From the NCBI GenBank assembly GCA_964016885.1, contig OZ024742.1, positions 349,804,001 to 349,868,000 of the forward strand: a stretch of DNA of 64,000 nt, written 5' to 3'. Source of the stretch: Eledone cirrhosa. Lineage: Eukaryota. The notes beneath the pieces are model-generated. The model did not search any database. It worked only from the letters and a program-made list of their open reading frames with translations, and had not been told where the DNA came from. Of this stretch, positions 1-64,000 are shown one piece after another; within the stretch, counting starts at the first letter, position 1; each line of letters starts with the position of its first letter. The position numbers and the translations under genes were made by a program.

Positions 1-3000
1 ACAGAGAGACATTAAAGAGAGAGACATTGAACAGAGAGACACTGAACAGAGAGACAGTGAACAGAGAGACATTGAACAGAGAGACACTGAACAGAGAGAC
101 ACTGAACAGGGAGACACTGTACAGAGAAACATTGAACAGAGAGACATTGAACAGAGAGACACTGAACAGAGACACACTGACCAGAGAGACATTGCAAGGA
201 GAGACATTGAACAGAGAGACATTGAAAAGAGAGACATTGAACAGAGAGACACTGAACAGAGAGACATTGAACAGGGAGACACTGTACTGAGAGACACTGA
301 ACAGACAGACACTGAACAGAGAGAGATTGAACAGAGAGACACTGAACAGAGAGACATTGAACAGAGAGACAATGAACAGACAGACATTGAACAGAGAGAC
401 ATTGAACAGAGAGACATTGAACAGAGAGACACTGTACAGAGAGACATTGAACAGAGAGACATTGAACAGAGAGACATTGAACAGAGTGACATTAAACAGA
501 GAGACATTGATCAGAGAGACAATGAACAGACAGACATTGAACAGAGAGACACTGAACAGAGAGACATTGAACAGAGAGACATTGAACAGAGAGACATTGA
601 ACAGAGAGACATTAAACAGAGAATCACTGAACAGAGAGACATTGAACAGAGAGACATTGAACAGAGAGACATTGAACAGAGAGACACTGAACAGAGAGAC
701 ATTGAACAGAGAGACATTGAACAGAGAGACATTGAACAGAGAGACACTGAACAGAGAGACATTGAACAGAGAGACACTGAACAGAGAGACATTGAACAGA
801 GAGACACTGAACAGAGAGACATTGAACAAAGAGACACTGAACAGAGAGACACTGAACAGAGAGACATTGAACAGTGAGACATTGAACAGAGAGACATTGA
901 ACAGAGAGACACTGAATTGAGAGACATTGAACAGAGAGACATTGAACAGAGAGACACTGAACAGAGAGACACTGAACAGAGAGACACTGAACAGAGAGAC
1001 ATTGAACAGAGAGACATTGAACAGAGAGACATTGAACAGAGAGACACTGAACAGAGAGACATTGAACAGAGAGACATTGCACAGAGAGCCATTGAACAGA
1101 GAGACATTGAACAGAGAGACACTGAACAGAGAGACATTGAACAGAGAGACATTGAACAGAGAGACACTGAACAGAGATACATTGAACAGTGAGACACTGT
1201 ACAGAGAGACATTGAACAGAGAGACACTGAATAGAGAGACATGAACAGAGAGACATTGAACAGAGAGACACTGAACAGAGAGACACTGAACAGAGAGACA
1301 TTGAACAGAGAGACATTGGACAGAGAGACACTGAACAGAGAGACATTGAACAGAGAGACACTGAACAGAGAGACACTGAACAGAGAGACATTGAACAGAC
1401 AGACATTGAACAGAGAGACACTGAACAGAGAGACACTGAACAGAGAGACACTGAACAGAGGGACACTGAACAGAGAGACACTGAACAGAGAGACACTGAA
1501 CAGAGAGACACTGAACAGAGAGACATTGAACAGAAAGACACTGAACAGAGAGACATTGAACAGTGAGACACTGTACAGAGAGACATTGAACAGAGAGACA
1601 CTGAATTGAGAGACATTGATCAGAGAGACATTGAACAGAGAGACAGTGAACAGAGAGACAGTGAACAGAGAGACACTGAACAGAGAGACATTGAACAGAG
1701 AGACATTGAACAGAGAGACATTGAACAGAGAGACACTGAACAGAGAGACATTGAACAGAGAGACATTGCACAGAGAGACATTGAACAGAGAGACATTGAA
1801 CAGAGAGACACTGAACAGAGAGACATTGAACAGAGAGACATTGAAAAGAGAGACACTGAACAGAGATACATTGAACAGTGAGACACTGTACAGAGAGACA
1901 TTGAACAGAGAGACACTGAATAGAGAGACATGAACAGAGAGACATTGAACAGAGAGACACTGAACAGAGAGACACTGAACAGAGAGACATTGAACAGAGA
2001 GACATTGAACAGAGAGACACTGAACAGAGAGACATTGAACAGAGAGACACTGAACAGAGAGACACTGAACAGAGAGACACTGAACAGAGAGACAATGAAC
2101 AGACAGACATTGAACAGAGAGACACTGAACAGAGAGACACTGAACAGAGAGACACTGAACAGAGGGACAGTGAACAGAGAGACACTGAACAGAGAGACAC
2201 TGAACAGAGAGACACTGAACAGAGAGACATTGAACAGAGAGACACTGAACAGAGAGACACTGAACAGAGAGACACTGAACAGAGGGACACTGAACAGAGA
2301 GACATTGAACAGAGAGACACTGAACAGAGAGACATTGAACAGAGAGAAACTGAACAGAGAGACATTGAACAGAGAGACACTGAACAGAGAGACATTGAAC
2401 AGAGAGACACTGAACAGAGAGATACTGAACAGAGAGACATTGAACAGAGAGACACTGAACAGAGAGACATTGAACAGAGAGACACTGAACAGAGAGACAC
2501 TGAACAGAGAGACATTGAACAGAGAGACACTGAACAGAGAGACACTGAACAGAGAGACACTGAACAGAGAGACAATGAACAGACAGACATTGAACAGAGA
2601 GACGTTGAACAGAGAGACATTAAACAGAGAGACACTTTACAGAGAGACATTGAACAGAGAGACATTGAACAGAGAGACATTGAACAGAGTGACATTAAAC
2701 AGAGAGACATTGATCAGAGAGACAATGAACAGACAGACATTAAACAGAGAGACACTGAACAGAGAGACATTGAACAGAGAGACATTGAACAGAGAGACAT
2801 TGAACAGAGAGACATTAAACAGAGAATCACTGAACAGAGAGACATTGAACAGAGAGACATTGAACAGAGAGACATTGAACAGAGAGACATTGAACAGAGA
2901 GACACTGAACAGAGAGACATTGAACAGAGAGACATTGAACAGAGAGACATTGAACAGAGAGACACTGAACAGAGAGACATTGAACAGAGAGACACTGAAC

Positions 3001-6000
3001 AGAGAGACATTGAACAGAGAGACACTGAACAGAGAGACATTGAACAGAGAGACACTGAACAGAGAGACACTGAATAGAGAGACATTGAACAGTGAGACAT
3101 TGAACAGAGAGACATTGAACAGAGAGACACTGAATTGAGAGACATTGAACAGAGAGACACTGAACAGAGAGACACTGAACAGAGAGACATTGAACAGAGA
3201 GACATTGAACAGAGAGACATTGAACAGAGAGACACTGAACAGAGAGACATTGAACAGAGAGACATTGCACAGAGAGACATTGAACAGAGAGACATTGAAC
3301 AGAGAGACACTGAACAGAGAGACATTTAACAGAGAGACATTGAACAGAGAGACACTGAACAGAGATACATTGAACAGTGAGACACTGTACAGAGAGACAT
3401 TGAACAGAGAGACACTGAATAGTGAGACATGAACAGAGAGACATTGAACAGAGAGACACTGAACAGAGAGACACTGAACATAGAGACATTGAACAGAGAG
3501 ACATTGGACAGAGAGACACTGAACAGAGAGACATTGAACAGAGAGACACTGAACAGAGAGACATTGAACAGAGAGACATCGAACAGAGAGATACTGAACA
3601 GAGAGACATTGAACAGAGAGACACTGAACAGAGAGACATTGAACAGAGAGACATTGAACAGAGAGACATTGAACAGAGAGACACTGAACAGAGAGACATT
3701 GAACAGAGAGACACTGAACAGAGAGACACTGAACAGATAGACACTGAACAGAGAGACATTGAACAGAGAGACACTGAACATAGAGACATTGAACAGAGAG
3801 ACATTAAAAAGACAGACATTGAACAGAGAGACACTGAACAGAGAGACACTGAACAGAGAGACACTGTACAGAGAGACATTGAACAGAGAGACATTGAACA
3901 GAGAGACACTGAACAGAGACACACTGAACAGAGAGACATTGCAAGGAGAGACATTGAACAGAGAGACATTGAAAATAGAGACATTGAACAGAGAGACACT
4001 GAACAGAGAGACATTGAACAGGGAGACACTGTACTGAGAGACACTGAACAGACAGACACTGAACAGAGAGAGATTGAACAGAGAGACACTGAACAGAGAG
4101 ACATTGAACAGAGAGACAATGAACAGACAGACATTGAACAGAGAGACATTGAACAGAGAGACATTGAACAGAGAGACACTGTACAGAGAGACATTGAACA
4201 GAGAGACATTGAACAGAGAGACATTGAACAGAGAGACATTAAACAGAGAGACATTGATCAGAGAGACAATGAACAGACAGACATTGAACAGAGAGACATT
4301 GAACAGAGAGACACTGAACAGAGAGACATTGATCAGAGAGACATTGAACAGAGAGACGTTGAACAGAGAGACATTGAACAGAGAGACACTGAACGGAGAG
4401 ACATTGAACAGAGAGACATTGAACAGAGAGACATTGAACAGAGAGACACTGAACAGAGAGACATTGAACAGAGAGACATCGAACAGAGAGATACTGAACA
4501 GAGAGACATAGAACAGAGAGACACTGAACAGAGAGACGTTGAACAGAGAGATACTGAACAGAGAGACATTGAACAGAGAGACATTGAACAGAGAGACACT
4601 GAACAGAGAGACATTGAACAGAGAGACATTGAACAGAGAGACATTGAACAGAGAGACACTGAACAGAGAGACATTGAACAGAAAGACACTGAACAGAGAG
4701 ACATTGAACAGTGAGACACTGTACAGAGAGACATTGAACAGAGAGACACTGAATTGAGAGACATTGAACAGAGAGACAGTGAACAGAGAGACAGTGAACA
4801 GAGAGACACTGAACAGAGAGACATTGAACAGAGAGACATTGAACAGAGAGACATTGAACAGAGAGACACTGAACAGAGAGACATTGCACAGAGAGACATT
4901 GCACAGAGAGACATTGAACAGAGAGACATTGAACAGAGAGACACTGAACAGAGAGACATTGAACAGAGAGACATTGAAAAGAGAGACACTGAACAGAGAT
5001 ACATTGAACAGTGAGACACTGTACAGAGAGACATTAAACAGAGAGACACTGAATAGAGAGACATGAACAGAGAGACATTGAACAGAGAGACACTGAACAG
5101 AGAGACACTGAACAGAGAGACATTGAACAGAGAGACATTGAACAGAGAGACACTGAACAGAGAGACATTGAACAGAGAGACACTGAACAGAGAGACACTG
5201 AACAGAGAGACACTGAACAGAGAGACATTGAACAGACAGACATTGAACAGAGAGACACTGAACAGAGAGACACTGAACAGAGAGACACTGAACAGAGGGA
5301 CAGTGAACAGAGAGACACTGAACAGAGAGACACTGAACAGAGAGACACTGAACAGAGAGACATTGAACAGAGAGACACTGAACAGAGAGACACTGAACAG
5401 AGAGACACTGAACAGAGGGACACTGAACAGAGAGACATTGAACAGAGAGACACTGAACAGAGAGACATTGAACAGAGAGAAACTGAACAGAGAGACATTG
5501 AACAGAGAGACACTGAACAGAGAGACATTGAACAGAGAGACACTGAACAGAGAGACACTGAACAGAGAGACATTGAACAGAGAGACACTGAACAGAGAGA
5601 CATTGAACAGAGAGACACTGAACAGAGAGACACTGAACAGAGAGACATTGAACAGAGAGACACTGAACAGAGAGACACTGAACAGAGAGACACTGAACAG
5701 AGAGACAATGAACAGACAGACATTGAACAGAGAGACGTTGAACAGAGAGACATTGAACAGAGAGACACTTTACAGAGAGACATTGAACAGAGAGACATTG
5801 AACAGAGAGACATTGAACAGAGTGACATTAAACAGAGAGACATTGATCAGAGAGACAATGAACAGACAGACATTGAACAGAGAGACACTGAACAGAGAGA
5901 CATTGAACAGAGAGACATTGAACAGAGAGACATTGAACAGAGAGACATTAAACAGAGAATCACTGAACAGAGAGACATTGAACAGAGAGACATTGAACAG

Positions 6001-9000
6001 AGAGACATTGAACAGAGAGACATTGAACAGAGAGACACTGAACAGAGAGACATTGAACAGAGAGACATAGAACAGAGAGACATTGAACAGAGAGACACTG
6101 AACAGAGAGACATTGAACAGAGAGACACTGAACAGAGAGACATTGAACAGAGAGACACTGAACAGAGAGACATTGAACAGAGAGACACTGAACAGAGAGA
6201 CACTGAACAGAGAGACATTGAACAGTGAGACATTGAACAGAGAGACATTGAACAGAGAGACACTGAATTGAGAGACATTGAACAGAGAGACATTGAACAG
6301 AGAGACACTGAACAGAGAGACACTGAACAGAGAGACACTGAACAGAGAGACATTGAACAGAGAGACATTGAACAGAGAGACATTGAACAGAGAGACACTG
6401 AACAGAGAGACATTGAACAGAGAGACATTGCACAGAGAGACATTGAACAGAGAGACATTGAACAGAGAGACACTGAACAGAGAGACATTTAACAGAGAGA
6501 CATTGAACAGAGAGACACTGAACAGAGATACATTGAACAGTGAGACACTGTACAGAGAGACATTGAACAGAGAGACACTGAATAGTGAGACATGAACAGA
6601 GAGACATTGAACAGAGAGACACTGAACAGAGAGACACTGAACAGAGAGACATTGAACAGAGAGACATTGGACAGAGAGACACTGAACAGAGAGACATTGA
6701 ACAGAGAGACACTGAACAGAGAGACATTGAACAGAGAGACATCGAACAGAGAGATACTGAACAGAGAGACATTGAACGGAGAGACACTGAACAGAGAGAC
6801 ATTGAACAGAGAGACATTGAACAGAGAGTCATTGAACAGAGAGACACTGAACAGAGAGACATTGAACAGAGAGACACTGAACAGAGAGACACTGAACAGA
6901 TAGACACTGAACAGAGAGACATTGAACAGAGAGACACTGAACATAGAGACATTGAACAGAGAGACATTAAAAAGAGAGACATTGAACAGAGAGACACTGA
7001 ACAGAGAGACACTGTACAGAGAGACATTGAACAGAGAGACATTGAACAGAGAGACACTGAACAGAGACACACTGAACAGAGAGACATTGCAAGGAGAGAC
7101 ATTGAACAGAGAGACATTGAAAATAGAGACATTGAACAGAGGGACACTGAATAGAGAGACATTGAACAGGGAGGCACTGTACTGAGAGACACTGAACAGA
7201 CAGACACTGAACAGAGAGAGATTGAACAGAGAGACACTGAACAGAGAGACATTGAACAGAGAGACAATGAACAGGCAGACATTGAACAGAGAGACATTGA
7301 ACAGAGAGACATTGAACAGAGAGACACTGTACAGAGAGACATTGAACAGAGAGACATTGAACAGAGAGACATTGAACAGAGAGACATTAAACAGAGAGAC
7401 ATTGATCAGAGAGACAATGAACAGACAGACATTGAACAGAGAGACATTGAACAGAGAGACACTGAACAGAGAGACATTGATCAGAGAGACATTGAACAGA
7501 GAGACGTTGAACAGAGAGACATTGAACAGAGAGACACTGAACAGAGAGACATTGAACAGAGAGACATTGAACAGAGAGACATTGAACAGAGAGACACTGA
7601 ACAGAGAGACATTGAACAGAGAGACATCGAACAGAGAGATACTGAACTGAGAGACATTGAACAGAGAGACATTGAACAGAGAGACATTGAACAGAGAGAC
7701 ACTGAACAGAGAGACACTGTACAGATAGACATTGAACAGAGAGACATTGAACAGAGAGACACTGTACAGAGAGACATTGAACAGAGAGACATTGAACAGA
7801 GAGACACTGAACAGAGAGACATTGAACAGAGAGACACTGAACAGAGAGACACTGAACAGAGAGACACTGTACAGAGAGACATTGAACAGAGAGACATTGA
7901 ACAGAGAGACACTGAACAGAGAGACATTGAACAGAGAGACATTGAACAGAGAGACATTGAACAGAGAGACATTGAACAGAGAGACACTGAACAGAGAAAC
8001 ACTGCACGGAGAGACATTGAACAGAGCGACATTGAACAGAGAGACACTGCACAGAGAGACATTGAACAGAGAGACACTGAACAGAGACACACTGAACAGC
8101 GAGACATTGAACAGAGAGACACTGAACAGAGAGGCATTGAACAGAGAGACATTGAACAGAGAGACACTGAACAGAGAGACATTGAACAGAGAGACACTGA
8201 ACAGAGAGACATTGAACAGAGAGACACTGAACAGAGTGACACTGAACAGAGAGACATTGAACAGAGAGACATTGAACAGAGAGACACTGAACAGAGAGAC
8301 ATTGAACAGAGAGACATTGAACAGAGAGACACTGAACAGAGAGTCATTGAACAGAGAGACACTGAACAGAGAGACATTGAACAGAGAGACATTGAACAGA
8401 GAGACATTGAACAGAAAGACATTGAACAGAGAGACATTTAACAGAGAGACATTGATCAGAGAGACACTGAACAGAGAGACACTGAACAGAGAGGCATTGA
8501 AAAGAGAGACACTGAACAGAGAGACACTGAACAGAGAGACACTGAACAGAGAGACATTGAACAGAGAGACACTGAACAGAGAGACATTGAACAGAGAGAC
8601 ATTAAAGAAAGAGACATTGAACAGAGAGACACTGAACAGAGAGACACTGAACAGAGAGACATTGAACAGAGAGACACTGAACAGAGAGACACTGAACAGG
8701 GAGACGCTGTACAGAGAAACATTGAACAGAGAGACATTGAACAGAGAGACACTGAACAGAGACACACTGAAATCAGAGACATTGCAAGGAGAGACATTGA
8801 ACAGAGAGTCATTGAAAAGAGAGACATTGAACAGAGAGACACTGAACAGAGAGACATTGAACAGGGAGACACTGCACTGAGAGACACTGAACAGACAGAC
8901 ACTGAACAGAGAGAGATTGAACAGAGAGACACTGAACAGAGAGACATTGAACAGAGAGATAATGAACAGACAGACATTGAACAGAGAGACATTGAACAGA

Positions 9001-12000
9001 GAGACATTGAACAGAGTGACATTAAACAGAGAGACACTGAACAGAGAGACATTGAACAGAGAGACATTGAACAGAGAGACATTGAACAGAGAGACACTGA
9101 ACAGAGAGACATTGAACAGAGAGACATTGAACAGAGAGACATTGAACAGAGAGACACTGAACAGAGAGACATTGAACAGAGAGACACTGAACAGAGAGAC
9201 ATTGAACAGAGAGACACTGAACAGAGAGACATTGAACAGAGAGACACTGAACAGAGAGACACTGAACAGAGAGACATTGAACAGTGAGACACTGTACAGA
9301 GAGACATTGAACAGAGAGACACTGAATTGAGAGACATTGAACAGAGAGTCATTGAACAGAGAGACACTGAACAGAGAGACACTGTACAGAGAGACACTGA
9401 ACAGAGAGACATTGAACAGAGAGACACTGAACAGAGATACATTGAACAGTGAGACACTGTACAGAGAGACATTGAACAGAGAGACACTGAATAGTGAGAC
9501 ATGAACAGAGAGACATTGAACAGAGAGACACTGAACAGAGAGACACTGAACAGAGAGACATTGAACAGAGAGACATTGGACAGAGAGACACTGAACAGAG
9601 AGACATTGAACAGAGAGACACTGAACAGAGAGACATTGAACAGAGAGACATCGAACAGAGAGATACTGAACAGAGAGACATTGAACGGAGAGACACTGAA
9701 CAGAGAGACATTGAACAGAGAGACATTGAACAGAGAGTCATTGAACAGAGAGACACTGAACAGAGAGACATTGAACAGAGAGACACTGAACAGAGAGACA
9801 CTGAACAGATAGACACTGAACAGAGAGACATTGAACAGAGAGACACTGAACATAGAGACATTGAACAGAGAGACATTAAAAAGAGAGACATTGAACAGAG
9901 AGACACTGAACAGAGAGACACTGTACAGAGAGACATTGAACAGAGAGACATTGAACAGAGAGACACTGAACAGAGACACACTGAACAGAGAGACATTGCA
10001 AGGAGAGACATTGAACAGAGAGACATTGAAAATAGAGACATTGAACAGAGGGACACTGAATAGAGAGACATTGAACAGGGAGGCACTGTACTGAGAGACA
10101 CTGAACAGACAGACACTGAACAGAGAGAGATTGAACAGAGAGACACTGAACAGAGAGACATTGAACAGAGAGACAATGAACAGGCAGACATTGAACAGAG
10201 AGACATTGAACAGAGAGACATTGAACAGAGAGACACTGTACAGAGAGACATTGAACAGAGAGACATTGAACAGAGAGACATTGAACAGAGAGACATTAAA
10301 CAGAGAGACATTGATCAGAGAGACAATGAACAGACAGACATTGAACAGAGAGACATTGAACAGAGAGACACTGAACAGAGAGACATTGATCAGAGAGACA
10401 TTGAACAGAGAGACGTTGAACAGAGAGACATTGAACAGAGAGACACTGAACAGAGAGACATTGAACAGAGAGACATTGAACAGAGAGACATTGAACAGAG
10501 AGACACTGAACAGAGAGACATTGAACAGAGAGACATCGAACAGAGAGATACTGAACAGAGAGACATTGAACAGAGAGACATTGAACAGAGAGACATTGAA
10601 CAGAGAGACACTGAACAGAGAGACACTGTACAGATAGACATTGAACAGAGAGACATTGAACAGAGAGACACTGTACAGAGAGACATTGAACAGAGAGACA
10701 TTGAACAGAGAGACACTGAACAGAGAGACATTGAACAGAGAGACACTGAACAGAGAGACACTGAACAGAGAGACACTGTACAGAGAGACATTGAACAGAG
10801 AGACATTGAACAGAGAGACACTGAACAGAGAGACATTGAACAGAGAGACATTGAACAGAGAGACATTGAACAGAGAGACATTGAACAGAGAGACACTGAA
10901 CAGAGAAACACTGCACGGAGAGACATTGAACAGAGCGACATTGAACAGAGAGACACTGCACAGAGAGACATTGAACAGAGAGACACTGAACAGAGACACA
11001 CTGAACAGCGAGACATTGAACAGAGAGACACTGAACAGAGAGGCATTGAACAGAGAGACATTGAACAGAGAGACACTGAACAGAGAGACATTGAACAGAG
11101 AGACACTGAACAGAGAGACATTGAACAGAGAGACACTGAACAGAGTGACACTGAACAGAGAGACATTGAACAGAGAGACATTGAACAGAGAGACACTGAA
11201 CAGAGAGACATTGAACAGAGAGACATTGAACAGAGAGACACTGAACAGAGAGTCATTGAACAGAGAGACACTGAACAGAGAGACATTGAACAGAGAGACA
11301 TTGAACAGAGAGACATTGAACAGAAAGACATTGAACAGAGAGACATTTAACAGAGAGACATTGATCAGAGAGACACTGAACAGAGAGACACTGAACAGAG
11401 AGGCATTGAAAAGAGAGACACTGAACAGAGAGACACTGAACAGAGAGACACTGAACAGAGAGACATTGAACAGAGAGACACTGAACAGAGAGACATTGAA
11501 CAGAGAGACATTAAAGAAAGAGACATTGAACAGAGAGACACTGAACAGAGAGACACTGAACAGAGAGACATTGAACAGAGAGACACTGAACAGAGAGACA
11601 CTGAACAGGGAGACGCTGTACAGAGAAACATTGAACAGAGAGACATTGAACAGAGAGACACTGAACAGAGACACACTGAAATCAGAGACATTGCAAGGAG
11701 AGACATTGAACAGAGAGTCATTGAAAAGAGAGACATTGAACAGAGAGACACTGAACAGAGAGACATTGAACAGGGAGACACTGCACTGAGAGACACTGAA
11801 CAGACAGACACTGAACAGAGAGAGATTGAACAGAGAGACACTGAACAGAGAGACATTGAACAGAGAGATAATGAACAGACAGACATTGAACAGAGAGACA
11901 TTGAACAGAGAGACATTGAACAGAGTGACATTAAACAGAGAGACACTGAACAGAGAGACATTGAACAGAGAGACATTGAACAGAGAGACATTGAACAGAG

Positions 12001-14773
12001 AGACACTGAACAGAGAGACATTGAACAGAGAGACATTGAACAGAGAGACATTGAACAGAGAGACACTGAACAGAGAGACATTGAACAGAGAGACACTGAA
12101 CAGAGAGACATTGAACAGAGAGACACTGAACAGAGAGACATTGAACAGAGAGACACTGAACAGAGAGACACTGAACAGAGAGACATTGAACAGTGAGACA
12201 CTGTACAGAGAGACATTGAACAGAGAGACACTGAATTGAGAGACATTGAACAGAGAGTCATTGAACAGAGAGACACTGAACAGAGAGACACTGTACAGAG
12301 AGACACTGAACAGAGAGACATTGAACAGAGAGACATTGAACAGAGAGACATTGAACAGAGAGACACTGAACAGAGAGACATTGAACAGAGAGATATTGAA
12401 CAGAGAGACATTGAACAGAGAGACATTGAACAGAGAGACACTGAACAGAGATACATTGAACAGTGAGACACTGTACAGAGAGACATTGAACAGAGAGACA
12501 CTGAATAGAGAGACATGAACAGAGAGACATTAAAGAGAGAGACATTGAACAGAGAGACACTGAACAGAGAGACACTGAACAGAGAGACATTGAACAGAGA
12601 GACACTGAACAGAGAGACACTGAACAGGGAGACACTGTACAGAGAAACATTGAACAGAGAGACATTGAACAGAGAGACACTGAACAGAGACACACCGAAC
12701 AGAGAGACATTGCAAGGAGAGACATTGAACAGAGAGACATTGAAAAGAGAGACATTGAACAGAGAGACACTGAAAAGAGAGACATTGAACAGGGAGACAC
12801 TGTACTGAGAGACACTGAACAGACAGACACTGAACAGAGAGAGATTGAACAGAGAGACACTGAACAGAGAGACATTGAACAGAGAGACAATGAACAGACA
12901 GACATTGAACAGAGAGACATTGAACAGAGAGACATTGAACAGAGAGACACTGTACAGAGAGACATTGAACAGAGAGACATTGAACAGAGAGACATCGAAC
13001 AGAGAGACATTAAACAGAGAGACATTGATCAGAGAGACAATGAACAGACAGACATTGAACAGAGAGACACTGAACAGAGAGACATTGAACAGAGAGACAT
13101 TGAACAGAGAGACATTGAACAGAGAGACATTAAACAGAGAGACACTGAACAGAGAGACATTGAACAGAGAGACATTGAACAGAGAGACATTGAACAGAGA
13201 GACATTGAACAGAGAGACACTGAACAGAGAGACATTGAACAGAGAGACACTGAACAGAGAGACATTGAACAGAGAGACACTGAACAGAGAGACATTGAAC
13301 AGAGAGACACTGAACAGAGAGACACTGAACAGAGAGACATTGAACAGTGAGACACTGTACAGAGAGACATTGAACAGAGAGACACTGAATTGAGAGACAT
13401 TGAACAGAGAGACATTGAACAGAGAGACACTGAACAGAGAGACACTGTACAGAGAGACACTGAACAGAGAGACATTGAACTGAGAGACATTGAACAGAGA
13501 GACATTGAACAGAGAGACACTGAACAGAGAGACATTGAACAGAGAGATATTGAACAGAGAGACATTGAACAGAGAGACATTGAACAGAGAGACACTGAAC
13601 AGAGATACATTGAACAGTGAGACACTGTACAGAGAGACATTGAACAGAGAGACACTGAATAGAGAGACGTGAACAGAGAGACATTGAACAGAGAGACACT
13701 GAACAGAGAGACACTGAACAGAGAGACATTGAACAGAGAGACATTGAACAGAGAGACACTGAACAGAGAGACACTGAACAGAGAGACACTGAACAGACAG
13801 ACATTGAACAGAGAGACACTGAACAGAGAGACACTGAACAGAGAGACACTGAACAGAGGCACACTGAACAGAGAGACACTGAACAGAGAGACACTGAACA
13901 GAGAGACACTGAACAGAGAGACATTGAACAGAGAGACATCGAACAGAGAGATACTGAACAGAGAGACATTGAACAGAGAGACACTGAACAGAGAGACATT
14001 GAACAGAGAGACATTGAACAGAGAGACATTGAACAGAGAGACACTGAACAGAGAGACATTGAACAGAGAGACACTGAACAGAGAGACACTGAACAGATAG
14101 ACACTGAACAGAGAGACATTGAACAGAGAGACACTGAACATAGAGACATTGAACAGAGAGACATTGAACAGAGAGACACTGAACAGAGAGACACTGAACA
14201 GAGAGACATTGAACAGAGAGACATTGAACAGGGAGACATTGAACAGAGAGACATTGAACAGAGAGACACTGAACAGAGAGACATTGAACAGAGAGACATT
14301 GAACAGAGAGACATTGAACAGAGAGACACTGAACAGAGAGACATTGAACAGAGAGACATTGAACAGAGAGACATTGAACAGAGAGACATTGATCAGAGAG
14401 ACACTGAACAGAGAGACACTGAACAGAGAGACATTGAACAGAGAGACATTGAACAAAGAGACACTGAACAGAGAGACACTGAACAGAGCGACATTGAACA
14501 GAGAGACATTGAACAGAGAGACACTGAACAGAGAGACATTGAACAGAGAGACATTTAACAGAGAGACATTGATCAGCGAGACACTGAACAGAGAGACACT
14601 GAACAGAGAGGCATTGAAAAGAGAGACATTGAACAGAGAGACATTGAACAGAGAGACACTGAACAGAGAGACACTGAACAGAGAGACATTGAACAAAGAG
14701 ACACTGAACAGAGAGACATTGAACAGAGAGACACTGAACAGAGAGACATTGAACAGAGAGACACTGAACAGAG
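1..14773. repeat. 15-bp tandem satellite, consensus ACAGAGAGACA(C/T)TGA, open at the window start
   Basis: Directly visible 15-bp period, ending at ...acactgaacagag|tagcttc (~14773). Roughly 980 units by length/15, with occasional 14-bp units. Confidence 0.98.
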
Positions 14774-15547
14774 TAGCTTCACTCCACAGAAAGCGAGTCA
14801 GCGGCCTGCTGAACCTCTGGTCTCGAGACAAACTTGAGACATTAGATTTATAATACGCAACAGTCTCACCTGGTTGGGTGGGTCAGCGAAAACATTCGTT
14901 TTCCAGACTTGTGAAAACACTTTAATGATTGTATTCACCAGTTCTATAGCGTGAACATGAACAACATCCTGAACAAAAGGACTAAAGACGACCACTTCAT
15001 CTCGATAAGGATTGACCAGGAAAGCAGAGCTCATCGATCGTGTCGGAAAAGAAACGAGCTATTACATATTGGCAAACAGCAAATCGTTTTATTCTAGTAC
15101 AACATCGATAGTAAAGTGTTTTGCTTATGGACACAAAGCCGCGCCAATGAGAAGACATGAACTGAAACGAAAGATAAAAATCGATTGGCGTCCAATGATA
15201 TCTGATTGTGTTCAGCCAACCACGATACACAGAACTAAATACCATAAAGTCATTTAGATTAAGCTAGCCATAACAAACTCGTTATTCAACAAGTCATTAC
15301 TAGAAATCTACTAGATTCATGTTCCATGATTATAATTTTTAAATCAGTTTATCTTCTGTAGTTATATATAATTGTTGGGTTAATAGTTAGTTGTTAATAT
15401 TTATAGTTTTATCTGTGTATGTACCGTAGTTTATATATATATAATAATATGGCCTCAGCCGGATGGCTGAAACAGGTAAAAGAGTAAAAGAGTATATATA
15501 TATATATATATATATATAAATGGTTACACAACAGTTAGTTCACCATA

Positions 15548-15587
15548 CCGAGAACAATTGTTTCACCTCTGCGGATCTTCAGCTCGG
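15548..15587 (-). ncRNA. Minimal type-I hammerhead ribozyme fold (PLE-like), next to (TA)n
   Basis: Minus strand reads ccgag-CTGAAGA-tccgcagaggt-GAAA-caattg-TT-ctcgg: perfect 5-bp stem I, core boxes, palindromic stem III (CAATTG), GUU cleavage triplet. Confidence 0.7.
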
Positions 15588-16074
15588 GATGTATATGGTT
15601 ATAGGAACAGGAAGGACAACCGTACGAACGCGCATGCGCAGAAACTCGGTCACTTCACACAGGCAATAGTAGACTGCGCGCGGGAGGTGTAAGGGAGATA
15701 ACTGCGAAAGTCCGGAAAGTTTTTCGGTTGAAAATAAAATATATTTGTTAGTTTAATATTAAGTTGTGAATATTTGTGGTTTTATTATACTTTCCACCCT
15801 GCCTACTTTTCATTGCCGACAGTAAACCAACATGGACTTAAATTGGAAGATGAGCAATTTAGAAGATTCGCAGATTATGAGATGAGATAATTACTTGATA
15901 ACAATTAGCACGAAAGGATTGTTATAAAGTATTAATGGATATTTGATGATGAATTTATCTTATCTGGAGATCTGCTGCTAATCTATACAATGGAAAAAGA
16001 CATTAACATGTATGGACGTACACCAAACACGCCCACATATTCCCACATGAATGTTTTAGAGAAATCAAAGACCC

Positions 16075-16236
16075 ACCCAAGCAGACACGCACACACACAC
16101 GTACACACACAAACACACACTCAAACACACACACATACACACACAAACACACACAAACACACACATACACACACACACACACACACGCACAGACACATAC
16201 ACCCACAAACACACACACACACTCAGCCACACACAT

Positions 16237-16269
<33 letters not shown>

Positions 16270-16388
16270 AACACACACTCAAACACACACGCATACACAC
16301 ACAAACACACACATACACACACATACACACACACACACGCACAGACACATACACCCACAAACACACATACACACTCAGCCACACACAT

Positions 16389-16421
<33 letters not shown>

Positions 16422-16585
16422 AACACACACTCAAACACACACATATACACACAGAAACACACATACATACACAAACAAACACTCAAACACACACTCAAAC
16501 ACACACATACACACACACATACACACACAAACACAGGCATACACACACAAACGCACACACACACGCACACACACACACACAGACA
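16075..16585. repeat. CA-rich compound micro/minisatellite with a ~152-bp internal duplication
   Basis: The block cgcacagacacatacacccacaaac...actcagccacac occurs at ~16186 and ~16338. Confidence 0.85.
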
Positions 16586-16734
16586 TCCTCAGTTTTATAT
16601 ATAGAGATAATACAAATAATAACAGCAACATTAAACTAGTCCTCCGTTTGTTACGACGATGGATGTTCAATCAACGAAACAACCTGGGAGATTCAGTGTT
16701 GCACAGAATGACAGACCTTCCAATTACTGGTATA

Positions 16735-16830
16735 ACTGGAGCAACGTGAAATAAAGTGTCTTGCTCAAGGACACAACGTGCTGCCAGGAATCGACCTTAT
16801 GATCGTGAGCCGCGTACCTTAATCACAAAG
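16735..16830 (-). mobile_element. tRNA-derived CORE-type SINE fragment
   Basis: gagcaacgtgaaataaagtgtcttgctcaaggacacaac is the reverse complement of a CORE-like GTGTCCTTGAGCAAGACACTT box. A related copy lies at 49725-49835. Confidence 0.65.
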
Positions 16831-16859
16831 CCATTAATGTACACACACACACACACACA

Positions 16860-16924
<65 letters not shown>

Positions 16925-17446
16925 ATGTATGTGTGTGTGTATGTATATATATGTGTGTATGTGTGTGTGTGTGTGTGTATGTGTGTGTGTGTAAAATGCA
17001 AACAAAAATATGCGAACGTCACAGTCATTGAAGATATATTTTAGTTTAAAATAGTAGGAAAAGAGCGTTAACGTTTCTGACACTGGTCCTTCATCAGGAG
17101 ATAGAGTTAGAAATAAGATATAAAATAAAAAGATAGAGAGTTATAATAGGAAGGAACGGGAAAAAATGAGAAAAAAAGGGGAAAAAACACACACGTTCGT
17201 ATTTAGTCAGCCATATTAAACACAACGGAAGGCTGGACTGGAAACTTTCTAAAAGTTGTTTTTAATGTATAGTTAACACCGGATGATTTGCATAACGTCG
17301 AGTGCTTTAAACTATTGCATCATCGTTTACTAACCAGAATCGCCAGTTTTATCCCTTGGTAAACAACTTAACATAAAGAGTACACACAGACACACACACA
17401 GACACACACACACACATACAACCACGCACACATACACACACACACG

Positions 17447-17477
<31 letters not shown>

Positions 17478-17558
17478 CGGTCTATCTATCAAATCATTCG
17501 ACCTATCATTTCGATATTTCTTCCCTTATATGATCCAGTCATTGACCGAAGAAGAACG

Positions 17559-17611
<53 letters not shown>
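17559..17611. repeat. (AAT)n microsatellite, 3' junction of Tx1-like element A
   Basis: Directly visible. Confidence 0.95.
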
Positions 17612-17613
<2 letters not shown>

Positions 17614-17891
17614 TTTCATTTATTGGCCACAAGGGCCGACATATAGGAGACAATACAAAAGACTGGGACAGTGGGGTTTTACAGAACAATCGAGTAAACA
17701 ATATGAATAACAATAACAAAGTAACAATAACAAAGTAACAATAAAGAAACAAGAAAATTACAACAAGAAAAAATTCCCCAATAGGGGGGATGACTACCTA
17801 GGGTTCGCTCAGGTACCCCACCAGTCCTGAACGACCCGACGCTTCGAGAGCACCCTGGAAGGGCACCCCTCTCCTCTTCAAATTTACCTAC

Positions 17892-20800
17892 CTACAGCCG
17901 CATGACCAGAGTAGGCCCACTCACACGGGCCACTCTCGCCACATTCACCCACCTTTCAGCAAATGTACTGGGGAGAAGCACTTCTCTCTCCACCCTCATC
18001 TTCCTTTCCAAGTGAAACTTGAAAAAGTTGATGAGGGATTGGCCGAAGAGAAAAGTGTCTGTCTTCAGTCCTTTCAACCTCGTCCACCATACAACCTCTT
18101 TCGCTACTGCCACCAGACAGAGGAAAATTGCCTGCCCTTCCTGGTCAAAAGAAGGCGGCGGGTCGATCTTCACTATGGACTCGGCCGATAGCTGGATCCG
18201 TTCTACACGCGACAACAGCTGTTCAACATAATTCCAGAAGTCAGTAATGCACGGACACTGGATGAGTGTGTGCAGAACGGTTTCGTCGCTCTGCGCACAT
18301 CTCGGGCAGGTCCGTCTGACAGCACTTCCGTGCCTGTAGAGTTTATATCGAACCGGCAGTGCCCCCGGTAGCACTGCCAAGCGAGGGATTTTTGGAAATT
18401 ATCCATCGTCCCCAGCTCGAAAGTCCTCGGGTACAGACTGGTTGGTTCGACTTCGTTGACTCCCAGAGCCTCTCTGAGTGCGTCGTCGCACTTGCCCATC
18501 AATAATTCTCTATAGAACTCGAGAGTGGAAGTTCCACTGACCGCATTGCCCGCCTGGTAGAGGGCAGTGAGTGCCTGGCAACATTCCAGATGCCAGTCAC
18601 CCAGTCTCGGTCTCTTCTTGACCCAGGACTGCAACTCAGTCAAAGAAACGAGCTGCGGAAAGGCCCGTCTGACAAACGGCGACCACACCTGTTCACCGTT
18701 TAGGCAGAATATCTGGAGATGCCGCAGCCTCAGCGCGTGCCTGCGCATCATTAGCCACGGCATGCCCAGCCCTCCACGTAAAGGGTGCTGGCAGCAGATG
18801 AACCGCCTCACCAGCGGAACCTGACCCCTCCACAAGAATTTGAAGAGGAGCTGCTCCAAGATGGCGAGGCGCGAACGGGGGCAAGGGACGACAGTCAGAC
18901 GGTAGATGACGGACGCGATGTACGCGTTCGCCACCTCCGCCCGACCTTTCAGTGATAGCTTCATCCCAGCCCATTTCTGGGTGAGACTGACTACCCTGTC
19001 CGTCACCTCGTCCCAATTCTTATCCACCTGGAGGTCTGGCCCGAACCAAACCCCTAGCAACTTTACCGGTCTGTCCGTCCAGCGCCTAACGACGCTGTTG
19101 GACGGCATGGACTTTCCTCTCCAGGTGCCGAGTTGCAAGCCCACTGACTTTTCCGGGTTAAGTTTTGCTCCCGTCAACCTTTCATATTCCTCCAATAAGT
19201 TGCCGACCACCTCGATTTCTGAGGTGTCCGACACCATCACGGTGTTGTCGTCCGCATAAGCCAACACAGCCTTTCCGCGTGCCGGTTCGAGCGGGATGCT
19301 CTGCAACAGCTCCAGTTTCCGCAGTAAAGGCTCGAGAGTCAATACGTACAGAAGGGAGGAAAGAGGGCACCCTTGACGGATCGATCGGGTGACCTGAAAC
19401 GGTTCCGAGAGGTGGCCATTAATTTTGACCATCGAGCAGGTGCCGCTGTGCATTGCAGCGATCCAGCTTCTGAAGACGGGGCCGAAGCCAGCCGCCTTGA
19501 GGACAGCCTCCAGGTACCGATGGTCGACCCTATCGAATGCTTTCGATTGATCTAAATTGATCAGAGCCCCACCGAAGCCAGGTTTACACCCTACCCTCTC
19601 TATGATGTATCGCATTAGGTGGAGGTTGTCGTGTATGGACCTGGTTGGGATTGCGCAAGTTTGCGCCTCCTCAACCAAATCCCCGACGACAAGCGCCAAC
19701 CTCTTCGTTAACACCCTCGCCAAAATCTTAAACTCTGTGTTGAGCAGAGTTATGGCCCTGAAATTGTCTAATGTGTTCCTTTGTTCTCGTCTTTCCTTAT
19801 CAGCGTCACTACGCCCCGGCTCACAGAACTGGGAATACTCCCGTTTTGCTGCCAGTTGCAGTAGAAGGCTTCGAGGAGATTGGAGAACAAGTCTGGCATA
19901 TTTACGTAAAGCTCGTAGGGCAGACCATCCAAACCGGGTGACTTGCGCCTCATGCAGCCCCCAAGGGCATCCTGAATCTCGGCTGAAGTAATTGGCTTTT
20001 CGCAGCGCCCAACGTCAGCCGTCGAGAGTTGCGGCAAGCCATCGAGGTAAGGACTGAAGTCCGCTACCATCTCTGACCCGTCACTTCCCCCGAACAACCG
20101 AGCAAAATGTTGGCGAAAGGCCTCACACATCCTCTTGGAATCGCTCAGCTCGTGCCCGTCTCGGTCCCTCAAAGACCGAATCGTGGTTTTATTACCACGC
20201 TGCGCCTCTGCTACGTGGGCCCATCGAACAGCTTTGGTTCTCTCGTTTCTCAGAGCACACGCCTTAGCTCTGACAATGCAACCTTCGTGTTTTGCATTGA
20301 AGAAATGGTCTAATGCCATTCTCGCCGCTAGCACATCAGTTGCAATGCCACTACCAATAGCCTCGTCTAACTTATCTACCAACTCCCCTCTCCTTTCTAT
20401 TTTTCTCTAATGCTACTTCTTTGCTAAACTCTATCGACATTACTCTAATCTCTCTTTTGAGAGCCCCCCACCATCTATTGTTGACGATTCCCCCTGTCAA
20501 CTTTTACTTAACTAAATTGTTGACCTGGTCCCTGTAAGCCTTACGTGCCGGAAATGACATGTTTAGCTTCCAGTAACCAGGTCCTAACCTACGCGTCTTA
20601 TCTAGGTCGACCATACAGATCACAAACTTGTGATCTGAATAGGCGACCGTTTCAAAACGTGGACAGCTTGCACTATTTCTGTCTATTTTCCTAGTGAATA
20701 TCCTGTCTATATACGATCTAGATGACACTATGCGGTTAGCCCAGGGCCACCCTGGAGCATTAGAGAAATCTAGTCGGTACCTGTCAGACAGTTGGAACTG

Positions 20801-21289
20801 GCTGATCAGGTTCTTGAGGCTTTGGCACCCCCCACTCCTATCGGATACTCCCACACAGTCCCAGCGTGCGTCCAAGATGCCGTTCCAGTCTCCCGCTAAC
20901 AGTAAAGGGCGAGACGTACCCAGAAAGGCTTCCAGGCGTCTAAAGAAGTCCGGCCGTCCTGCCCCAGTAGGAGCATAGACGGCAACCAGTCTAAAGGCAC
21001 CACCTTCGTTATTGTTCACGTCCAGCACCACCAATTTCCCGTCCGGGTCCCGGAAGATCGACCTTACCTCGAGATCCAGGCCTTTCCTAAACAACACAGC
21101 CACCCCGCCTCCCATTCCCGGCCGGCTAACAGATGCAAAGATCTGATAGTCGTCGAAAATGGGGGCTAGTGCGCGCGTGTCGGAAATTACATCCATTTCT
21201 ATAGACCTAAGGTCGTTGAGCAGGTGACCCTGCTTCCAGGACGATCCCAGGCCTCGAAAATTTAAACATCCTACTCTTAATACGGCCAT
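17892..21289 (-). pseudogene. ORF2 of element A: APE endonuclease, reverse transcriptase, C-terminal CCHC; broken by stops and frameshifts
   Basis: Motifs LNFRGL, VYAP, GDWN, YIDR, SDH (APE); KSPGLDG, LDQSKAFDRV, RQGCPLS, YADD (RT); CPRC..ETVLHTLIQC. Split over 4 ORFs. Confidence 0.92.
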
Positions 21290-21322
21290 GTTGGCAGGTT
21301 AAAAAGAGAGAGAGAGGAAGGT

Positions 21323-23275
21323 TTACTTACCTTCCGGGCTCTTGTGAAGGTCGGGTTGTTCGACCTCCATAGTTGGTGGGGTTTCTTTTGGGAACCCCTT
21401 TAAAAGTCTTGAAGTGGGTTTTACGTTCGGGGTTCCCACGTCCCGAGGAAAGCTGTCTCGTATTTCTTTGAATATATCGAGCGACATTCGCACCAGAACC
21501 AAATCTTCCGGCACGCGAAATATGCTATATTTTAAAAATTTCCCCCTCTTTTTGTATATTTTCACTTCGTATTACGAGGGCCATCAGTTCCTTGTTGGCC
21601 CTCCTGACGAGCACGAACTTTTGTATGTTTTGTTGGTGTGATTTTATTTGTTTGCGTGGCTGTGGTGGTGATGGTTTTGGTGGTATTGTTTTGGTTGTAT
21701 CTGTGTTTGTTGTGAGTGCGGTGTCTGTGGTTTCAGATGTTTGTGTGTATATTTGTTCTTGCGTCTGTTAAAGTTGTTTGCGGTTGGGGGATTCTGGTGG
21801 TGTTGATGTTGGTGTCATTGGAGAGATGTTTGCGTGGGTGGTGTCTGCGTTTTTTATTGTGGGTGATTTTGTGCTTTGTTGAGTTTTTTTTTTCTTTTTG
21901 TTTCCTTTTTTGTATTTTGGGGGATTTTGGTTTTCCCTCATCTTCACTACTGGTAGATGAGGGTTTTATGTCTGTAAGTGTGTCTGTATGTATGTTTATG
22001 GTTTTATTGGTGTGTGTATTTTTTGGTAGGGGGGGAGGGAGGGGGAATTTGACAGCTTTCCTCGTTTCCCCCCTGGGTGGTCAATGTTGGTGGTGGTCTT
22101 TCTATTGGTGTTGTTGTTGGTGGTTTTGCCGGTACTGGTGTTGGTTGTGGTTCTCGCCCCGGCGTCGGCAGCAGTGGAGCCTTTCGACCCCTTGCCTCTT
22201 TCGGCAGTTGAGGGCAGAAGGTTCGCAAATGGGTTTTTTCCCCACAAACAAAACACTGCGGCCTATTGCCTTCGGTCATAATGTGAATGGCCGTCCCATT
22301 CTGAAGGCGGATGTAGTCCGGGATTGTCTTCACATTCTCGGGCCTGATCTGGAGAAGGATCTCCAGATCAACCCCGGACCACTCCTCTCTGGCCATTCTG
22401 GTCACTTCTATAGGGACGGTATCCGTCCCCTCCACAATCACACATCCCAGAAGCCACCACATGTCAAGTCCTGGTGGGATTCTGGGAATGCGGAGACTTT
22501 TTCCCATGTGGGAGGGGTACATTTTGACATTGCTGGTTTTGCAAGGAGTCATAGCGTGTTTCATAGCGAGGGCTTCTGACTTGAACAACACCGAAATAGT
22601 GCCGTACTGTCTGCCTCTCTCTACTTATTCGGTGTTTTCTCTGATGCACCTCAGCGCGACTTCGACATCTTCTTGTGGGATTAAAGCTGCCCTTTTGGTT
22701 TGTGCTGAGATGCATCTATAATGCACCGTTCTGCGCTCCACTGCCTCAATAGCTTCTACCGGGACAGTTAAGTTGGCCCAGGTTTGCTCTTGCTTGATGC
22801 GCCTCCATGCCTGGGCCAACTTTTCATCTTTGTTTGAGAGGTCCATGTTGAAGCATGGCCTCTTTTTTGCTGCTGCGAAAGTGTTCTTCTTGTTTTCGTT
22901 GGGGTTGTTGTTGTTGTTCTTGTTGGTGTTATTGTTAGCACTGTCGCTGTTATCATTGTTGTCTTTGTTGCCACCGTTGTTCTCGGTGCAGTTGGTATTG
23001 TTGCTGTTGGTGTTGTCGCTATTTGTTTTCATGTTAGTGGTGTTGATATTGTTGTTGTATTTGTTATTTTTTTTTTTGTTATCTGTATTTTCGTTGTCGC
23101 TGTTACTGTCATTTTTTTCAAAATTAGAGTTCTTATTGGTATCATTGGTGTCTTTGTTTACCTTGTTTGTGGTGGTGTTTGTGTTATCAATGTGTGTTAA
23201 TTTCGCTGTAGCGTTCCTCTCAACTTCGTTGTGGCACGACAGCAGACATATCGCTGGAGGGCGTGGCTCAGCCAT
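21323..23275 (-). pseudogene. ORF1 of element A (N/T-rich N-terminus, zinc knuckle)
   Basis: CFVCGEKTHLRTFC knuckle; homologous to ORF1 of B and E (RG.QYG..SVLFKSEALA); internal stop and frameshift. Confidence 0.8.
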
Positions 23276-23740
23276 GTATTAACATGTAAAAAAATTCAAA
23301 TAATGGGGCCAAAAGGCCAAAATATTATACTTTCCCCTTCACAGGGCAAAGTCTAAGGGCTTATATCCCTTTCACAATAAGAAATATTTAACAACAAATA
23401 ATTTTAACAGGCAAATAAAGCGACTTACTGGGAGCGAGCAAAATACGTCCGCTTAGACCAATAATAATAACAATAATAATAATAATAATGCTTTCTTTAT
23501 TAACCACAGGGGTTTACATAAAGTAGACATTAAGGACAGTACAGGACAATACAGGACGGTACAAATGGGCATTTCTGCGTGTAAAAAACAAAAACAGAGG
23601 ATGTAACAAGAAAATAACAATGAAAAATTACCCAATACGGGGGAGACTTCCGAGGGACATTCGTGGAGAAAGCCCATTAAAAAGTCACAGTGACCCTGAA
23701 CACCAGGGCAAGTGCCCTCTCCCAGTTTTCCACCTTTAAT

Positions 23741-26700
23741 TTACAGACACATACTCAGAGTAGGCCCATTGACTCGTGCCATACTTGCCTCTCTAACCCA
23801 TCTTTCAACAAAATGCTGGGAAGAGAGCACTTCCCTCTCTACTCTGATTTTCCTTTTCAAATGAAATTTGAAAAAGTTAATCAGGGCATCACCGAAGAGG
23901 TAAGTGCTCGTCTTCAGCCCTTTCAAACGTGTCCATCATACTATCCCTTTCGCCATGGCCACCAGACAGATAAAAATTGCCTGCCCTTCCCGGCTAAAGG
24001 AAGAGGGCGGGGAAATCCTCACGATGGACTCAGCTGATAGCTGGATCCGTCCTACACGTGACAGCAGGTGTTCGACATAAACCCACAAGTCAACAATGCT
24101 CGGACACTGGACAAGTGCATGCAGGACGCTTTCATCGCCCTGCGCGCATCTGGGACATTCCCGGCTGACGGCACCTCCATGCCTGTAGAGGTTATCCCGA
24201 ACTGGCAAAGCTCCTCGGTAGCACTGCCAGGCCAGGGATTTCTGGAAGTTGTCCATAGGCCTCGGGCCGAAAGTTCTTCCGAAGAGATTGGCTAGTTGAT
24301 TTTCGTCGACGCCTAGAGTTTCCCCAAGAACGTCGTCGCTCTTCCCCTCCACAAATACTCTATAGAACGCCAAGGTGGATTTCCACTGATCACATTGCCC
24401 GATTGGTCGAGGGCTGTGAGCGCCTGAAGACATTCCAGTCTCCAAGCGCTCCCTCTCGGTCTTCGCTTGACCCAGGACTGCAGCTCGGTCAATGAGACGA
24501 GCTGGGGAAAGACGCGCCTAGCAAACGGCCACCACACCTGATCACCGTCGAGGAAGAGGTGGAGATGTCGTAGCCTGAGCGCGTGTCTGCGCATCATCAG
24601 CCACAGCTTACCCAGCCCTCCACGTAGCGGGTGTTGACAGCAGATGGACCGCCTGACATCGGAGCGCGTCCCTTCCACAAAAAGCGAAAGAGCAAACGCT
24701 CCAGCGCAGTCAGACGGGGCTTAGGATAAGGTACGACGGTCAGGCGGTAGCAGATGACAGACGCGATGTACGCGTTAGCCACCACCGCTCGACCTTTCAG
24801 GGATAGCTTCCTCTCCGCCCATTTCTGGGTGAGAGAAGCCACCCTGCTCGTCACCTCGTCCCAGTTTTTGTCCGTCTGGAGGTTCGGACCGAACCAGACC
24901 CCTAGCAATTTAACCGGTCCATCCGTCCAGCGCCCGACGACGCTGTTGGACGGCATGGACCTGCCTCTCCAGGTGCCGAGGTGCAGGCCCACTGACTTTT
25001 CCTGGTTGATCATTGCTCATATTCTCTTAGTGTAGTGCCGATCGCCTCGATGTGCTTGGCGTTCGACACCACTACGGTGACATCGTCCGCATATGCTGAC
25101 ACGGATCTTCCGCATCCTAGTTCGCGCGTGACGCCCCTCAACGTCTCCAGTTTGTGCGGTAATGGCTCGAGAGTCAATACGTACAAGTGGGACGAGAGGG
25201 GACATCCTTGGCGGACCGAGCGCAAGATGTTGAACGGTTCCGAAAGGTGACCGTTCACTCTCACTACAGAGCAGATGTCGCAGTGCAAGGCAGCGATCCA
25301 GCCTCTGAAGACGGGCCCAAAGCAAGCTGCCCTCAGGACTGCCGCTAGGTAACGATGGTCGACCCTATCGAAAGCTTTCGACTGATCTAAATTGATCAAG
25401 GAGCCACCCGTGCCAGGTTCCCTAGCTACCCTCTCTACGATGTATCGCATGAGGTGGAGGTTGTCGTGGTTGGATCTGTCGGGAATGGCGCATGTCTGCG
25501 CCTCTCCCACCAGACCACCAACGACAAGCGCCAACCTCTTTGCTAGCACCCTGGCCAAAATCTTGAACTTTGTGTTTAGCAGAGTTATGGGCCTGAAGTT
25601 ATCTATCTTATCCCCCTTGTTCGGATCCTTTCTCAGCAGCGCCACCGCTCCTCGGCTCACAGAGCTGGGAATTCTCCCGTTCTGTTGCCAGTTGCAGTAG
25701 ACGTCCGCCAAAAAGCCTCCGAAACAGTCTGGCATCTGTACGTAAAGTTCATAGGGCAGACCATCCAAACCAGGCGATTTACCCCTTGTGCAGCCAGTAA
25801 TTGCCTCCCATACTACAGCGGCTGTTATCGGCTTTTCGCAACACTCCGCCTCAGTGGCCGAGAGCCACGGCAGTGCGTCGAGGTAGACACTAAAGTCCAT
25901 CGCTCCACCCGGCCCGCCACTTCCCCCGAACAGCTGAGCGAAGTGTCGCTGAAAAGCTTCACACATTTGCCCGGGATCGAGTAGCATGCGCCCGTCGTGG
26001 TCCACCAAAGACCGGATCGTGGCTTTGTTGCCACGACGCGCCTCCGCCACTCGGGCCCATTGAACGGCTTTCCTCTACTCGTATCTGAGAGCACGCACCC
26101 TAGCTCTGACAACGCAGCCTTCGTTATTTGCATTGAATAATTGGTCAAGGGCTAATTTCGCCGCAAGTACGTCGGTCGCGAAGCCTTTGCTAAGCGCCTC
26201 GTCTAATTTTCTAACTAGTTCTCCCTCTGCTCTATTTTCCTCTATTTCTAAAGCCTTACTAAACCTAATGGACTCTATTCTAATCGCTCTTTTCAGAGCA
26301 AACCACCACTTGTTGTTGCCAATTGCCCCGTCAACGCCCGCTTAACTAGTTCGCTAATCCGGTCTCTGTTGGCCTTGCGCGCTGGTAAGGACGCGTTTAG
26401 CTTCCAGTAGCCGAGTCCTCGTCTATGAAGCCTATCTAAGTCAAGCACACAGATCACGAATTTGTGGTCCGTGTGGCTGACTATCTTGAATTGTGGACAG
26501 CCTATGCTAGACCTATCTATTTCCCTACAAAATACTCTATCTAGATATGATCTAGATGACCCTATGCGGTTTGTCCAAGTCCACATTGGCACATTCGGGA
26601 AATCCAATCGGTACCTGTCAGACAGTTCAAAACGCCTGAGCAGGTTGGTGAGGCTCTTGCAGCCTCCTCTCCTATCCGCTAATCCCATACAGTCCCAGCG

Positions 26701-27110
26701 TGCATCTAAGACCCCGTTCCAGTCGCCCACTAACACTAAAGAGCGGGACGTTCCAAGAAAGGTCTCCAGACGCCGGAAGAATCAGGCCGCTCTGCTCCTG
26801 TCGGGGCATGGACGGTCACTGGCCTGAAAGCTTGCCCGTCTCCGTTGGTCACGCCCAGCACCACCAACGTACCTTCTGGGTCCAGCGAGATCCAAACCTC
26901 TCAGAAAAAGCACAGCAACTCCTCCCCCCGATCCAGGACAGCTGGGAGATGCGTACACATCGTAGCCGCCGAAGATCGGTGCGAAGGCCCGGTCTCGCTG
27001 ATGGCCACTACATCTATGTTTAGTGACCTGAGGTCGTTGAGCAGGTGGCCCCGCTTCCATGACGACCCCAAGCCACGCGCATTTATGTTGCCTATTCTGA
27101 GTGAGGTCAT
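23741..27110 (-). pseudogene. ORF2 of element B (APE-RT-CCHC), multiple frameshifts
   Basis: NINARGL..ISET, GDWN, YLDR, TDH, FRPITLLN, LDQSKAFDRV, RQGCPLS, YADD, CPRC..HALVQC. Confidence 0.92.
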
Positions 27111-27144
27111 GTTGAAATGAATTGGAAAAGATGGGAAAGACCAC

Positions 27145-29055
27145 TTACCTTACTTCTCGTAGAGGAAGGATGGTTTCTCCATCCTTTTCACTGCTTGTGG
27201 CCTCCTCCAGAAGGATGTCCTTATAAATCCTCCTGGAGAGTGCTTGTCGGAAGTCTCCGTTGTCTTTGGGGAATTTTTGTTTTAGTGTCGTGTACGTTTT
27301 CTTTGTGATGCGAGTGATTTGTATGTGTGGAGGTGGTGTTAACTTTTGGGTTGTTGTGTAGTCTTTTTCTGTGATGCTGGTGTTGTGTTGGATGTAGTGT
27401 AATAATTGGTTGTTGTTCAAATTTAATGCTGTGTATTGTGTATCGTTTTGGTTGTTTTGTTTTGTTTGCGTTTGTTGTGGGTTGGTTTCTGTTTCGCTTT
27501 TTGGTGACTTTTGTGGTGTTGATGATGGTGGTGTTGGGGTTAATGATGGTGATGGTGTTGGTGTTTGTGGTGATGGGGTTGGGGATGCTGGTGCGGATGG
27601 TGGCATAGCTGTCCTAACTTTTTTGGTTGATACTTTATATGTTTCCATCTGTATTTTGTTTTTGGAGGGGGAAGGAAGAGAATTTTTTCTTTTTTGGTTT
27701 CTTTTTTTCTTTTTTCCTGATACCGTTTCCCACTCTTCGTCGTCACAATCTGTCTCCAGTTGCGATAGGTCGGGGAGTGGAAAATCCTCCACAGGCGTTG
27801 GTTTTGGTTGTGGCGTGGTGCTAGTTCTGGAGCGTTGGGTGGTGGTGGTGTTAGTTTTGCTACTGTTGCTGGGGTTGTTGCTGTTACAGTTGCTTCTGTT
27901 GTTGCTACTACAGTTGTTGCTGCCATTTCTGCTGCTGGTGGTGTTGATGGTTGAGTCACTGGGGTGGGTAAGAGAGGTGGCCTGAACCTTTTAGCCTGAG
28001 GGCAGAAAGCCCTTAGGTGGGTTCCTTCACCACAAACGACACACCTAGGCCTTCTGCCCTCGACGATACGGTGAGGTGGCTGCCGTCAGTAAGGTCTATT
28101 ACCTCTGAGATCTCCTCAATACTTTTGTGGTCCGCTTGGATCAGGAGCTCCATCCCAGATCCGGAAAAGTTTTCCTGCTTTTCTTTCGCAATTTAGATTA
28201 TCTTGGTGTCGGCTTCGATGCCGGCGACGACGGCGGCCATTAGCCAGGGAATTTCGATGGCCGGTGGAACGTGGGTCACCCTGATCTTCACGAGTCTCTG
28301 GCCACAATAGCTTGGGACGAGTGTAAAGTCGTCACTTCTAAATGGGGCCATGGAGTGTTCTCTGGCCTCCTGTGGTGTTCCAAAGAACACGTCCACGGTT
28401 CCATATTTCTGCCCACGTCTGATGTGGTTTTTTTTTGCCCACACATGTCCCAAAGCTTTTTGGATTTGGGACTCGTATGCTCGTTCCACTCGGCGCGATT
28501 TTATCTTAATCGTCCGATAAGACACGGTGCATAGGCGCCGATGCTCCATTTTATTAGGGGGAGGGGGGATGAGGCTGACCCTGTACCCATCTTTCTTTAC
28601 CATTCTCTTGGATTCATCTAATTCCTCCTGAGTTACCTGGATTGCTTCACACTTTTTTGCTACTCTGGCAAAAGACAGGGTGGTTTTCTTATTCTCATTG
28701 TTGTTGTTGGTGTTGTTGTTATCGTTATTTTTGTTGTTATTTTTAGTTTCAGTTGTGGTGGTGGTGGCGTCAGTGGTGTTCGGTGTGGAAGAGTCCATTC
28801 TGGGTGAATCCATTTCGATGTCACGAGATATTTAATTTTTTTCTTTGTTTCTGTTGTCGCTGTCGTGGTGGTGGGGGTGGCGGCTTTAACACCTGCAGTC
28901 ATTGGTAATGGCGGGAAATAAATGTCTGCATGAGACAAATTTAAATTATTGCTACTGCTTATATTTTTAGTGTTGGCAAACGTAGTAATATTTACAAAGG
29001 TGGTGTCGGTGTGAGGTGTTAATTTGTTAGGAAGGTGTGGCTGTGAGTGGTCCAT
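27145..29055 (-). pseudogene. ORF1 of element B
   Basis: RRGQKYGTVDVFF block; CVVCGEGTHLRAFC knuckle read by hand near 28000-28045; P/T-rich linker; frameshifted. Confidence 0.78.
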
Positions 29056-29271
29056 GATTTTTCAAAGAAATTTTTTTGCTTGATAATTATAAAAGTTTAA
29101 ATTTTGGGCTCAAGGCCCCAATATTTTTGAGTGTCCTTTTTTTCGAAAGCAAATTTTGTGACCTTATAAATAGTTAACAACAACAATTTTCCATAAATGG
29201 CAATTTTAAACAAACGAAAACAACAAACCTTTGCGCAGCTCTCGATGATACGATTTCCTAACTAGGTCGCC

Positions 29272-29328
<57 letters not shown>

Positions 29329-29486
29329 GGCCCCTTCACGCTTTTTGGAACGCTTCAAAAGGCATGCTTGCTTGGAACAGCAAGAACCCTCCGATACGTC
29401 CTGAATATCTGAGGCTGCAGGTAGTGGCTTGATATTCATTCCAACGGACTTTCCAGTTAACCAACATCAATGACTGAGATTCAAGG
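29329..29486 (+). mobile_element. 5'-truncated 3' tip of R4/Dong family 1
   Basis: Near-identical to 35114-35270 (GPFTLFGTLQKAC..GTARTLRYVLNI plus 3' UTR); (AAT)n on both sides. Confidence 0.9.
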
Positions 29487-29517
29487 AATAACAACAATAA
29501 TAATAATAATAATAATA

Positions 29518-29719
29518 AAATACAAAAGATAGTACTAATGGGAACTGCCCATATACTAAGGAAGATCCTGTCAATATAAGTACATCACAAGTCTAAACAC
29601 TAAGGATGCATGTGTGAATATGTATGTTCTTTCTTGAACATGGCGGACCTTGTTGTCTCTTGAGGTCACTGGTTGTGTCTTGGTGATAACTCGTATAAAC
29701 ATAAAGCAAGATAAATGCA
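29518..29719 (+). mobile_element. 5'-truncated 3' tip of R4/Dong family 2
   Basis: Encodes IQKIVLMGTAHILRKILSI*, matches 36705-36755, followed by a 3' UTR ending in (AAT)n. Confidence 0.85.
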
Positions 29720-29764
<45 letters not shown>

Positions 29765-29766
<2 letters not shown>

Positions 29767-30600
29767 TTTCTTTATTAACCACAAGGGTTTACATAAAGTA
29801 GACATTAAGGACAGTGCAGGACAATGCAGTACGGTACAAATGGGCATTTCTCCGTGTAAAAAACAAAAACAGAGGATGTAACAAAAAAAAAACAATGAAA
29901 AACAGTGACCCTGAACACCAAGGCAAGTGCCCTCTCCCAGTTTTCCACCTTTAATTTACAGATATATACTCAGAGTAGGCCCATTCACTCGGGCCATTCT
30001 TGCTTCTCTCACCCATCTTTCAACAAAATGCTGGGAAGAGAGCACTTCCCTCTCTACTCTGATTTTCCTTTTCAAATAAAATTTGAAAAAGTCAATCAGG
30101 GCATCACCGAAGAGGTAAGTGCTCGTCTTCAGCCCTTTCAAACGTGTCCACCATACTATCTCTTTCGCCATGGCCACCAGACAGATAAAAACTGCCTGCC
30201 CTTCCCGGCTAAAGGAGGAGGGCGGGGCAATCCTCACGATGGACTCAGATGATAGCCGGATCCGTCCTATACGCGACAGCAGGTGTTCGACATAAACCCA
30301 CAAGTCAGCAATTTTCGGACACTGGACGAGTGCGTGCAGGACGGTTTCGTCGCCCTGCGCGCATCTCGGACATGCCCGGCTGACGGCACCTCCATGCCTG
30401 TAGAGTTTATCCCGAACTGGCAAGGCTCCTCGGTAGCACTGCCAGGCCAGAGATTTCTGGAAGTTGTCCATAGGCCCCGGCCCGAAAGTTCTTCCGAAGA
30501 TCTTGGCTAGTTGATTTTCGTCGACGCCTAGAGTTTCCCCAAGTACGTCGTCGCTCTTCCCCTCCACTAATCCTCTATAGAACGCCGAGGTGGAGTTTCC
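29765..30600 (-). mobile_element. 5'-truncated Tx1-like copy C (family B)
   Basis: ORF 29956-30567 is nearly identical to the C-terminus of B ORF2; same 3' end; (AAT)n on both sides (29720-29764, 30602-30672). Confidence 0.92.
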
Positions 30601-30601
30601 A

Positions 30602-30673
<72 letters not shown>

Positions 30674-31658
30674 GAAGAAGGGAAGAAGACGCACGCGGTG
30701 GTAGAAGGTCATGAAATCGCTCCCGTAAGTTTTTGATTTTTAACATATTTAAATCAATTGTGAAATAACAATTCTTAGTACAAATGATGCATAAACCACC
30801 GAATCAAGTCTCATAAAATTTCGGATCCATATTATATTGTTATATCGCTCAAATATTCAATTTTGTATTATATATTTTGCATTCAAAAAAGAAAATGGTT
30901 ATAAATGGAAGAAAACACCCTCTGTCTACACTATATAGAACAGCCAAATAACAGCAATTTCACCAACACCAGAAACTTGATACACCACCCACCCCATCAC
31001 ACTAAATATAACAGCCAGATAACGGCAATTTCACCACCACCACCACCAATCCCAGCACCATAATAATAATTACTATTATTATTGTCTCAAGTTTTAACAA
31101 AATGTTTAATTCCAATTTTACGGGAATATGTCAACACAATATATATTAAACATACGCGACACAAACTCATAGATACTACATATCACAAAACTCAGTAACG
31201 ACAACGCCACCGCCGCCACCACTCCATCCATCATTGCTACCACTATCCCATCACCGCCGCCACCACGCCTTCATTGCTACCACCACTATTCCCCTGTTAA
31301 TTTAAGAAAGGGGAAGGTGGCGATATCACTAGACAAGGGAGAGGCTAGCAAAAGATATAAATAGATTGACTTAGTGACCTGGCCACCGGCCAAACGTCAA
31401 CAACTATGGCACTGCTGGCTCCCCCCTTCCTCACCGACAATATAAAAAGCCCCAGCACCCCCACCGACATAGCCAACAACAATAACAGGCAACTTCAGCA
31501 AAAAGTATATTATATTATTGTAATGCACTGGGTGATTGTTGGCCTTGTGCCTGGAGTGGAGACAATTATTAATAATTTCATTCTTAAGCCACGCAATGCT
31601 CACATTAAGAAACCACTCATGATAATAACAATTTATAAAAAAAACAACAAAAAGAAAA

Positions 31659-34600
31659 CCCCGTGACCAAGAAATACCGGGATGGCGGCTGGCGGGGAAT
31701 AGCCGTGTCTCTAGGGGAGAACGACCCCTCTAGTCTTGGTTGACACTCGTTCTAGAAGTGGTAACACAAAATGATTACCCCTTGGCGGATAAGGATAAAA
31801 CGCGACAAAATAAAGTAAATGTCTAATGATAAAATCTCATACCGGATCGGCCGTCACCCGGGTAAAAAAGGGCCGCGTCCCTCAGAGAGGAACCAGACTG
31901 GGGTCGAAAAATCAGCTAATGGTTCAAACCTTCCCATCACTTCGGAGCTGGAGACCTCCCATAACCGGAATACTCCTACTGTTGGCCCTCCATGCTCACC
32001 ACCAAGAAATCCAAAGAAAAAGAGAGAAAAATGGTCAAGGGAAGATAATAAAGAAGTCCTTGAGGCTTTCTACACTGCCATGTACTACCCATCAAATACA
32101 TCGAATACAGAACAGACATATATCAACTGGAAAAAGAAACATCCCGAAAACAGAGGCTATATTGACAGTAACAAACTAGCCAATATACGAAGAAATATTG
32201 TAAGAAAAAAGTTACTAACTGATATAGAAATTGATCAGATCAAGCTATTAGCACAAAGTCAGCGAAGGGAAAATGAAACATGTGTCAGTGAAAACGAGGT
32301 AAATTGTAACACTTCGAATCCCAGGGTTGGGGCGGAATCACTGGCAACAGAACAAATTAAAGAAAGGATCGAAAAAGTGGAGGGAGTGCATGCTCAAGAT
32401 GAAACTCCAAATGAAAATAATGAGATCGTAAATAATAAAGAAATGAATGAGAATGAACTTGCCAACTTGAAGGATGAAATTATGATCAAATGGATGAAAA
32501 TGAAAGAATCTGACATGGGGCAACGAGACACCCTCCCTAAGATCCAGAACTCCAAACAGAACCAAAAGATAATACACAAGACTAACATAATTCTCAAAAA
32601 CATTATCATCACAAACAAACGAAACATTACTGATTTAAATCATCTCTATTATGCATCGGCTAAAGTCACCACTCACTTATGTGGAGTGAAGATGAAAAAA
32701 CAAAGGAATTCCCACAAGAAATCTACTTGGCAAGAGAACATCAATCGCCAAATAAACCTTCTCCGATCTGACATAGAAATTTTAACAAACTATAAAGTAG
32801 GTGAACATGTTAAACAAACTAAACTTAGAAAATTGAAAAGAAAGTACAGTATAAAATCAACAAGTGACATAGACATGCTGATAGAAATAATCAAGCAAAA
32901 AGTGTCGGCCAAAGCTACTCGTATAAGGCGCTTTGAAAAACGATCTAGATTCTATAAGGAGAATAATATGTTCAAAAACAACCAAAGAAACTTCTACAGA
33001 AAAATTGGTAAGTCAACAATAACTGCTAAATCAATACCACCCAAGGAGGAAGTGCAAGAATTCTGGGAAAAGATCTGGGCCGAAGAAAAAGTTCATAACA
33101 TACATGCCCCATGACAGACAAATGAAAGATACAGCTCACCTTGAGGAACAAATATGGGAAAATATAACAGTTGAACAGTTGCGCTTGGCTCTAAGAAAAA
33201 CCAGCAAATGGAAATCCCCAGGAAAAGACAAAATACAAAATTTTTGGATAAATGCCTTCACAGAGACTCATGAGCTGTTAGCCCAACTTTACAATGAAAT
33301 AGTTAAGGAGCCAGAAAAGATACCATCATGGCTAGTTAACGGCATTACATTCCTGCTTCCGAAGAATGATGAGACAAACAGTCCCAAAAATTACAGACCG
33401 ATAACTTGCTTGACCACAATGTATAAAATTTTAACATCAGTCCTAACTTAATACACATATGACCACCTGATAACAAATGACCTATTTCCCATTGAGCAGA
33501 AAGGGTGTAAACGAGGCTCATATGGCTGTAAGGATCAGCTTTTGGTTAACAAAATGATACTGAAAGATTGTCATAATAGACACAAAAATCTATCGATTGC
33601 TTGGATAGATTATAAAAAAGCATTCGATAGTTTGCCACACAGTTGGATTGAAAAATGTTTAGAGATTTTCAAAATATCCCCCGTTGTCAGGAGGTTTTTG
33701 TCATTCAGTATGAAGACATGGAAAACGACACTCCTTTTGAATAGTGAAACAAAATCACTGGAAGCTGGAGAAGTTAATATTAATTGTGGAATTTTTCAGG
33801 GTGACTCTTTATCACCGCTTTTATTCTGCATCGCACTTATACCATTAAGTAAAATGCTCAATGAAACAAAACATGGATATAAAGTCTATGACAAAACCAT
33901 TAATCACTTGTTCTACATGGATGACCTGAAACTATTTGCAAAAAATGATGAGCAATTGCAAGGGCTATTATGCACTGTGGAGCAGTTCAGTGATGACATT
34001 AAAATGGAGTTTGGACTAGATAAATGTGCCAAAGCAACGTTCACCAGAGGAAAGCTGCTGAAGAGTTCAGACATTAATCTTGATCGGGGGAACGTGATAA
34101 GAGAACTTGATCAAGAAAAAACTTACAAATATCTAGGTGTTTGTGAACAAAAAGGAATGTTGCTGAACAAAAAGAAATGGATAGGAAGACTAGGAAGCTA
34201 TTGACTATCTACAATATGTTCCACAAGAGGAGTGATGTCGATAGACTCTACTTAAGGAGATCTGAAGGTGGAAAAGGTCTTATCAGCATAGAGGACTGTG
34301 TTCAGATGGAGAAAAACAACCTACACAAATACGTGACTGATAGTAAGGAGCCAATGCTCAGAACTGTACTGAAGGAGGGGACAATAGGCCAGGGGATGTC
34401 CAAGGAGGAAATAACATCAAGGAGAAAGAGCAGCCTTCAGGAAAAAATCCCTTCATAGTACCTTCTTTGAGAAAACTGAATTTAGAGATCCACAGACATG
34501 GAACTGGTTGAAAAGAGGAGACCTTAAAAAGGCCACAGAAGGAATGTTAATGGCTGCGCAGGAGCAGGCCCCCAAAACGAAGTGGTTGAAACACCACATT

Positions 34601-35273
34601 TACAAGGAGGAGGCTAGCCCACAGTGCAGGATCTGTGGAGAGAGAGAGGAGACTGTGGCTCACATTGTATCCGAGTGTAAACACCTAGCCCAGACTCACT
34701 ATAAGGGCTGGAGACATGATGTGATGGGCAGGGTGATCCACTGGCACCTATGCAAAGTAAACAATTTACAACCTTCTGAGAAGTGGTATGAGCATAAGCC
34801 AGAGGCGGTGATAGAAAACGATCAGGTGAAGGTGCTGTGGGATTTTAGGATACAGACGGACAAGAAACTGGAACACAATAGACCTGACCTGGTGGTTTTG
34901 GACAAAGAAATAACATCGTGCCTGATTGTGGATGTGGCCTGCCCATTCGACACGAGAGTGCAAGAGAAGGAGAGGGAGAAAATTAACCGATACCAGGACC
35001 TAAAGTGGGAGGTAAAAAGGATTTGGAACTGCCATGAAGTCAAAGTGATCCCGATTGTCATAGGCGCACTAGGGACTATCTCAAAAAGTTTCCAGGGATG
35101 GTTAAAGAAAATTGGCCCCTTCACGCTTTTTGGAACGCTTCAAAAGGCATGCTTTCTGGGAACAGCAAGAACCCTCCGATACGTCCTGAATATCTGAGGC
35201 TGCAGGTAGTGGCTTGATATTCATTTCAACAAACTTTTCAGTTAACAAACATCAATGACTGAGACTCAAAGAG
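31659..35273 (+). mobile_element. R4/Dong-clade non-LTR retrotransposon (single ORF, RT plus restriction-like endonuclease), near full length, disrupted
   Basis: RT and RLE motifs; 3' end runs into TAATAATAAT; degenerate A/AAC-rich tract upstream. The 5' boundary is approximate. Confidence 0.9.
31819..35197 (+). pseudogene. R4/Dong RT-RLE polyprotein, broken into 5 ORFs
   Basis: [43 protein letters not shown]; CRIC..H...C, RHD, RPDLVV..D, EK..RYQDL (PD-D/E nuclease). Confidence 0.92.
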
Positions 35274-35285
35274 TAATAATAATAA

Positions 35286-35357
35286 TTGTTTCTACTTTAG
35301 GCACAAGGCCAGCAATTACCAGTGCATTACTGGTACTTTATTTTATCGACCCCGTAA
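35286..35357 (-). mobile_element. SINE 3' fragment (family of 46851-47040)
   Basis: tgtttctactttaggcacaaggccagcaatt...tcgacccc, shared with the other copies. Confidence 0.75.
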
Positions 35358-35407
35358 AATAATAATAATAAAGAGTAATAATAATAAAGAGTAATGATAA
35401 TAATAAT

Positions 35408-36299
35408 GATTTCTTTATTAACCACAAGGGTTTACACAAAGTAGACATTAAGGACAGTACAGGACAATACAGGACGGTACAAATGGGCATTTCTGCGTGT
35501 AAAAAAAACAAAGAATAGAGGATGTATAAAAAAAAACAATGGAAAATTCCCCAATAGGGGGGGGGGGAATTTCCGAGGGCCATCGTGGAGAAAGCCTATT
35601 AGAAAAAGCCACGGTCACCCTGACCATCAGGGCAAGTGCCCTCTCCCAGTTTCCCACCTTCAATTTACAGGCATATACTCACCCATCTTTCAACAAAATG
35701 CTGGGAGAGAGCACTTCCCTCTCTACCCTGATTTTCCTTTTCAAATGAAATTTGAAAAAGTAAATCAGGGCATCACTGAAGAGGTAAGTGCTCGTCTTCA
35801 CCCCTTTCAGACGCGTCCACCATACCATCTCTTTCACCATGGCCACAAGACAGATAAAAACTGCCTGCCCTTCTCTGCTAAAGGAAGAGGGCGGGGCGAT
35901 CCTCACGATGGACTCAGCTGATAGCTGGATCCGTTCTACACGCGACAGCAGGTGTTCGATATAAACCCACAAGTCAGCAATGCTCGGACACTGGACGAGT
36001 GCATGCAGGACGGTTTCGTCGCCCTGAGCGCATCTCGGACATGCCCGGCTGACGACACTTACGTGCCTGTAGAGTTTATCCCGAACTGGCAAAGCTCCTC
36101 GGTAGCACTGCCAGGCCAGGGATTTCTGGAAATTGTCCATAGGCCCCGGCCCGAAAGTTCTTCCGAAGAGATTGGTTAGTTGATTTTCGTCGACATTAAG
36201 GACAGTACAGCATTTCTGCGTGTAAAAAAAACAAAAAACAGAGGATGTAATAATAGAACAATGAAAAAATTCGCCAATAGGGGGGAGACTTCCGAGGCC
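35408..36299 (-). mobile_element. 5'-truncated Tx1-like copy D (35408-36194) fused to a second 3'-UTR fragment (36192-36299), family B
   Basis: MDNFQKSLAWQCYRGALPVRDKLYRH..CPRC; same 3' terminus; followed by (AAT)n 36300-36328. Confidence 0.88.
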
Positions 36300-36328
<29 letters not shown>

Positions 36329-36330
<2 letters not shown>

Positions 36331-36755
36331 GCATTTTGACCTGCCCCATCAAAAGAATTGGTGGGAGCATCAACCACCACCCATACTTGAAAAAGATCAC
36401 ATCTCAATCTTGTGGAACTTTAGCATCCAAACAGACCAAAAAATAGATGCAAATAGACCTGATATAATACTGAAGGACTTTAAAAAGAGGGTATGCCTGC
36501 TAATTGATATGTCTGTTCCAATAGACAAGAATGTATCTATAAAAACATTTGAAAAATTGAGTATAAGGACCTGGAGATAGAAATTGGAAACATGTGGAAA
36601 TTGAGAACTAAAACAATACCAGTGGTTGTAGGCGTTCTAGGAATGATACCTAAGGGGTCTAATGATTATTTATCGCAAATCCCAGGAAACCCGCGTATAG
36701 GAGAAATACAAAATATAGTACTAATGGGAACTGCCCATATACTAAGGAAGATTCT
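36329..36755 (+). mobile_element. R4/Dong family 2 RLE-domain fragment
   Basis: Hand translation: WWEHQPPPILEKDHISILWNFSIQTDQKIDANRPDIILKD..LIDMSVP..(frameshift)YKDLEIEI..IPVVVGVLG..MGTAHILRK; starts directly after (AAT)n. Confidence 0.88.
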
Positions 36756-36781
36756 TTGTTGACTTTAATAGAATGTATACA

Positions 36782-36905
36782 CGGCGAATTGACAGAATCA
36801 TTAGAACATTGGGTAAAGTGCTTTGCGGTATTAATTCTGGCTTTCTATGTTCTGAGTTCAAATCCCACGGAGGTCAACTTTGTTTTCCATCTTTTCGAGG
36901 TCGAT
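36782..36905 (+). mobile_element. tRNA-derived SINE head fragment
   Basis: ctgagttcaaatccc B-box plus gaggtcaactttg..ttcgaggtcgat, shared with the other copies. Confidence 0.7.
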
Positions 36906-37526
36906 GAAAATATCAGTCCAGTTCTAAGGCCGATTCGTCTTCTATGTATCTTTCACATGCTCCTCTTCCCTGTCTTTTCCCTTCTCAGACAGGGCTGTGT
37001 TCAGACGGGTCCATACCTACAATATCAGAGAGTATAAACAGATTTTAAGAGGTCAAAAAATATTTAGGAATGGTGAAGCCAACTGAATAGAGAATAGCAG
37101 TTAGTTGGATATGAAACAAAATATATTCCTATAAAAGCAAGGAAGCAATAGATATAATCAATCGTATGCGATGGAAAATACAACAGCAGGAAAAAGAAAA
37201 GGACGACCACCGAAACTAGAAATGTTTGACTGTTGGTGGCACAATTGACCCTTATAACTTAAAGACAAAGAAAAATCAGACCTCGTGGATATGATAAAGA
37301 ATATATAATTAAAGATGTATAGAAAGGGCCTGTCAAACAGCATTGAGATATGAGATATGAGAAATGTAAAGAAGCAACCTTCATATGAGAAGACAACAAC
37401 AACAAAACTATGTGTACAAGAAACAAAGACCTCTTCCTGCAGAACATCATAATAAAACATTAAAAAAACATTAATATACACAACGTAATTAAGAGAGAAA
37501 CATTGGAATTAGCAATGGGTTTATAA

Positions 37527-37811
37527 ATAGAAGAGAGAATAGAGCGCCTACCAAGATAAAAGCCATACATCACACTGAAAGACGAAGAAACCAATCTCTT
37601 GACATACTCTAAATGCAGATTAATTAATCCAACGAAGAATGAAAAGGCGAAGTGAACAGAACTCCTCGAAGATATCAAATACAAAATTAGACAAGCAATA
37701 AGACCAATACAATGAAACAACTACACATCCATCATCGAATTCTTCAACAATATAAAGAATAAAATGTTTTTCATACAATTTGACGCTGGAAAATTTCACC
37801 TGTTGATTGGG
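37527..37811 (+). pseudogene. Decayed Penelope-like element reverse transcriptase fragment
   Basis: One frame with 3 stops: PYITLKDEETN..KCRLINPTKNE..IQ*NN..IIEFFNNIKNKMFFIQFDAGKFH, resembling the PLE RT pattern ITLKDHK..CRLINP..FIQFDI..FY (from memory). Confidence 0.68.
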
Positions 37812-38559
37812 AAAATACTTTATAATAAAAGCAGTGTATCTTTAAGACGATATGAGTGTGATTTGGCTGCTATTTCTGAATATTTCAGCGAACACATAGA
37901 AGCAGCACCTTGAAATGAAATACGAACGTGTTTAACCAAATGAGTTTCAAACTAAAAACAAGATGGTTGGATAACATCCGTGAACTTGGTTGGTTTCCAG
38001 CTGGATCAGTTGGAGACGGTTGCTTCTGTCAGGATCCGCTGGAAGGAGTGTTTGAGGACTCTGCCCCCACGATTCTAGGGAAATGGTGTATATGAGAGAT
38101 GGGGATAGCGGGAGAGACTGAGGCAGTGGCAGTGGGAGCTTAGTTCCATTGTGTTCGGACCTGGTATGTCTTGAAAATATCTAATAATTCTTAAAGTACT
38201 GTTACCTTAAACTACTGTTAACGATGGCAAATTTAGATGAAACATTAGGACTTATAACTCTTGATTTAGGTTCCAAGTGTTTAGATATAATGGACACTAA
38301 ATATATAAATCATAATCCACTAGGTGTGTAGACAAGTGTGTATACACTAGGTGTGTATACACATACAATAGATGGTGGTGCTCTTTCATTGATTACCCTC
38401 CCATTTAATTGTCTCTACAAACCAATAATCACGACCCACTGCGATTTCAATTGCTACTTCTGTCTACATATACGGGGATCATCAGAAAGGTTCATAGGCT
38501 GACTGTGATGGAGTGATGATAGAGCTATGAAATCTTACGGGTGTATGTGTGTATAAATA

Positions 38560-39096
38560 CGAGGGTCGGCAGAAAAGTTCATAGGTGAATATGAAGCAGT
38601 GACGCTAAAGCTGTGAAATCTTGCATGCATTAATTTCAACTCTTATTAATAATTGTATTATTTCTTTCCAGGCACTATATTGAAAAATAAACCTCATTCG
38701 GTCATTCCACGAGAGTATCTTGGCCAGCCTATATAGAAGTGATGCTAGAGCTGTGAAATCATGTATGCATATATTTCAAATCATCTTATGAATAATTGCA
38801 TCGTTTCTTTCTAAGGAATATGTTGAAAAATAAACCTGATTTGGTCATTCCATGAGAGTATCTTGGTCATATACTGACAATGTACCTGATTTGGTCATTC
38901 AATGAGAGTTTCTTGGTCATATACTGACAATGTACCTGATTTGGTCATTCCATGAGAGTATCTTGGTCATATACTGACAATAAACCTGATTTGGTCATTC
39001 AATGAGAGTTTCTTGATCATATACTGACAATGTACCTGATTTGGTCATTCCATGAGAGTTTCTTGGTCAGCCTATGAACTTTACAGCCGGCCCTCG
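38560..39096. mobile_element. Tc1/mariner-type MITE with TA target duplication and an internal 50-bp tandem repeat
   Basis: TA-CGAGGGTCGGCAGAAAAGTTCATAGG ... CCTATGAACTTTACAGCCGGCCCTCG-TA inverted termini; ~4.7 copies of a 50-bp unit at 38835-39070; a partial extra left end near 38471. Confidence 0.85.
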
Positions 39097-39111
39097 TATA
39101 CTATAGGATTG

Positions 39112-39300
39112 TTGTTTCTAAGGCCAGTATTTTAAGGAGGGAAACGACAATTAAATCAACCCCAGTATCTTACTGGTACTATACTCTATCAACCCCGGAA
39201 AGATGAAAGACAAAGCTTACCTAGGCACGATTCGAATCCAGACCGTAAAGGGCCGTAACTAGATGCTACAAAACATTTTTTTCGACAATTTAACGATTTC
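39112..39300 (-). mobile_element. Diverged SINE copy
   Basis: tgtttcta.aggccag..ccccagt..tactggtact..gatgaaag..aaag..acct, shared with the family. Confidence 0.65.
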
Positions 39301-39353
39301 ATCGACCAACAACTCCCATTAGAGAGAATTTAATGATCTCCATCCATCCATCC

Positions 39354-39389
<36 letters not shown>

Positions 39390-40232
39390 ATGCGACGACG
39401 TTCTCGGGGAAACCCTATGCATCGAGGAGGACTAACTCACCAGTCCGTTCGGGAGGACTTCCGTCCAAGGCCTATGGAAAACTTCCAGAGGTCTCTGGTC
39501 TGGTAGTGCTACCGAGGAGCTCTACCAGTTCGAAACAAAATCTACAGGCACAGACGCCCTGGAAGAGATCCTGCCAAAAGGACCTGTCCAAGATGCGAGC
39601 AGGACACCGAAACCGTTCTGCACGCAATTGTTCAGTGCCCAGGGGTGACCGACCTATGGAATTATGTTGAACAGCTACTGTCACGTGTGGGACGCATCCA
39701 GTTGTCAGCCGAAACCATCGTGAGAATCACCCCGCCGCCTTCATTTAAGAATGAAGGAGATGAGATTTTCCTATGCCTGGTGGCTATGGCGAAAGAGGTA
39801 ACATGGAGGACGAGGTTAAAAGGACTGAGGGCAAGCACCTTTCTCTCCGGATAACAACTCAACCCCTTCTTTAAGTACCACTTCAGAAGGAAGGTGAGAG
39901 TGGAGAGAGAGGGGCTACACCCCAGTAAATTCGCTGAAAGGTGGGTGAATGTGGCGAAAATGGCCCGAGTGAATGGGCCTTCTCTGTATATAAACCTGTA
40001 GGTTGAAGAAGATAAACAGAGGGAAGACGGGAACACCTACAAAACGTGTTCCTGGTGTTGAGGGTTGTTCTATCCACGGGGTGTAAAACAACCCCGCAGT
40101 AGCGTTACCCCCTATTGGGGATTTCAATTGTTATTTTATTATATATTGTTTATTGTTATTTATTAATGTTAAAGTTATATGATTTTTATGTAAAACCCTC
40201 TCTGTCACGTCTTGTAATGTCCCTTTTTTGTA
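39390..40232 (+). mobile_element. 5'-truncated Tx1-like copy G next to (ATCT)n (39340-39388)
   Basis: Closely similar to 58450-59470 (DLWNYVEQLLSRVGRIQLSAE); 3' tip missing. Confidence 0.88.
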
Positions 40233-40441
40233 CGCAGATGCGAGAAAGACCACAAACCCTCCATCTCTATTCTACTTTTGAAAAGCATAAGAACTGTGAA
40301 GCCGGTAAAGGAAACAAATAAATATTCTTAAAAAGACTCCAGTTACATTTTACATTTCTTTTCCTTATACTTTCACCCGTGCAGGACATCACATGGTTTT
40401 CTTTTTCTTTTGTTTTTTTAATGAAAAAGCCTCATATTCTT

Positions 40442-40979
<538 letters not shown>

Positions 40980-41183
40980 CGTTTCTGAATTTGTTTAGCA
41001 AGATTCTTTATATGAAAACGTGTGTTGAAACCGATATTGTTATACTTTGGGAGGGTCATGTTGCCAATAAGAAACACACGGACCAGTTGCTTTCACATTC
41101 AATTTATTATAATAAATTGAAGTGGAAACAACTGGTGCGTGTGTTTCTTATTGGCAACATGACCCTCCCAAAGTATAACAATA
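40980..41183. mobile_element. Fold-back element: 150-bp palindrome (41034-41183) plus one-sided tail, in (TA)n
   Basis: atattgttatactttgggagggtcatgttgccaataagaaacacacg ... cgtgtgtttcttattggcaacatgaccctcccaaagtataacaatat. Confidence 0.8.
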
Positions 41184-41194
41184 TATATATATAT

Positions 41195-41386
41195 GACAAA
41201 GGAATTGTGGTAAGGAACCAGATGGACCATAACACACTACAGTACTCAATACTTAGGGTAGTAGAGTGGGAAATAGGAAAAAGTATGACCCCGACGGCAG
41301 AGCTCTAGCCGTTTCGGCAGCTATTTCTGGAGTCCAGAAATAGCCGTCGAAACGGCCTGAGCTCTGCCGTCGGGGTCATACTTTTT

Positions 41387-41391
<5 letters not shown>
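41195..41391. mobile_element. Fold-back element: tail plus 119-bp palindrome (41273-41391), in (TA)n; second copy 50243-50440, fragment 59578-59620
   Basis: taggaaaaagtatgaccccgacggcagagctc ... gagctctgccgtcggggtcatactttttccta; dispersed copies present in the window. Confidence 0.85.
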
Positions 41392-41424
<33 letters not shown>

Positions 41425-41479
41425 CGTTCACATTCACATACATTTGCATACATGTACATATATATACATATACACATGC

Positions 41480-41519
<40 letters not shown>

Positions 41520-42299
41520 ATACAGACATAGATAGACAGAGAGAAGCATTCATTGGTGATATTCTGATCACGAATTAGAAATATCTGAGAATCGATATTT
41601 CCTTTGACAGAAATTGTTGAAAACGAATTGCGGCGCTGTTCGTGTGGAACGGAGCAGTTGATAGCTGTTTAGTGAGAGACAAGACTGGGCTAATGGTGGG
41701 TAGAGATGAGAGAGGGGGTATGGGGTAGAGGGGAGAGAGAAGGGGGGAGTGAGAAGAGATGGGGGAGAGGTGGAGAGAGAGAGAAGGAGAGAGAGAAGGG
41801 GAAGGGAGGTTGAGAGAGAGGGGGGATAGGGAGAGGGATAGGGGGTAGAGGGGAGAGAGAGGGGAATAGAGAGAAGAAGAGATGGGGGGGGAGAGAGGGG
41901 GGGGAGAACGACGGGAGAGACAGAGAAGAAGAGAGAGGAGGAAGGGAGGTGGAGAGAGAGAAGGAGATAGAGAGGGAGATAGAGAAGGGAAGGGAGGTGG
42001 AGAGAGAGAAGGAGGTTAATACATATACATGTGGTCATGCTTACATACATACACACATACACACACATACACACATAAACACACACATATATAGACGTAC
42101 ATATACATTGATACACACATACATAGACACATTTACAATCAGACATACACATACACACAGCCTGCCACACACACACATACACATACACACATCCAGCCAC
42201 ACACACACAGACACATACACACACAGACATACACACAGACATATACACACAGACATATACACACACATTTCTATATATGTATGTACACACACAGACATA

Positions 42300-43117
42300 C
42301 AGACATGTCTATATATATGTACATACACATGTCTATATATATGTACCCACACATGTCTATATATATGTACACACACATGTCTATATATATGTACACACAC
42401 ATGTCTATATATATGTACACACACATGTCTATATATATGTACCCACACATGTCTATATATATGTACACACACATGTCTATAGTATGTACATACACATGTC
42501 TATATATATGTACACACACATGTCTATATATATGTACATACACATGTCTATATATATGTACACACACATGTCTATATATATGTACACACACATGTCTATA
42601 TATATGTATACACACATGTCTATATATATGTACACACACATGTCTATAGTATGTACATACACATGTCTATATATATGTACACACACACATGTCTATATAT
42701 ATGTATACACACATGTCTATATATATGTACACACACATGTCTATATATATGTACACACACATGTCTATAGTATGTACATACACATGTCTATATATATGTA
42801 CACACACATGTCTATATATATGTACACACGCATGTCTATAGTATGTACATACACATGTCTATATATATGTACACACACATGTCTATATATATGTACACAC
42901 ACATGTCTATATATATGTACACACACATGTCTATATATATGTACACACACATGTCTATATATATGTACACACACATGTCTATATATATATGTACACACAC
43001 ATGTCTATATATATGTACACACACATGTCTATAGTATGTACATACACATGTCTATATATATGTACACACACATGTCTATATATATGTACACACACATGTC
43101 TATATATATGTACACAC
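42300..43117. repeat. 24-bp minisatellite (ACACACATGTCTATATATATGTAC) with periodic shorter variant units (CTATAGTATG)
   Basis: Directly visible, ~34 units. Confidence 0.95.
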
Positions 43118-43432
43118 TGCTAAATTATTCTTGTTGATTTTGACTGGGAAGAAACTAAAAGAATGACTAAGACACATGCAGGAAAAAGACAGAGAGAGAC
43201 ACTCTTATGCAAATAGATATTTGCATATATATATATTTGCATATATATATATTTGCATATATATATTTATATATAGTAATAATAATAAATTGTACATATA
43301 GCATACAAACATTTCTGTCTATATACGTACTGACAAGCACATGTGCATGCATGCATTTATTTAAAGATATATGTATGTATGTATTATATATGATTGTATG
43401 TGTCCATATGTATGAGTGTATGTGTACATACA

Positions 43433-43513
<81 letters not shown>

Positions 43514-44117
43514 TCTATGTATAATTACATATGTGCATATATATGACGGAAAAGAACGAAAAGTTGCATAAATGACCTTTTTGTAGTTGTCGGACGTGAT
43601 TCTAATGGAACATAAGGACATTTGAATAGTAAAGATTGAGGGAGAGACAAAGAAAGATAGAAAGGTAAAGGAGAGAAAGACAAAGAAAGATAAAGAGGTA
43701 AATGGATTTAGTAACTATTTTTCGATTCTCTTAAATAAAGAGAAAAATACTAACGGTGTTTAAAATGCAACTGCAAGACCGCCATCATAGTCAAATGGAC
43801 AAGATGGAGTCCTGTGGTTTACTAGACTAAAATATTAACGACGTTTATCTTACAACTGCAAGACCACCATCACAGTTAAATGGATAAGATAGTAAAGTTT
43901 ATACCTATGTAGAGATAATCTTATATATAATATATTGTTCTGTTTCTGTTTCACGATGAGATGTCAATTCTAACGTTTCGAACCGAGAATTACTCTGAAG
44001 AAATGATAGAAATTCTTATTTCTGCAAATAAAGGTCATAGATCTGTCATGATTTATTTCTTTTAACGGCTTACAAACTTAACAACCAACAAACAAATCTC
44101 CTTCAATTATCTTAAAA

Positions 44118-44260
44118 TAATGGTTCTGATTTAGGCACAAGGTCAGCAATTTTGGGGGAGGGGAATGGCGATTAAATCGACCCCAGTGCATTACTGGTAC
44201 TTATTTGATCGACCCCATAAAGATGAAAGGCAAAGCTAACCTCGGCGGGATTTGAACACA
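44118..44260 (-). mobile_element. SINE copy (partial)
   Basis: ttaggcacaagg..tcgaccccagtgcattactggtact..ggcaaagctaacctcggcgggatttgaac. Confidence 0.8.
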
Positions 44261-45181
44261 ATTCCGTCTTAAGATAAAGATATTTTCAACAGCGTGGTCC
44301 CAGATATACATAACAATGAGATAATGAAAGATGGGACACTTTTGATCGTAGGTCACTTCAATCAGAGCTTACCTAGGGCGAAAGTGTTTCATTTAAATGA
44401 TTTAGACTTGTTTATTTTCATATCGATTATAATTGAAGATTTATCGGTTTAAACCTAAAAGACATGTTAAACCTAAAAGACATGTTTTGATACTTCCTGC
44501 ATTAAATGTCTTAAAACGTAGCTATCATTTTATGCAGATACATCTAAGAGTACTTTATTATGTGTGGTTTTTCAACACGAACAAGAATACATTTGTGTAG
44601 ATTTAGTCCAATACTGTCAACACTACTTCACCGTAGACACTGAACGAATGTATGAAGACGCTTTGTGTTTCATATATCTCTTACTGCAGCATTGATGTGC
44701 GACATGAATCAACTTTGAACTAAAAACAAAAAGACCCCAAGAATTTCCAGGTGAAAGGGTTCGAGAAATTATCTGTAATCTGTCCTTTACTTTCTGGTTT
44801 TAATCTGTTACTCCATCTTGTTTTTTGTACGCTCCACAAAACAAAAAAAAAACAAAACAAGATGGAGGATCAGATTAAAACCAGAAAGAAGAGGAGGCAC
44901 AAAAAGAACAAATAGTCATTGAGGAGGTCATAGATTGTATCTATAATCTCTTATATGAAATTTCTCTGGAAAAGTCGTCGTTCTCCAACTACGTCGAAGT
45001 TCATATCACCCTGCAAGCTTTCATAGAATAGAAGGGTAGATAATCCGCCGATGCAATTGTCTAGAGAGAGCTGTAACCACCTAGTAATATTTCTCATGCT
45101 AAATTTGTATCCTTGGTCTATGCCTAACCTATTGTGCAAATCAGTGTCATATGTTTATAATCGATGTCTACACATAAGACA

Positions 45182-45510
45182 CGGCGGCGAATTGGCAACG
45201 TCATTAGAACGTCAGGTAGAGTGTTTTGTGGTATTCATTCCAACTCTCTGCTCTCTCATTTCAAATTCCACCGAGGTTAACTTAGCCTTTACTTCTTTCG
45301 AGGTCGATAAAATGTGCCAGTCAAGTACTGGGAACGATTCTTCTTCTATATCTCGTTCTCACTGTCTCTGTCCCACTTTCTGTTCTCTGGAAGAAATCTG
45401 CTGAATTCAGACCTGGAGAGGAAAGGACACAACCAGGCTTAAACAATGACCACGAAACGCCCTATGCCAACACGGCGCCCATACGTCTCCATCAGCAGTT
45501 AAGGGACCAT
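45182..45510 (+). mobile_element. SINE head joined to a structured ~130-bp tail; related copies at ~46460-46655 and 47738-48025
   Basis: Shared block ttctctggaagaaatc..ctg..gacctggagag..ccagg..aacgcc..cgactccaccag in three same-strand copies. Confidence 0.6.
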
Positions 45511-45792
45511 CCATACTATACACCTGACTAGCACACAGAAAACCTTATAGATGTAGATGTAGCAATATCTACCTGTACATGATAAGTCTTGGTATAGCAA
45601 GTGTTCTCATCATGACGTTTCATCGATCCCTTCCTGTCAACGTATTTCAGAATGAGATAAACCGCCATATTGTTCCAGTTCCTAACCACATGCGTATCTC
45701 GGGCAAACCCTAACCCAGATTTCAAACATTTATCAGTATTTACTTTTCTGTTTACCTGCCAAAATGAAAGCCTTATTTGACTTAATCTAGTT

Positions 45793-45855
45793 AACCCTAA
45801 CCCTAACCCTAAACCTAACCCTAACCCTAATCCTAACCCTAACCCTAACCCTAAC
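45793..45855. repeat. Interstitial telomere-like (CCCTAA)n, ~10 units with variants
   Basis: taaccctaaccctaaccctaaacctaaccctaaccctaatcctaaccctaaccctaaccctaac. Confidence 0.9.
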
Positions 45856-46850
45856 ACTAGTAGAGGAAGATCTGAGTGGAGGTGGTGAGATCTGAAATCC
45901 CTGAAGCTGTGGAGGAATGGTGCGCTCAAAATGAAACATCTAACACAATCAAGTGTCAAACGAGGGGCGTAAAATGGCGATAATGTCCTAAAATTATGAT
46001 AAACTTGTAGACGTCAATGTCTTCTTTACTGTAGAATAATTGATATTTATTGTCTATAGATGCTTAGTAATTATTGGTATTGTTATTGAGTATTGATGGT
46101 GAAGATTATCAGCAGATGTAGTGAGATATAGCCGATATCATCTAATACACGATGTTAGTAGCTTTATTCTTCTGATCAATCCGATTTTTATCTATGCCAA
46201 GGTCAGCATCTAAGCTTGCAACACTATGTCTGCAAACCTGGTAATTAGATCATGCATGGAACACCTTTGATCATAGGTTCACTTGATTAGGTCTCAGCTG
46301 GAAGTGAAACAGCAGAAACATCAACATTCCTAATACTTCCATATATCTCCAAAATTCTTCAATACAACCACAACTATTATCATTAACATAAGTGAAACAT
46401 TACAACCACCAATAGCAACTACCTCTATCACCAAACAAAATGATGTTAGCAGAGAAAAGTTTTGCCTTTCATCCTTTTGGCGTCGATTTTTCTGGAATAT
46501 CTCTTTCTCATTTCATCTCTTTCTCTCCTTCTCTGAAAAAAAATCTGCTGTACTGAGGCCTGGAGAGGGATGCGCTCCGCCAGTTTTAAAAATGCTCTAA
46601 GTAACACCGTATGTCAATACGGTGCTCCTTCGACTCCATCAGGTGTTACGGTATCAAACCATTTCATACCATACAAAAACTGTCGACAATAAAACAGGAC
46701 CAGACATAGCTGTGTGGTAAAAATATAAACTGCAAGGTACAGAACAAGTATGAAATACACTTCACCACTAATTTACCAATATGTTATCAATATGTTATGA
46801 AGAGAAATTATATAGAGGCTTAAAGACATATATTTAGTCGGAATTAAAAC

Positions 46851-47275
46851 CTGGTGGATTGGCAGTATCAATAGAGAGTCGGATACCATGCTTTGACGCA
46901 TAGAGCTACGGCTCTTGCCATTCTGAGTTCAAATCCCGCCGAGGTTAACTTTGCCTTTCATCTTTTCGGGGTCGATATCATAAAGTACCAGTAATGCACT
47001 GGGTAATTCCTGGCCTTGTGCCAAATGTAGAAACAATTATTTAAATAAATAGGGTGGTGGATTGGCAGTCATCGGTAGAGGGTCGGACAACATGCTTTAT
47101 GGCATAGAGTTACGGTCCTTTACGCTCTGAGTTCAAATCCAGCCGAGGTTAGCTTTGTCTTTCATCTTTACGGAATCGATAAAATAAAGTACCAGTAGTG
47201 CACTGGGGTCTAATTAATCGACATTTCCCTCCCCTTCAAATTGTTGGCCTTGTGTCTAAAGTAAAAACCATTATT
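46851..47275 (+). mobile_element. Two tandem tRNA-derived SINE copies (46851-47040, 47053-47275)
   Basis: ggtggattggcagt A-box-like start, gagttcaaatcc B-box, conserved body ending gtagaaacaattatt. Confidence 0.85.
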
Positions 47276-47504
47276 TAAATAAATCTTTACAGAGTAATGG
47301 AATTATTTTATCTGTTTTATTGTTGTGATTGCAGCATATTATGTGGATGGATCGAACATATGTGCCAGGGTTGAGAAGTGTAACCTCATGCAGCATTTAG
47401 AGATACTGAACAAATAATAAAGGATGTTTTTAAAGTGTAGAATTGAGAAATCAAATATCTTTGAGAATCTGTTCTAGCTACAACTGTAAAACTGCAGGGA
47501 AATA

Positions 47505-47690
47505 TAATTGTTTCTACTTTTGGCACAAGGCCAGCAATTATCCCAGCGCATTACTGGTACTTATTTTATCGACCCCGAAAGGATGAAAAGCAAAGCTAAC
47601 CTCGGTGGGATTTGAACTCAGAATGGCAAGGGCCGTGACTCTATGCGTCAAAGCATGGCGTCCGACCCTCTACCGATACTGCCAATCCAT
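47505..47690 (-). mobile_element. SINE copy
   Basis: Reverse complement of 46851-47040. Confidence 0.85.
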
Positions 47691-48094
47691 AAAATAGTAA
47701 ATATTTAGGCAAAGATATTGTAACAGTAAATAGTTAGGCAGGCAGCGAATTGGCAGAGTCGTTAGAACGTCAGATAGAATGCTTTATGGTATTAGTTCCT
47801 GCTTTCTGCTCTCTGAGTTCAAATCCCACTGAGGTCAACTTTCAAAGATGATAACAAAGTACCAGTCAAGTACTGGAGTCGATTCTTCCTCTATATCTCT
47901 TTTTCACTTCCTTTCTATCGTTCTCTGGAAGAAATCACCTGTTTTCAGACCTGGAGAGTGAAAGACTCCGCCAGGAACGCCGTTTGCCACTAAGCCGTCT
48001 CTACGACTCCACCAGGAATTACTGGTTCATACATACATACACATATTTAAGCACAAATATTCTAACAGTAAATATTTAGACACAAGGTCAGCAA

Positions 48095-48350
48095 TTTGGG
48101 TGGAAGTGAAGGTCATTTTATAGAACGACTTCAGTATTTGGGTGGAAGTGAAGGTCATTTTATAGAACGACTCCAGTATTTGGGTGGAAGTGAAGGTCAT
48201 TTTATAGAACGACTCCGGTATTTGGGTGGAAGTGAAGGTCATTTTATAGAACGACTCCAGTATTTGGGTGGAAGTGAAGGTCATTTTATAGAACGACTCC
48301 AGTATTTGGGTTAAAGTGAAGGTCATTTTATAGAACGTCTTCAGTATTTG
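48095..48350. repeat. 42-bp minisatellite (6 copies) inside a minus-strand SINE (48075-48490)
   Basis: Unit tttgggtggaagtgaaggtcattttatagaacgactccagta; flanks continue as SINE (cacaaggtcagcaa ... ggatgaaaagtaaagtt). Confidence 0.9.
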
Positions 48351-48504
48351 ACTCGTATTTTATTTCCTCGACCCAGGAAGGATGAAAAGTAAAGTTGTCC
48401 TCGATAGGATTTGATCCCTGAAAATAATGAACCAGAAAAATACCACAAAGGTATTTTACCTGACATTTAACCATAACTGCCAATCCATTACCTTTGTGGC
48501 AGTA

Positions 48505-48695
48505 AATAATTGTTCTACATTTGGCACTAGGCCAGCAATTACTCAGTGTATTACTGGTACTTTATTTTATCGACCCCGTAAGGATGAAAAGCAAAGTTAA
48601 CCTCGGTGAGATTTGAACTCAGATCATAAAGGGCCGTAACTCTTTGCTGCACAGCATGGCGTCCGGCCCTCTACTGTTACTGCCAACCCACCGCC
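48505..48695 (-). mobile_element. SINE copy
   Basis: Reverse complement of the family consensus, ending tgccaacccaccgcc. Confidence 0.85.
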
Positions 48696-49077
48696 TCTTG
48701 GCAGTAAATAATATTAGTCTGCCACAGCTTAATTGACAACTGAAATATGACATCAATGATAAATAAGTATTGAAACTCAGCACCTGTTGAACCACCTATC
48801 TCACACAAAGAACATTATAATAGCAACGGAATGGAAAATTAATTGGAAATAAATAAACATACTAGCGCAAGAAAGTCAGCTTAGAGTATATTTTCCTGTC
48901 CGATTACAAACATGCACACAAATGTACACAGATGCACATACATACATATGCAGATAAAGACATACACACACACACATGCATTATTGCAACTAGAGTTCCA
49001 TTGTTATAATAAAATAGACTTCACTCTACTCACATATCTCTCTCTCTGTCCCCTCCCCCCTCTCTCTATCTCCCTCT

Positions 49078-49126
<49 letters not shown>

Positions 49127-49128
<2 letters not shown>

Positions 49129-49608
49129 TTTATCCCGGGTTCAATTGGGGGTAACCACAGTAAGTAAGTTACTCAATACAAAGCAGGGTATACATATTTA
49201 ATATAGAAAAGGCTTCTACAAGACTGTTTCATTCGGGAGAAATCATCAGGAAACAGCTGTCCAAGTAAGATGGTGCTATTTATATCTTTTCTGGTGGTAG
49301 GAGAGGGTGGTGATTGGGATGGGTGGAGGTCATTGGTTGATGGGTTTAAAGAAAAGGGAATTCTTTAAAAAAGAGTGAACCTTTCTATAGAATTCTTTCT
49401 GCTTTTGTTACTCTAAATTTAGTTCTTAAAGGATTCCCATTTCTTTAAACCCACCAACCAATGACCTCCACCCATCCCAAGCACCACCCTCTCCTACCAC
49501 CAGAAAAGATATAAATAGCACCATCTTACTTGGACAGCTGTTTCCTGATAATTTCTCCCGAATGAAACAGTTCTAGTCCTGTAGAAGCCTTTCTATATTA
49601 AATATGTC
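49127..49608. mobile_element. Inverted-repeat element (arms ~49192-49368 and ~49425-49606) plus tail, in (TA)n, hammerhead-bearing
   Basis: Arms are reverse complements, e.g. cagctgtccaagtaagatggtgctatttatatc / gatataaatagcaccatcttacttggacagctg. Confidence 0.85.
49212..49254 (-). ncRNA. Minimal hammerhead ribozyme fold; mirrored copy 49540-49588 (+) has a G8A change
   Basis: gtttc-CTGATGA-tttctcccgaat-GAAA-cagtcttg-TA-gaagc. Confidence 0.7.
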
Positions 49609-49842
49609 TAAATATATATATATATATAGGAGTCGATTGACTTTCGTCAAATCGGACCGAGGAAACAATGTTTCCATTGGTATTTCCAATTGCTAATGCT
49701 ATCTATCGGTCGCAACTCCAGGTAGAAGGAGCAACGTGAAATAAAGTGTCTTGCGCAAAGACATAACGAATCAACTGGTCCAGGAATCGTACTCACAACC
49801 TCAAGTTTGTGAATCCAATTCTCTAACCATTCAGCGACGCGT

Positions 49843-50128
<286 letters not shown>

Positions 50129-50242
50129 GGAGGTGAGTTTTATTGTAGTACAATAAAGCAATGCAGATATCGGATAAGAAGCACTCTACAGTTTGTAGGA
50201 CTGGAGTATACATAATATATTATATATATATATATATATATA

Positions 50243-50435
50243 ACGAAGGAAATGTGGTAAGGAACCAGGTGGACCATAACGCACCAAAGTACTCAATACT
50301 TAGGGTAGTAGAGTGGGTAATAGGAACGAGTAGGACCCCGACGGCTGACCTCAAGCCGTTTCGACGGCTATTTCTGGACAGTCCAGAACTAGCCGTCGAA
50401 ACGGCTTGAGCTCAGCCGTCGGGGTTCTACTCGTT

Positions 50436-50440
<5 letters not shown>
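50243..50440. mobile_element. Second copy of the 41195-41391 fold-back element
   Basis: Same tail (gtggtaaggaaccag.tggaccataac) and palindrome at 50320-50440; (TA)n flanks. Confidence 0.85.
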
Positions 50441-50510
<70 letters not shown>

Positions 50511-50511
50511 G

Positions 50512-50700
50512 TTATTAAGACTAAATAGAGAGTCATATTACTCTGGAGTTTCACCTGTCTCTCTCAGTCATCAGACAAGGCGAGAAACAAACGAAACTCA
50601 AGAGTAACAAGACCAGCTATTTAGTCTTAATAAATGAATATTAGAACTCGACTTCCATATTGGGTACGTTTCTCTCTCGGTCGTCAACTGCATTCGGATA
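50512..50700. mobile_element. Short inverted-repeat element (50512-50633) with a hammerhead core on the minus strand, plus tail
   Basis: ttattaagactaaatag ... ctatttagtcttaataa; minus strand cttgt-CTGATGA-ctgagagagacaggt-GAAA-ctccagag-TA; the plus arm retains GAAA-ctcaagag-TA-acaag. Confidence 0.7.
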
Positions 50701-50709
50701 CATACATAA

Positions 50710-50839
<130 letters not shown>

Positions 50840-51486
50840 GTTCACATTCACAGACATTCGCATACATGTACATATATAGATATACACATGCGTACACACA
50901 CAGACATATATAAATATATAAATATATAAATATATATATACACACATACATATATAATCCGTTTGTCAATGAAATAATTTTACGATTTTTCGATTTCCTT
51001 TCGCACCAGATTTTCAACAATAGCAGAAAAATAGAGAAAAGAAACTGGAATGAAAAATTTATATCCAGAAACAAAGATTGGAAAATAAAGATTAGGAAAA
51101 GTAAATACAATTATAGAAAAAACAAAGGGTTGGGAACGTTGGTGAAAGTAGTGTATTTTATTTCATTGACAGAATTTTCTGCTTTCACAAGTCTCGAAAT
51201 TTCTACGTAGACAATTGAAAAAAAAATTGCTTTACACAAACAATAGCTATTCTCTCAGTTTGAATAAGAAACAGGCCGCCCGCCACCACCACACCATCAT
51301 CCCCACCACAGCCCCACCATCACCGCCACCACCACCCCGCCGCATCCCCGCCATCAACCCCGCCATCCCCACCTCCCAGACAAGATTATCTATTATTGTA
51401 TTTCAATTTGAATTTAATCATTGTAATTAACATGAGACGAAAGCACATTTCACTGTTTAAAATCCCACAGACACACACACAGACAT

Positions 51487-51601
<115 letters not shown>

Positions 51602-51985
51602 TATACACAGACACAGACGCACACACACACACATAGACGCACAGACACACAGACACACATACATACAGACACACACAGACACAGACACACACACACATAC
51701 ACATTCACACACACACACAGACAGACACACGCTCACACACATATATATATACATATATATGCTTAAATATATTATATACATAGATACACACCCACACATA
51801 TATCTATATACATATATATGCTTATATATATTATATATTATATACATAGATACATAGATACACACACACATGTATATATATATATATATATATATACATG
51901 TAAATATATATATATACATATATGTGCTTATATATATTATATACATAGATACACACACACACACACACACATTTATATATGTATG

Positions 51986-52064
<79 letters not shown>

Positions 52065-52344
52065 TTATACCAATATTTATTATACTTGATCAAAGTAAAG
52101 TAAACAGAAGACAGAAGAAAAAAAGAAGAAAAAGAGAATTAGGTGAAAAGTTTTTTGTTTATTTAAAAGAAAATTGAATAAACCCTTGGCTTAGAAGTTG
52201 AATTAAATTTATATAAAAATACCTCAATAAAATATATTGTCAACCACAGCAATAACAATAACAAGAACTGGACCTAAAGTATGGGAACACATTGTAGCAC
52301 AAAATATGGAAATATTTGTTAATGTTCAATGGTTCCATATTTTC

Positions 52345-52416
<72 letters not shown>

Positions 52417-52493
52417 CGCTTTCTGTCTGACGCGTGAAACATCGCCGGTAAGATTTGGAAATATTTGTTAATGTTCAATGGTTCCATATTTTC

Positions 52494-52565
<72 letters not shown>

Positions 52566-52756
52566 CGCTTTCTGTCTGACGCGTGAAACATCGCCGGTAA
52601 GATTTTTTTGTTAATTTATATACGAAAAACAGAACAATTATTTGAAAAAATATATTATTTTGTAGATTAACCCCCAAGCTGAATTGTCAGCTGGGTGGTA
52701 ATCTCATTTTATTTTAAAAATTGTTTTAAAATACCAAATTTTGCAAACTAAATAAC

Positions 52757-54583
52757 TTGAACAACACAAGAACGCTGGAGAACGTCAATAGAGAAGAGAG
52801 AGAGAAAGAGGCAGATATTAACGTTATATCTGCTTCTGCTACTATGGACGTCGCCATAGATACGACTGTCAACAAAGAGGAAAAAATATTACCACTTGAA
52901 GATTTTAAAATGTCTACCGTCGAAGCGGAGAAAAATAACACTAACACACAGAAAAACACAGGAATTAAACCCATTAACATACATACACATGAAAAAGACA
53001 TCAACAACTCCACAGATACATCTACACATAATGTTTCACCTCGTCAAGAAACTGAGATTTCCAACACCGAGGCTAACAACGACAACAACAACAACAACAA
53101 CAACAGCAACACCACACAAAAAAAAAATGTCTTTCGCTGAAACAGTGAACAAAAAACAAGATTTTATAAATCTTGATATCTCCAATGCAAGAGATATGCT
53201 CCAGCAAGGGAGAACATTTGTAACTTTCGAAGAAAAAGGTGGGTTTAGAATTAACTCACCCCTTGAAATAAAGGAAGACACAATTCGCAGATCAGTCACC
53301 TTTAGGACTGTGTCAAATTCCACAAGAAAGCCGACATTTGTTAGCCAAGCAGATATAGAAGCTACTTTCAAGGAAATTCTAGCAAATATCGATTTTCTCC
53401 AGCGAGGAAAACAGTACGGAAGTGTTTCCGTACTGTTTAAAAGCGAGGCACTCGCCCAAAAACATTATGTGACACCAATGGTGTCAAAAGCATACACCTT
53501 TTCCCCTACATACATGGGAAAAAAGACACAAAAAATAAAAATAAAAAACATATCCCCAAACATTAACATCTGGTGGATCTTGGCTGGCTTCGTAGAGCCA
53601 GAAACTGATATGATTCTTTCGATACGAAAATCTATTCGACAAAGGTGGGCGGGTACTGATTTGGAGATTCTGTTGCAAATGAAACCGTAGAGAATCTCCA
53701 AAATACCCGAAAGAGTCGTCATCGATGATAACAACAAAATAAACATTTCGGTAGAAGGACGAAAATTTCATTGCTTTCGCTGTGGTAGCACAGTATACCT
53801 AAAAGCCTCTTGTCCACAAACACACAACAACAACATCATTAAAAAAAACACTATTACCAACACCAACACCAAAACAACCACCACCACCACAAGTACAACG
53901 ACAGACGAAACGAGCAACCACACCAAACAGACACTCAACTAACAACAACAGAAAAAACAGAGACAACACCCCTGAAGAACACAGCCCCACTCCATCCCAC
54001 TCCATCAAATACTACCACAAACACACACACCGAAACACCATCACCACACAACATACCCCTATCCCACACACCTGACGATAATTATTCATCATCTGATGAA
54101 GCTGCTTCTCCTTCTTTAAGTGAAGAAGAGGGAGAGCCGTGGAAATCTAAAAACAAAAAAAGAGACACCACAAAACCCCCAAATCTCCAATCACCAATAC
54201 CATCACACAACCACAGACACAAACAACAAAGAAAACTCCCGGACGAACAACAAACTGAAACAACACAACAAAAACACAAACAACAATACGCATACATCAA
54301 CACAAACAACAAGAGTTTGATGGAGGTCATCTCCCAAAACCCCAAGGTGGAGACGGAGGGCAAAACTTTCGTCAAGGCAGAATCGTCTCCACACCTTAAA
54401 CTTATAAGGGTTTCTATGGAGATATATAGTGACCTAAAAAATAAATTTTCACAGGACGTGGGCAACCCCTGCCAGAAACCCATCAACCGCATCCTGTTAA
54501 AATATTTCCCCACCCCACCCAACATCCCATCCAGCACCCAAATGGAGATTGAACAACCGGATCTCCAGGAAACGAAAAGGTAA
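52757..54583 (+). pseudogene. ORF1 of element E
   Basis: QRGKQYGSVSVLFKSEALA; CFRCGSTVYLKASC (decayed knuckle); C-terminal MEIEQPDL like A (MEVEQPDL). Start uncertain. Confidence 0.78.
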
Positions 54584-54625
54584 GTGCACCTTTTCGTCCT
54601 TTTTCTCCAACTTTTCTTCACCAAC

Positions 54626-57600
54626 ATGGCTAATTTACGAGTTTGAACCGCGAATGTGCGTGGCCTAGGGATGCCATGGAAACAGGGCCAACTTTTAAAC
54701 GACCTTAGGTCACACAGTATGGATGTGATAGCCATCACCGAGTCCAGGATACACAACAGGCAGCAACTAACCCCCATCTTCGATGACTGTGAGATCTACG
54801 CATCTCTCTCTCAGCCAGGAGGTGGAGGTGTAGTGGCTGTCATGTTTTGGAAGAACCTGGACGTCGAAGTTTAGCAAGTACACTTGGACCCGGAGGGTAG
54901 ACTGGTAGTCCTAAACGTGAACAGTATTGGAGGTGGAGCCTTCAGACTGGTGGCCATTTATGCCCCGACCGGGCAATCGCAATCACAGTCAGACTTCTTT
55001 AAGCGTCTAGAGTCTTTTCTCGGAACGTCTCGCTCCTTACTTTTAGTGGGGGACTGGAATGGTATCCTAGATGCACAATGGGATTATGTGGGAGCATGTC
55101 CCAGTAGAGCGGGGTGCAACAGCCTCAAAACTTTAATCGGCCAATTCCAACTGGCCGATAGGTATCGACTGGATTTCCCGACTGCACCACAGTGGACGTG
55201 GGCAAACCGCAACGGGACATCTAGATCGTATTTAGATAGGTTCTTCATTAGAGAAAGGGACAAGGAGATGTTAAGCTGTCCACGAATGCACATGGTTGCC
55301 TATTCAGATCACAAGTTAGTCGTCTGCTTAGTCAACCGTGATAGAATATATAGACAGGGACCCGGATACTGGAAGCTGAACGTGTCGGTGCCGGCACGTA
55401 AAGTTTACAGTGAACGGATAAGTAGACTAGTCAAGCAACAGTTAACGGGAGCCATCGTCAACAATAGATGGTGGTTCTCTCTCAAGAAAGCAATTAGAAT
55501 AGAATCGATAGGGTATAGCAGAGAGTTAGCCTTAGAGAAAAACAGAATAGAAAGAGAACTAGTAGCCAAGGTAGAGGAGGCACTTAGAAGTGGCAACGCG
55601 GCTAGAGTGTTAGCGTCGAGAACGGCACTGGACCAGCTCCTCGATGCGAAACACGAAGGTTGCGTGGTCAGAAGCAAAGCACGTGCTCTAGGAAACGAAG
55701 GAGCGAAAGTTGTCAGCTGGGCCCGAGTGGCGGAGGCAAAAAGTGGCAACAAGTCCACGATTCGGTCTTTGAAAGACCAAAACGGACGTGTGCTACTTGA
55801 CCCCAAGCAAATGTGTGCGGCCTTTCAGCGGCACTTTGCGCGACTGTTTGAGCAGAAAGACGGTGAACCGAACAGGGCAATGGACTTTAGTTCATACCTC
55901 CACGGCCTGCCGCGTCTCTCGAACACGGACGCCGAGTTCTGCGAAAGACCGATCACGGACACTGAGATACGGGACGCTCTGGGCCGCTGCGGGAAACGCA
56001 AGTCACCCGGTCTAGATGGTCTACAATACGAGTTTTACATAGGCATGCCAGACTTGTTCTCTGGCGTCCTCGAAGCCGTCTATTGCAATTGGCAGCAGAA
56101 CGGGAGAATTCCCAGTTCTGGAGGCAAGGGCGTAGTAACGCTGATCAGGAAATACGAGAATAAGGGGGACGAAATTAACAACTTCAGGCCCATAACTCTG
56201 CTCAACACAGAGTTAAAGATTTTGGCCCAGGTGCTAGCGACAAGGTTGGCACTTGTCGACGAGAACCTGGTAGTGAAAACGCAAACGTGTGCAATCCCGA
56301 CCAGGTCCATACACGACAACCTGCATCTCATGCGATACATCATAGAGAGGGTCGGTAGTAAACCCGGTTTCGGTGGGGCTCTGATCAATTTGGATCAGTC
56401 TAAGGCATTCGATAGGGTCGACCATCGATACTTGGAAGCGGTTCTCAAGGCGGCCGGTTTCGGTCCCGTGTTCAGAGGATGGATCGGGGCGATGCACAGC
56501 AACATCTGCTCGAGGGTCAAGGTAAACGGCTACCTATCGGAGCCGTTGGCAATCACGCGTTCCATTCGACAGGGGTGCCCTCTCTCCTCCATTCTGTATG
56601 TATTGACTCTAGAGCCACTACTGCGGTAATTGGAGCTGTAGCAGGGCATCCCTCTAGAACCGGGACTGCGCAAAGCGACGTCGGCTTATGCCGACGACGT
56701 TACGGTAATGGTGTCGAGCCCCTCGGAAATCGGAGTGATCGGCAACTTACTGAAAGAATACGAAACACTGACGGGAGCAAAACTAAACCCGGACAAGTTT
56801 GTCGGTTTGCAGCTCGGTACGTGGAGAAGAAACCGATGATGTCCGACAGCGTCGTTGGATGCTGGACGGACGGACCCGTGAAATTGCTCGGGGTTTGGTT
56901 CGATCCAGACCTCCAGGTGAAGAAAAACTGGAACGAGGTCGCGGCCAAGGTGTTTGCACTCACCCAGAAGTGGGCAGAGTGCAAACTGTCCTTGAAAGGT
57001 CGAGCGGAGGTGGCGAACACTTTCATAGCGTCCGTCATCTACTACAGCTTGACTGTCGTGCCTTGTCCCCGTGAACACCTCGCCAAGATAGAACGCATGC
57101 TCTTCCAGTTTCTGTGGAAGAAGCCGGCTCCGCTGGTGAGGAGATCCGTCTGCTGTCAGCACCCTTCCAACGGAGGGCTGGGAATGCCGTGGCTGATGAT
57201 GCGCAAATAGCGCTGATGTTGCTCATCTCCAGGTATTCCTCACCGACCCCCAACCGGTGTGGGCACCGTTTGTGAGACAGGCTTTCCCACAGCTCGTCTC
57301 GCTAACGGAGCTGCAGTCCTGGGTCAAGAAAAGACCGAAAACGAAGGGCGTCTGGCACATTGAATGCGCTCAGGCGCTCATAGTTCTCTGGCAAGCGGGC
57401 GCAGCAATCAGTGGAAACTCCATTTCGACATTCTATAGAGGGATTGTACGTTACAAGGGCGACGACGTGCTCGGAGAGACTCTGGGCGTCGAAGACGATG
57501 AGCTCACCAGTCTGTTTGGTAGGACTTTCCGCCCGGGACCTATGGACAACTTCCAGAGGTCCCTAGCCTGGCAGTGCTACCGAGGAGCTCTACCGGTTCG

Positions 57601-58069
57601 TGACAAGATCTATAGGCACGGACGCCCCGGCAGGGATCCTTCCAAGAGGACGTGTCCAAGATGCGCGCAGTATATTGAAACAGTCCTGCACGCAATTGTA
57701 CACTGCCCGGGCGTAACCGACCTGTGGAATTATGCAGAACAACTGCTGTCGCGTATGGGACAAATCCAGTTGACTGCCGAGTCCATAGTAAGGATCAAAC
57801 CGCCAGCCTCTTCCAAAAACGAAAGAGAGGCGGTTTTCCTCTGTACGGTGGCTATGGTGAAAGAAGTTATATGGTGGACGAGGTTGAGAGGACTGATGAC
57901 AGATGCCTTTCTCTCCGGACAACAATTGATTCCCTTCTTTAAGTATCACTTTAGAAGGAGAATCAGGGTGGAGAGAGAGGCACTGCACCCCAGTAAATTT
58001 ACTGAAAGGTGGGTGAATGAAGCGAAAATGGCCCGAGTGATTGGGCCTTCTCTGTTTATAAGCCTGTAG
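54626..58069 (+). pseudogene. ORF2 of element E (APE-RT-CCHC), several stops and frameshifts
   Basis: NVRGLG, IYAP, GDWN, YLDR, SDH, FRPITLLN, LDQSKAFDRV, RQGCPLS, YADD, CPRC..HAIVHC. Confidence 0.92.
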
Positions 58070-58302
58070 GTTGAAGAAGAGAGAAAAAGGAAGAAAGGAG
58101 CACTTGCACAACACGCTCCTGGAGTTGAGGGTTGTTCTATCGACGGGGTATTAAACAACCCATTTGTGGCGCCTCCCCCCTATTGGGGATTTCGATTGTT
58201 GTAATTGTTTGTTTTTATATTTTTTACACGACTGTATGTAAAATCCCCGGCATGTCTTTGTATTGTCCCCTTTTCTTGTGCGCCCTTGTGGCTAATAAAG
58301 AA

Positions 58303-58346
<44 letters not shown>

Positions 58347-58349
<3 letters not shown>

Positions 58350-59490
58350 GAATGCCTTCAGGCGCCCACAGCCCTCTACCAAGCGGAAACGGCAATCAGC
58401 GGAGACTCCACCTCGATATTCTATAGGGGATTAGTGGAGGATAAGTGCAATGACGTTCTCGGGGAAACTCTAGGCATCGAGGAGGGCGAACTGACCAGTC
58501 TGTTCGGGAGGACTTTCCATCCAGGGCCTATGGATAACTTCCAAAGGTCTCTGGCCTGTCAGTGCTACCGAGGAGCTCTACCAGTTCCAGACAAAATCTA
58601 CAGGCACGGACGCCCTAGCATAGATTCTGCCAAAAGGACCTGTCCAAGATGCGAGCAGGACATCGAAACCGTTCTGCACGCAATTGTTCAATGCCCAGGG
58701 GTGACCGACCTGTGGGATTATGTCGAACAGCTACGGTCACGTGTGGGACGCATCCAGTTGTCAGCCGAGTCCATCGTGAGGATCACCCCACCACCTTCAT
58801 TTAAGAATGTAGGAGAGGCGGTTTTCCTCTGTCTGGTGGCTATGGCGAAAGAGGTAATATGGTGGACTAGGTTAAAAGGACTGAGGACAAGCACCTTTCT
58901 CACCGGACAACAACTTATCCCCGTCTTTAAGTACTACTTCAGAAGGAAGGTGAGAGTGGAGAGAGAGGTGCTACGCCCCAGTAAATTCGCTGAAAGGTGG
59001 GTGAATGTGGCAAAAATGGCCCGAGTGAATGGGCCTTCTCTGTATATAAACCTGTAGGTTGAGGAAGATAAACAGAGGGAACACGAGAATACCAACAAAA
59101 CGTGTTCCTGGTGTTGAGGGTTGTTCTATCCACGGGGTGTAAAACAACCCTGTAGTAACGTTCCCCACTATTGGGGATTTCAATTGTTATTTTATTATAT
59201 ATTGTTTATTGTTATTGTTTCTACTTTAGGCACAAGGCCAGCAATTACCCAGTGCATTACTGGTACTTTATTTTATCGACCCCGTAAGGATGAAAGGCAA
59301 AGTCAACCTCGGCGGGATTTGAACTCAGATCGTGAAGGGACGTAACTATGCTAGAAAGCATGGCGTCTGACTCTCTACCAATACTGCCAATCCACCGCAA
59401 TGTTAAAGTTATATGATTTTTATGTAAAACCCCCGCCGTCACGTCTTGTAATGTCCCTTTTTTGTACGCGCCTGTGGCATATAAAGAAAG
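58347..59490 (+). mobile_element. 5'-truncated Tx1-like copy F, tandem to E in the same (ATCT)n, with a SINE in its 3' UTR
   Basis: ORF 58434-59057 is an ORF2 C-terminus; ends tgtggcatataaagaaagatatctaactat. Confidence 0.9.
59215..59398 (-). mobile_element. SINE inserted in the 3' UTR of copy F
   Basis: Full SINE sequence; the homologous UTR of copy G (~40150-40175) lacks it. Confidence 0.88.
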
Positions 59491-59635
59491 ATATCTAACT
59501 ATTTATTACTCTCTTTATATCTCTCTATATCTATATAAATCTATACACCACACACACACACACACATATATATATATAGAAATAGCCGTCGAAACGGCTT
59601 GAGCTCTGCCGTCGGGATCTTGAATATTTTCTTAT

Positions 59636-60233
<598 letters not shown>

Positions 60234-60235
<2 letters not shown>

Positions 60236-63200
60236 AAAGTTATATTTAAAATTGTTGGGTTACAACTAGTAAATATTTATAACTGATATAAAAGCACTCG
60301 ACAAATATTTGGAGTATATTTACAATATTAAATAAATGGAAACTATATTTATAAAACCATATTTATTTCATTATATATATTTCGGGGATATCATATTAAC
60401 AATATGCTATGCCTTCCTCAGACAAAATACAATATAAACAGTTTTATAGATAAATAGATTCGACATACCGTAACAACACCGACTTGCATTTGAAGAGGTT
60501 GGATTGGCAGTGAAAAAATTTTACACAGAGAGAAAGAAAGAGAGAAAAAAAAGAAAGAAAGACAGAAAACGAAGAAAAGGAAGAAAAAGAAGAAAAAGAA
60601 GAAATGCATGGAACAAAATAGAGAGATGGAAAGATAGATAAAGAGAAGAACTTCATGTAAAGAAAGATATATATATATATATATAGGGAGAGGAAATAGA
60701 GATAGATACATATATATATAGAAAATTAGGTAGTGGGAGATCAGTTGGGTAAATGTATCAATGATACATTTATTTATTTATTTATTTATTTAGCTCTAGT
60801 ATTAATGTAAGGGAGATATATAGAGAGATAAAAAATATAGAGAGAGAAAAAAATAGCGAGAGAAAAATTTTAAAAATAGCCAGATATATTCGAGGCGTAA
60901 AAACCCTATGTTTTAATGTATTAGTATTTATAAAACTTCCACTATATTGTAAATATCAGTATTCCTGAATGAGACAAGTATCCATAGTGTGTGAAAATTA
61001 ATTATCTTATGTTTAGTTTTTTAAAAAAATTCATATGTTTATGTGATAGCTACAAACATCCATGTGAATCCACCTGATCAACTCTGCAAACTCTAAGTTC
61101 ACGGAAAACATTCTCAATGTGGTATAAAAATTTGAGTATACATATATGTGTATTATTATTCCTGTCTTTACTCTACAAGATTATCTATCAAGCAGAAATA
61201 GAGAGCAGATTTCAATATACTAATAAAAATATATATCAGAAACAAAACTAAAAAAATAACAATAATAATAATAAGTAATAATAAAATAGAAAATAGAAAA
61301 CTAAAAAAAATATTACGAAAGAATATTACATATCAAAAATATTACATATTAAAAAATTTACATATTAAAGATATTAAAAATAAAAATAAAAATAAAAATA
61401 AAAAATATTAGAAAATACTACAATAATAAAAATAAAAATAAACCACAAAGATCAACCCTTCAAAATTAATTGACAATATATTGCCAAGTTCATTATAAGC
61501 ATCAGAGTCGAAAAACAGACAAAGCCAAAAATTATCTATCAAATCACATCAAGCAAAGATCATTTCAAAAAGTTTATGATGCTCAATTTGGTCTACATGT
61601 GTTCTTATATTTAATATAGAAGTTTATCTAGTGTAAGGTTTATTAAAAAATCTAGGTATCACTCAATTTTCAAAAATCTAGGTATCACTCAATTTTCAAT
61701 AGGCATACAATTAAATTAACCTACTCATCCACCAAAAATTTAGCACAAAATATTAATAGAATAAATAATAGGAACTTAAAACCTAGTGATAATAGCATAA
61801 ATAATATACAAGTTAACAAATGTAACTGTAGAGATAGATCTAAATGTCCGTTAAATAACAACTGCTTAGTTAAAAATATAGTATACAATTGTAATGTTAA
61901 TACTGACTCTAATTCTTTTAACTACGTCGGTTCCACATCGACGGAATTTAAACTTCGCTATAATAACCACAAGAATTCTTTCACAGATCCAAGCAAAAAA
62001 TCTTCAACGGCACTATCAGGCGTACTCTGGCAACTTAAGCTAGATAACGTTAGATATTCGACGGCTTGGAATATAGTCTCAAGAGGGATTCCTTTTAATT
62101 CATCCTCTGAGACATGTGACCTCTGCGCAGAGGAGATATTCTTTATACTAAAATCTAAAAATTCCCTTAATCTACGGACAAATTTATTCAGTTGTTGCAA
62201 ACATAGATTAAACTCAACGTTTAAATATAAATTTAAATTTAAAATGTAGTATATTTAGTTTGATTTATATTTATATGGGAAACTAGCCGATAAATCTTTG
62301 ATTCCTTCTTTTTATTCTTTTTATTTTTTATTTTTATTTTATTTTTATTTAAACATTCCTCATGAAAAATTAAGCTACCCTAAAAGCTGATGCTCCAAAT
62401 ATTTTGAATAAACCTTACACTAGATAAACTTCTATATTAAATATAAGAACACATGTAGACCAAATTGAGCATCATAAACTTTTTGAAATGATCTTTGCTT
62501 GATGTGATTTGATAGATAATTTTTGGCTTTGTCTGTTTTTCGACTCTGATACTTATAATGAACTTGGCAATATATTGTCAATTAATTTTGAAGGGTTGAT
62601 CTTTGTGGTTTATTTTTATTTTTATTATTGTAGTATTTTCTAATATTTTTTATTTTTATTTTTATTTTTAATATCTTTAATATGTAAATTTTTTAATATG
62701 TAATATTTTTAATATGTAATATTCTTTCGTAATATTTTTTTTATATTTTTTTTTAGTTTTCTATTTTCTATTTTATTATTACTTATTATTATTATTGTTA
62801 CTTTTTTAGTTTTGTTTCTGATATATATTTTTATTAGTATATTGAAATCTGCTCTCTATTTCTGCTTGATAGATAATCTTGTAGAGTAAAGACAGGAATA
62901 ATAATACACATATATGTATACTCAAATTGTTATACCACATTGAGAATGTTTTCCGTGAACTTAGAGTTTGCAGAGTTGATCAGGTGGATTCACATGGATG
63001 TTTGTAGCTATCACATAAACATATGAATTTTTTTAAAAAACTAAACATAAGATAATTAATTTTCACACACTATGGATACTTGTCTCATTCAGGAATACTG
63101 ATATTTACAATATAGTGGAAGTTTTATAAATACTAATACATTAAAACATAGGGTTTTTACGCCTCGAATATATCTGGCTATTTTTAAATTTTTTCTCTCG

Positions 63201-63736
63201 CTATTTTTTTCTCTCTCTATATTTTTTATCTCTCTATATATCTCCCTTACATTAATACTAGAGCTAAATAAATAAATAAATAAATAAATGTATCATTGAT
63301 ACATTTACCCAACTGATCTCCCACTACCTAATTTTCTATATATATATGTATCTATCTCTATTTCCTCTCCCTATATATATATATATATCTTTCTTTACAT
63401 GAAGTTCTTCTCTTTATCTATCTTTCCATCTCGCTATTTTGTTCCATGCATTTCTTCTTTTTCTTCTTTTTCTTCCTTTTCTTCGTTTTCTGTCTTTCTT
63501 TCTTTTTTTTTTTTTTCTCTCTCTTTCTTTCTCTCTGTGTAAAATTTTTTCACTGCCAATCCAACCTCTTCAAATGCAAGTCGGTGTTGTTACGGTATGT
63601 CGAATCTATTTATCTATAAAACTGTTTATATTGTATTTTGTCTGAGGAAGGCATAGCATATTGTTAATATGATATCCCCGAAATATATATAATGAAATAA
63701 ATATGGTTTTATAAAAATAGTTTCCATTTATTTAAT

Positions 63737-63742
<6 letters not shown>
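60234..63742. mobile_element. 3.5-kb long-inverted-repeat element: ~1.33-kb arms (60321-61650, 62401-63742), 750-bp spacer, left tail, (TA)n flanks
   Basis: Arms are near-identical reverse complements; mirrored ORFs 60418-60711(-) and 63439-63645(+) share SLCKIFSLPIQPLQMQVGVVTVCRIYLSIKLFILYFV. Confidence 0.9.
63634..63699 (+). ncRNA. Type-I hammerhead ribozyme fold (mirror copy 60364-60429, minus strand)
   Basis: tattttgt-CTGAGGA-aggcatagcatattgttaatatgatatcccc-GAAA-tatata-TA-atgaaata. Confidence 0.75.
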
Positions 63743-63798
<56 letters not shown>

Positions 63799-64000
63799 CA
63801 TATATATATAAACATATATATATATATATAATAAAGTATATATCCCTACACTCAAAAAGCGTCCAGAGACACATGTATTGTCCAACCATATGCCAATGTG
63901 GTTCAATGGCAGGTTAATAAATTAACGAGCCAGAACATATATAATCAAGGTTTAGCAAATAAGAAAAAGTTTCAAAATAAATTTAAAAAAATTCACTGTA

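What the first reader, a model, noticed from the sequence alone, without database searches (positions are those of the whole stretch)
17559..36755. 19-kb pile-up of two unrelated LINE clades in (AAT)n, in strictly opposite orientations
Seen: about nine insertions, nearly all separated only by (AAT)n. All five Tx1-like pieces (APE nuclease) are on the minus strand, so they run into ATT; all four R4/Dong pieces (RLE nuclease) are on the plus strand, running into AAT. 5'-truncated copies also abut the repeat at their 5' junctions, so it is a target rather than just a tail. Established: Dong elements target (TAA)n, and some Tx1-clade families (Kibi, Koshi) target other microsatellites. Inference: two nuclease types converge on one repeat by nicking opposite strands. 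I do not know of a described (ATT)n-specific Tx1 family.
Basis: partly seen in the sequence, partly recalled or inferred. Interest (0 to 1): 0.75.

Follow-up and report, generated by a model that had tools for sequence, protein, structure and literature searches.

The report
Opposite-strand LINEs sharing an AAT microsatellite
Ten retrotransposon pieces lie inside one (AAT)n microsatellite, with the Tx1-like elements always reading ATT and the Dong-like elements always reading AAT; the same rule holds at every junction sampled across this genome and likely reflects two different nucleases nicking opposite strands of one repeat.

Summary
Window 17561-36752 is one (AAT)n tract split by ten insertions. 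Five are Tx1-like pieces (APE+RT) and one is a SINE fragment, all on the minus strand. Four are pieces of two restriction-like-endonuclease (RLE) LINE families, all on the plus strand.

The rule holds at every junction sampled elsewhere in the 3.0-Gb genome:
- Full-length 5' ends of the two Tx1-like families follow (ATT)n in 28 of 29 and 29 of 29 copies.
- Their 3' ends run into (ATT)n in 27 of 28 copies.
- The Dong-like family has (AAT)n at 28 of 29 3' ends and 27 of 29 5' ends.
- Of 228 element ends that abut a repeat run, none breaks the family-specific orientation.
- 5'-truncated Tx1 copies abut (ATT)n in 9 of 12 clear cases, so the repeat is a target and not only a tail.
- 15 of 17 position-sampled long (AAT)n runs are flanked by these elements.

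A sister Tx1-like family in the same window sits in (TCTA)n.

That the two nucleases nick opposite strands is inferred from target-primed reverse transcription and was not tested. Seven literature searches found no (ATT)n-specific Tx1 family, but Repbase and Dfam could not be checked. This is a solid, moderately novel transposon finding.

The parts
17561..17611 (+). (AAT)17, the left end of the invaded microsatellite. It abuts the 3' end of Tx1-like A.
17612..23459 (-). Tx1-like element A, full length (5848 bp) and defective. ORF1 at 22004-23278 has an in-frame stop. The APE lies at 20504-21298, the RT at 18203-20014 and the zf-RVT C-terminus at 17892-18398, in shifted frames. The 5' end begins GGTCTAAGCGG and the 3' end is ...AATAAATGAAATC.
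23460..23489 (+). (AAT)10 with one variant unit, between the 5' end of A and the 3' end of B.
23490..29271 (-). Tx1-like element B, full length (5782 bp), frameshifted, 73% nt identical to A. ORF1 lies at about 27145-28831, APE pieces at 26293-27144, the RT at 25010-26074 and the C-terminus at 23936-24517. The 5' end begins GGCGACCTAG and the 3' end is ...AATAAAGAAAGC.
29272..29325 (+). (AAT)18, between the 5' end of B and the Dong-like fragment.
29329..29495 (+). 5'-truncated 3' fragment of Dong-like family 1 (93-94% to 35114-35286), followed by (AAT)7 at 29496-29516.
29517..29719 (+). 3'-terminal 203 nt of RLE family 2, ending ...GATAAATGCA, followed by (AAT)15 at 29720-29764.
29765..30601 (-). 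Tx1-like C, a 5'-truncated 3' fragment (88% to B). Its truncation point abuts (AAT)23 at 30602-30670.
30671..35274 (+). Dong-like family 1, full length (about 4.6 kb), single ORF region 31819-35197 broken by frameshifts and a stop. The RT lies at 33452-34204 and the zinc finger plus RLE at 34415-35197. The 5' junction is AAG-rich (..AAGGGAAGAAGACGCACG). The 3' end, ..GAGACTCAAAGAG, runs into (AAT)4 at 35275-35286.
35287..35357 (-). 5'-truncated SINE fragment (99% to SINE positions 114-184). Its 3' end, ..GCCTAAAGTAGAAACA, runs into ATT on its sense strand.
35358..35407 (+). Degenerate AAT tract (AATAATAATAAAGAG units) between the SINE fragment and Tx1-like D.
35408..36194 (-). Tx1-like D, a 5'-truncated 3' fragment (87% to B).
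36192..36301 (-). Tx1-like E, a 110-nt internal 3'-UTR piece joined directly to D's truncation point. Its own 5' side abuts (AAT)8 at 36302-36325.
36326..36752 (+). RLE family 2, a 5'-truncated piece encoding the RLE domain (about 38% aa identity to family 1). It breaks off about 150 nt before its 3' end, and no repeat lies at this right edge.

Best explanation
One (AAT)n/(ATT)n microsatellite has been hit repeatedly by two kinds of repeat-specific LINEs, which are predicted to nick opposite strands of it. The Tx1-like elements carry an apurinic-type endonuclease (APE), and they and a SINE that likely rides on them always lie with (ATT)n on both sides of their sense strand. The Dong-like elements carry a restriction-like endonuclease (RLE) and always lie with (AAT)n on both sides.

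Inferred mechanism, by target-primed reverse transcription:
- The Tx1-like APE would nick the AAT strand. The ...AATAAT-3'OH end would pair with the (AUU)n tail of the Tx1 RNA and prime cDNA synthesis.
- The Dong-like RLE would nick the complementary strand and prime on a (UAA)n tail.
- Each insertion leaves repeat on both sides and adds a tail, so the landing pad renews itself and nests and head-to-tail arrays build up.

Shown here: anatomy, domains, junctions and orientation, both in the window and genome-wide. Inferred: which strand each nuclease cuts, that the nuclease sets the specificity, and that the SINE uses the Tx1 machinery.
For: Window map and domains.

Genome-wide junctions, with window copies excluded:
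- Tx1 family B 3' ends are followed by at least 3 ATT units in 27 of 28 copies (L030 has 2).
- Family B full-length 5' ends are preceded by (ATT)n in 28 of 29. The exception, L038, has ATTATTA.
- Family A 5' ends are preceded by (ATT)n in 29 of 29.
- In both families the junction phase is always ATT|G.
- Dong-like 3' ends are followed by (AAT)n in 28 of 29.
- Dong-like 5' ends are preceded by (AAT)n in 27 of 29: 26 within 60 nt, plus L119 behind an (AAG)n run.

Orientation, in 114 loci:
- RLE ends: 107 of 107 have a sense strand reading AAT.
- Tx1 ends: 88 of 88 read ATT.
- SINE ends: 33 of 33 read ATT.
- Bystander elements only: 34 of 34, 29 of 29 and 20 of 20.

5'-truncated Tx1 copies abut (ATT)n in 9 of 12 clear cases, as do three pieces in the window.

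Of the first 17 runs of (AAT)15 or longer along contig 1, 15 abut at least one of these families in the expected orientation, and 12 do so on both sides.

A SINE copy at 48513-48694 has a 14-bp target-site duplication that begins ATTATT. This fits a nick just 3' of AATAAT on the priming strand.

All Tx1-like families share a 3' end, TGTGG(C/T)(C/T)AATAAAGAAA, followed by their own repeat.
Against: - No nicking or retrotransposition assay exists. Strand assignment rests on the canonical model.
- Specificity could come partly from pairing between the RNA tail and the target rather than from the nuclease.
- SINE copies with the same 3' end lie outside microsatellites with only 1-2 ATT units. The real requirement may therefore be a short ATTATT motif that microsatellites merely multiply.
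- 3 of 12 truncated Tx1 copies (L018, L021, L057) show no ATT at the homology boundary.
- Each junction set is the 30 best-scoring copies out of 343-2478 first-look candidates, not a random sample.
- The 17 microsatellites come from one 5.3-Mb stretch.
- All copies in the window, and 6 of 6 further Dong-like copies fetched, have broken frames.
- Clade placement was not tested by phylogeny.
Confidence: 0.8

Rival explanations
1. The repeat is only a 3' tail made by the elements, as with the (TAA)n tail of the Drosophila I factor. Insertion would be essentially random, and pile-ups would arise because tails expand.
For: All 3' ends carry the repeat, as a tail would. Some SINE copies sit in ordinary DNA with 1-2 units.
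Against: A tail cannot lie upstream of an element. Yet 57 of 58 full-length Tx1 5' ends, 27 of 29 Dong-like 5' ends and 9 of 12 truncated Tx1 5' ends directly follow the repeat. About nine of the family B cases are bounded by DNA with no recognised upstream element.
Confidence: 0.03
2. The elements have only a loose AT-rich nick preference, like L1 at TTTT/AA. They end up in (AAT)n because such tracts are abundant and tolerated, and selection removes insertions elsewhere.
For: (AAT)n is very abundant: 83,729 overlapping matches to (AAT)15. SINE copies occur at minimal ATTATT sites.
Against: The orientation rule holds at 228 of 228 ends, and the 5' junction phase is invariantly ATT|G. A loose AT preference would not give this, because the repeat offers AT-rich steps on both strands. 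A sister family with about 80% identical RT core sits in (TCTA)n instead.
Confidence: 0.07
3. Specificity and orientation are set mainly by base pairing between the RNA 3' tail, (AUU)n or (UAA)n, and the nicked DNA end. The two nucleases themselves would be weakly specific.
For: Each family's tail matches its target. Related Tx1-like families keep the same 3'-UTR end but carry different tails, ATT versus TCTA.
Against: In target-specific APE-type LINEs that have been studied, the endonuclease is held to be the main determinant. This is stated in the Introduction passage of PMC4494074 and a passage of PMC3812793. The invariant 5' junction phase also needs a defined second-strand cut. The data here cannot separate the two contributions.
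Confidence: 0.2

Closest known systems
Kibi and Koshi (Tx1 clade, teleost fishes) and the crocodilian (TTCC)n/(TTTC)n Tx1 families
   Same: They are APE-type LINEs of the L1/Tx1 group inserted specifically into a microsatellite. Related families differ in which repeat they use (passages of PMC4494074; a passage of PMC3812793).
   Different: The microsatellite targets named in those passages are all TC-rich: (TC)n, (TTC)n, (TTCC)n and (TTTC)n. Here the targets are (ATT)n and, in a sister family, (TCTA)n, in a cephalopod-like genome. Relationship to Kibi and Koshi was not tested.
Dong (R4 clade; Bombyx mori, Anopheles gambiae, Biomphalaria glabrata)
   Same: It is an RLE-type, single-ORF LINE inserted in (TAA)n with a (TAA)n tail (a passage of PMC3812793; passages of PMC3774820). 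The plus-strand elements here have the same target, tail and domain order.
   Different: Clade membership was not tested by phylogeny. The 5' junction here carries an AAG-rich stretch that is often expanded to (AAG)n. Rfam reported no HDV-like ribozyme in the window element, whereas B. mori Dong has one at its 5' end.
R1 (APE) and R2 (RLE) in 28S rDNA of arthropods
   Same: Two unrelated LINE types with different nucleases share one multicopy target. This is recalled knowledge and comes from no call.
   Different: R1 and R2 use two distinct sites in a gene. Here both use the same simple repeat, on opposite strands.
Tx1-Mar LINEs and SINEU SINEs of crocodilians
   Same: A target-specific Tx1-group LINE and a SINE share the same target preference, which suggests trans-mobilisation (PMC4494074, section 15).
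   Different: Here the shared target is a microsatellite and the SINE head is not snRNA-derived. No Rfam family matched the SINE.

Membership tests
Tx1 clade (L1 group) non-LTR retrotransposons | ORF2 has an N-terminal apurinic-type endonuclease followed by an RT | tested here: met
   Pfam finds Exo_endo_phos (E 1.2e-11) and RVT_1 (E 2.3e-26) in element A, and both in B.
Tx1 clade (L1 group) non-LTR retrotransposons | The RT belongs to the L1 group rather than the R2 group | tested here: met
   The best solved relatives are human L1 ORF2p (E about 1e-28), against R2 proteins at 2.5e-14 or weaker.
Tx1 clade (L1 group) non-LTR retrotransposons | The RT falls inside the Tx1 clade together with Tx1, Keno, Kibi and Koshi in a phylogeny | not testable with these tools
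   No reference sequences were at hand. The only lead is that the top named ESM Atlas cluster is 'Transposon TX1 uncharacterized 149 kDa protein family' (score 0.96, 186 of 256 features).
Tx1 clade (L1 group) non-LTR retrotransposons | Target-specific insertion, common in the clade but not universal | tested here: met
   (ATT)n lies on both sides in 27 of 28, 28 of 29 and 29 of 29 junctions sampled.
R4/Dong clade non-LTR retrotransposons | A single ORF with a central RT and a C-terminal zinc finger plus PD-(D/E)xK restriction-like endonuclease, and no APE | tested here: met
   RVT_1 lies at 33452-34204 and zf-RVT at 34415-35197. The C-terminus aligns to the R2 RLE (RPDL..VDV..EK). No APE hit was found in any piece.
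R4/Dong clade non-LTR retrotransposons | Dong: insertion in (TAA)n with a (TAA)n tail | tested here: met
   28 of 29 3' ends and 27 of 29 5' ends.
R4/Dong clade non-LTR retrotransposons | The RT groups with R4, Dong and Rex6 rather than R2, HERO or NeSL in a phylogeny | not testable with these tools
   Only group level could be shown: the RT is closest to R2 proteins among solved structures (E 1e-14, against 8e-5 for L1). The ESM Atlas names were uninformative. HERO is not excluded.
R4/Dong clade non-LTR retrotransposons | A self-cleaving HDV-like ribozyme at the 5' end, shown for B. mori Dong (PMC3774820) | tested here: inconclusive
   An Rfam scan of 17000-37500 at E<=1 gave no ribozyme hit. 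Such ribozymes are easily missed by covariance models. No fold or cleavage test was done.

The most novel reading that the evidence does not exclude
The long (AAT)n microsatellites of this cephalopod-like genome (83,729 overlapping matches to (AAT)15) are not passive simple repeats. They are self-renewing landing pads built and kept up by two unrelated LINE lineages that have divided the two strands of the repeat between an APE and an RLE nuclease. The Tx1-like lineage has also switched microsatellite targets, between ATT and TCTA, within closely related families. That makes it a natural system for reading how an APE-type endonuclease is retargeted.
Probability: 0.4. Interest if true: 0.6.

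Novelty: new variant of a known kind. Interest (0 to 1): 0.5.

Why it matters
Microsatellite-specific LINEs are known, but the passages I read name only TC-rich repeats for the Tx1 group and (TAA)n for Dong.

Here an APE-type and an RLE-type LINE use the very same repeat in fixed, opposite orientations. That gives a natural side-by-side comparison of how two nuclease folds read one simple sequence.

The close pairing of ATT- and TCTA-specific families (RT core about 80% identical, APE 61%) offers a small set of natural variants for mapping the determinants of APE target choice. This is relevant to attempts to use site-specific LINEs for targeted gene insertion.

It also shows that most long (AAT)n tracts sampled here are transposon junctions. 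This matters for repeat annotation, for microsatellite markers and for assembly in cephalopod-like genomes.

Tried and rejected
- A 152-nt query from the 3' end of the (TCTA)n family found nothing in the own genome, not even itself. A longer query worked.
- The Rfam scan of the cluster gave only three chance-level hits and no ribozyme. The scan of the SINE gave nothing.
- I fetched six further Dong-like copies hoping for an intact ORF to use in a named-homologue search. None was intact; the longest frame was 485 aa. I built no consensus and dropped that search.
- The ESM Atlas gave only generic names for the Dong-like RT.
- Supplementary files of PMC4494074, which may list further Tx1 targets, could not be read. 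Its Figure 3, which carries the target labels, is not held.
- The search of earlier findings held nothing for this genome.
- The automatic list of 5'-truncated Tx1 copies had 53 rows. I set aside three groups before the 9-of-12 count:
  - 17 rows from the (TCTA)n-family loci.
  - 14 rows below 85% identity.
  - 10 rows whose upstream 60 nt is itself Tx1 coding sequence, meaning internal deletions or rearrangements.
  This sorting was done by eye.
- In one search the 3'-end tally flagged L029 and L030 as failures only because the script picked the wrong half of a split alignment. One search shows (ATT)11 for L029 and 2 units for L030.
- The built-in control (the pattern read backwards) is the same repeat in another phase and says nothing.
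- I considered and rejected assembly artefact as an explanation, because the same architecture recurs at dozens of independent loci.


Full report
**What is there**

Between 17561 and 36325 every (AAT)n run of four or more units reads AAT on the + strand. Self-BLAST, a BLAST against a small element library cut from the window, and direct reading of the junctions give ten insertions.

On the minus strand:
- Two full-length LINEs, A (17612-23459) and B (23490-29271), 73% identical in nucleotides.
- Two 3' fragments of the B type, C (29765-30601) and D (35408-36194).
- A 110-nt 3'-UTR piece, E (36192-36301).
- A 71-nt SINE fragment (35287-35357).

On the plus strand:
- A full-length 4.6-kb LINE (30671-35274) and a 3' fragment of it (29329-29495).
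- Two pieces of a second family (29517-29719 and 36326-36752).

All boundaries are AAT tracts except two. D and E join directly. At the right edge, the last piece stops about 150 nt short of its 3' end.

**What the elements are**

A and B encode an ORF1 with a CCHC knuckle, then an apurinic-type endonuclease, an RT and a zf-RVT domain. Their RT is closest to human L1 ORF2p among solved structures, at E about 1e-28, against 2.5e-14 or weaker for R2 proteins. The top named ESM Atlas cluster is 'Transposon TX1 uncharacterized 149 kDa protein family', which is a lead only.

The plus-strand element has an RT closest to R2 proteins. It has a C-terminal zinc finger and a PD..D..K restriction-like nuclease that aligns to the R2 RLE. 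The second plus-strand family encodes a homologous RLE, about 38% identical.

All copies in the window are defective. None of six further Dong-like copies was intact either.

The nearest named proteins come from Argonauta hians (63% identity) and Acanthosepion pharaonis (50%). The genome is therefore most likely a cephalopod's. A recent Octopus vulgaris repeat annotation lists Dong-R4 and L1-Tx1 among the recently active LINEs. The passages I read say nothing about their targets (PMC13282606; PMC8967140).

**Target or tail**

I sampled the 3.0-Gb own genome with the ends of each family, taking the 30 best-scoring copies per query. Window copies are excluded from the counts.

| Junction set | Result |
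|---|---|
| Family B 3' ends followed by at least 3 ATT units | 27 of 28 |
| Family B full-length 5' ends preceded by (ATT)n | 28 of 29 |
| Family A full-length 5' ends preceded by (ATT)n | 29 of 29 |
| Dong-like 3' ends followed by (AAT)n | 28 of 29 |
| Dong-like 5' ends preceded by (AAT)n | 27 of 29 |

- In both Tx1-like families the 5' junction phase is always ATT|G.
- The Dong-like 5' junction often carries an AAG-rich or (AAG)n stretch.
- About nine of the family B 5' tracts are bounded upstream by DNA that my library does not recognise. The rest follow the 3' end of another element in the same orientation, or a Dong-like end in the opposite orientation.
- Among 5'-truncated Tx1 copies, 9 of 12 clear cases abut (ATT)n (sorted by eye; the dropped rows are listed under Tried and rejected). 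Three pieces in the window do the same.

A tail cannot lie upstream of an element, least of all upstream of a truncated one. The repeat is therefore a target.

**Orientation**

In 114 loci away from the window, every element end that abuts a repeat run obeys the rule.

| Element type | All adjacent ends | Bystander elements only |
|---|---|---|
| RLE (sense strand reads AAT) | 107 of 107 | 34 of 34 |
| Tx1-like (sense strand reads ATT) | 88 of 88 | 29 of 29 |
| SINE (sense strand reads ATT) | 33 of 33 | 20 of 20 |

**How typical the window is**

The pattern (AAT)15 has 83,729 overlapping matches in the genome. I examined the first 17 distinct runs along contig 1.
- 15 abut at least one of these families in the expected orientation.
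- 12 do so on both sides.
- 2 have no recognised neighbour.

The window is therefore a large example of the normal state of long (AAT)n tracts in this genome. The sample covers one 5.3-Mb stretch only.

**Ages**

Pairwise identity among sampled copies is about 98% for the Dong-like family, 92-95% for B and 89% for A. The Dong-like family is therefore the youngest.

**Mechanism**

In target-primed reverse transcription the nicked DNA strand pairs with the 3' end of the RNA.
- An RNA ending in (AUU)n needs a primer ending ...AATAAT-3', so the Tx1-like APE should nick the AAT strand.
- An RNA ending in (UAA)n needs the complementary strand, so the RLE should nick the ATT strand.

This is inference and was not tested. 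One SINE copy outside any microsatellite (48513-48694) has a 14-bp target-site duplication beginning ATTATT. This fits a nick just 3' of AATAAT and suggests that two units may suffice.

The SINE shares the 3' core GGCCTTGTG...GAAAC and the ATT tail with the Tx1-like families, so it is likely mobilised by them.

Because each insertion leaves repeat on both flanks, targets multiply. This explains the nests and head-to-tail arrays.

**Target switching**

Tx1-like copies on the plus strand at 39391-40160, 54600-58302 and 58350-59216 belong to a third family, flanked by (ATCT)n/(TCTA)n.
- Of 18 other genomic copies, about 11 have two or more TCTA units after the same conserved 3' end, and many continue into degenerate TCTR tracts.
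- Truncated copies also abut such tracts.
- Family A is closer to this family (RT core 79-80%, APE 61%) than to family B (71%, 56.5%).
- In a small RT tree, A and the TCTA family pair with 92/94 support inside a 100/100 clade that also holds B and an Argonauta protein.

**Comparison with what is known**

The passages I read name these Tx1-group targets: the Tx1D transposon, U2 snRNA genes, (TC)n, (TTC)n, (TTCC)n, (TTTC)n, a Mariner family, LTR elements and Harbinger transposons. The legend of Figure 3 also lists satellites, U5 and 5S as target labels (PMC4494074, passages and section 15). Dong is given as (TAA)n-specific (PMC3812793, a passage). B. mori Dong has a 5' self-cleaving ribozyme (PMC3774820, passages).

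Seven full-text searches turned up no (ATT)n- or (TCTA)n-specific Tx1 family and no description of APE and RLE LINEs sharing one microsatellite in opposite orientation. Repbase, Dfam, the figure of PMC4494074 and its supplements could not be checked, so prior description in a database cannot be excluded.

**Verdict**

The finding is a new target specificity within a known kind of element, plus a clear case of two nuclease types sharing one repeat. It is of moderate interest to transposon specialists. The key mechanistic step, strand-specific nicking, remains to be tested.

Noticed in passing
window 1-14773: A 14.8-kb minisatellite of a 15-bp unit (ACAGAGAGACATTGA, about 985 copies, 90% matches) runs off the left edge of the window.
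   Followed up: partly
window 39391-40160, 54600-58302, 58350-59216 (+): A third Tx1-like family on the plus strand is flanked by (ATCT)n/(TCTA)n on both sides, including at 5'-truncated copies. It has the same conserved 3' end as the ATT families, and its RT core is 79-80% identical to family A.
   Followed up: partly
window 59217-59400 (-), 48513-48694 (-), 46853-47207 (+), 47510-47689 (-): A roughly 184-nt SINE ends in GCCTAAAGTAGAAACA plus ATT. Copies outside microsatellites carry only 1-2 ATT units. One copy has a 14-bp target-site duplication starting ATTATT. One sits inside the 3' UTR of the (TCTA)n-family copy. No Rfam family matched it.
   Followed up: partly
L094, L095, L103, L106, L116, L119 (5' junctions of Dong-like copies): The AAG-rich 5' junction of the Dong-like family (AATAAGGGAAG|AAGACG) is expanded to long (AAG)n runs in several copies. 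This produces compound (AAT)n(AAG)n microsatellites.
   Followed up: no
L176 (G000:C1:5256300-5259500), positions 24-1177: A tandem array of about 22 units of roughly 45 bp, each matching positions 5-44 of the SINE, ends in a nearly full SINE copy. It looks like a satellite derived from the SINE head.
   Followed up: no
window 36192-36194: Tx1-like piece E, an internal 3'-UTR segment that lacks the last 30 nt or so, is joined directly to the 5' truncation point of piece D with no repeat between them. This could be a template switch during reverse transcription or a later deletion.
   Followed up: no
window 36752-36912: The family 2 RLE piece breaks off at 36752. It is followed by unrelated sequence that includes a diverged SINE-like segment at 36851-36912 (+). 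The cluster therefore has no repeat at its right edge, which suggests a deletion or a further insertion.
   Followed up: partly
L177-L182 and window 30671-35274: The Dong-like copies are 96-100% identical to one another at their ends. Even so, the window copy and all six other copies examined have broken reading frames, the longest being 485 aa. Possible causes are rapid decay, a source copy elsewhere, or indel errors in the assembly.
   Followed up: partly

What the first reader, a model, noticed from the sequence alone, without database searches (positions are those of the whole stretch)
52495..59490. Target switch: a sister Tx1 family inserts in (ATCT)n rather than (ATT)n
Seen: E, F and G all adjoin (TCTA)n, yet E ends in essentially the same TGTGGYTAATAAAGAAATC terminus as the ATT-targeting copies. 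By eye E is closer to A than A is to B (RT: IIERVG.KPGFGGALIN in A and E versus IVERVAREPGTGGSLIN in B; ORF1 VLFKSEALA and ME.EQPDL in A and E). Before the catalytic Y.DR motif, A and B read NRI(V/G)SSRS while E reads NRNGTSRS. Established: this hairpin loop contributes to target choice in APE-type retrotransposon endonucleases. Inference: a recent specificity change, possibly traceable to a few residues.
Basis: partly seen in the sequence, partly recalled or inferred. Interest (0 to 1): 0.78.

Follow-up and report, generated by a model that had tools for sequence, protein, structure and literature searches.

The report
Old microsatellite target split in LINEs
Related jumping-gene families in this genome insert either into ATT repeats or into ATCT repeats and almost never cross over; the split is likely ancient rather than recent, and one residue at the tip of the DNA-cutting enzyme's probing loop follows the target and is predicted to be one of several causes.

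Summary
Of 298 distinct 3' ends, families A, B, J and N sit on (ATT)n in 161 of 164, and E, F, I and H on (ATCT)n in 121 of 134, with one cross-over. Full-length copies have the repeat on both sides and duplicated target sites begin in it, so it is a target and not just a tail. E is not A's sister (p-AU 9e-102): four ATCT families form one clade (78-85% ORF2 identity to E), and Argonauta proteins fall nearer each side, which points to an old split. The direction of the switch is unresolved. Only the tip, Ile/Leu versus Ser/Thr, tracks the target; it aligns with L1 Pro197. But it is one evolutionary event among 40 co-varying endonuclease sites. Verdict: new targets for a known kind of element (microsatellite-specific, Tx1-like), with a clean, untested residue hypothesis and intact young copies on both sides.

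The parts
52566..58302 (+). Element E, full-length but decayed copy of an (ATCT)n-targeting Tx1-like LINE
   Evidence: 96% nt identity in ORF2 to an intact family copy
52494..52565 (+). (ATCT)18 at the 5' side of E
58303..58346 (+). (ATCT)11 between E's 3' end and F's truncated 5' end
52844..54583 (+). E ORF1 remnant, broken by frameshifts and stops
   Evidence: translations
54626..58069 (+). E ORF2 remnant: APE endonuclease, RT, C-terminal zinc-binding region; stops and frameshifts
   Evidence: Pfam on an intact family copy
55205..55228 (+). E endonuclease hairpin NRNGTSRS; tip codon 55211-55213 is Asn here, Ser in 35 of 37 family copies
58347..59491 (+). Element F, 5'-truncated copy of a second ATCT family (80% nt to E), with a SINE-like insert at about 59213-59398
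39389..40235 (+). Element G, F-family fragment after (ATCT)6 (39365-39388); terminus missing
17612..23460 (-). Element A, full-length decayed copy of an (ATT)n family
20714..20737 (-). A hairpin NRIVSSRS (family majority NRIGSSRS, 20 of 24)
23490..29271 (-). Element B, full-length decayed copy of an (ATT)n family, in tandem upstream of A
26548..26571 (-). B hairpin NRIGSSRS (52 of 56 family copies)
29765..30601 (-). Element C, 5'-truncated B-family copy with (ATT)n on both sides
35407..36300 (-). Element D, rearranged B-family fragment with ATT repeats on both sides

Best explanation
Two lineages of Tx1-like LINEs in this genome insert into different microsatellites, (ATT)n and (ATCT)n; they likely split once and long ago, and their endonucleases likely make the choice through several surface loops, of which the hairpin tip is one. 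Shown: the family-to-target match, the target-site duplications, the single ATCT clade, the tip residue pattern. Inferred: both lineages nick the bottom strand at a T-A step (AAT/AAT and AGAT/AGAT), so the targets first differ two bases past the nick (A versus G); Ile/Leu at the tip would pack on the A-T pair, while the smaller Ser/Thr would admit the guanine amino group in the minor groove; three other DNA-facing loops (residues 61-66, 117-118, 154-165) changed on the same branch and probably contribute; a few repeat bases at the RNA 3' end probably help priming. Each insertion leaves repeat on both sides, so later copies stack into tandem arrays of same-target families.
For: 3' flanks 161 of 164 ATT and 121 of 134 ATCT; 5' flanks of full-length copies A 11 of 12, B 38 of 38, E 12 of 12. 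12 of 14 ATCT-family duplications that include unique sequence begin with (T)ATCTA. ATCT families are one side of a branch in EN, RT, C-terminal and whole-ORF2 trees (97/100 whole; 98/100); ORF1 agrees (E to I 58%, H 52%, F 45%, A 38%, B 35%). Tip: A Ile 24 of 24, B Ile 55 of 56, N Leu 19 of 20; E Ser 35 of 37, F Thr 4 of 4, I Ser 10 of 10, H Ser 4 of 4. N (ATT flanks) and E loops differ at the tip only. Tip aligns with L1 Pro197 and residue 154 with Arg155; Pro197 and His198 enter the minor groove (PMC8565326 passages). Argonauta P0030 nests in the ATCT clade (97/95) and P0055 is nearer B (69% vs 63-64%). Endonuclease swaps redirect TRAS1/SART1, and R1Bm recognition is spread over many residues (PMC1919474 passages).
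Against: One branch is one contrast: 40 EN, 25 linker, 23 RT and 51 C-terminal sites separate the groups equally well, and the stem is not longer in EN than in the C-terminal part (about 21% of tree length in each; RT 13%). Other placements of P0030 are not rejected (p-AU 0.08-0.17) and its target is unknown. P0029 and P0031, from other sources, have Ser at the tip and Tyr154 on an ATT-like backbone, targets unknown. L1 loop grafts did not transfer specificity in a modular way (PMC1950540, PMC8565326 passages). Nick position is read from junctions with microhomology and could be off by a base. Copies were top-scoring hits and their neighbours, not a random sample; tandem stacking inflates the 5' counts.
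Confidence: 0.68

Rival explanations
1. The RNA 3' end sets the target: the poly(A) signal lies a few bases from the terminus, so transcripts would carry flanking repeat units that pair with the nicked strand, while the endonucleases nick T-A steps broadly. Target is then inherited from the donor's flank.
For: AATAAA sits 4-6 nt from the end in the families seen. L330, an I copy in (CA)n, has an ATCT unit at its 3' junction that is absent from its 5' flank; L199 has extra repeat bases at the 3' junction. Family termini end in target-like bases.
Against: Several junctions have no repeat beyond the terminal ATC (L113, L115, L040, L143). The C two bases upstream of the inferred nick, outside the primer, is kept at 4 of 5 non-microsatellite sites (L117, L156, L162, L199; not L125). 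Target has stayed fixed across families 15-25% apart despite off-target donors.
Confidence: 0.15
2. One reading: E recently switched from an A-like ATT family through a few loop residues.
For: RT tree joins A/N with the ATCT clade (95/99); tip residue tracks the target.
Against: E with A/N rejected, p-AU 9e-102; E-A only 75% nt identical, E-F/I/H 79-84%; 40 EN differences; Argonauta proteins near both sides; ATT families as one clade not rejected (p-AU 0.27 and 0.36), so even the direction is open.
Confidence: 0.05
3. The repeats are element tails that expanded after insertion, not targets.
For: Many 5'-truncated copies scored 'neither' at their apparent 5' boundary (for example A 21 of 22); tandem stacking can put a neighbour's tail at a 5' end.
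Against: Many of those boundaries are internal deletions with family sequence upstream. Solo full-length copies have the repeat on both sides, and duplications with unique sequence contain the motif in both copies.
Confidence: 0.05
4. The tip residue is a passenger: specificity lies wholly in other loops or in DNA-shape reading, and the tip pattern reflects descent only.
For: Single contrast; L1 H198A lowers activity without changing specificity and shape reading dominates (PMC1950540, PMC8565326 passages); P0030 has Asn and P0029/P0031 Ser at the tip.
Against: The tip changed within each group yet kept its class (Ile/Leu, Ser/Thr) while its neighbours are nearly invariant; hairpin mutations alter R1Bm and TRAS1 cleavage.
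Confidence: 0.3

Closest known systems
Kibi ((TC)n) and Koshi ((TTC)n) Tx1 families of teleosts, and crocodilian Tx1 families in (TTCC)n/(TTTC)n (PMC4494074, passages and section 15 read; PMC3812793 passages)
   Same: APE-type LINEs in which related families target different microsatellite units; target shifts within a Tx1 lineage are therefore already known.
   Different: Targets here are (ATT)n and (ATCT)n, the host is likely an octopod (nearest named proteins are from Argonauta hians), and many intact near-identical copies exist on both sides. Relationship to Kibi/Koshi was not tested.
Human L1 endonuclease and its LTx/LR1 loop grafts (PMC1950540, PMC8565326; passages read)
   Same: Same fold (TM 0.85), same 9-residue hairpin length, inferred T-A scissile step.
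   Different: About 20% identity; L1 has only a weak preference; His198 corresponds to Gly here.
Dong (R4 clade) elements in (TAA)n (PMC3812793 passage)
   Same: Same trinucleotide repeat as the ATT families; a Dong-like element appears to share the ATT arrays in this window.
   Different: Restriction-like endonuclease (recalled), unrelated targeting domain.
TRAS1, SART1, R1Bm (R1 clade; PMC1919474 passages, PMC7265360 abstract)
   Same: Sequence-specific APE endonuclease with a hairpin that affects cleavage.
   Different: Other clade; telomeric or rDNA targets.

Membership tests
APE-type non-LTR retrotransposon (L1 group) | ORF2 with N-terminal APE endonuclease, RT and C-terminal zinc-binding region | tested here: met
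   PF03372, PF00078, and PF13966 (the last below its cut-off in E, above in B); model matches L1-EN
APE-type non-LTR retrotransposon (L1 group) | Two ORFs, 5' truncation, target-site duplications | tested here: met
Tx1 clade | RT phylogeny groups with Xenopus Tx1L, Keno, Kibi, Koshi rather than with L1 | not testable with these tools
   No named Tx1 reference came back from three homologue searches or the Atlas. The label rests on architecture, on LTx tying with L1 ORF2p as best PDB sequence hit and on target specificity.
Microsatellite-specific Tx1 (Kibi/Koshi type) | More than 20% of flanks of one repeat type (criterion in PMC4494074) | tested here: met
   78-100% per family
Microsatellite-specific Tx1 (Kibi/Koshi type) | Descent from the Kibi/Koshi lineage | not testable with these tools
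   No Kibi/Koshi sequences on hand
   p-AU 9e-102
   RT tree supports it (95/99); whole-ORF2 support 67/99; ATT monophyly not rejected
Endonuclease-determined targeting | Isolated endonuclease nicks its own target selectively | not testable with these tools
   Needs biochemistry

The most novel reading that the evidence does not exclude
One residue at the hairpin tip (Ile/Leu versus Ser/Thr, the L1 Pro197 position) is a minor-groove switch that reads A versus G two bases past the nick and is enough to move a LINE endonuclease from (ATT)n to (ATCT)n, the first natural single-residue code for APE retrotransposon targeting; P0029/P0031 would mark a second, independent change.
Probability: 0.15. 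Interest if true: 0.8.

Novelty: new variant of a known kind. Interest (0 to 1): 0.48.

Why it matters
How APE-type retrotransposon endonucleases gain and change sequence specificity is still open: L1 loop grafts gave no modular answer. This genome offers about eight related families on two targets that share the scissile step, with intact, near-identical copies on both sides (B, E, I), a short list of candidate loops, and one pair of loops differing by a single residue. That makes the question directly testable and bears on engineering site-directed LINEs. It also shows that a cephalopod-like genome's ATT and ATCT microsatellites are active insertion sites that seed tandem LINE arrays.

Tried and rejected
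Searching the own genome with P0031's endonuclease for a Ser-tip family on an ATT-like backbone returned only B-type copies (best 77%; all 40 loci read were B or B-like with Ile, one Met). L221 ended in (GTT)n and suggested a third target, but its family (N) ends in ATT repeats in the copies with a readable terminus. An EN-specific rate burst on the ATCT stem was looked for and not found. Two metagenome scans for relatives with readable flanks found nothing. Contigs of four coded organisms cover E-like 3' sequence, some nearly identical in the 3' UTR, but are cut at the repeat, so targets in other species remain unknown. The single-sequence fold was unusable (pLDDT 42); the alignment-based one was used. 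EN and C-terminal trees rooted on distant outgroups were unresolved. No earlier scan notes existed. Literature searches showed no paper on ATT- or ATCT-targeting Tx1 in cephalopods; Repbase, Kojima and Fujiwara 2004 and the figure and supplements of PMC4494074 could not be seen and may list such targets.

Full report
What is in the window. BLAST and translation show seven related LINE copies: A (17612-23460, minus) and B (23490-29271, minus) full length and in tandem, C and D as B-family fragments, E (52566-58302, plus) full length, F and G as fragments of another family. A-D lie in (ATT)n and E-G next to (ATCT)n. All are decayed. An intact family copy has an APE endonuclease, RT and zinc-binding region, and its modelled endonuclease (pLDDT 92) matches L1-EN best (TM 0.85). 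'Tx1' rests on this architecture and on target specificity; no named Tx1 reference was available for a tree. The nearest named proteins are from Argonauta hians, so the 3.0 Gb host is likely an octopod; this is inference.

Is the target difference real? Ten own-genome searches and eight fetch calls gave 342 loci. Among loci L001-L323 and the window, 298 distinct 3' ends fell into eight families. A 54 of 56, B 94 of 94, J 8 of 8 and N 5 of 6 are followed by ATT repeats, none by ATCT. E 41 of 44, F 25 of 32, I 42 of 45 and H 13 of 13 are followed by ATCT repeats; one (L113) scored ATT and 12 neither. Random window positions score 59 and 48 of 5000. The sample is top hits plus neighbours, not random, and some N copies were labelled A by their 3' ends. 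Full-length copies also have the repeat at the 5' side (A 11 of 12, B 38 of 38, E 12 of 12), partly through tandem stacking, but solo copies show it too. Fourteen ATCT-family copies have duplications that include unique sequence; 12 start with (T)ATCTA, L153 is near-cognate and L115 off-target. Two A/N-type copies give duplications starting ATTATT. So the repeats are targets, and one to two units suffice.

Where is the nick? ATT families end in GAAATC before ATTATT, and ATCT families vary at the base before ATCTAT. The simplest reading is a bottom-strand nick at T-A in both (AAT/AAT, AGAT/AGAT). This is inferred and could be off by a base. The targets then first differ two bases past the nick, A versus G, and that G-C pair is kept at 4 of 5 non-microsatellite sites.

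Is E a recently switched sister of A? No. Family majority sequences give E-F 85, E-I 83, E-H 78, E-A 72, E-B 69 and A-B 75% over ORF2; E is nearer A than A is to B only in RT. E, F, I and H are one side of a branch in every domain tree (98/100), ORF1 agrees, and E with A/N is rejected (p-AU 9e-102). The RT tree nests the ATCT clade beside A (95/99), which would make ATT ancestral, but ATT monophyly is not rejected (p-AU 0.27, 0.36). Direction is open. For age: Argonauta P0030 nests among ATCT families (97/95 with I and H) and shares their YVGACPD motif; Argonauta P0055 is nearer B. At diagnostic sites P0030 has 6 ATCT and 2 ATT states, P0055 5 and 10. If inheritance was vertical and the host is not an argonautoid, the split predates argonaut origins (Argonauta-Tremoctopus 46 Ma, 29-68, PMC7104719 passage). 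Against: P0030 has a long branch, other placements are not rejected (p-AU 0.08-0.17), and its flanks are unknown. What is recent is activity: B, E and I have many intact copies at 99% identity.

Does the loop track the target? The loop aligns without gaps to L1's bB6-bB5 hairpin, with residue 196 at Pro197. Across distinct copies the tip is Ile in A (24 of 24) and B (55 of 56), Leu in N (19 of 20), Ser in E (35 of 37), I (10 of 10) and H (4 of 4), Thr in F (4 of 4). The second difference, Ser versus Thr two residues on, does not track: N has Thr on ATT, F and H have Ser on ATCT. N and E loops thus differ only at the tip. In the L1-DNA structure Pro197 and His198 enter the minor groove at +1 to +3 (PMC8565326 passages). 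A Ser/Thr tip admitting the guanine amino group is a plausible mechanism, but it is my inference; Pro197 itself contacts +1.

Limits. All this is one branch. Forty EN positions separate the groups, clustered in loops 61-66 (near L1 Lys70), 117-118 (after Asn118) and 154-165 (154 aligns with Arg155), and the stem is no longer in EN than in the C-terminal region. Published grafts changed L1 nicking without transferring specificity (PMC1950540 passages), while R1Bm and TRAS1 data favour cooperative recognition with a hairpin role (PMC1919474 passages). Two proteins from other sources carry a Ser tip on an ATT-like backbone; their targets could confirm or break the rule, but no such family was found in this genome. 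RNA-primer pairing may add to targeting: L330 has an ATCT unit at its 3' junction only.

Comparison and verdict. Tx1 families that target different microsatellites, and shifts among them, are known (Kibi, Koshi, crocodilian families; PMC4494074 passages and section 15, PMC3812793 passages). Five searches showed no report of ATT- or ATCT-specific Tx1 in cephalopods; the O. vulgaris repeat paper lists active L1-Tx1 families and its main text has no occurrence of 'target' (PMC13282606). Repbase and supplements were not seen. This is a new variant of a known kind: real, well supported as a target split, likely old, with a sharp but untested residue hypothesis. Interest 0.48.

Noticed in passing
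window 52308-52605: Exact 149-base tandem duplication covering unique flank, (ATCT)18 and the first 40 bases of E.
   Followed up: no
window about 31700-35286 (+): A different LINE (RT and zf-RVT hits) ending in (TAA)n, with fragments at 29326-29516 and 36326-36760; by a recalled PD-(D/E)xK-like motif it looks Dong/R4-like and shares the ATT arrays in the opposite orientation.
   Followed up: partly
window about 59213-59398 (-) and many loci: Abundant SINE-like element whose 3' end resembles the LINE terminus; of 56 distinct ends 23 run into (ATT)n and 33 into neither class, the printed ones with a short ATT run; one (L112) continues into a LINE terminus followed by ATCT. Possible partner of the ATT families.
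   Followed up: partly
L204, L305, L316: B-family ORF2 occurs with three unrelated 5' ends and at least two ORF1 types about 50-55% identical: 5' module exchange.
   Followed up: partly
G000 C1:441089370-441138168 and others: Head-to-tail arrays of intact B copies at about 6 kb spacing, up to eight hits in one run; B, E and I have many copies with a neighbour at 99% or more (30 of 40, 13 of 19, 9 of 10), so they are probably still active.
   Followed up: partly
L258: I-family ends with a poly(A) run right after the terminus, inside an amplified unit; may mark the polyadenylation site.
   Followed up: no
window 1-14773: 15-base satellite, about 985 copies.
   Followed up: no
window 45792-45859: Interstitial (TAACCC)11 telomere-like repeat.
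   Followed up: no
window about 59775-60115: Long inverted repeat pair seen by eye, MITE-like.
   Followed up: no
ORF2 residues 401-700: Sites uniting A with the ATCT clade outnumber those uniting A with B in RT but not in EN or the linker: possible old recombination between lineages.
   Followed up: partly

Follow-up and report, generated by a model that had tools for sequence, protein, structure and literature searches.

The segment at 60234-63742 of the 64,000-nucleotide stretch of Eledone cirrhosa DNA analysed here (the window) is very probably a single insertion of a Penelope-like element (PLE) of the Hydra clade in a (TA)n microsatellite. It contains two copies, each truncated at its 5' end, that lie head to head and likely arose by priming on both target strands. 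Read in this way, the 3.5-kb 'element' would be annotated as a dead, 5'-truncated PLE insertion, and neither as a new element lacking reverse transcriptase (RT) nor as a gene. Its layout is not that of a new kind of element and has already been described for the PLE class. The Hydra-clade description (Craig, Yushenova, Rodriguez & Arkhipova 2021, PMC8557442) names as typical of PLEs an inverted 5'-truncated copy, a tail on one end alone and a pseudo-LTR that holds a hammerhead, and 'dual min-HHRs ~100-700 bp apart on opposite strands' are already on record (Cervera & de la Pena 2014, PMC4209133).

The two inverted arms (60315-61649 on the - strand and 62402-63748 on the + strand; Table 1) differed in a global alignment by 9 substitutions over 1327 aligned positions (0.68%) and by four indel events, each within a low-complexity run. 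A repeat search returned inverted blocks at 60669-61310/62747-63388 (642 nt, 100% identity), 61381-61649/62402-62670 (99%) and 60315-60568/63495-63748 (98%). These figures agree with the preliminary description, which had reported near-identical arms of about 1.33 kb in a young structure; the exact positions that it gave for two outward-pointing hammerhead folds were likewise reproduced by the sequence and by our own covariance model, R1, and its tail on the left side alone was confirmed. Given the nine differences, the arms were not necessarily identical at birth. Past the arm, the left end continues for 87 nt before the (TA)n, the first 6 nt (AATATA) being hard to tell from the TA target, and the right end runs straight into (TA)n at 63742/63743. 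The right copy (61679-63742) comprises the last ~190 codons of an RT-endonuclease (RT-EN) open reading frame (ORF) and a 1.5-kb 3'UTR, and the left copy (60234-61649) comprises 1.33 kb of the same 3'UTR plus the tail.

Table 1 Features of the insertion and its flanks in the window
Feature	Position	Strand	Basis
(TA)n microsatellite, left flank (target sequence)	60203..60233	.	Sequence reading
87-nt tail of the left inverted copy, between two alternative 3' ends	60234..60320	-	Same sequence in tandem loci
Left copy: inverted, 5'-truncated, pseudo-LTR/3'UTR alone	60321..61649	-	Homologous to the 3'UTR of full-length copies
Hammerhead-shaped motif, left arm	60364-60429	-	R1 match 60363-60431(-), 89 bits
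Head-to-head junction	61645..61701	.	Sequence and comparison with longer copies
Right copy, coding remnant with stop codon	61679..62249	+	ORF and relatives
Right copy, 3'UTR/pseudo-LTR with tail-less end; inverted-repeat part from 62402	62250..63742	+	
Hammerhead-shaped motif, right arm	63634-63699	+	Sequence, covariation; R1 match 63632-63700(+), 89 bits
(TA)n microsatellite, right flank	63743..63830	.	Sequence reading and insertion-end comparison

The coding frame of the spacer between the arms lies on the + strand (61656-62249, 197 amino acids). Its remnant of ~190 codons holds a CxCX5C linker and a GIY-YIG endonuclease, and has neither an RT nor a start codon. The frame on the - strand that had been put forward as the spacer ORF (61958-62254) turned out to be an antisense shadow of the + frame, with no significant family match. 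Over 189 aligned residues, the endonuclease remnant matches the EN frame of a long copy of the family (L032) at 98.9% identity, and the window ORF shows 39-44% identity to the C termini of five RT-bearing proteins (P0001-P0005). The pattern IVY...YVG...R...H...E...N of GIY-YIG enzymes is present in the window ORF, and in the relatives the endonuclease is continuous with the RT. When a structural model (mean pLDDT 54) was used for a fold search, the top 3 of 48,161 matches were GIY-YIG nucleases, all with weak scores: T4 EndoII (Z 4.5, rmsd 4.0, 92 aligned), I-TevI (Z 4.3, rmsd 3.7, 80 aligned) and UvrC GIY-YIG (Z 3.3, rmsd 3.5, 72 aligned). In an atlas comparison, a set with the name GIY-YIG scored 0.96; 23% of its members carry PF01541. 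Pfam detected neither RT (RVT) nor GIY-YIG (PF01541) in the window ORF, P0001-P0005 or L032, PHROGs and NCBIfam returned nothing meaningful for the family protein, and phmmer found no match in the PDB, where a profile search gave no more than a sub-threshold alignment to a bacterial RT palm (E 0.76).

The RT is carried by longer family copies elsewhere in the 3-Gb genome. Two of these, L031 and L032, align to the RT-bearing proteins P0002/P0005 over RT and EN, and L032 has a 514-amino-acid frame with the RT motifs FIQLDIANYYSSI, MGS, YRDD, FLDITL and SNHP, followed by a 222-amino-acid EN frame. The earlier remark that no RT is recognizable holds for the window copy. The analysis does not support a reading of the segment as an RT-less element in need of explanation; it is most probably an inserted PLE, truncated at the 5' end, whose long copies carry RT motifs.

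Assignment to the Hydra clade follows the motif description in section 11 of PMC8557442 (CxCX5C, CxxC/CxH, DKT and RWK), against which we read the proteins by eye. The window ORF has CNCRDRSKC at the CxCX5C linker, CDLC as CxxC and CKH as CxH. No CCHH motif interrupts the GIY-YIG core, where the window ORF has a single Cys from IVY to YVG and P0001-P0005 have none, and DKG is replaced by DKT (SDKTNN in L032, ADKTNN in P0002). The RWK of the clade stands in P0002 (RLRWKAY) and is RWR (RRIRWRAF) in the family copy examined, L032; it thus appears to be kept in relatives and conservatively changed in the window's family. Also shared with the clade are the C-terminal GIY-YIG endonuclease, insertion into (TA)n, pseudo-LTR tandems, an inverted 5'-truncated partner, a one-sided tail and, from File S2 of that paper, a hammerhead on the sense strand, located about 50-115 nt upstream of the 3' end. 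Judged from motifs read by eye, (TA)n targets and hammerhead position, the family would fit this clade. There are also differences from the published families. The unit here is ~3.85 kb with a 1.49-kb 3'UTR, whereas published Hydra families are 'generally <3 kb', although the wording 'generally short' in the same paper means that ~3.85 kb does not exclude membership. The tail has 87 nt rather than 30-40 nt, helix II of the hammerhead has 13 positions and a conserved C.C mismatch rather than the 4-7-bp stems of File S2, and the hammerhead is found by no Rfam model, whereas those of the clade are typically canonical (PMC8557442).

The family is abundant in the genome. With the arm as query, we obtained 3938 first-look candidates, and all 40 that were scored matched, at 89-100% identity. 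The full unit of ~3.85 kb consists of a 49-nt leader, a ~2.2-kb ORF, the 1.49-kb 3'UTR and the 87-nt tail; in 7/12 loci the arm, tail, leader and an ATG-initiated ORF were contiguous, forming a tandem of pseudo-LTR, ORF and pseudo-LTR. Every insertion end adjoined a TA-rich microsatellite (46/46). A comparison of inversion points in other copies, as proposed in the preliminary description, yielded 13 further inverted pairs, and the junctions differed among all pairs with placeable inner ends, indicating that the inverted pairs are of independent origin. In most loci examined the inverted partner directly abuts the 5' end. All 14 outward-facing inverted pairs with both ends readable (13 other loci and the window) had exactly one tailed end. 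As 24/46 ends overall are tailed, the probability of 14/14 by chance is ~0.5^14 = 6e-5 if ends are independent.

The window junction consists of an A-run and a stretch of 26 nt from the start of the right copy that occurs twice in direct orientation (61650-61675 / 61676-61701); no (TA)n separates the copies. Palindromes of this kind can be generated falsely by a chimeric fold-back read, and PLE structures are known to trouble assemblies (PMC8557442). None of the short contigs from four runs (60-591 nt; 60-240 nt at the junction) bridged 61649-61679 and no read among them spanned the locus; the family's upstream sequence appeared as loose ends at 61679 in independent contigs. A fold-back chimera would nevertheless be symmetric, and the 9 substitutions, four indels and single tail are not; the architecture also recurs at 13 other loci with different junctions. 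We therefore regard an assembly artefact as hardly credible.

We propose that the GIY-YIG endonuclease encoded by the element would cleave the TA tract on both strands, and that each 3'-OH would prime cDNA synthesis on the element RNA. Synthesis would begin at either of two sites inside the RNA, the first after ...UUGUA (leaving no tail) and the second 87 nt further on (leaving the tail). The two cDNAs would extend in each other's direction and terminate prematurely; a template switch at microhomology would then connect them and produce the 26-nt duplication. In the 'twin priming' of L1, two primers from two target strands likewise yield an inverted 5' segment within a single insertion, by inverting a different, upstream part of one template. 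Here, by contrast, both copies start at the element 3' end, so that the 3' region is duplicated and inverted. PAc, a Poseidon-clade PLE of the green anole, has been studied in vitro (Frangieh et al. 2024, PMC11167929): its purified protein cleaves and extends both strands, and reverse transcription starts at two internal sites that bound the tail. PAc and the window's family share a tail between two alternative RT start sites inside the RNA, and AT-rich targets, and the cutting and extension of both strands would explain head-to-head copies. PAc belongs to a different clade, and it is for that lizard element that two-strand priming was demonstrated in vitro. Its start sites lie inside the ORF, with the hammerhead over the start codon, whereas all of those here lie upstream of the ATG (49-187 nt); moreover, the start sites here are AU-rich bases able to pair with the TA target, and those of PAc are not target-homologous (PMC11167929).

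A single insertion could also have become palindromic, as a hairpin-like inverted duplication, by reverse copying of one cDNA, either after it folded back on itself or after the RT changed template to the growing cDNA. Such copying predicts near-identical arms, as found (9 substitutions/1327), the junction shows slippage in the form of the 26-nt duplication, and in short 351-bp fold-back derivatives of the family the arms are perfectly complementary in 14/20 copies. The same terminus would then be expected at both ends, yet in 14/14 pairs one is tailed and one tail-less, and in the published in vitro data both strands are extended (PMC11167929). We consider copying back unlikely. The strict one-tail asymmetry is also unexpected if two independent insertions of the same family had entered one TA hot spot in opposite orientation. 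Tracts of (TA)n do accumulate several elements, as with a fold-back (59769-60202) in the tract of the window element and with unrelated neighbours that share one tract in L031 and L032; this would suit independent insertions, but the absence of (TA)n between the copies and the direct abutment of partners on the 5' end at most loci examined speak against them, and we judge them quite improbable. Two-strand priming within one insertion event is the reading that we retain.

The hammerhead-shaped motifs in the two arms have identical sequence and point outward. In the right motif, helix I is formed by 63634-41/63692-99, and is followed by CUGAGGA (63642-48), a long helix II (63649-79), GAAA (63680-83) and helix III (63683-90). 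Cleavage is predicted at 63691|63692, 51 nt before the tail-less 3' end, and in the left motif between 60372 and 60371 on the - strand. The type I core (CUGAGGA, GAAA, UA) is present in the window; the bare pattern CUGANGA..GAAA is not rarer there than by chance (8 found vs 9.9 expected). Rfam reported no family of any kind at gathering score in the window, and its five hammerhead models (clan CL00010) found nothing at E<=10 in 59400-64000. As the bare pattern is at chance level and Rfam is silent, it is the other copies that carry the case for the motif. Folding of the motif was no better than that of shuffles (z +0.72 and +0.89), and in the window variant a different fold has the lowest energy (-8.5 kcal/mol, vs -1.7 for the hammerhead). 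Rfam also reported no hammerhead at gathering score in L059, L067 and L019, and none at E<=10 for the motif of L059. Because L059, a relative with a canonical G10.1-C11.1 pair, is missed as well, the Rfam models appear to be blind to this long-helix-II class. The only hammerhead matches, to HH9 at 38.6 and 33.1 bits and so below its gathering score of 52, fall in L031 and L032 within another element of ~860 bp.

The preliminary description had staked its reading on conservation of the hammerhead in other copies; the motif is conserved, and its pairs covary. R1 gave 114 matches among the collected family loci, which reduced to 96 distinct rows from several subfamilies. In this alignment, which was fitted to R1 itself and in which most rows are decayed copies of a few subfamilies, 89.7% of cells were paired across the 96 rows, vs 38-53% with partners slid, and 16/25 base pairs changed on both sides, compared with 7-9 in slid controls and 8.9 +/- 1.5 in shuffles (0/500 reached 16). 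Two-sided changes were found in 12/14 pairs of helix II, 3/8 of helix I and 1/3 of helix III; one helix II position, C.C, never pairs (95/96 rows). Across the 96 distinct copies, N7 of CUGANGA is the one core position that varies systematically (G, A or U); the rest of the core is kept in almost every row, with exceptions in scattered single copies.

The motif resembles the minimal PLE hammerheads (PMC4209133) in being type I with an enlarged helix II, in an extra unpaired base at the 5' end of stem II and in a short palindromic helix III, which suggests action as dimers; it differs in having 13 positions in helix II vs 7-8 bp, and 8 bp in helix I vs 4-5 bp. The PAc hammerhead needs protein to cleave (PMC11167929), and the predicted ribozyme described here would probably not cut unless assisted by protein or a second copy. 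Each arm carries what is predicted, from comparison of copies, to be the ribozyme of the family's pseudo-LTR. Its predicted substrates are tandem transcripts and those initiated in the pseudo-LTR, which it would cut 187 nt upstream of the ATG; in the dead, RT-less window insertion it is a passenger. Double-stranded RNA of >1 kb with a self-cleaved end (an ADAR or siRNA substrate), and extrusion of the DNA as a stem-loop, are physically possible, as had been suggested, and a read-through transcript would hold the 1.33-kb complementary arms. It is nonetheless very improbable that the host has taken over the inverted pair as a hairpin-RNA locus (an endo-siRNA source or ADAR substrate), as nothing sets the window locus apart from the other pairs in the genome, with their different junctions.

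On the question of whether hammerhead-cleaved RNA served as the template, 39 genome matches break the native sequence directly after the helix-III loop. The 30 distinct sites examined comprised 9 native sequences with a point change, 3 native sequences from other subfamilies (by eye), 1 break into (TA)n and 17 true junctions, and the TA loop itself invites microhomology joins, which weakens these counts. For a control position within helix II there were 10 matches, of which 8 were junctions, and the number of subfamilies covered differs from that of the helix-III-loop pattern; the pattern of a second control (2570 matches) coincides with a common subfamily variant.

The genome also contains short fold-back derivatives in many near-identical dispersed copies, one of which adjoins the window element (59769-60202). 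In the 351-bp family, 14/20 copies have 0 mismatches in 168-169 arm positions and the other 6 have 1-2. The 20 copies comprise 9 variants (1 symmetric, 8 asymmetric), a small sample for telling whole-copying from re-making. We put forward, tentatively and with more doubt than confidence, that head-to-head PLE insertions may be the birth stage of an undescribed non-autonomous fold-back retroelement, with strand-symmetric units of 350-430 bp that are copied whole and number thousands of copies; each unit would join two PLE 3' termini in inverted orientation, their hammerheads facing outward and a tail on one side only. If this were true, the one-tail rule would report obligately asymmetric, two-strand PLE integration.

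The genome thus offers a large, young, TA-targeting Hydra-clade family in which published, still unexplained PLE hallmarks can be counted. The single tail in 14/14 pairs and the (TA)n at 46/46 ends are the kind of footprint needed to test a model of two strands and two start sites that derives from a single in vitro system. The family further reveals a class of hammerheads that shows covariation and has a conserved C.C mismatch in a long helix II; Rfam models overlook it, so hammerhead counts in PLE-rich genomes are probably too low.

The element is a dead insertion, arranged head to head, of an abundant new Penelope-like element (PLE) family from the Hydra clade; its structure was correctly observed in the preliminary description, but is ordinary. 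A repeat search of the window returned three pairs of complementary blocks, and the near-identity of the inverted arms was borne out by global alignment, with 9 substitutions (0.68%) in 1327 aligned positions and 4 indel events, every one inside low-complexity runs. The tail is likewise one-sided, as had been noted: 87 nt extend past the left arm before (TA)n begins, and the right end meets (TA)n directly at 63742/63743. The centre of the pair consists of an A-run and a 26-nt direct duplication, with nothing TA-like between the two copies.

Features in the window, and fold matches of the spacer protein model
Feature	Position	Strand	Detail
Tandem array	1-14773		15-nt unit (ACAGAGAGACATTGA), ~985 copies, 90% matches; runs off left end of window; strong purine skew
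Fragment of another Hydra-like PLE reverse transcriptase	37473-37868	+	36% identical to residues 149-267 of the relative protein P0002, E 1.7e-11
351-bp palindrome	59769-60119		arms of 174 nt, near-perfect
83-nt extension of 351-bp palindrome	60120-60202		
Tail	60234-60320		
Complementary blocks	60315-60568/63495-63748		98%
Complementary blocks	60669-61310/62747-63388		642 nt, 100%
Complementary blocks	61381-61649/62402-62670		99%
Hammerhead motif, left	60364-60429	-	
Hammerhead motif, right	63634-63699	+	
Spacer ORF	61656-62249	+	197 aa
Fold match, T4 EndoII			Z 4.5, rmsd 4.0, 92 aligned
Fold match, I-TevI			Z 4.3, rmsd 3.7, 80 aligned
Fold match, UvrC GIY-YIG			Z 3.3, rmsd 3.5, 72 aligned

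The ORF of the spacer has the motif order CNCRDRSKC, IVYNCNV...NYVGSTSTEFKLRYNNHK, CDLCAEE and CKH. A minus-strand frame had been singled out in its place; that frame is an antisense shadow of the plus-strand ORF and is without significant family match. Searching longer proteins identified five relatives of 387-705 aa whose C terminus corresponds to the spacer segment; their E values are 1e-35 to 2e-26, and 87-93% of the query aligns at 39-43% identity. MGSxDGAE, YRDDG, FLDVT and SNHPPS are present in all five, and FDIxxFYPSI lies upstream in four. The reverse transcriptase (RT) and GIY-YIG motifs of the ORF and its relatives went unrecognised by Pfam, PHROGs and NCBIfam. An AlphaFold model of the spacer protein, built on a six-row alignment, was of only moderate quality (mean pLDDT of 54, rising to 61-86 in core blocks 61-140), and its core is laid out as beta-beta-alpha-alpha-beta. 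The best three fold matches among 48,161 representative chains were all GIY-YIG nucleases; each Z score is weak alone, and their mutual agreement carries the weight of this predicted identity. The protein atlas points the same way: the nearest clusters, with scores of 0.96-0.97, are largely of molluscan origin, and a 12-hit set bears the name GIY-YIG and has PF01541 in 23% of its members.

The arm is a high-copy repeat in its own 3.0-Gb genome, with 3938 first-look candidates, and the 40 of these that were scored all matched at 89-100% identity. Because longer copies extend in frame upstream of 61679, and independent contigs carry the same upstream extension as loose ends at that position, the right copy is 5'-truncated there. 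Two long copies from the same genome, L031 and L032, align to the RT-bearing relatives P0002/P0005 across both RT and the GIY-YIG endonuclease (EN); in L032 the RT frame (514 aa) and the EN frame (222 aa) are separated where a poly-C run shifts the reading frame. This run (L032:7059-7102) varies from 7 to 17 C among the copies compared. Twelve loci were found through the 5' end of the ORF, and in seven the arm end (...AATATTGTA), 87-nt tail, 49-nt leader and ATG-initiated ORF follow in unbroken order; the arm is therefore the pseudo-LTR of a ~3.85-kb tandem unit, whose 3' end has two alternative positions, and the tail is simply the stretch of element that separates them. In the remaining five, a 5'-truncated copy follows an inverted fragment (four loci) or (TA)n (one locus). 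Close relatives of the family are not confined to the species named for the window, given that 0.34-0.37 of sampled words of window 61300-62450 are present in sequencing runs X5, X6 and X7, labelled as other organisms (B, C and D), and that X5 contigs match at 95% or more.

Passages of Craig et al. (2021; PMC8557442) give 5' truncation, partial tandems forming pseudo-LTRs, a neighbouring inverted and 5'-truncated copy, a tail restricted to one end, and hammerheads within those pseudo-LTRs as general traits of PLEs. For the Hydra clade, they describe a C-terminal EN that lacks CCHH, a CxCX5C linker, and CxxC and CxH beside conserved E and N, as well as DKT for DKG, an RWK motif and insertion at (TA)n. 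Every defining mark is present in the window ORF and L032, with RWK reading RWR in L032. The Hydra entries seen in File S2 of that work (PMC8557442) place hammerheads on the sense strand, ~100 nt before the 3' end, with a short stem III closed by a 1-2-nt loop and, in two families, U.U at 10.1-11.1. The window motif has the same layout, 51-115 nt before the tail-less end.

Both hammerhead-shaped motifs of the preliminary description are in place and identical in sequence. The bare core CUGANGA-N(4-34)-GAAA is not special, occurring 8 times in the window against 9.9 expected, and Rfam returned no hammerhead in the window at gathering score and none at E<=10 in 59400-64000. This silence weighs little because the version at locus L059 was likewise missed, despite its canonical G10.1-C11.1 pair. 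Within the window's own subfamily, young copies are nearly invariant in the motif and thus uninformative either way; other subfamilies carry differing versions. Ten hand-picked variants pair in 91.5% of cells under the hammerhead structure, against 32-53% in slid controls, and 5 pairs vary on both sides, against 0-2. The covariance model made from these variants (R1) was run over 54 sources, where it scored 114 hits (96 distinct) at E<=1e-4; 89.7% of cells in its alignment pair (38-53% in slid controls), with a covariation score of 0.222 against 0.03-0.08. Covariation bears out conservation in other copies: 16 of the 25 pairs vary on both sides (7-9 in slid controls; 8.9 +/- 1.5 in shuffles, with 0 of 500 reaching 16), in an alignment that is fitted to our own model and that holds many decayed copies and few subfamilies. 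N7 is G, A or U, and the remaining core bases are kept in nearly all rows, the exceptions being scattered single copies. Distant versions at L059 and L019 show compensatory replacement of helix I or most of helix II. A C lies opposite C in helix II in 95 of the 96 distinct copies (columns 25/80 of the hammerhead alignment A4; window 63652 and 63676); this mismatch is kept across all subfamilies, even beside replaced neighbouring pairs. The hammerhead fold of the window variant has -1.7 kcal/mol versus -8.5 for the minimum free energy structure, which in 4 of 6 other variants already shows the helix I/helix II junction. In parts of Cervera & de la Pena (2014; PMC4209133), PLE hammerheads are said to have low activity, an enlarged helix II, a base left unpaired where stem II begins on its 5' side, and a helix III that is palindromic. 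We conclude that the window motif is the family's pseudo-LTR hammerhead, with cleavage predicted from sequence.

Across 44 sources (43 loci and the window) we counted 54 distinct arm 3' ends: 24 with the tail and then a TA-rich microsatellite, 22 without the tail and then such a microsatellite, 7 whose tail is continuous with leader and ORF, and 1 whose tail is partial. (TA)n adjoins all 46 insertion ends. Exactly one end is tailed in 14 of 14 outward-facing pairs with both ends readable (window, L010, L011, L013, L014, L018, L020, L023, L025, L027, L028, L012/L015, L005/L043 and L007/L033); L030, whose two tail-less ends share one strand, does not count as such a pair. Since 24 of 46 ends are tailed, independence would give this outcome a probability of ~0.5^14 = 6e-5. 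Two independent insertions of the family are at odds with this rule and with the absence of TA at the junction, and are very improbable. Snap-back, in which the inverted arm is copied back from a single cDNA, is consistent with the near-identity of the arms but at odds with the one-tail rule, and we consider it unlikely. Comparison of inversion points, which had been proposed as a check, showed that the inverted layout recurs and that inner junctions differ between pairs, so each pair arose separately. An assembly artefact would be expected to be symmetric and not to recur with different junctions, and is scarcely credible. At L032:5497-5557 (the same place as L035), the inverted terminal fragment is only 51 nt (plus TATATATA), and its inner end is the predicted hammerhead cleavage site.

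The anatomy, recurrence, flanks, one-tail rule and junction features are direct observations, and from these and in vitro work on another PLE clade we infer a mechanism. A purified PLE protein cleaves each of the two strands of its target and elongates it, and initiates reverse transcription at two internal positions of the RNA, between which the tail lies (Frangieh et al. 2024, PMC11167929). Here, both strands of a TA tract would be cut, the two 3'-OH ends would prime on element RNA, each using a different start site of the two, and both cDNAs would halt early and then be joined by template switching. Both 3' ends fall at AU-rich bases (...UUGUA/AAUAUA and ...UUUCC/AUGUAU) that could pair with a TA primer. 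The double-stranded RNA, ADAR or siRNA role raised earlier is a possible consequence of the structure, not an established function.

The 351-bp palindrome adjoins the element at the same (TA)n tract and carries outward hammerhead-like motifs (R1 39.8 and 32.2 bits). It is a dispersed unit with at least 1034 first-look candidates, 40 of 40 scored loci being full-length at 97-99%, and the family is young. One end bears the 83-nt extension and the other adjoins a TA-rich microsatellite in 18 of 19 target copies; only the tailed end was detected at L123, and neither end of a second copy within L112 has the extension. Of 20 copies, 14 have arms without a mismatch, and the palindrome centre has 6 versions among the 20. 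An older fold-back family consists of a palindromic unit of 381 bp that carries two hammerheads pointing outward (variant E; L067:780-1160 and loci L078-L106), with at least 2708 first-look candidates; most of 40 scored places match over most of the length, at 83-91% identity. Both have the look of non-autonomous PLE derivatives, built from termini in fold-back form and spreading as units. A passage of Cervera & de la Pena (2014; PMC4209133) already mentions 'dual min-HHRs ~100-700 bp apart in opposite strands'. Another subfamily has a 25-nt terminal string with 2570 occurrences in the genome, and an opposite-strand partner lies within 450 nt in 13 of 30 loci retrieved (L157-L186), which suggests many more short fold-back units. 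A different element of ~860 bp (L031:4650-5510 and L032:4150-4680) has the same outward inverted layout and shares (TA)n tracts with family copies in L031 and L032; its clean minimal hammerhead (CUGAUGAG...CGAAAC, CUAG loop) reaches 38.6 bits with Rfam HH9, below the gathering score of 52. What the element adds to knowledge of PLEs is modest: clean one-tail statistics, an Rfam-invisible hammerhead variant and fold-back derivatives.
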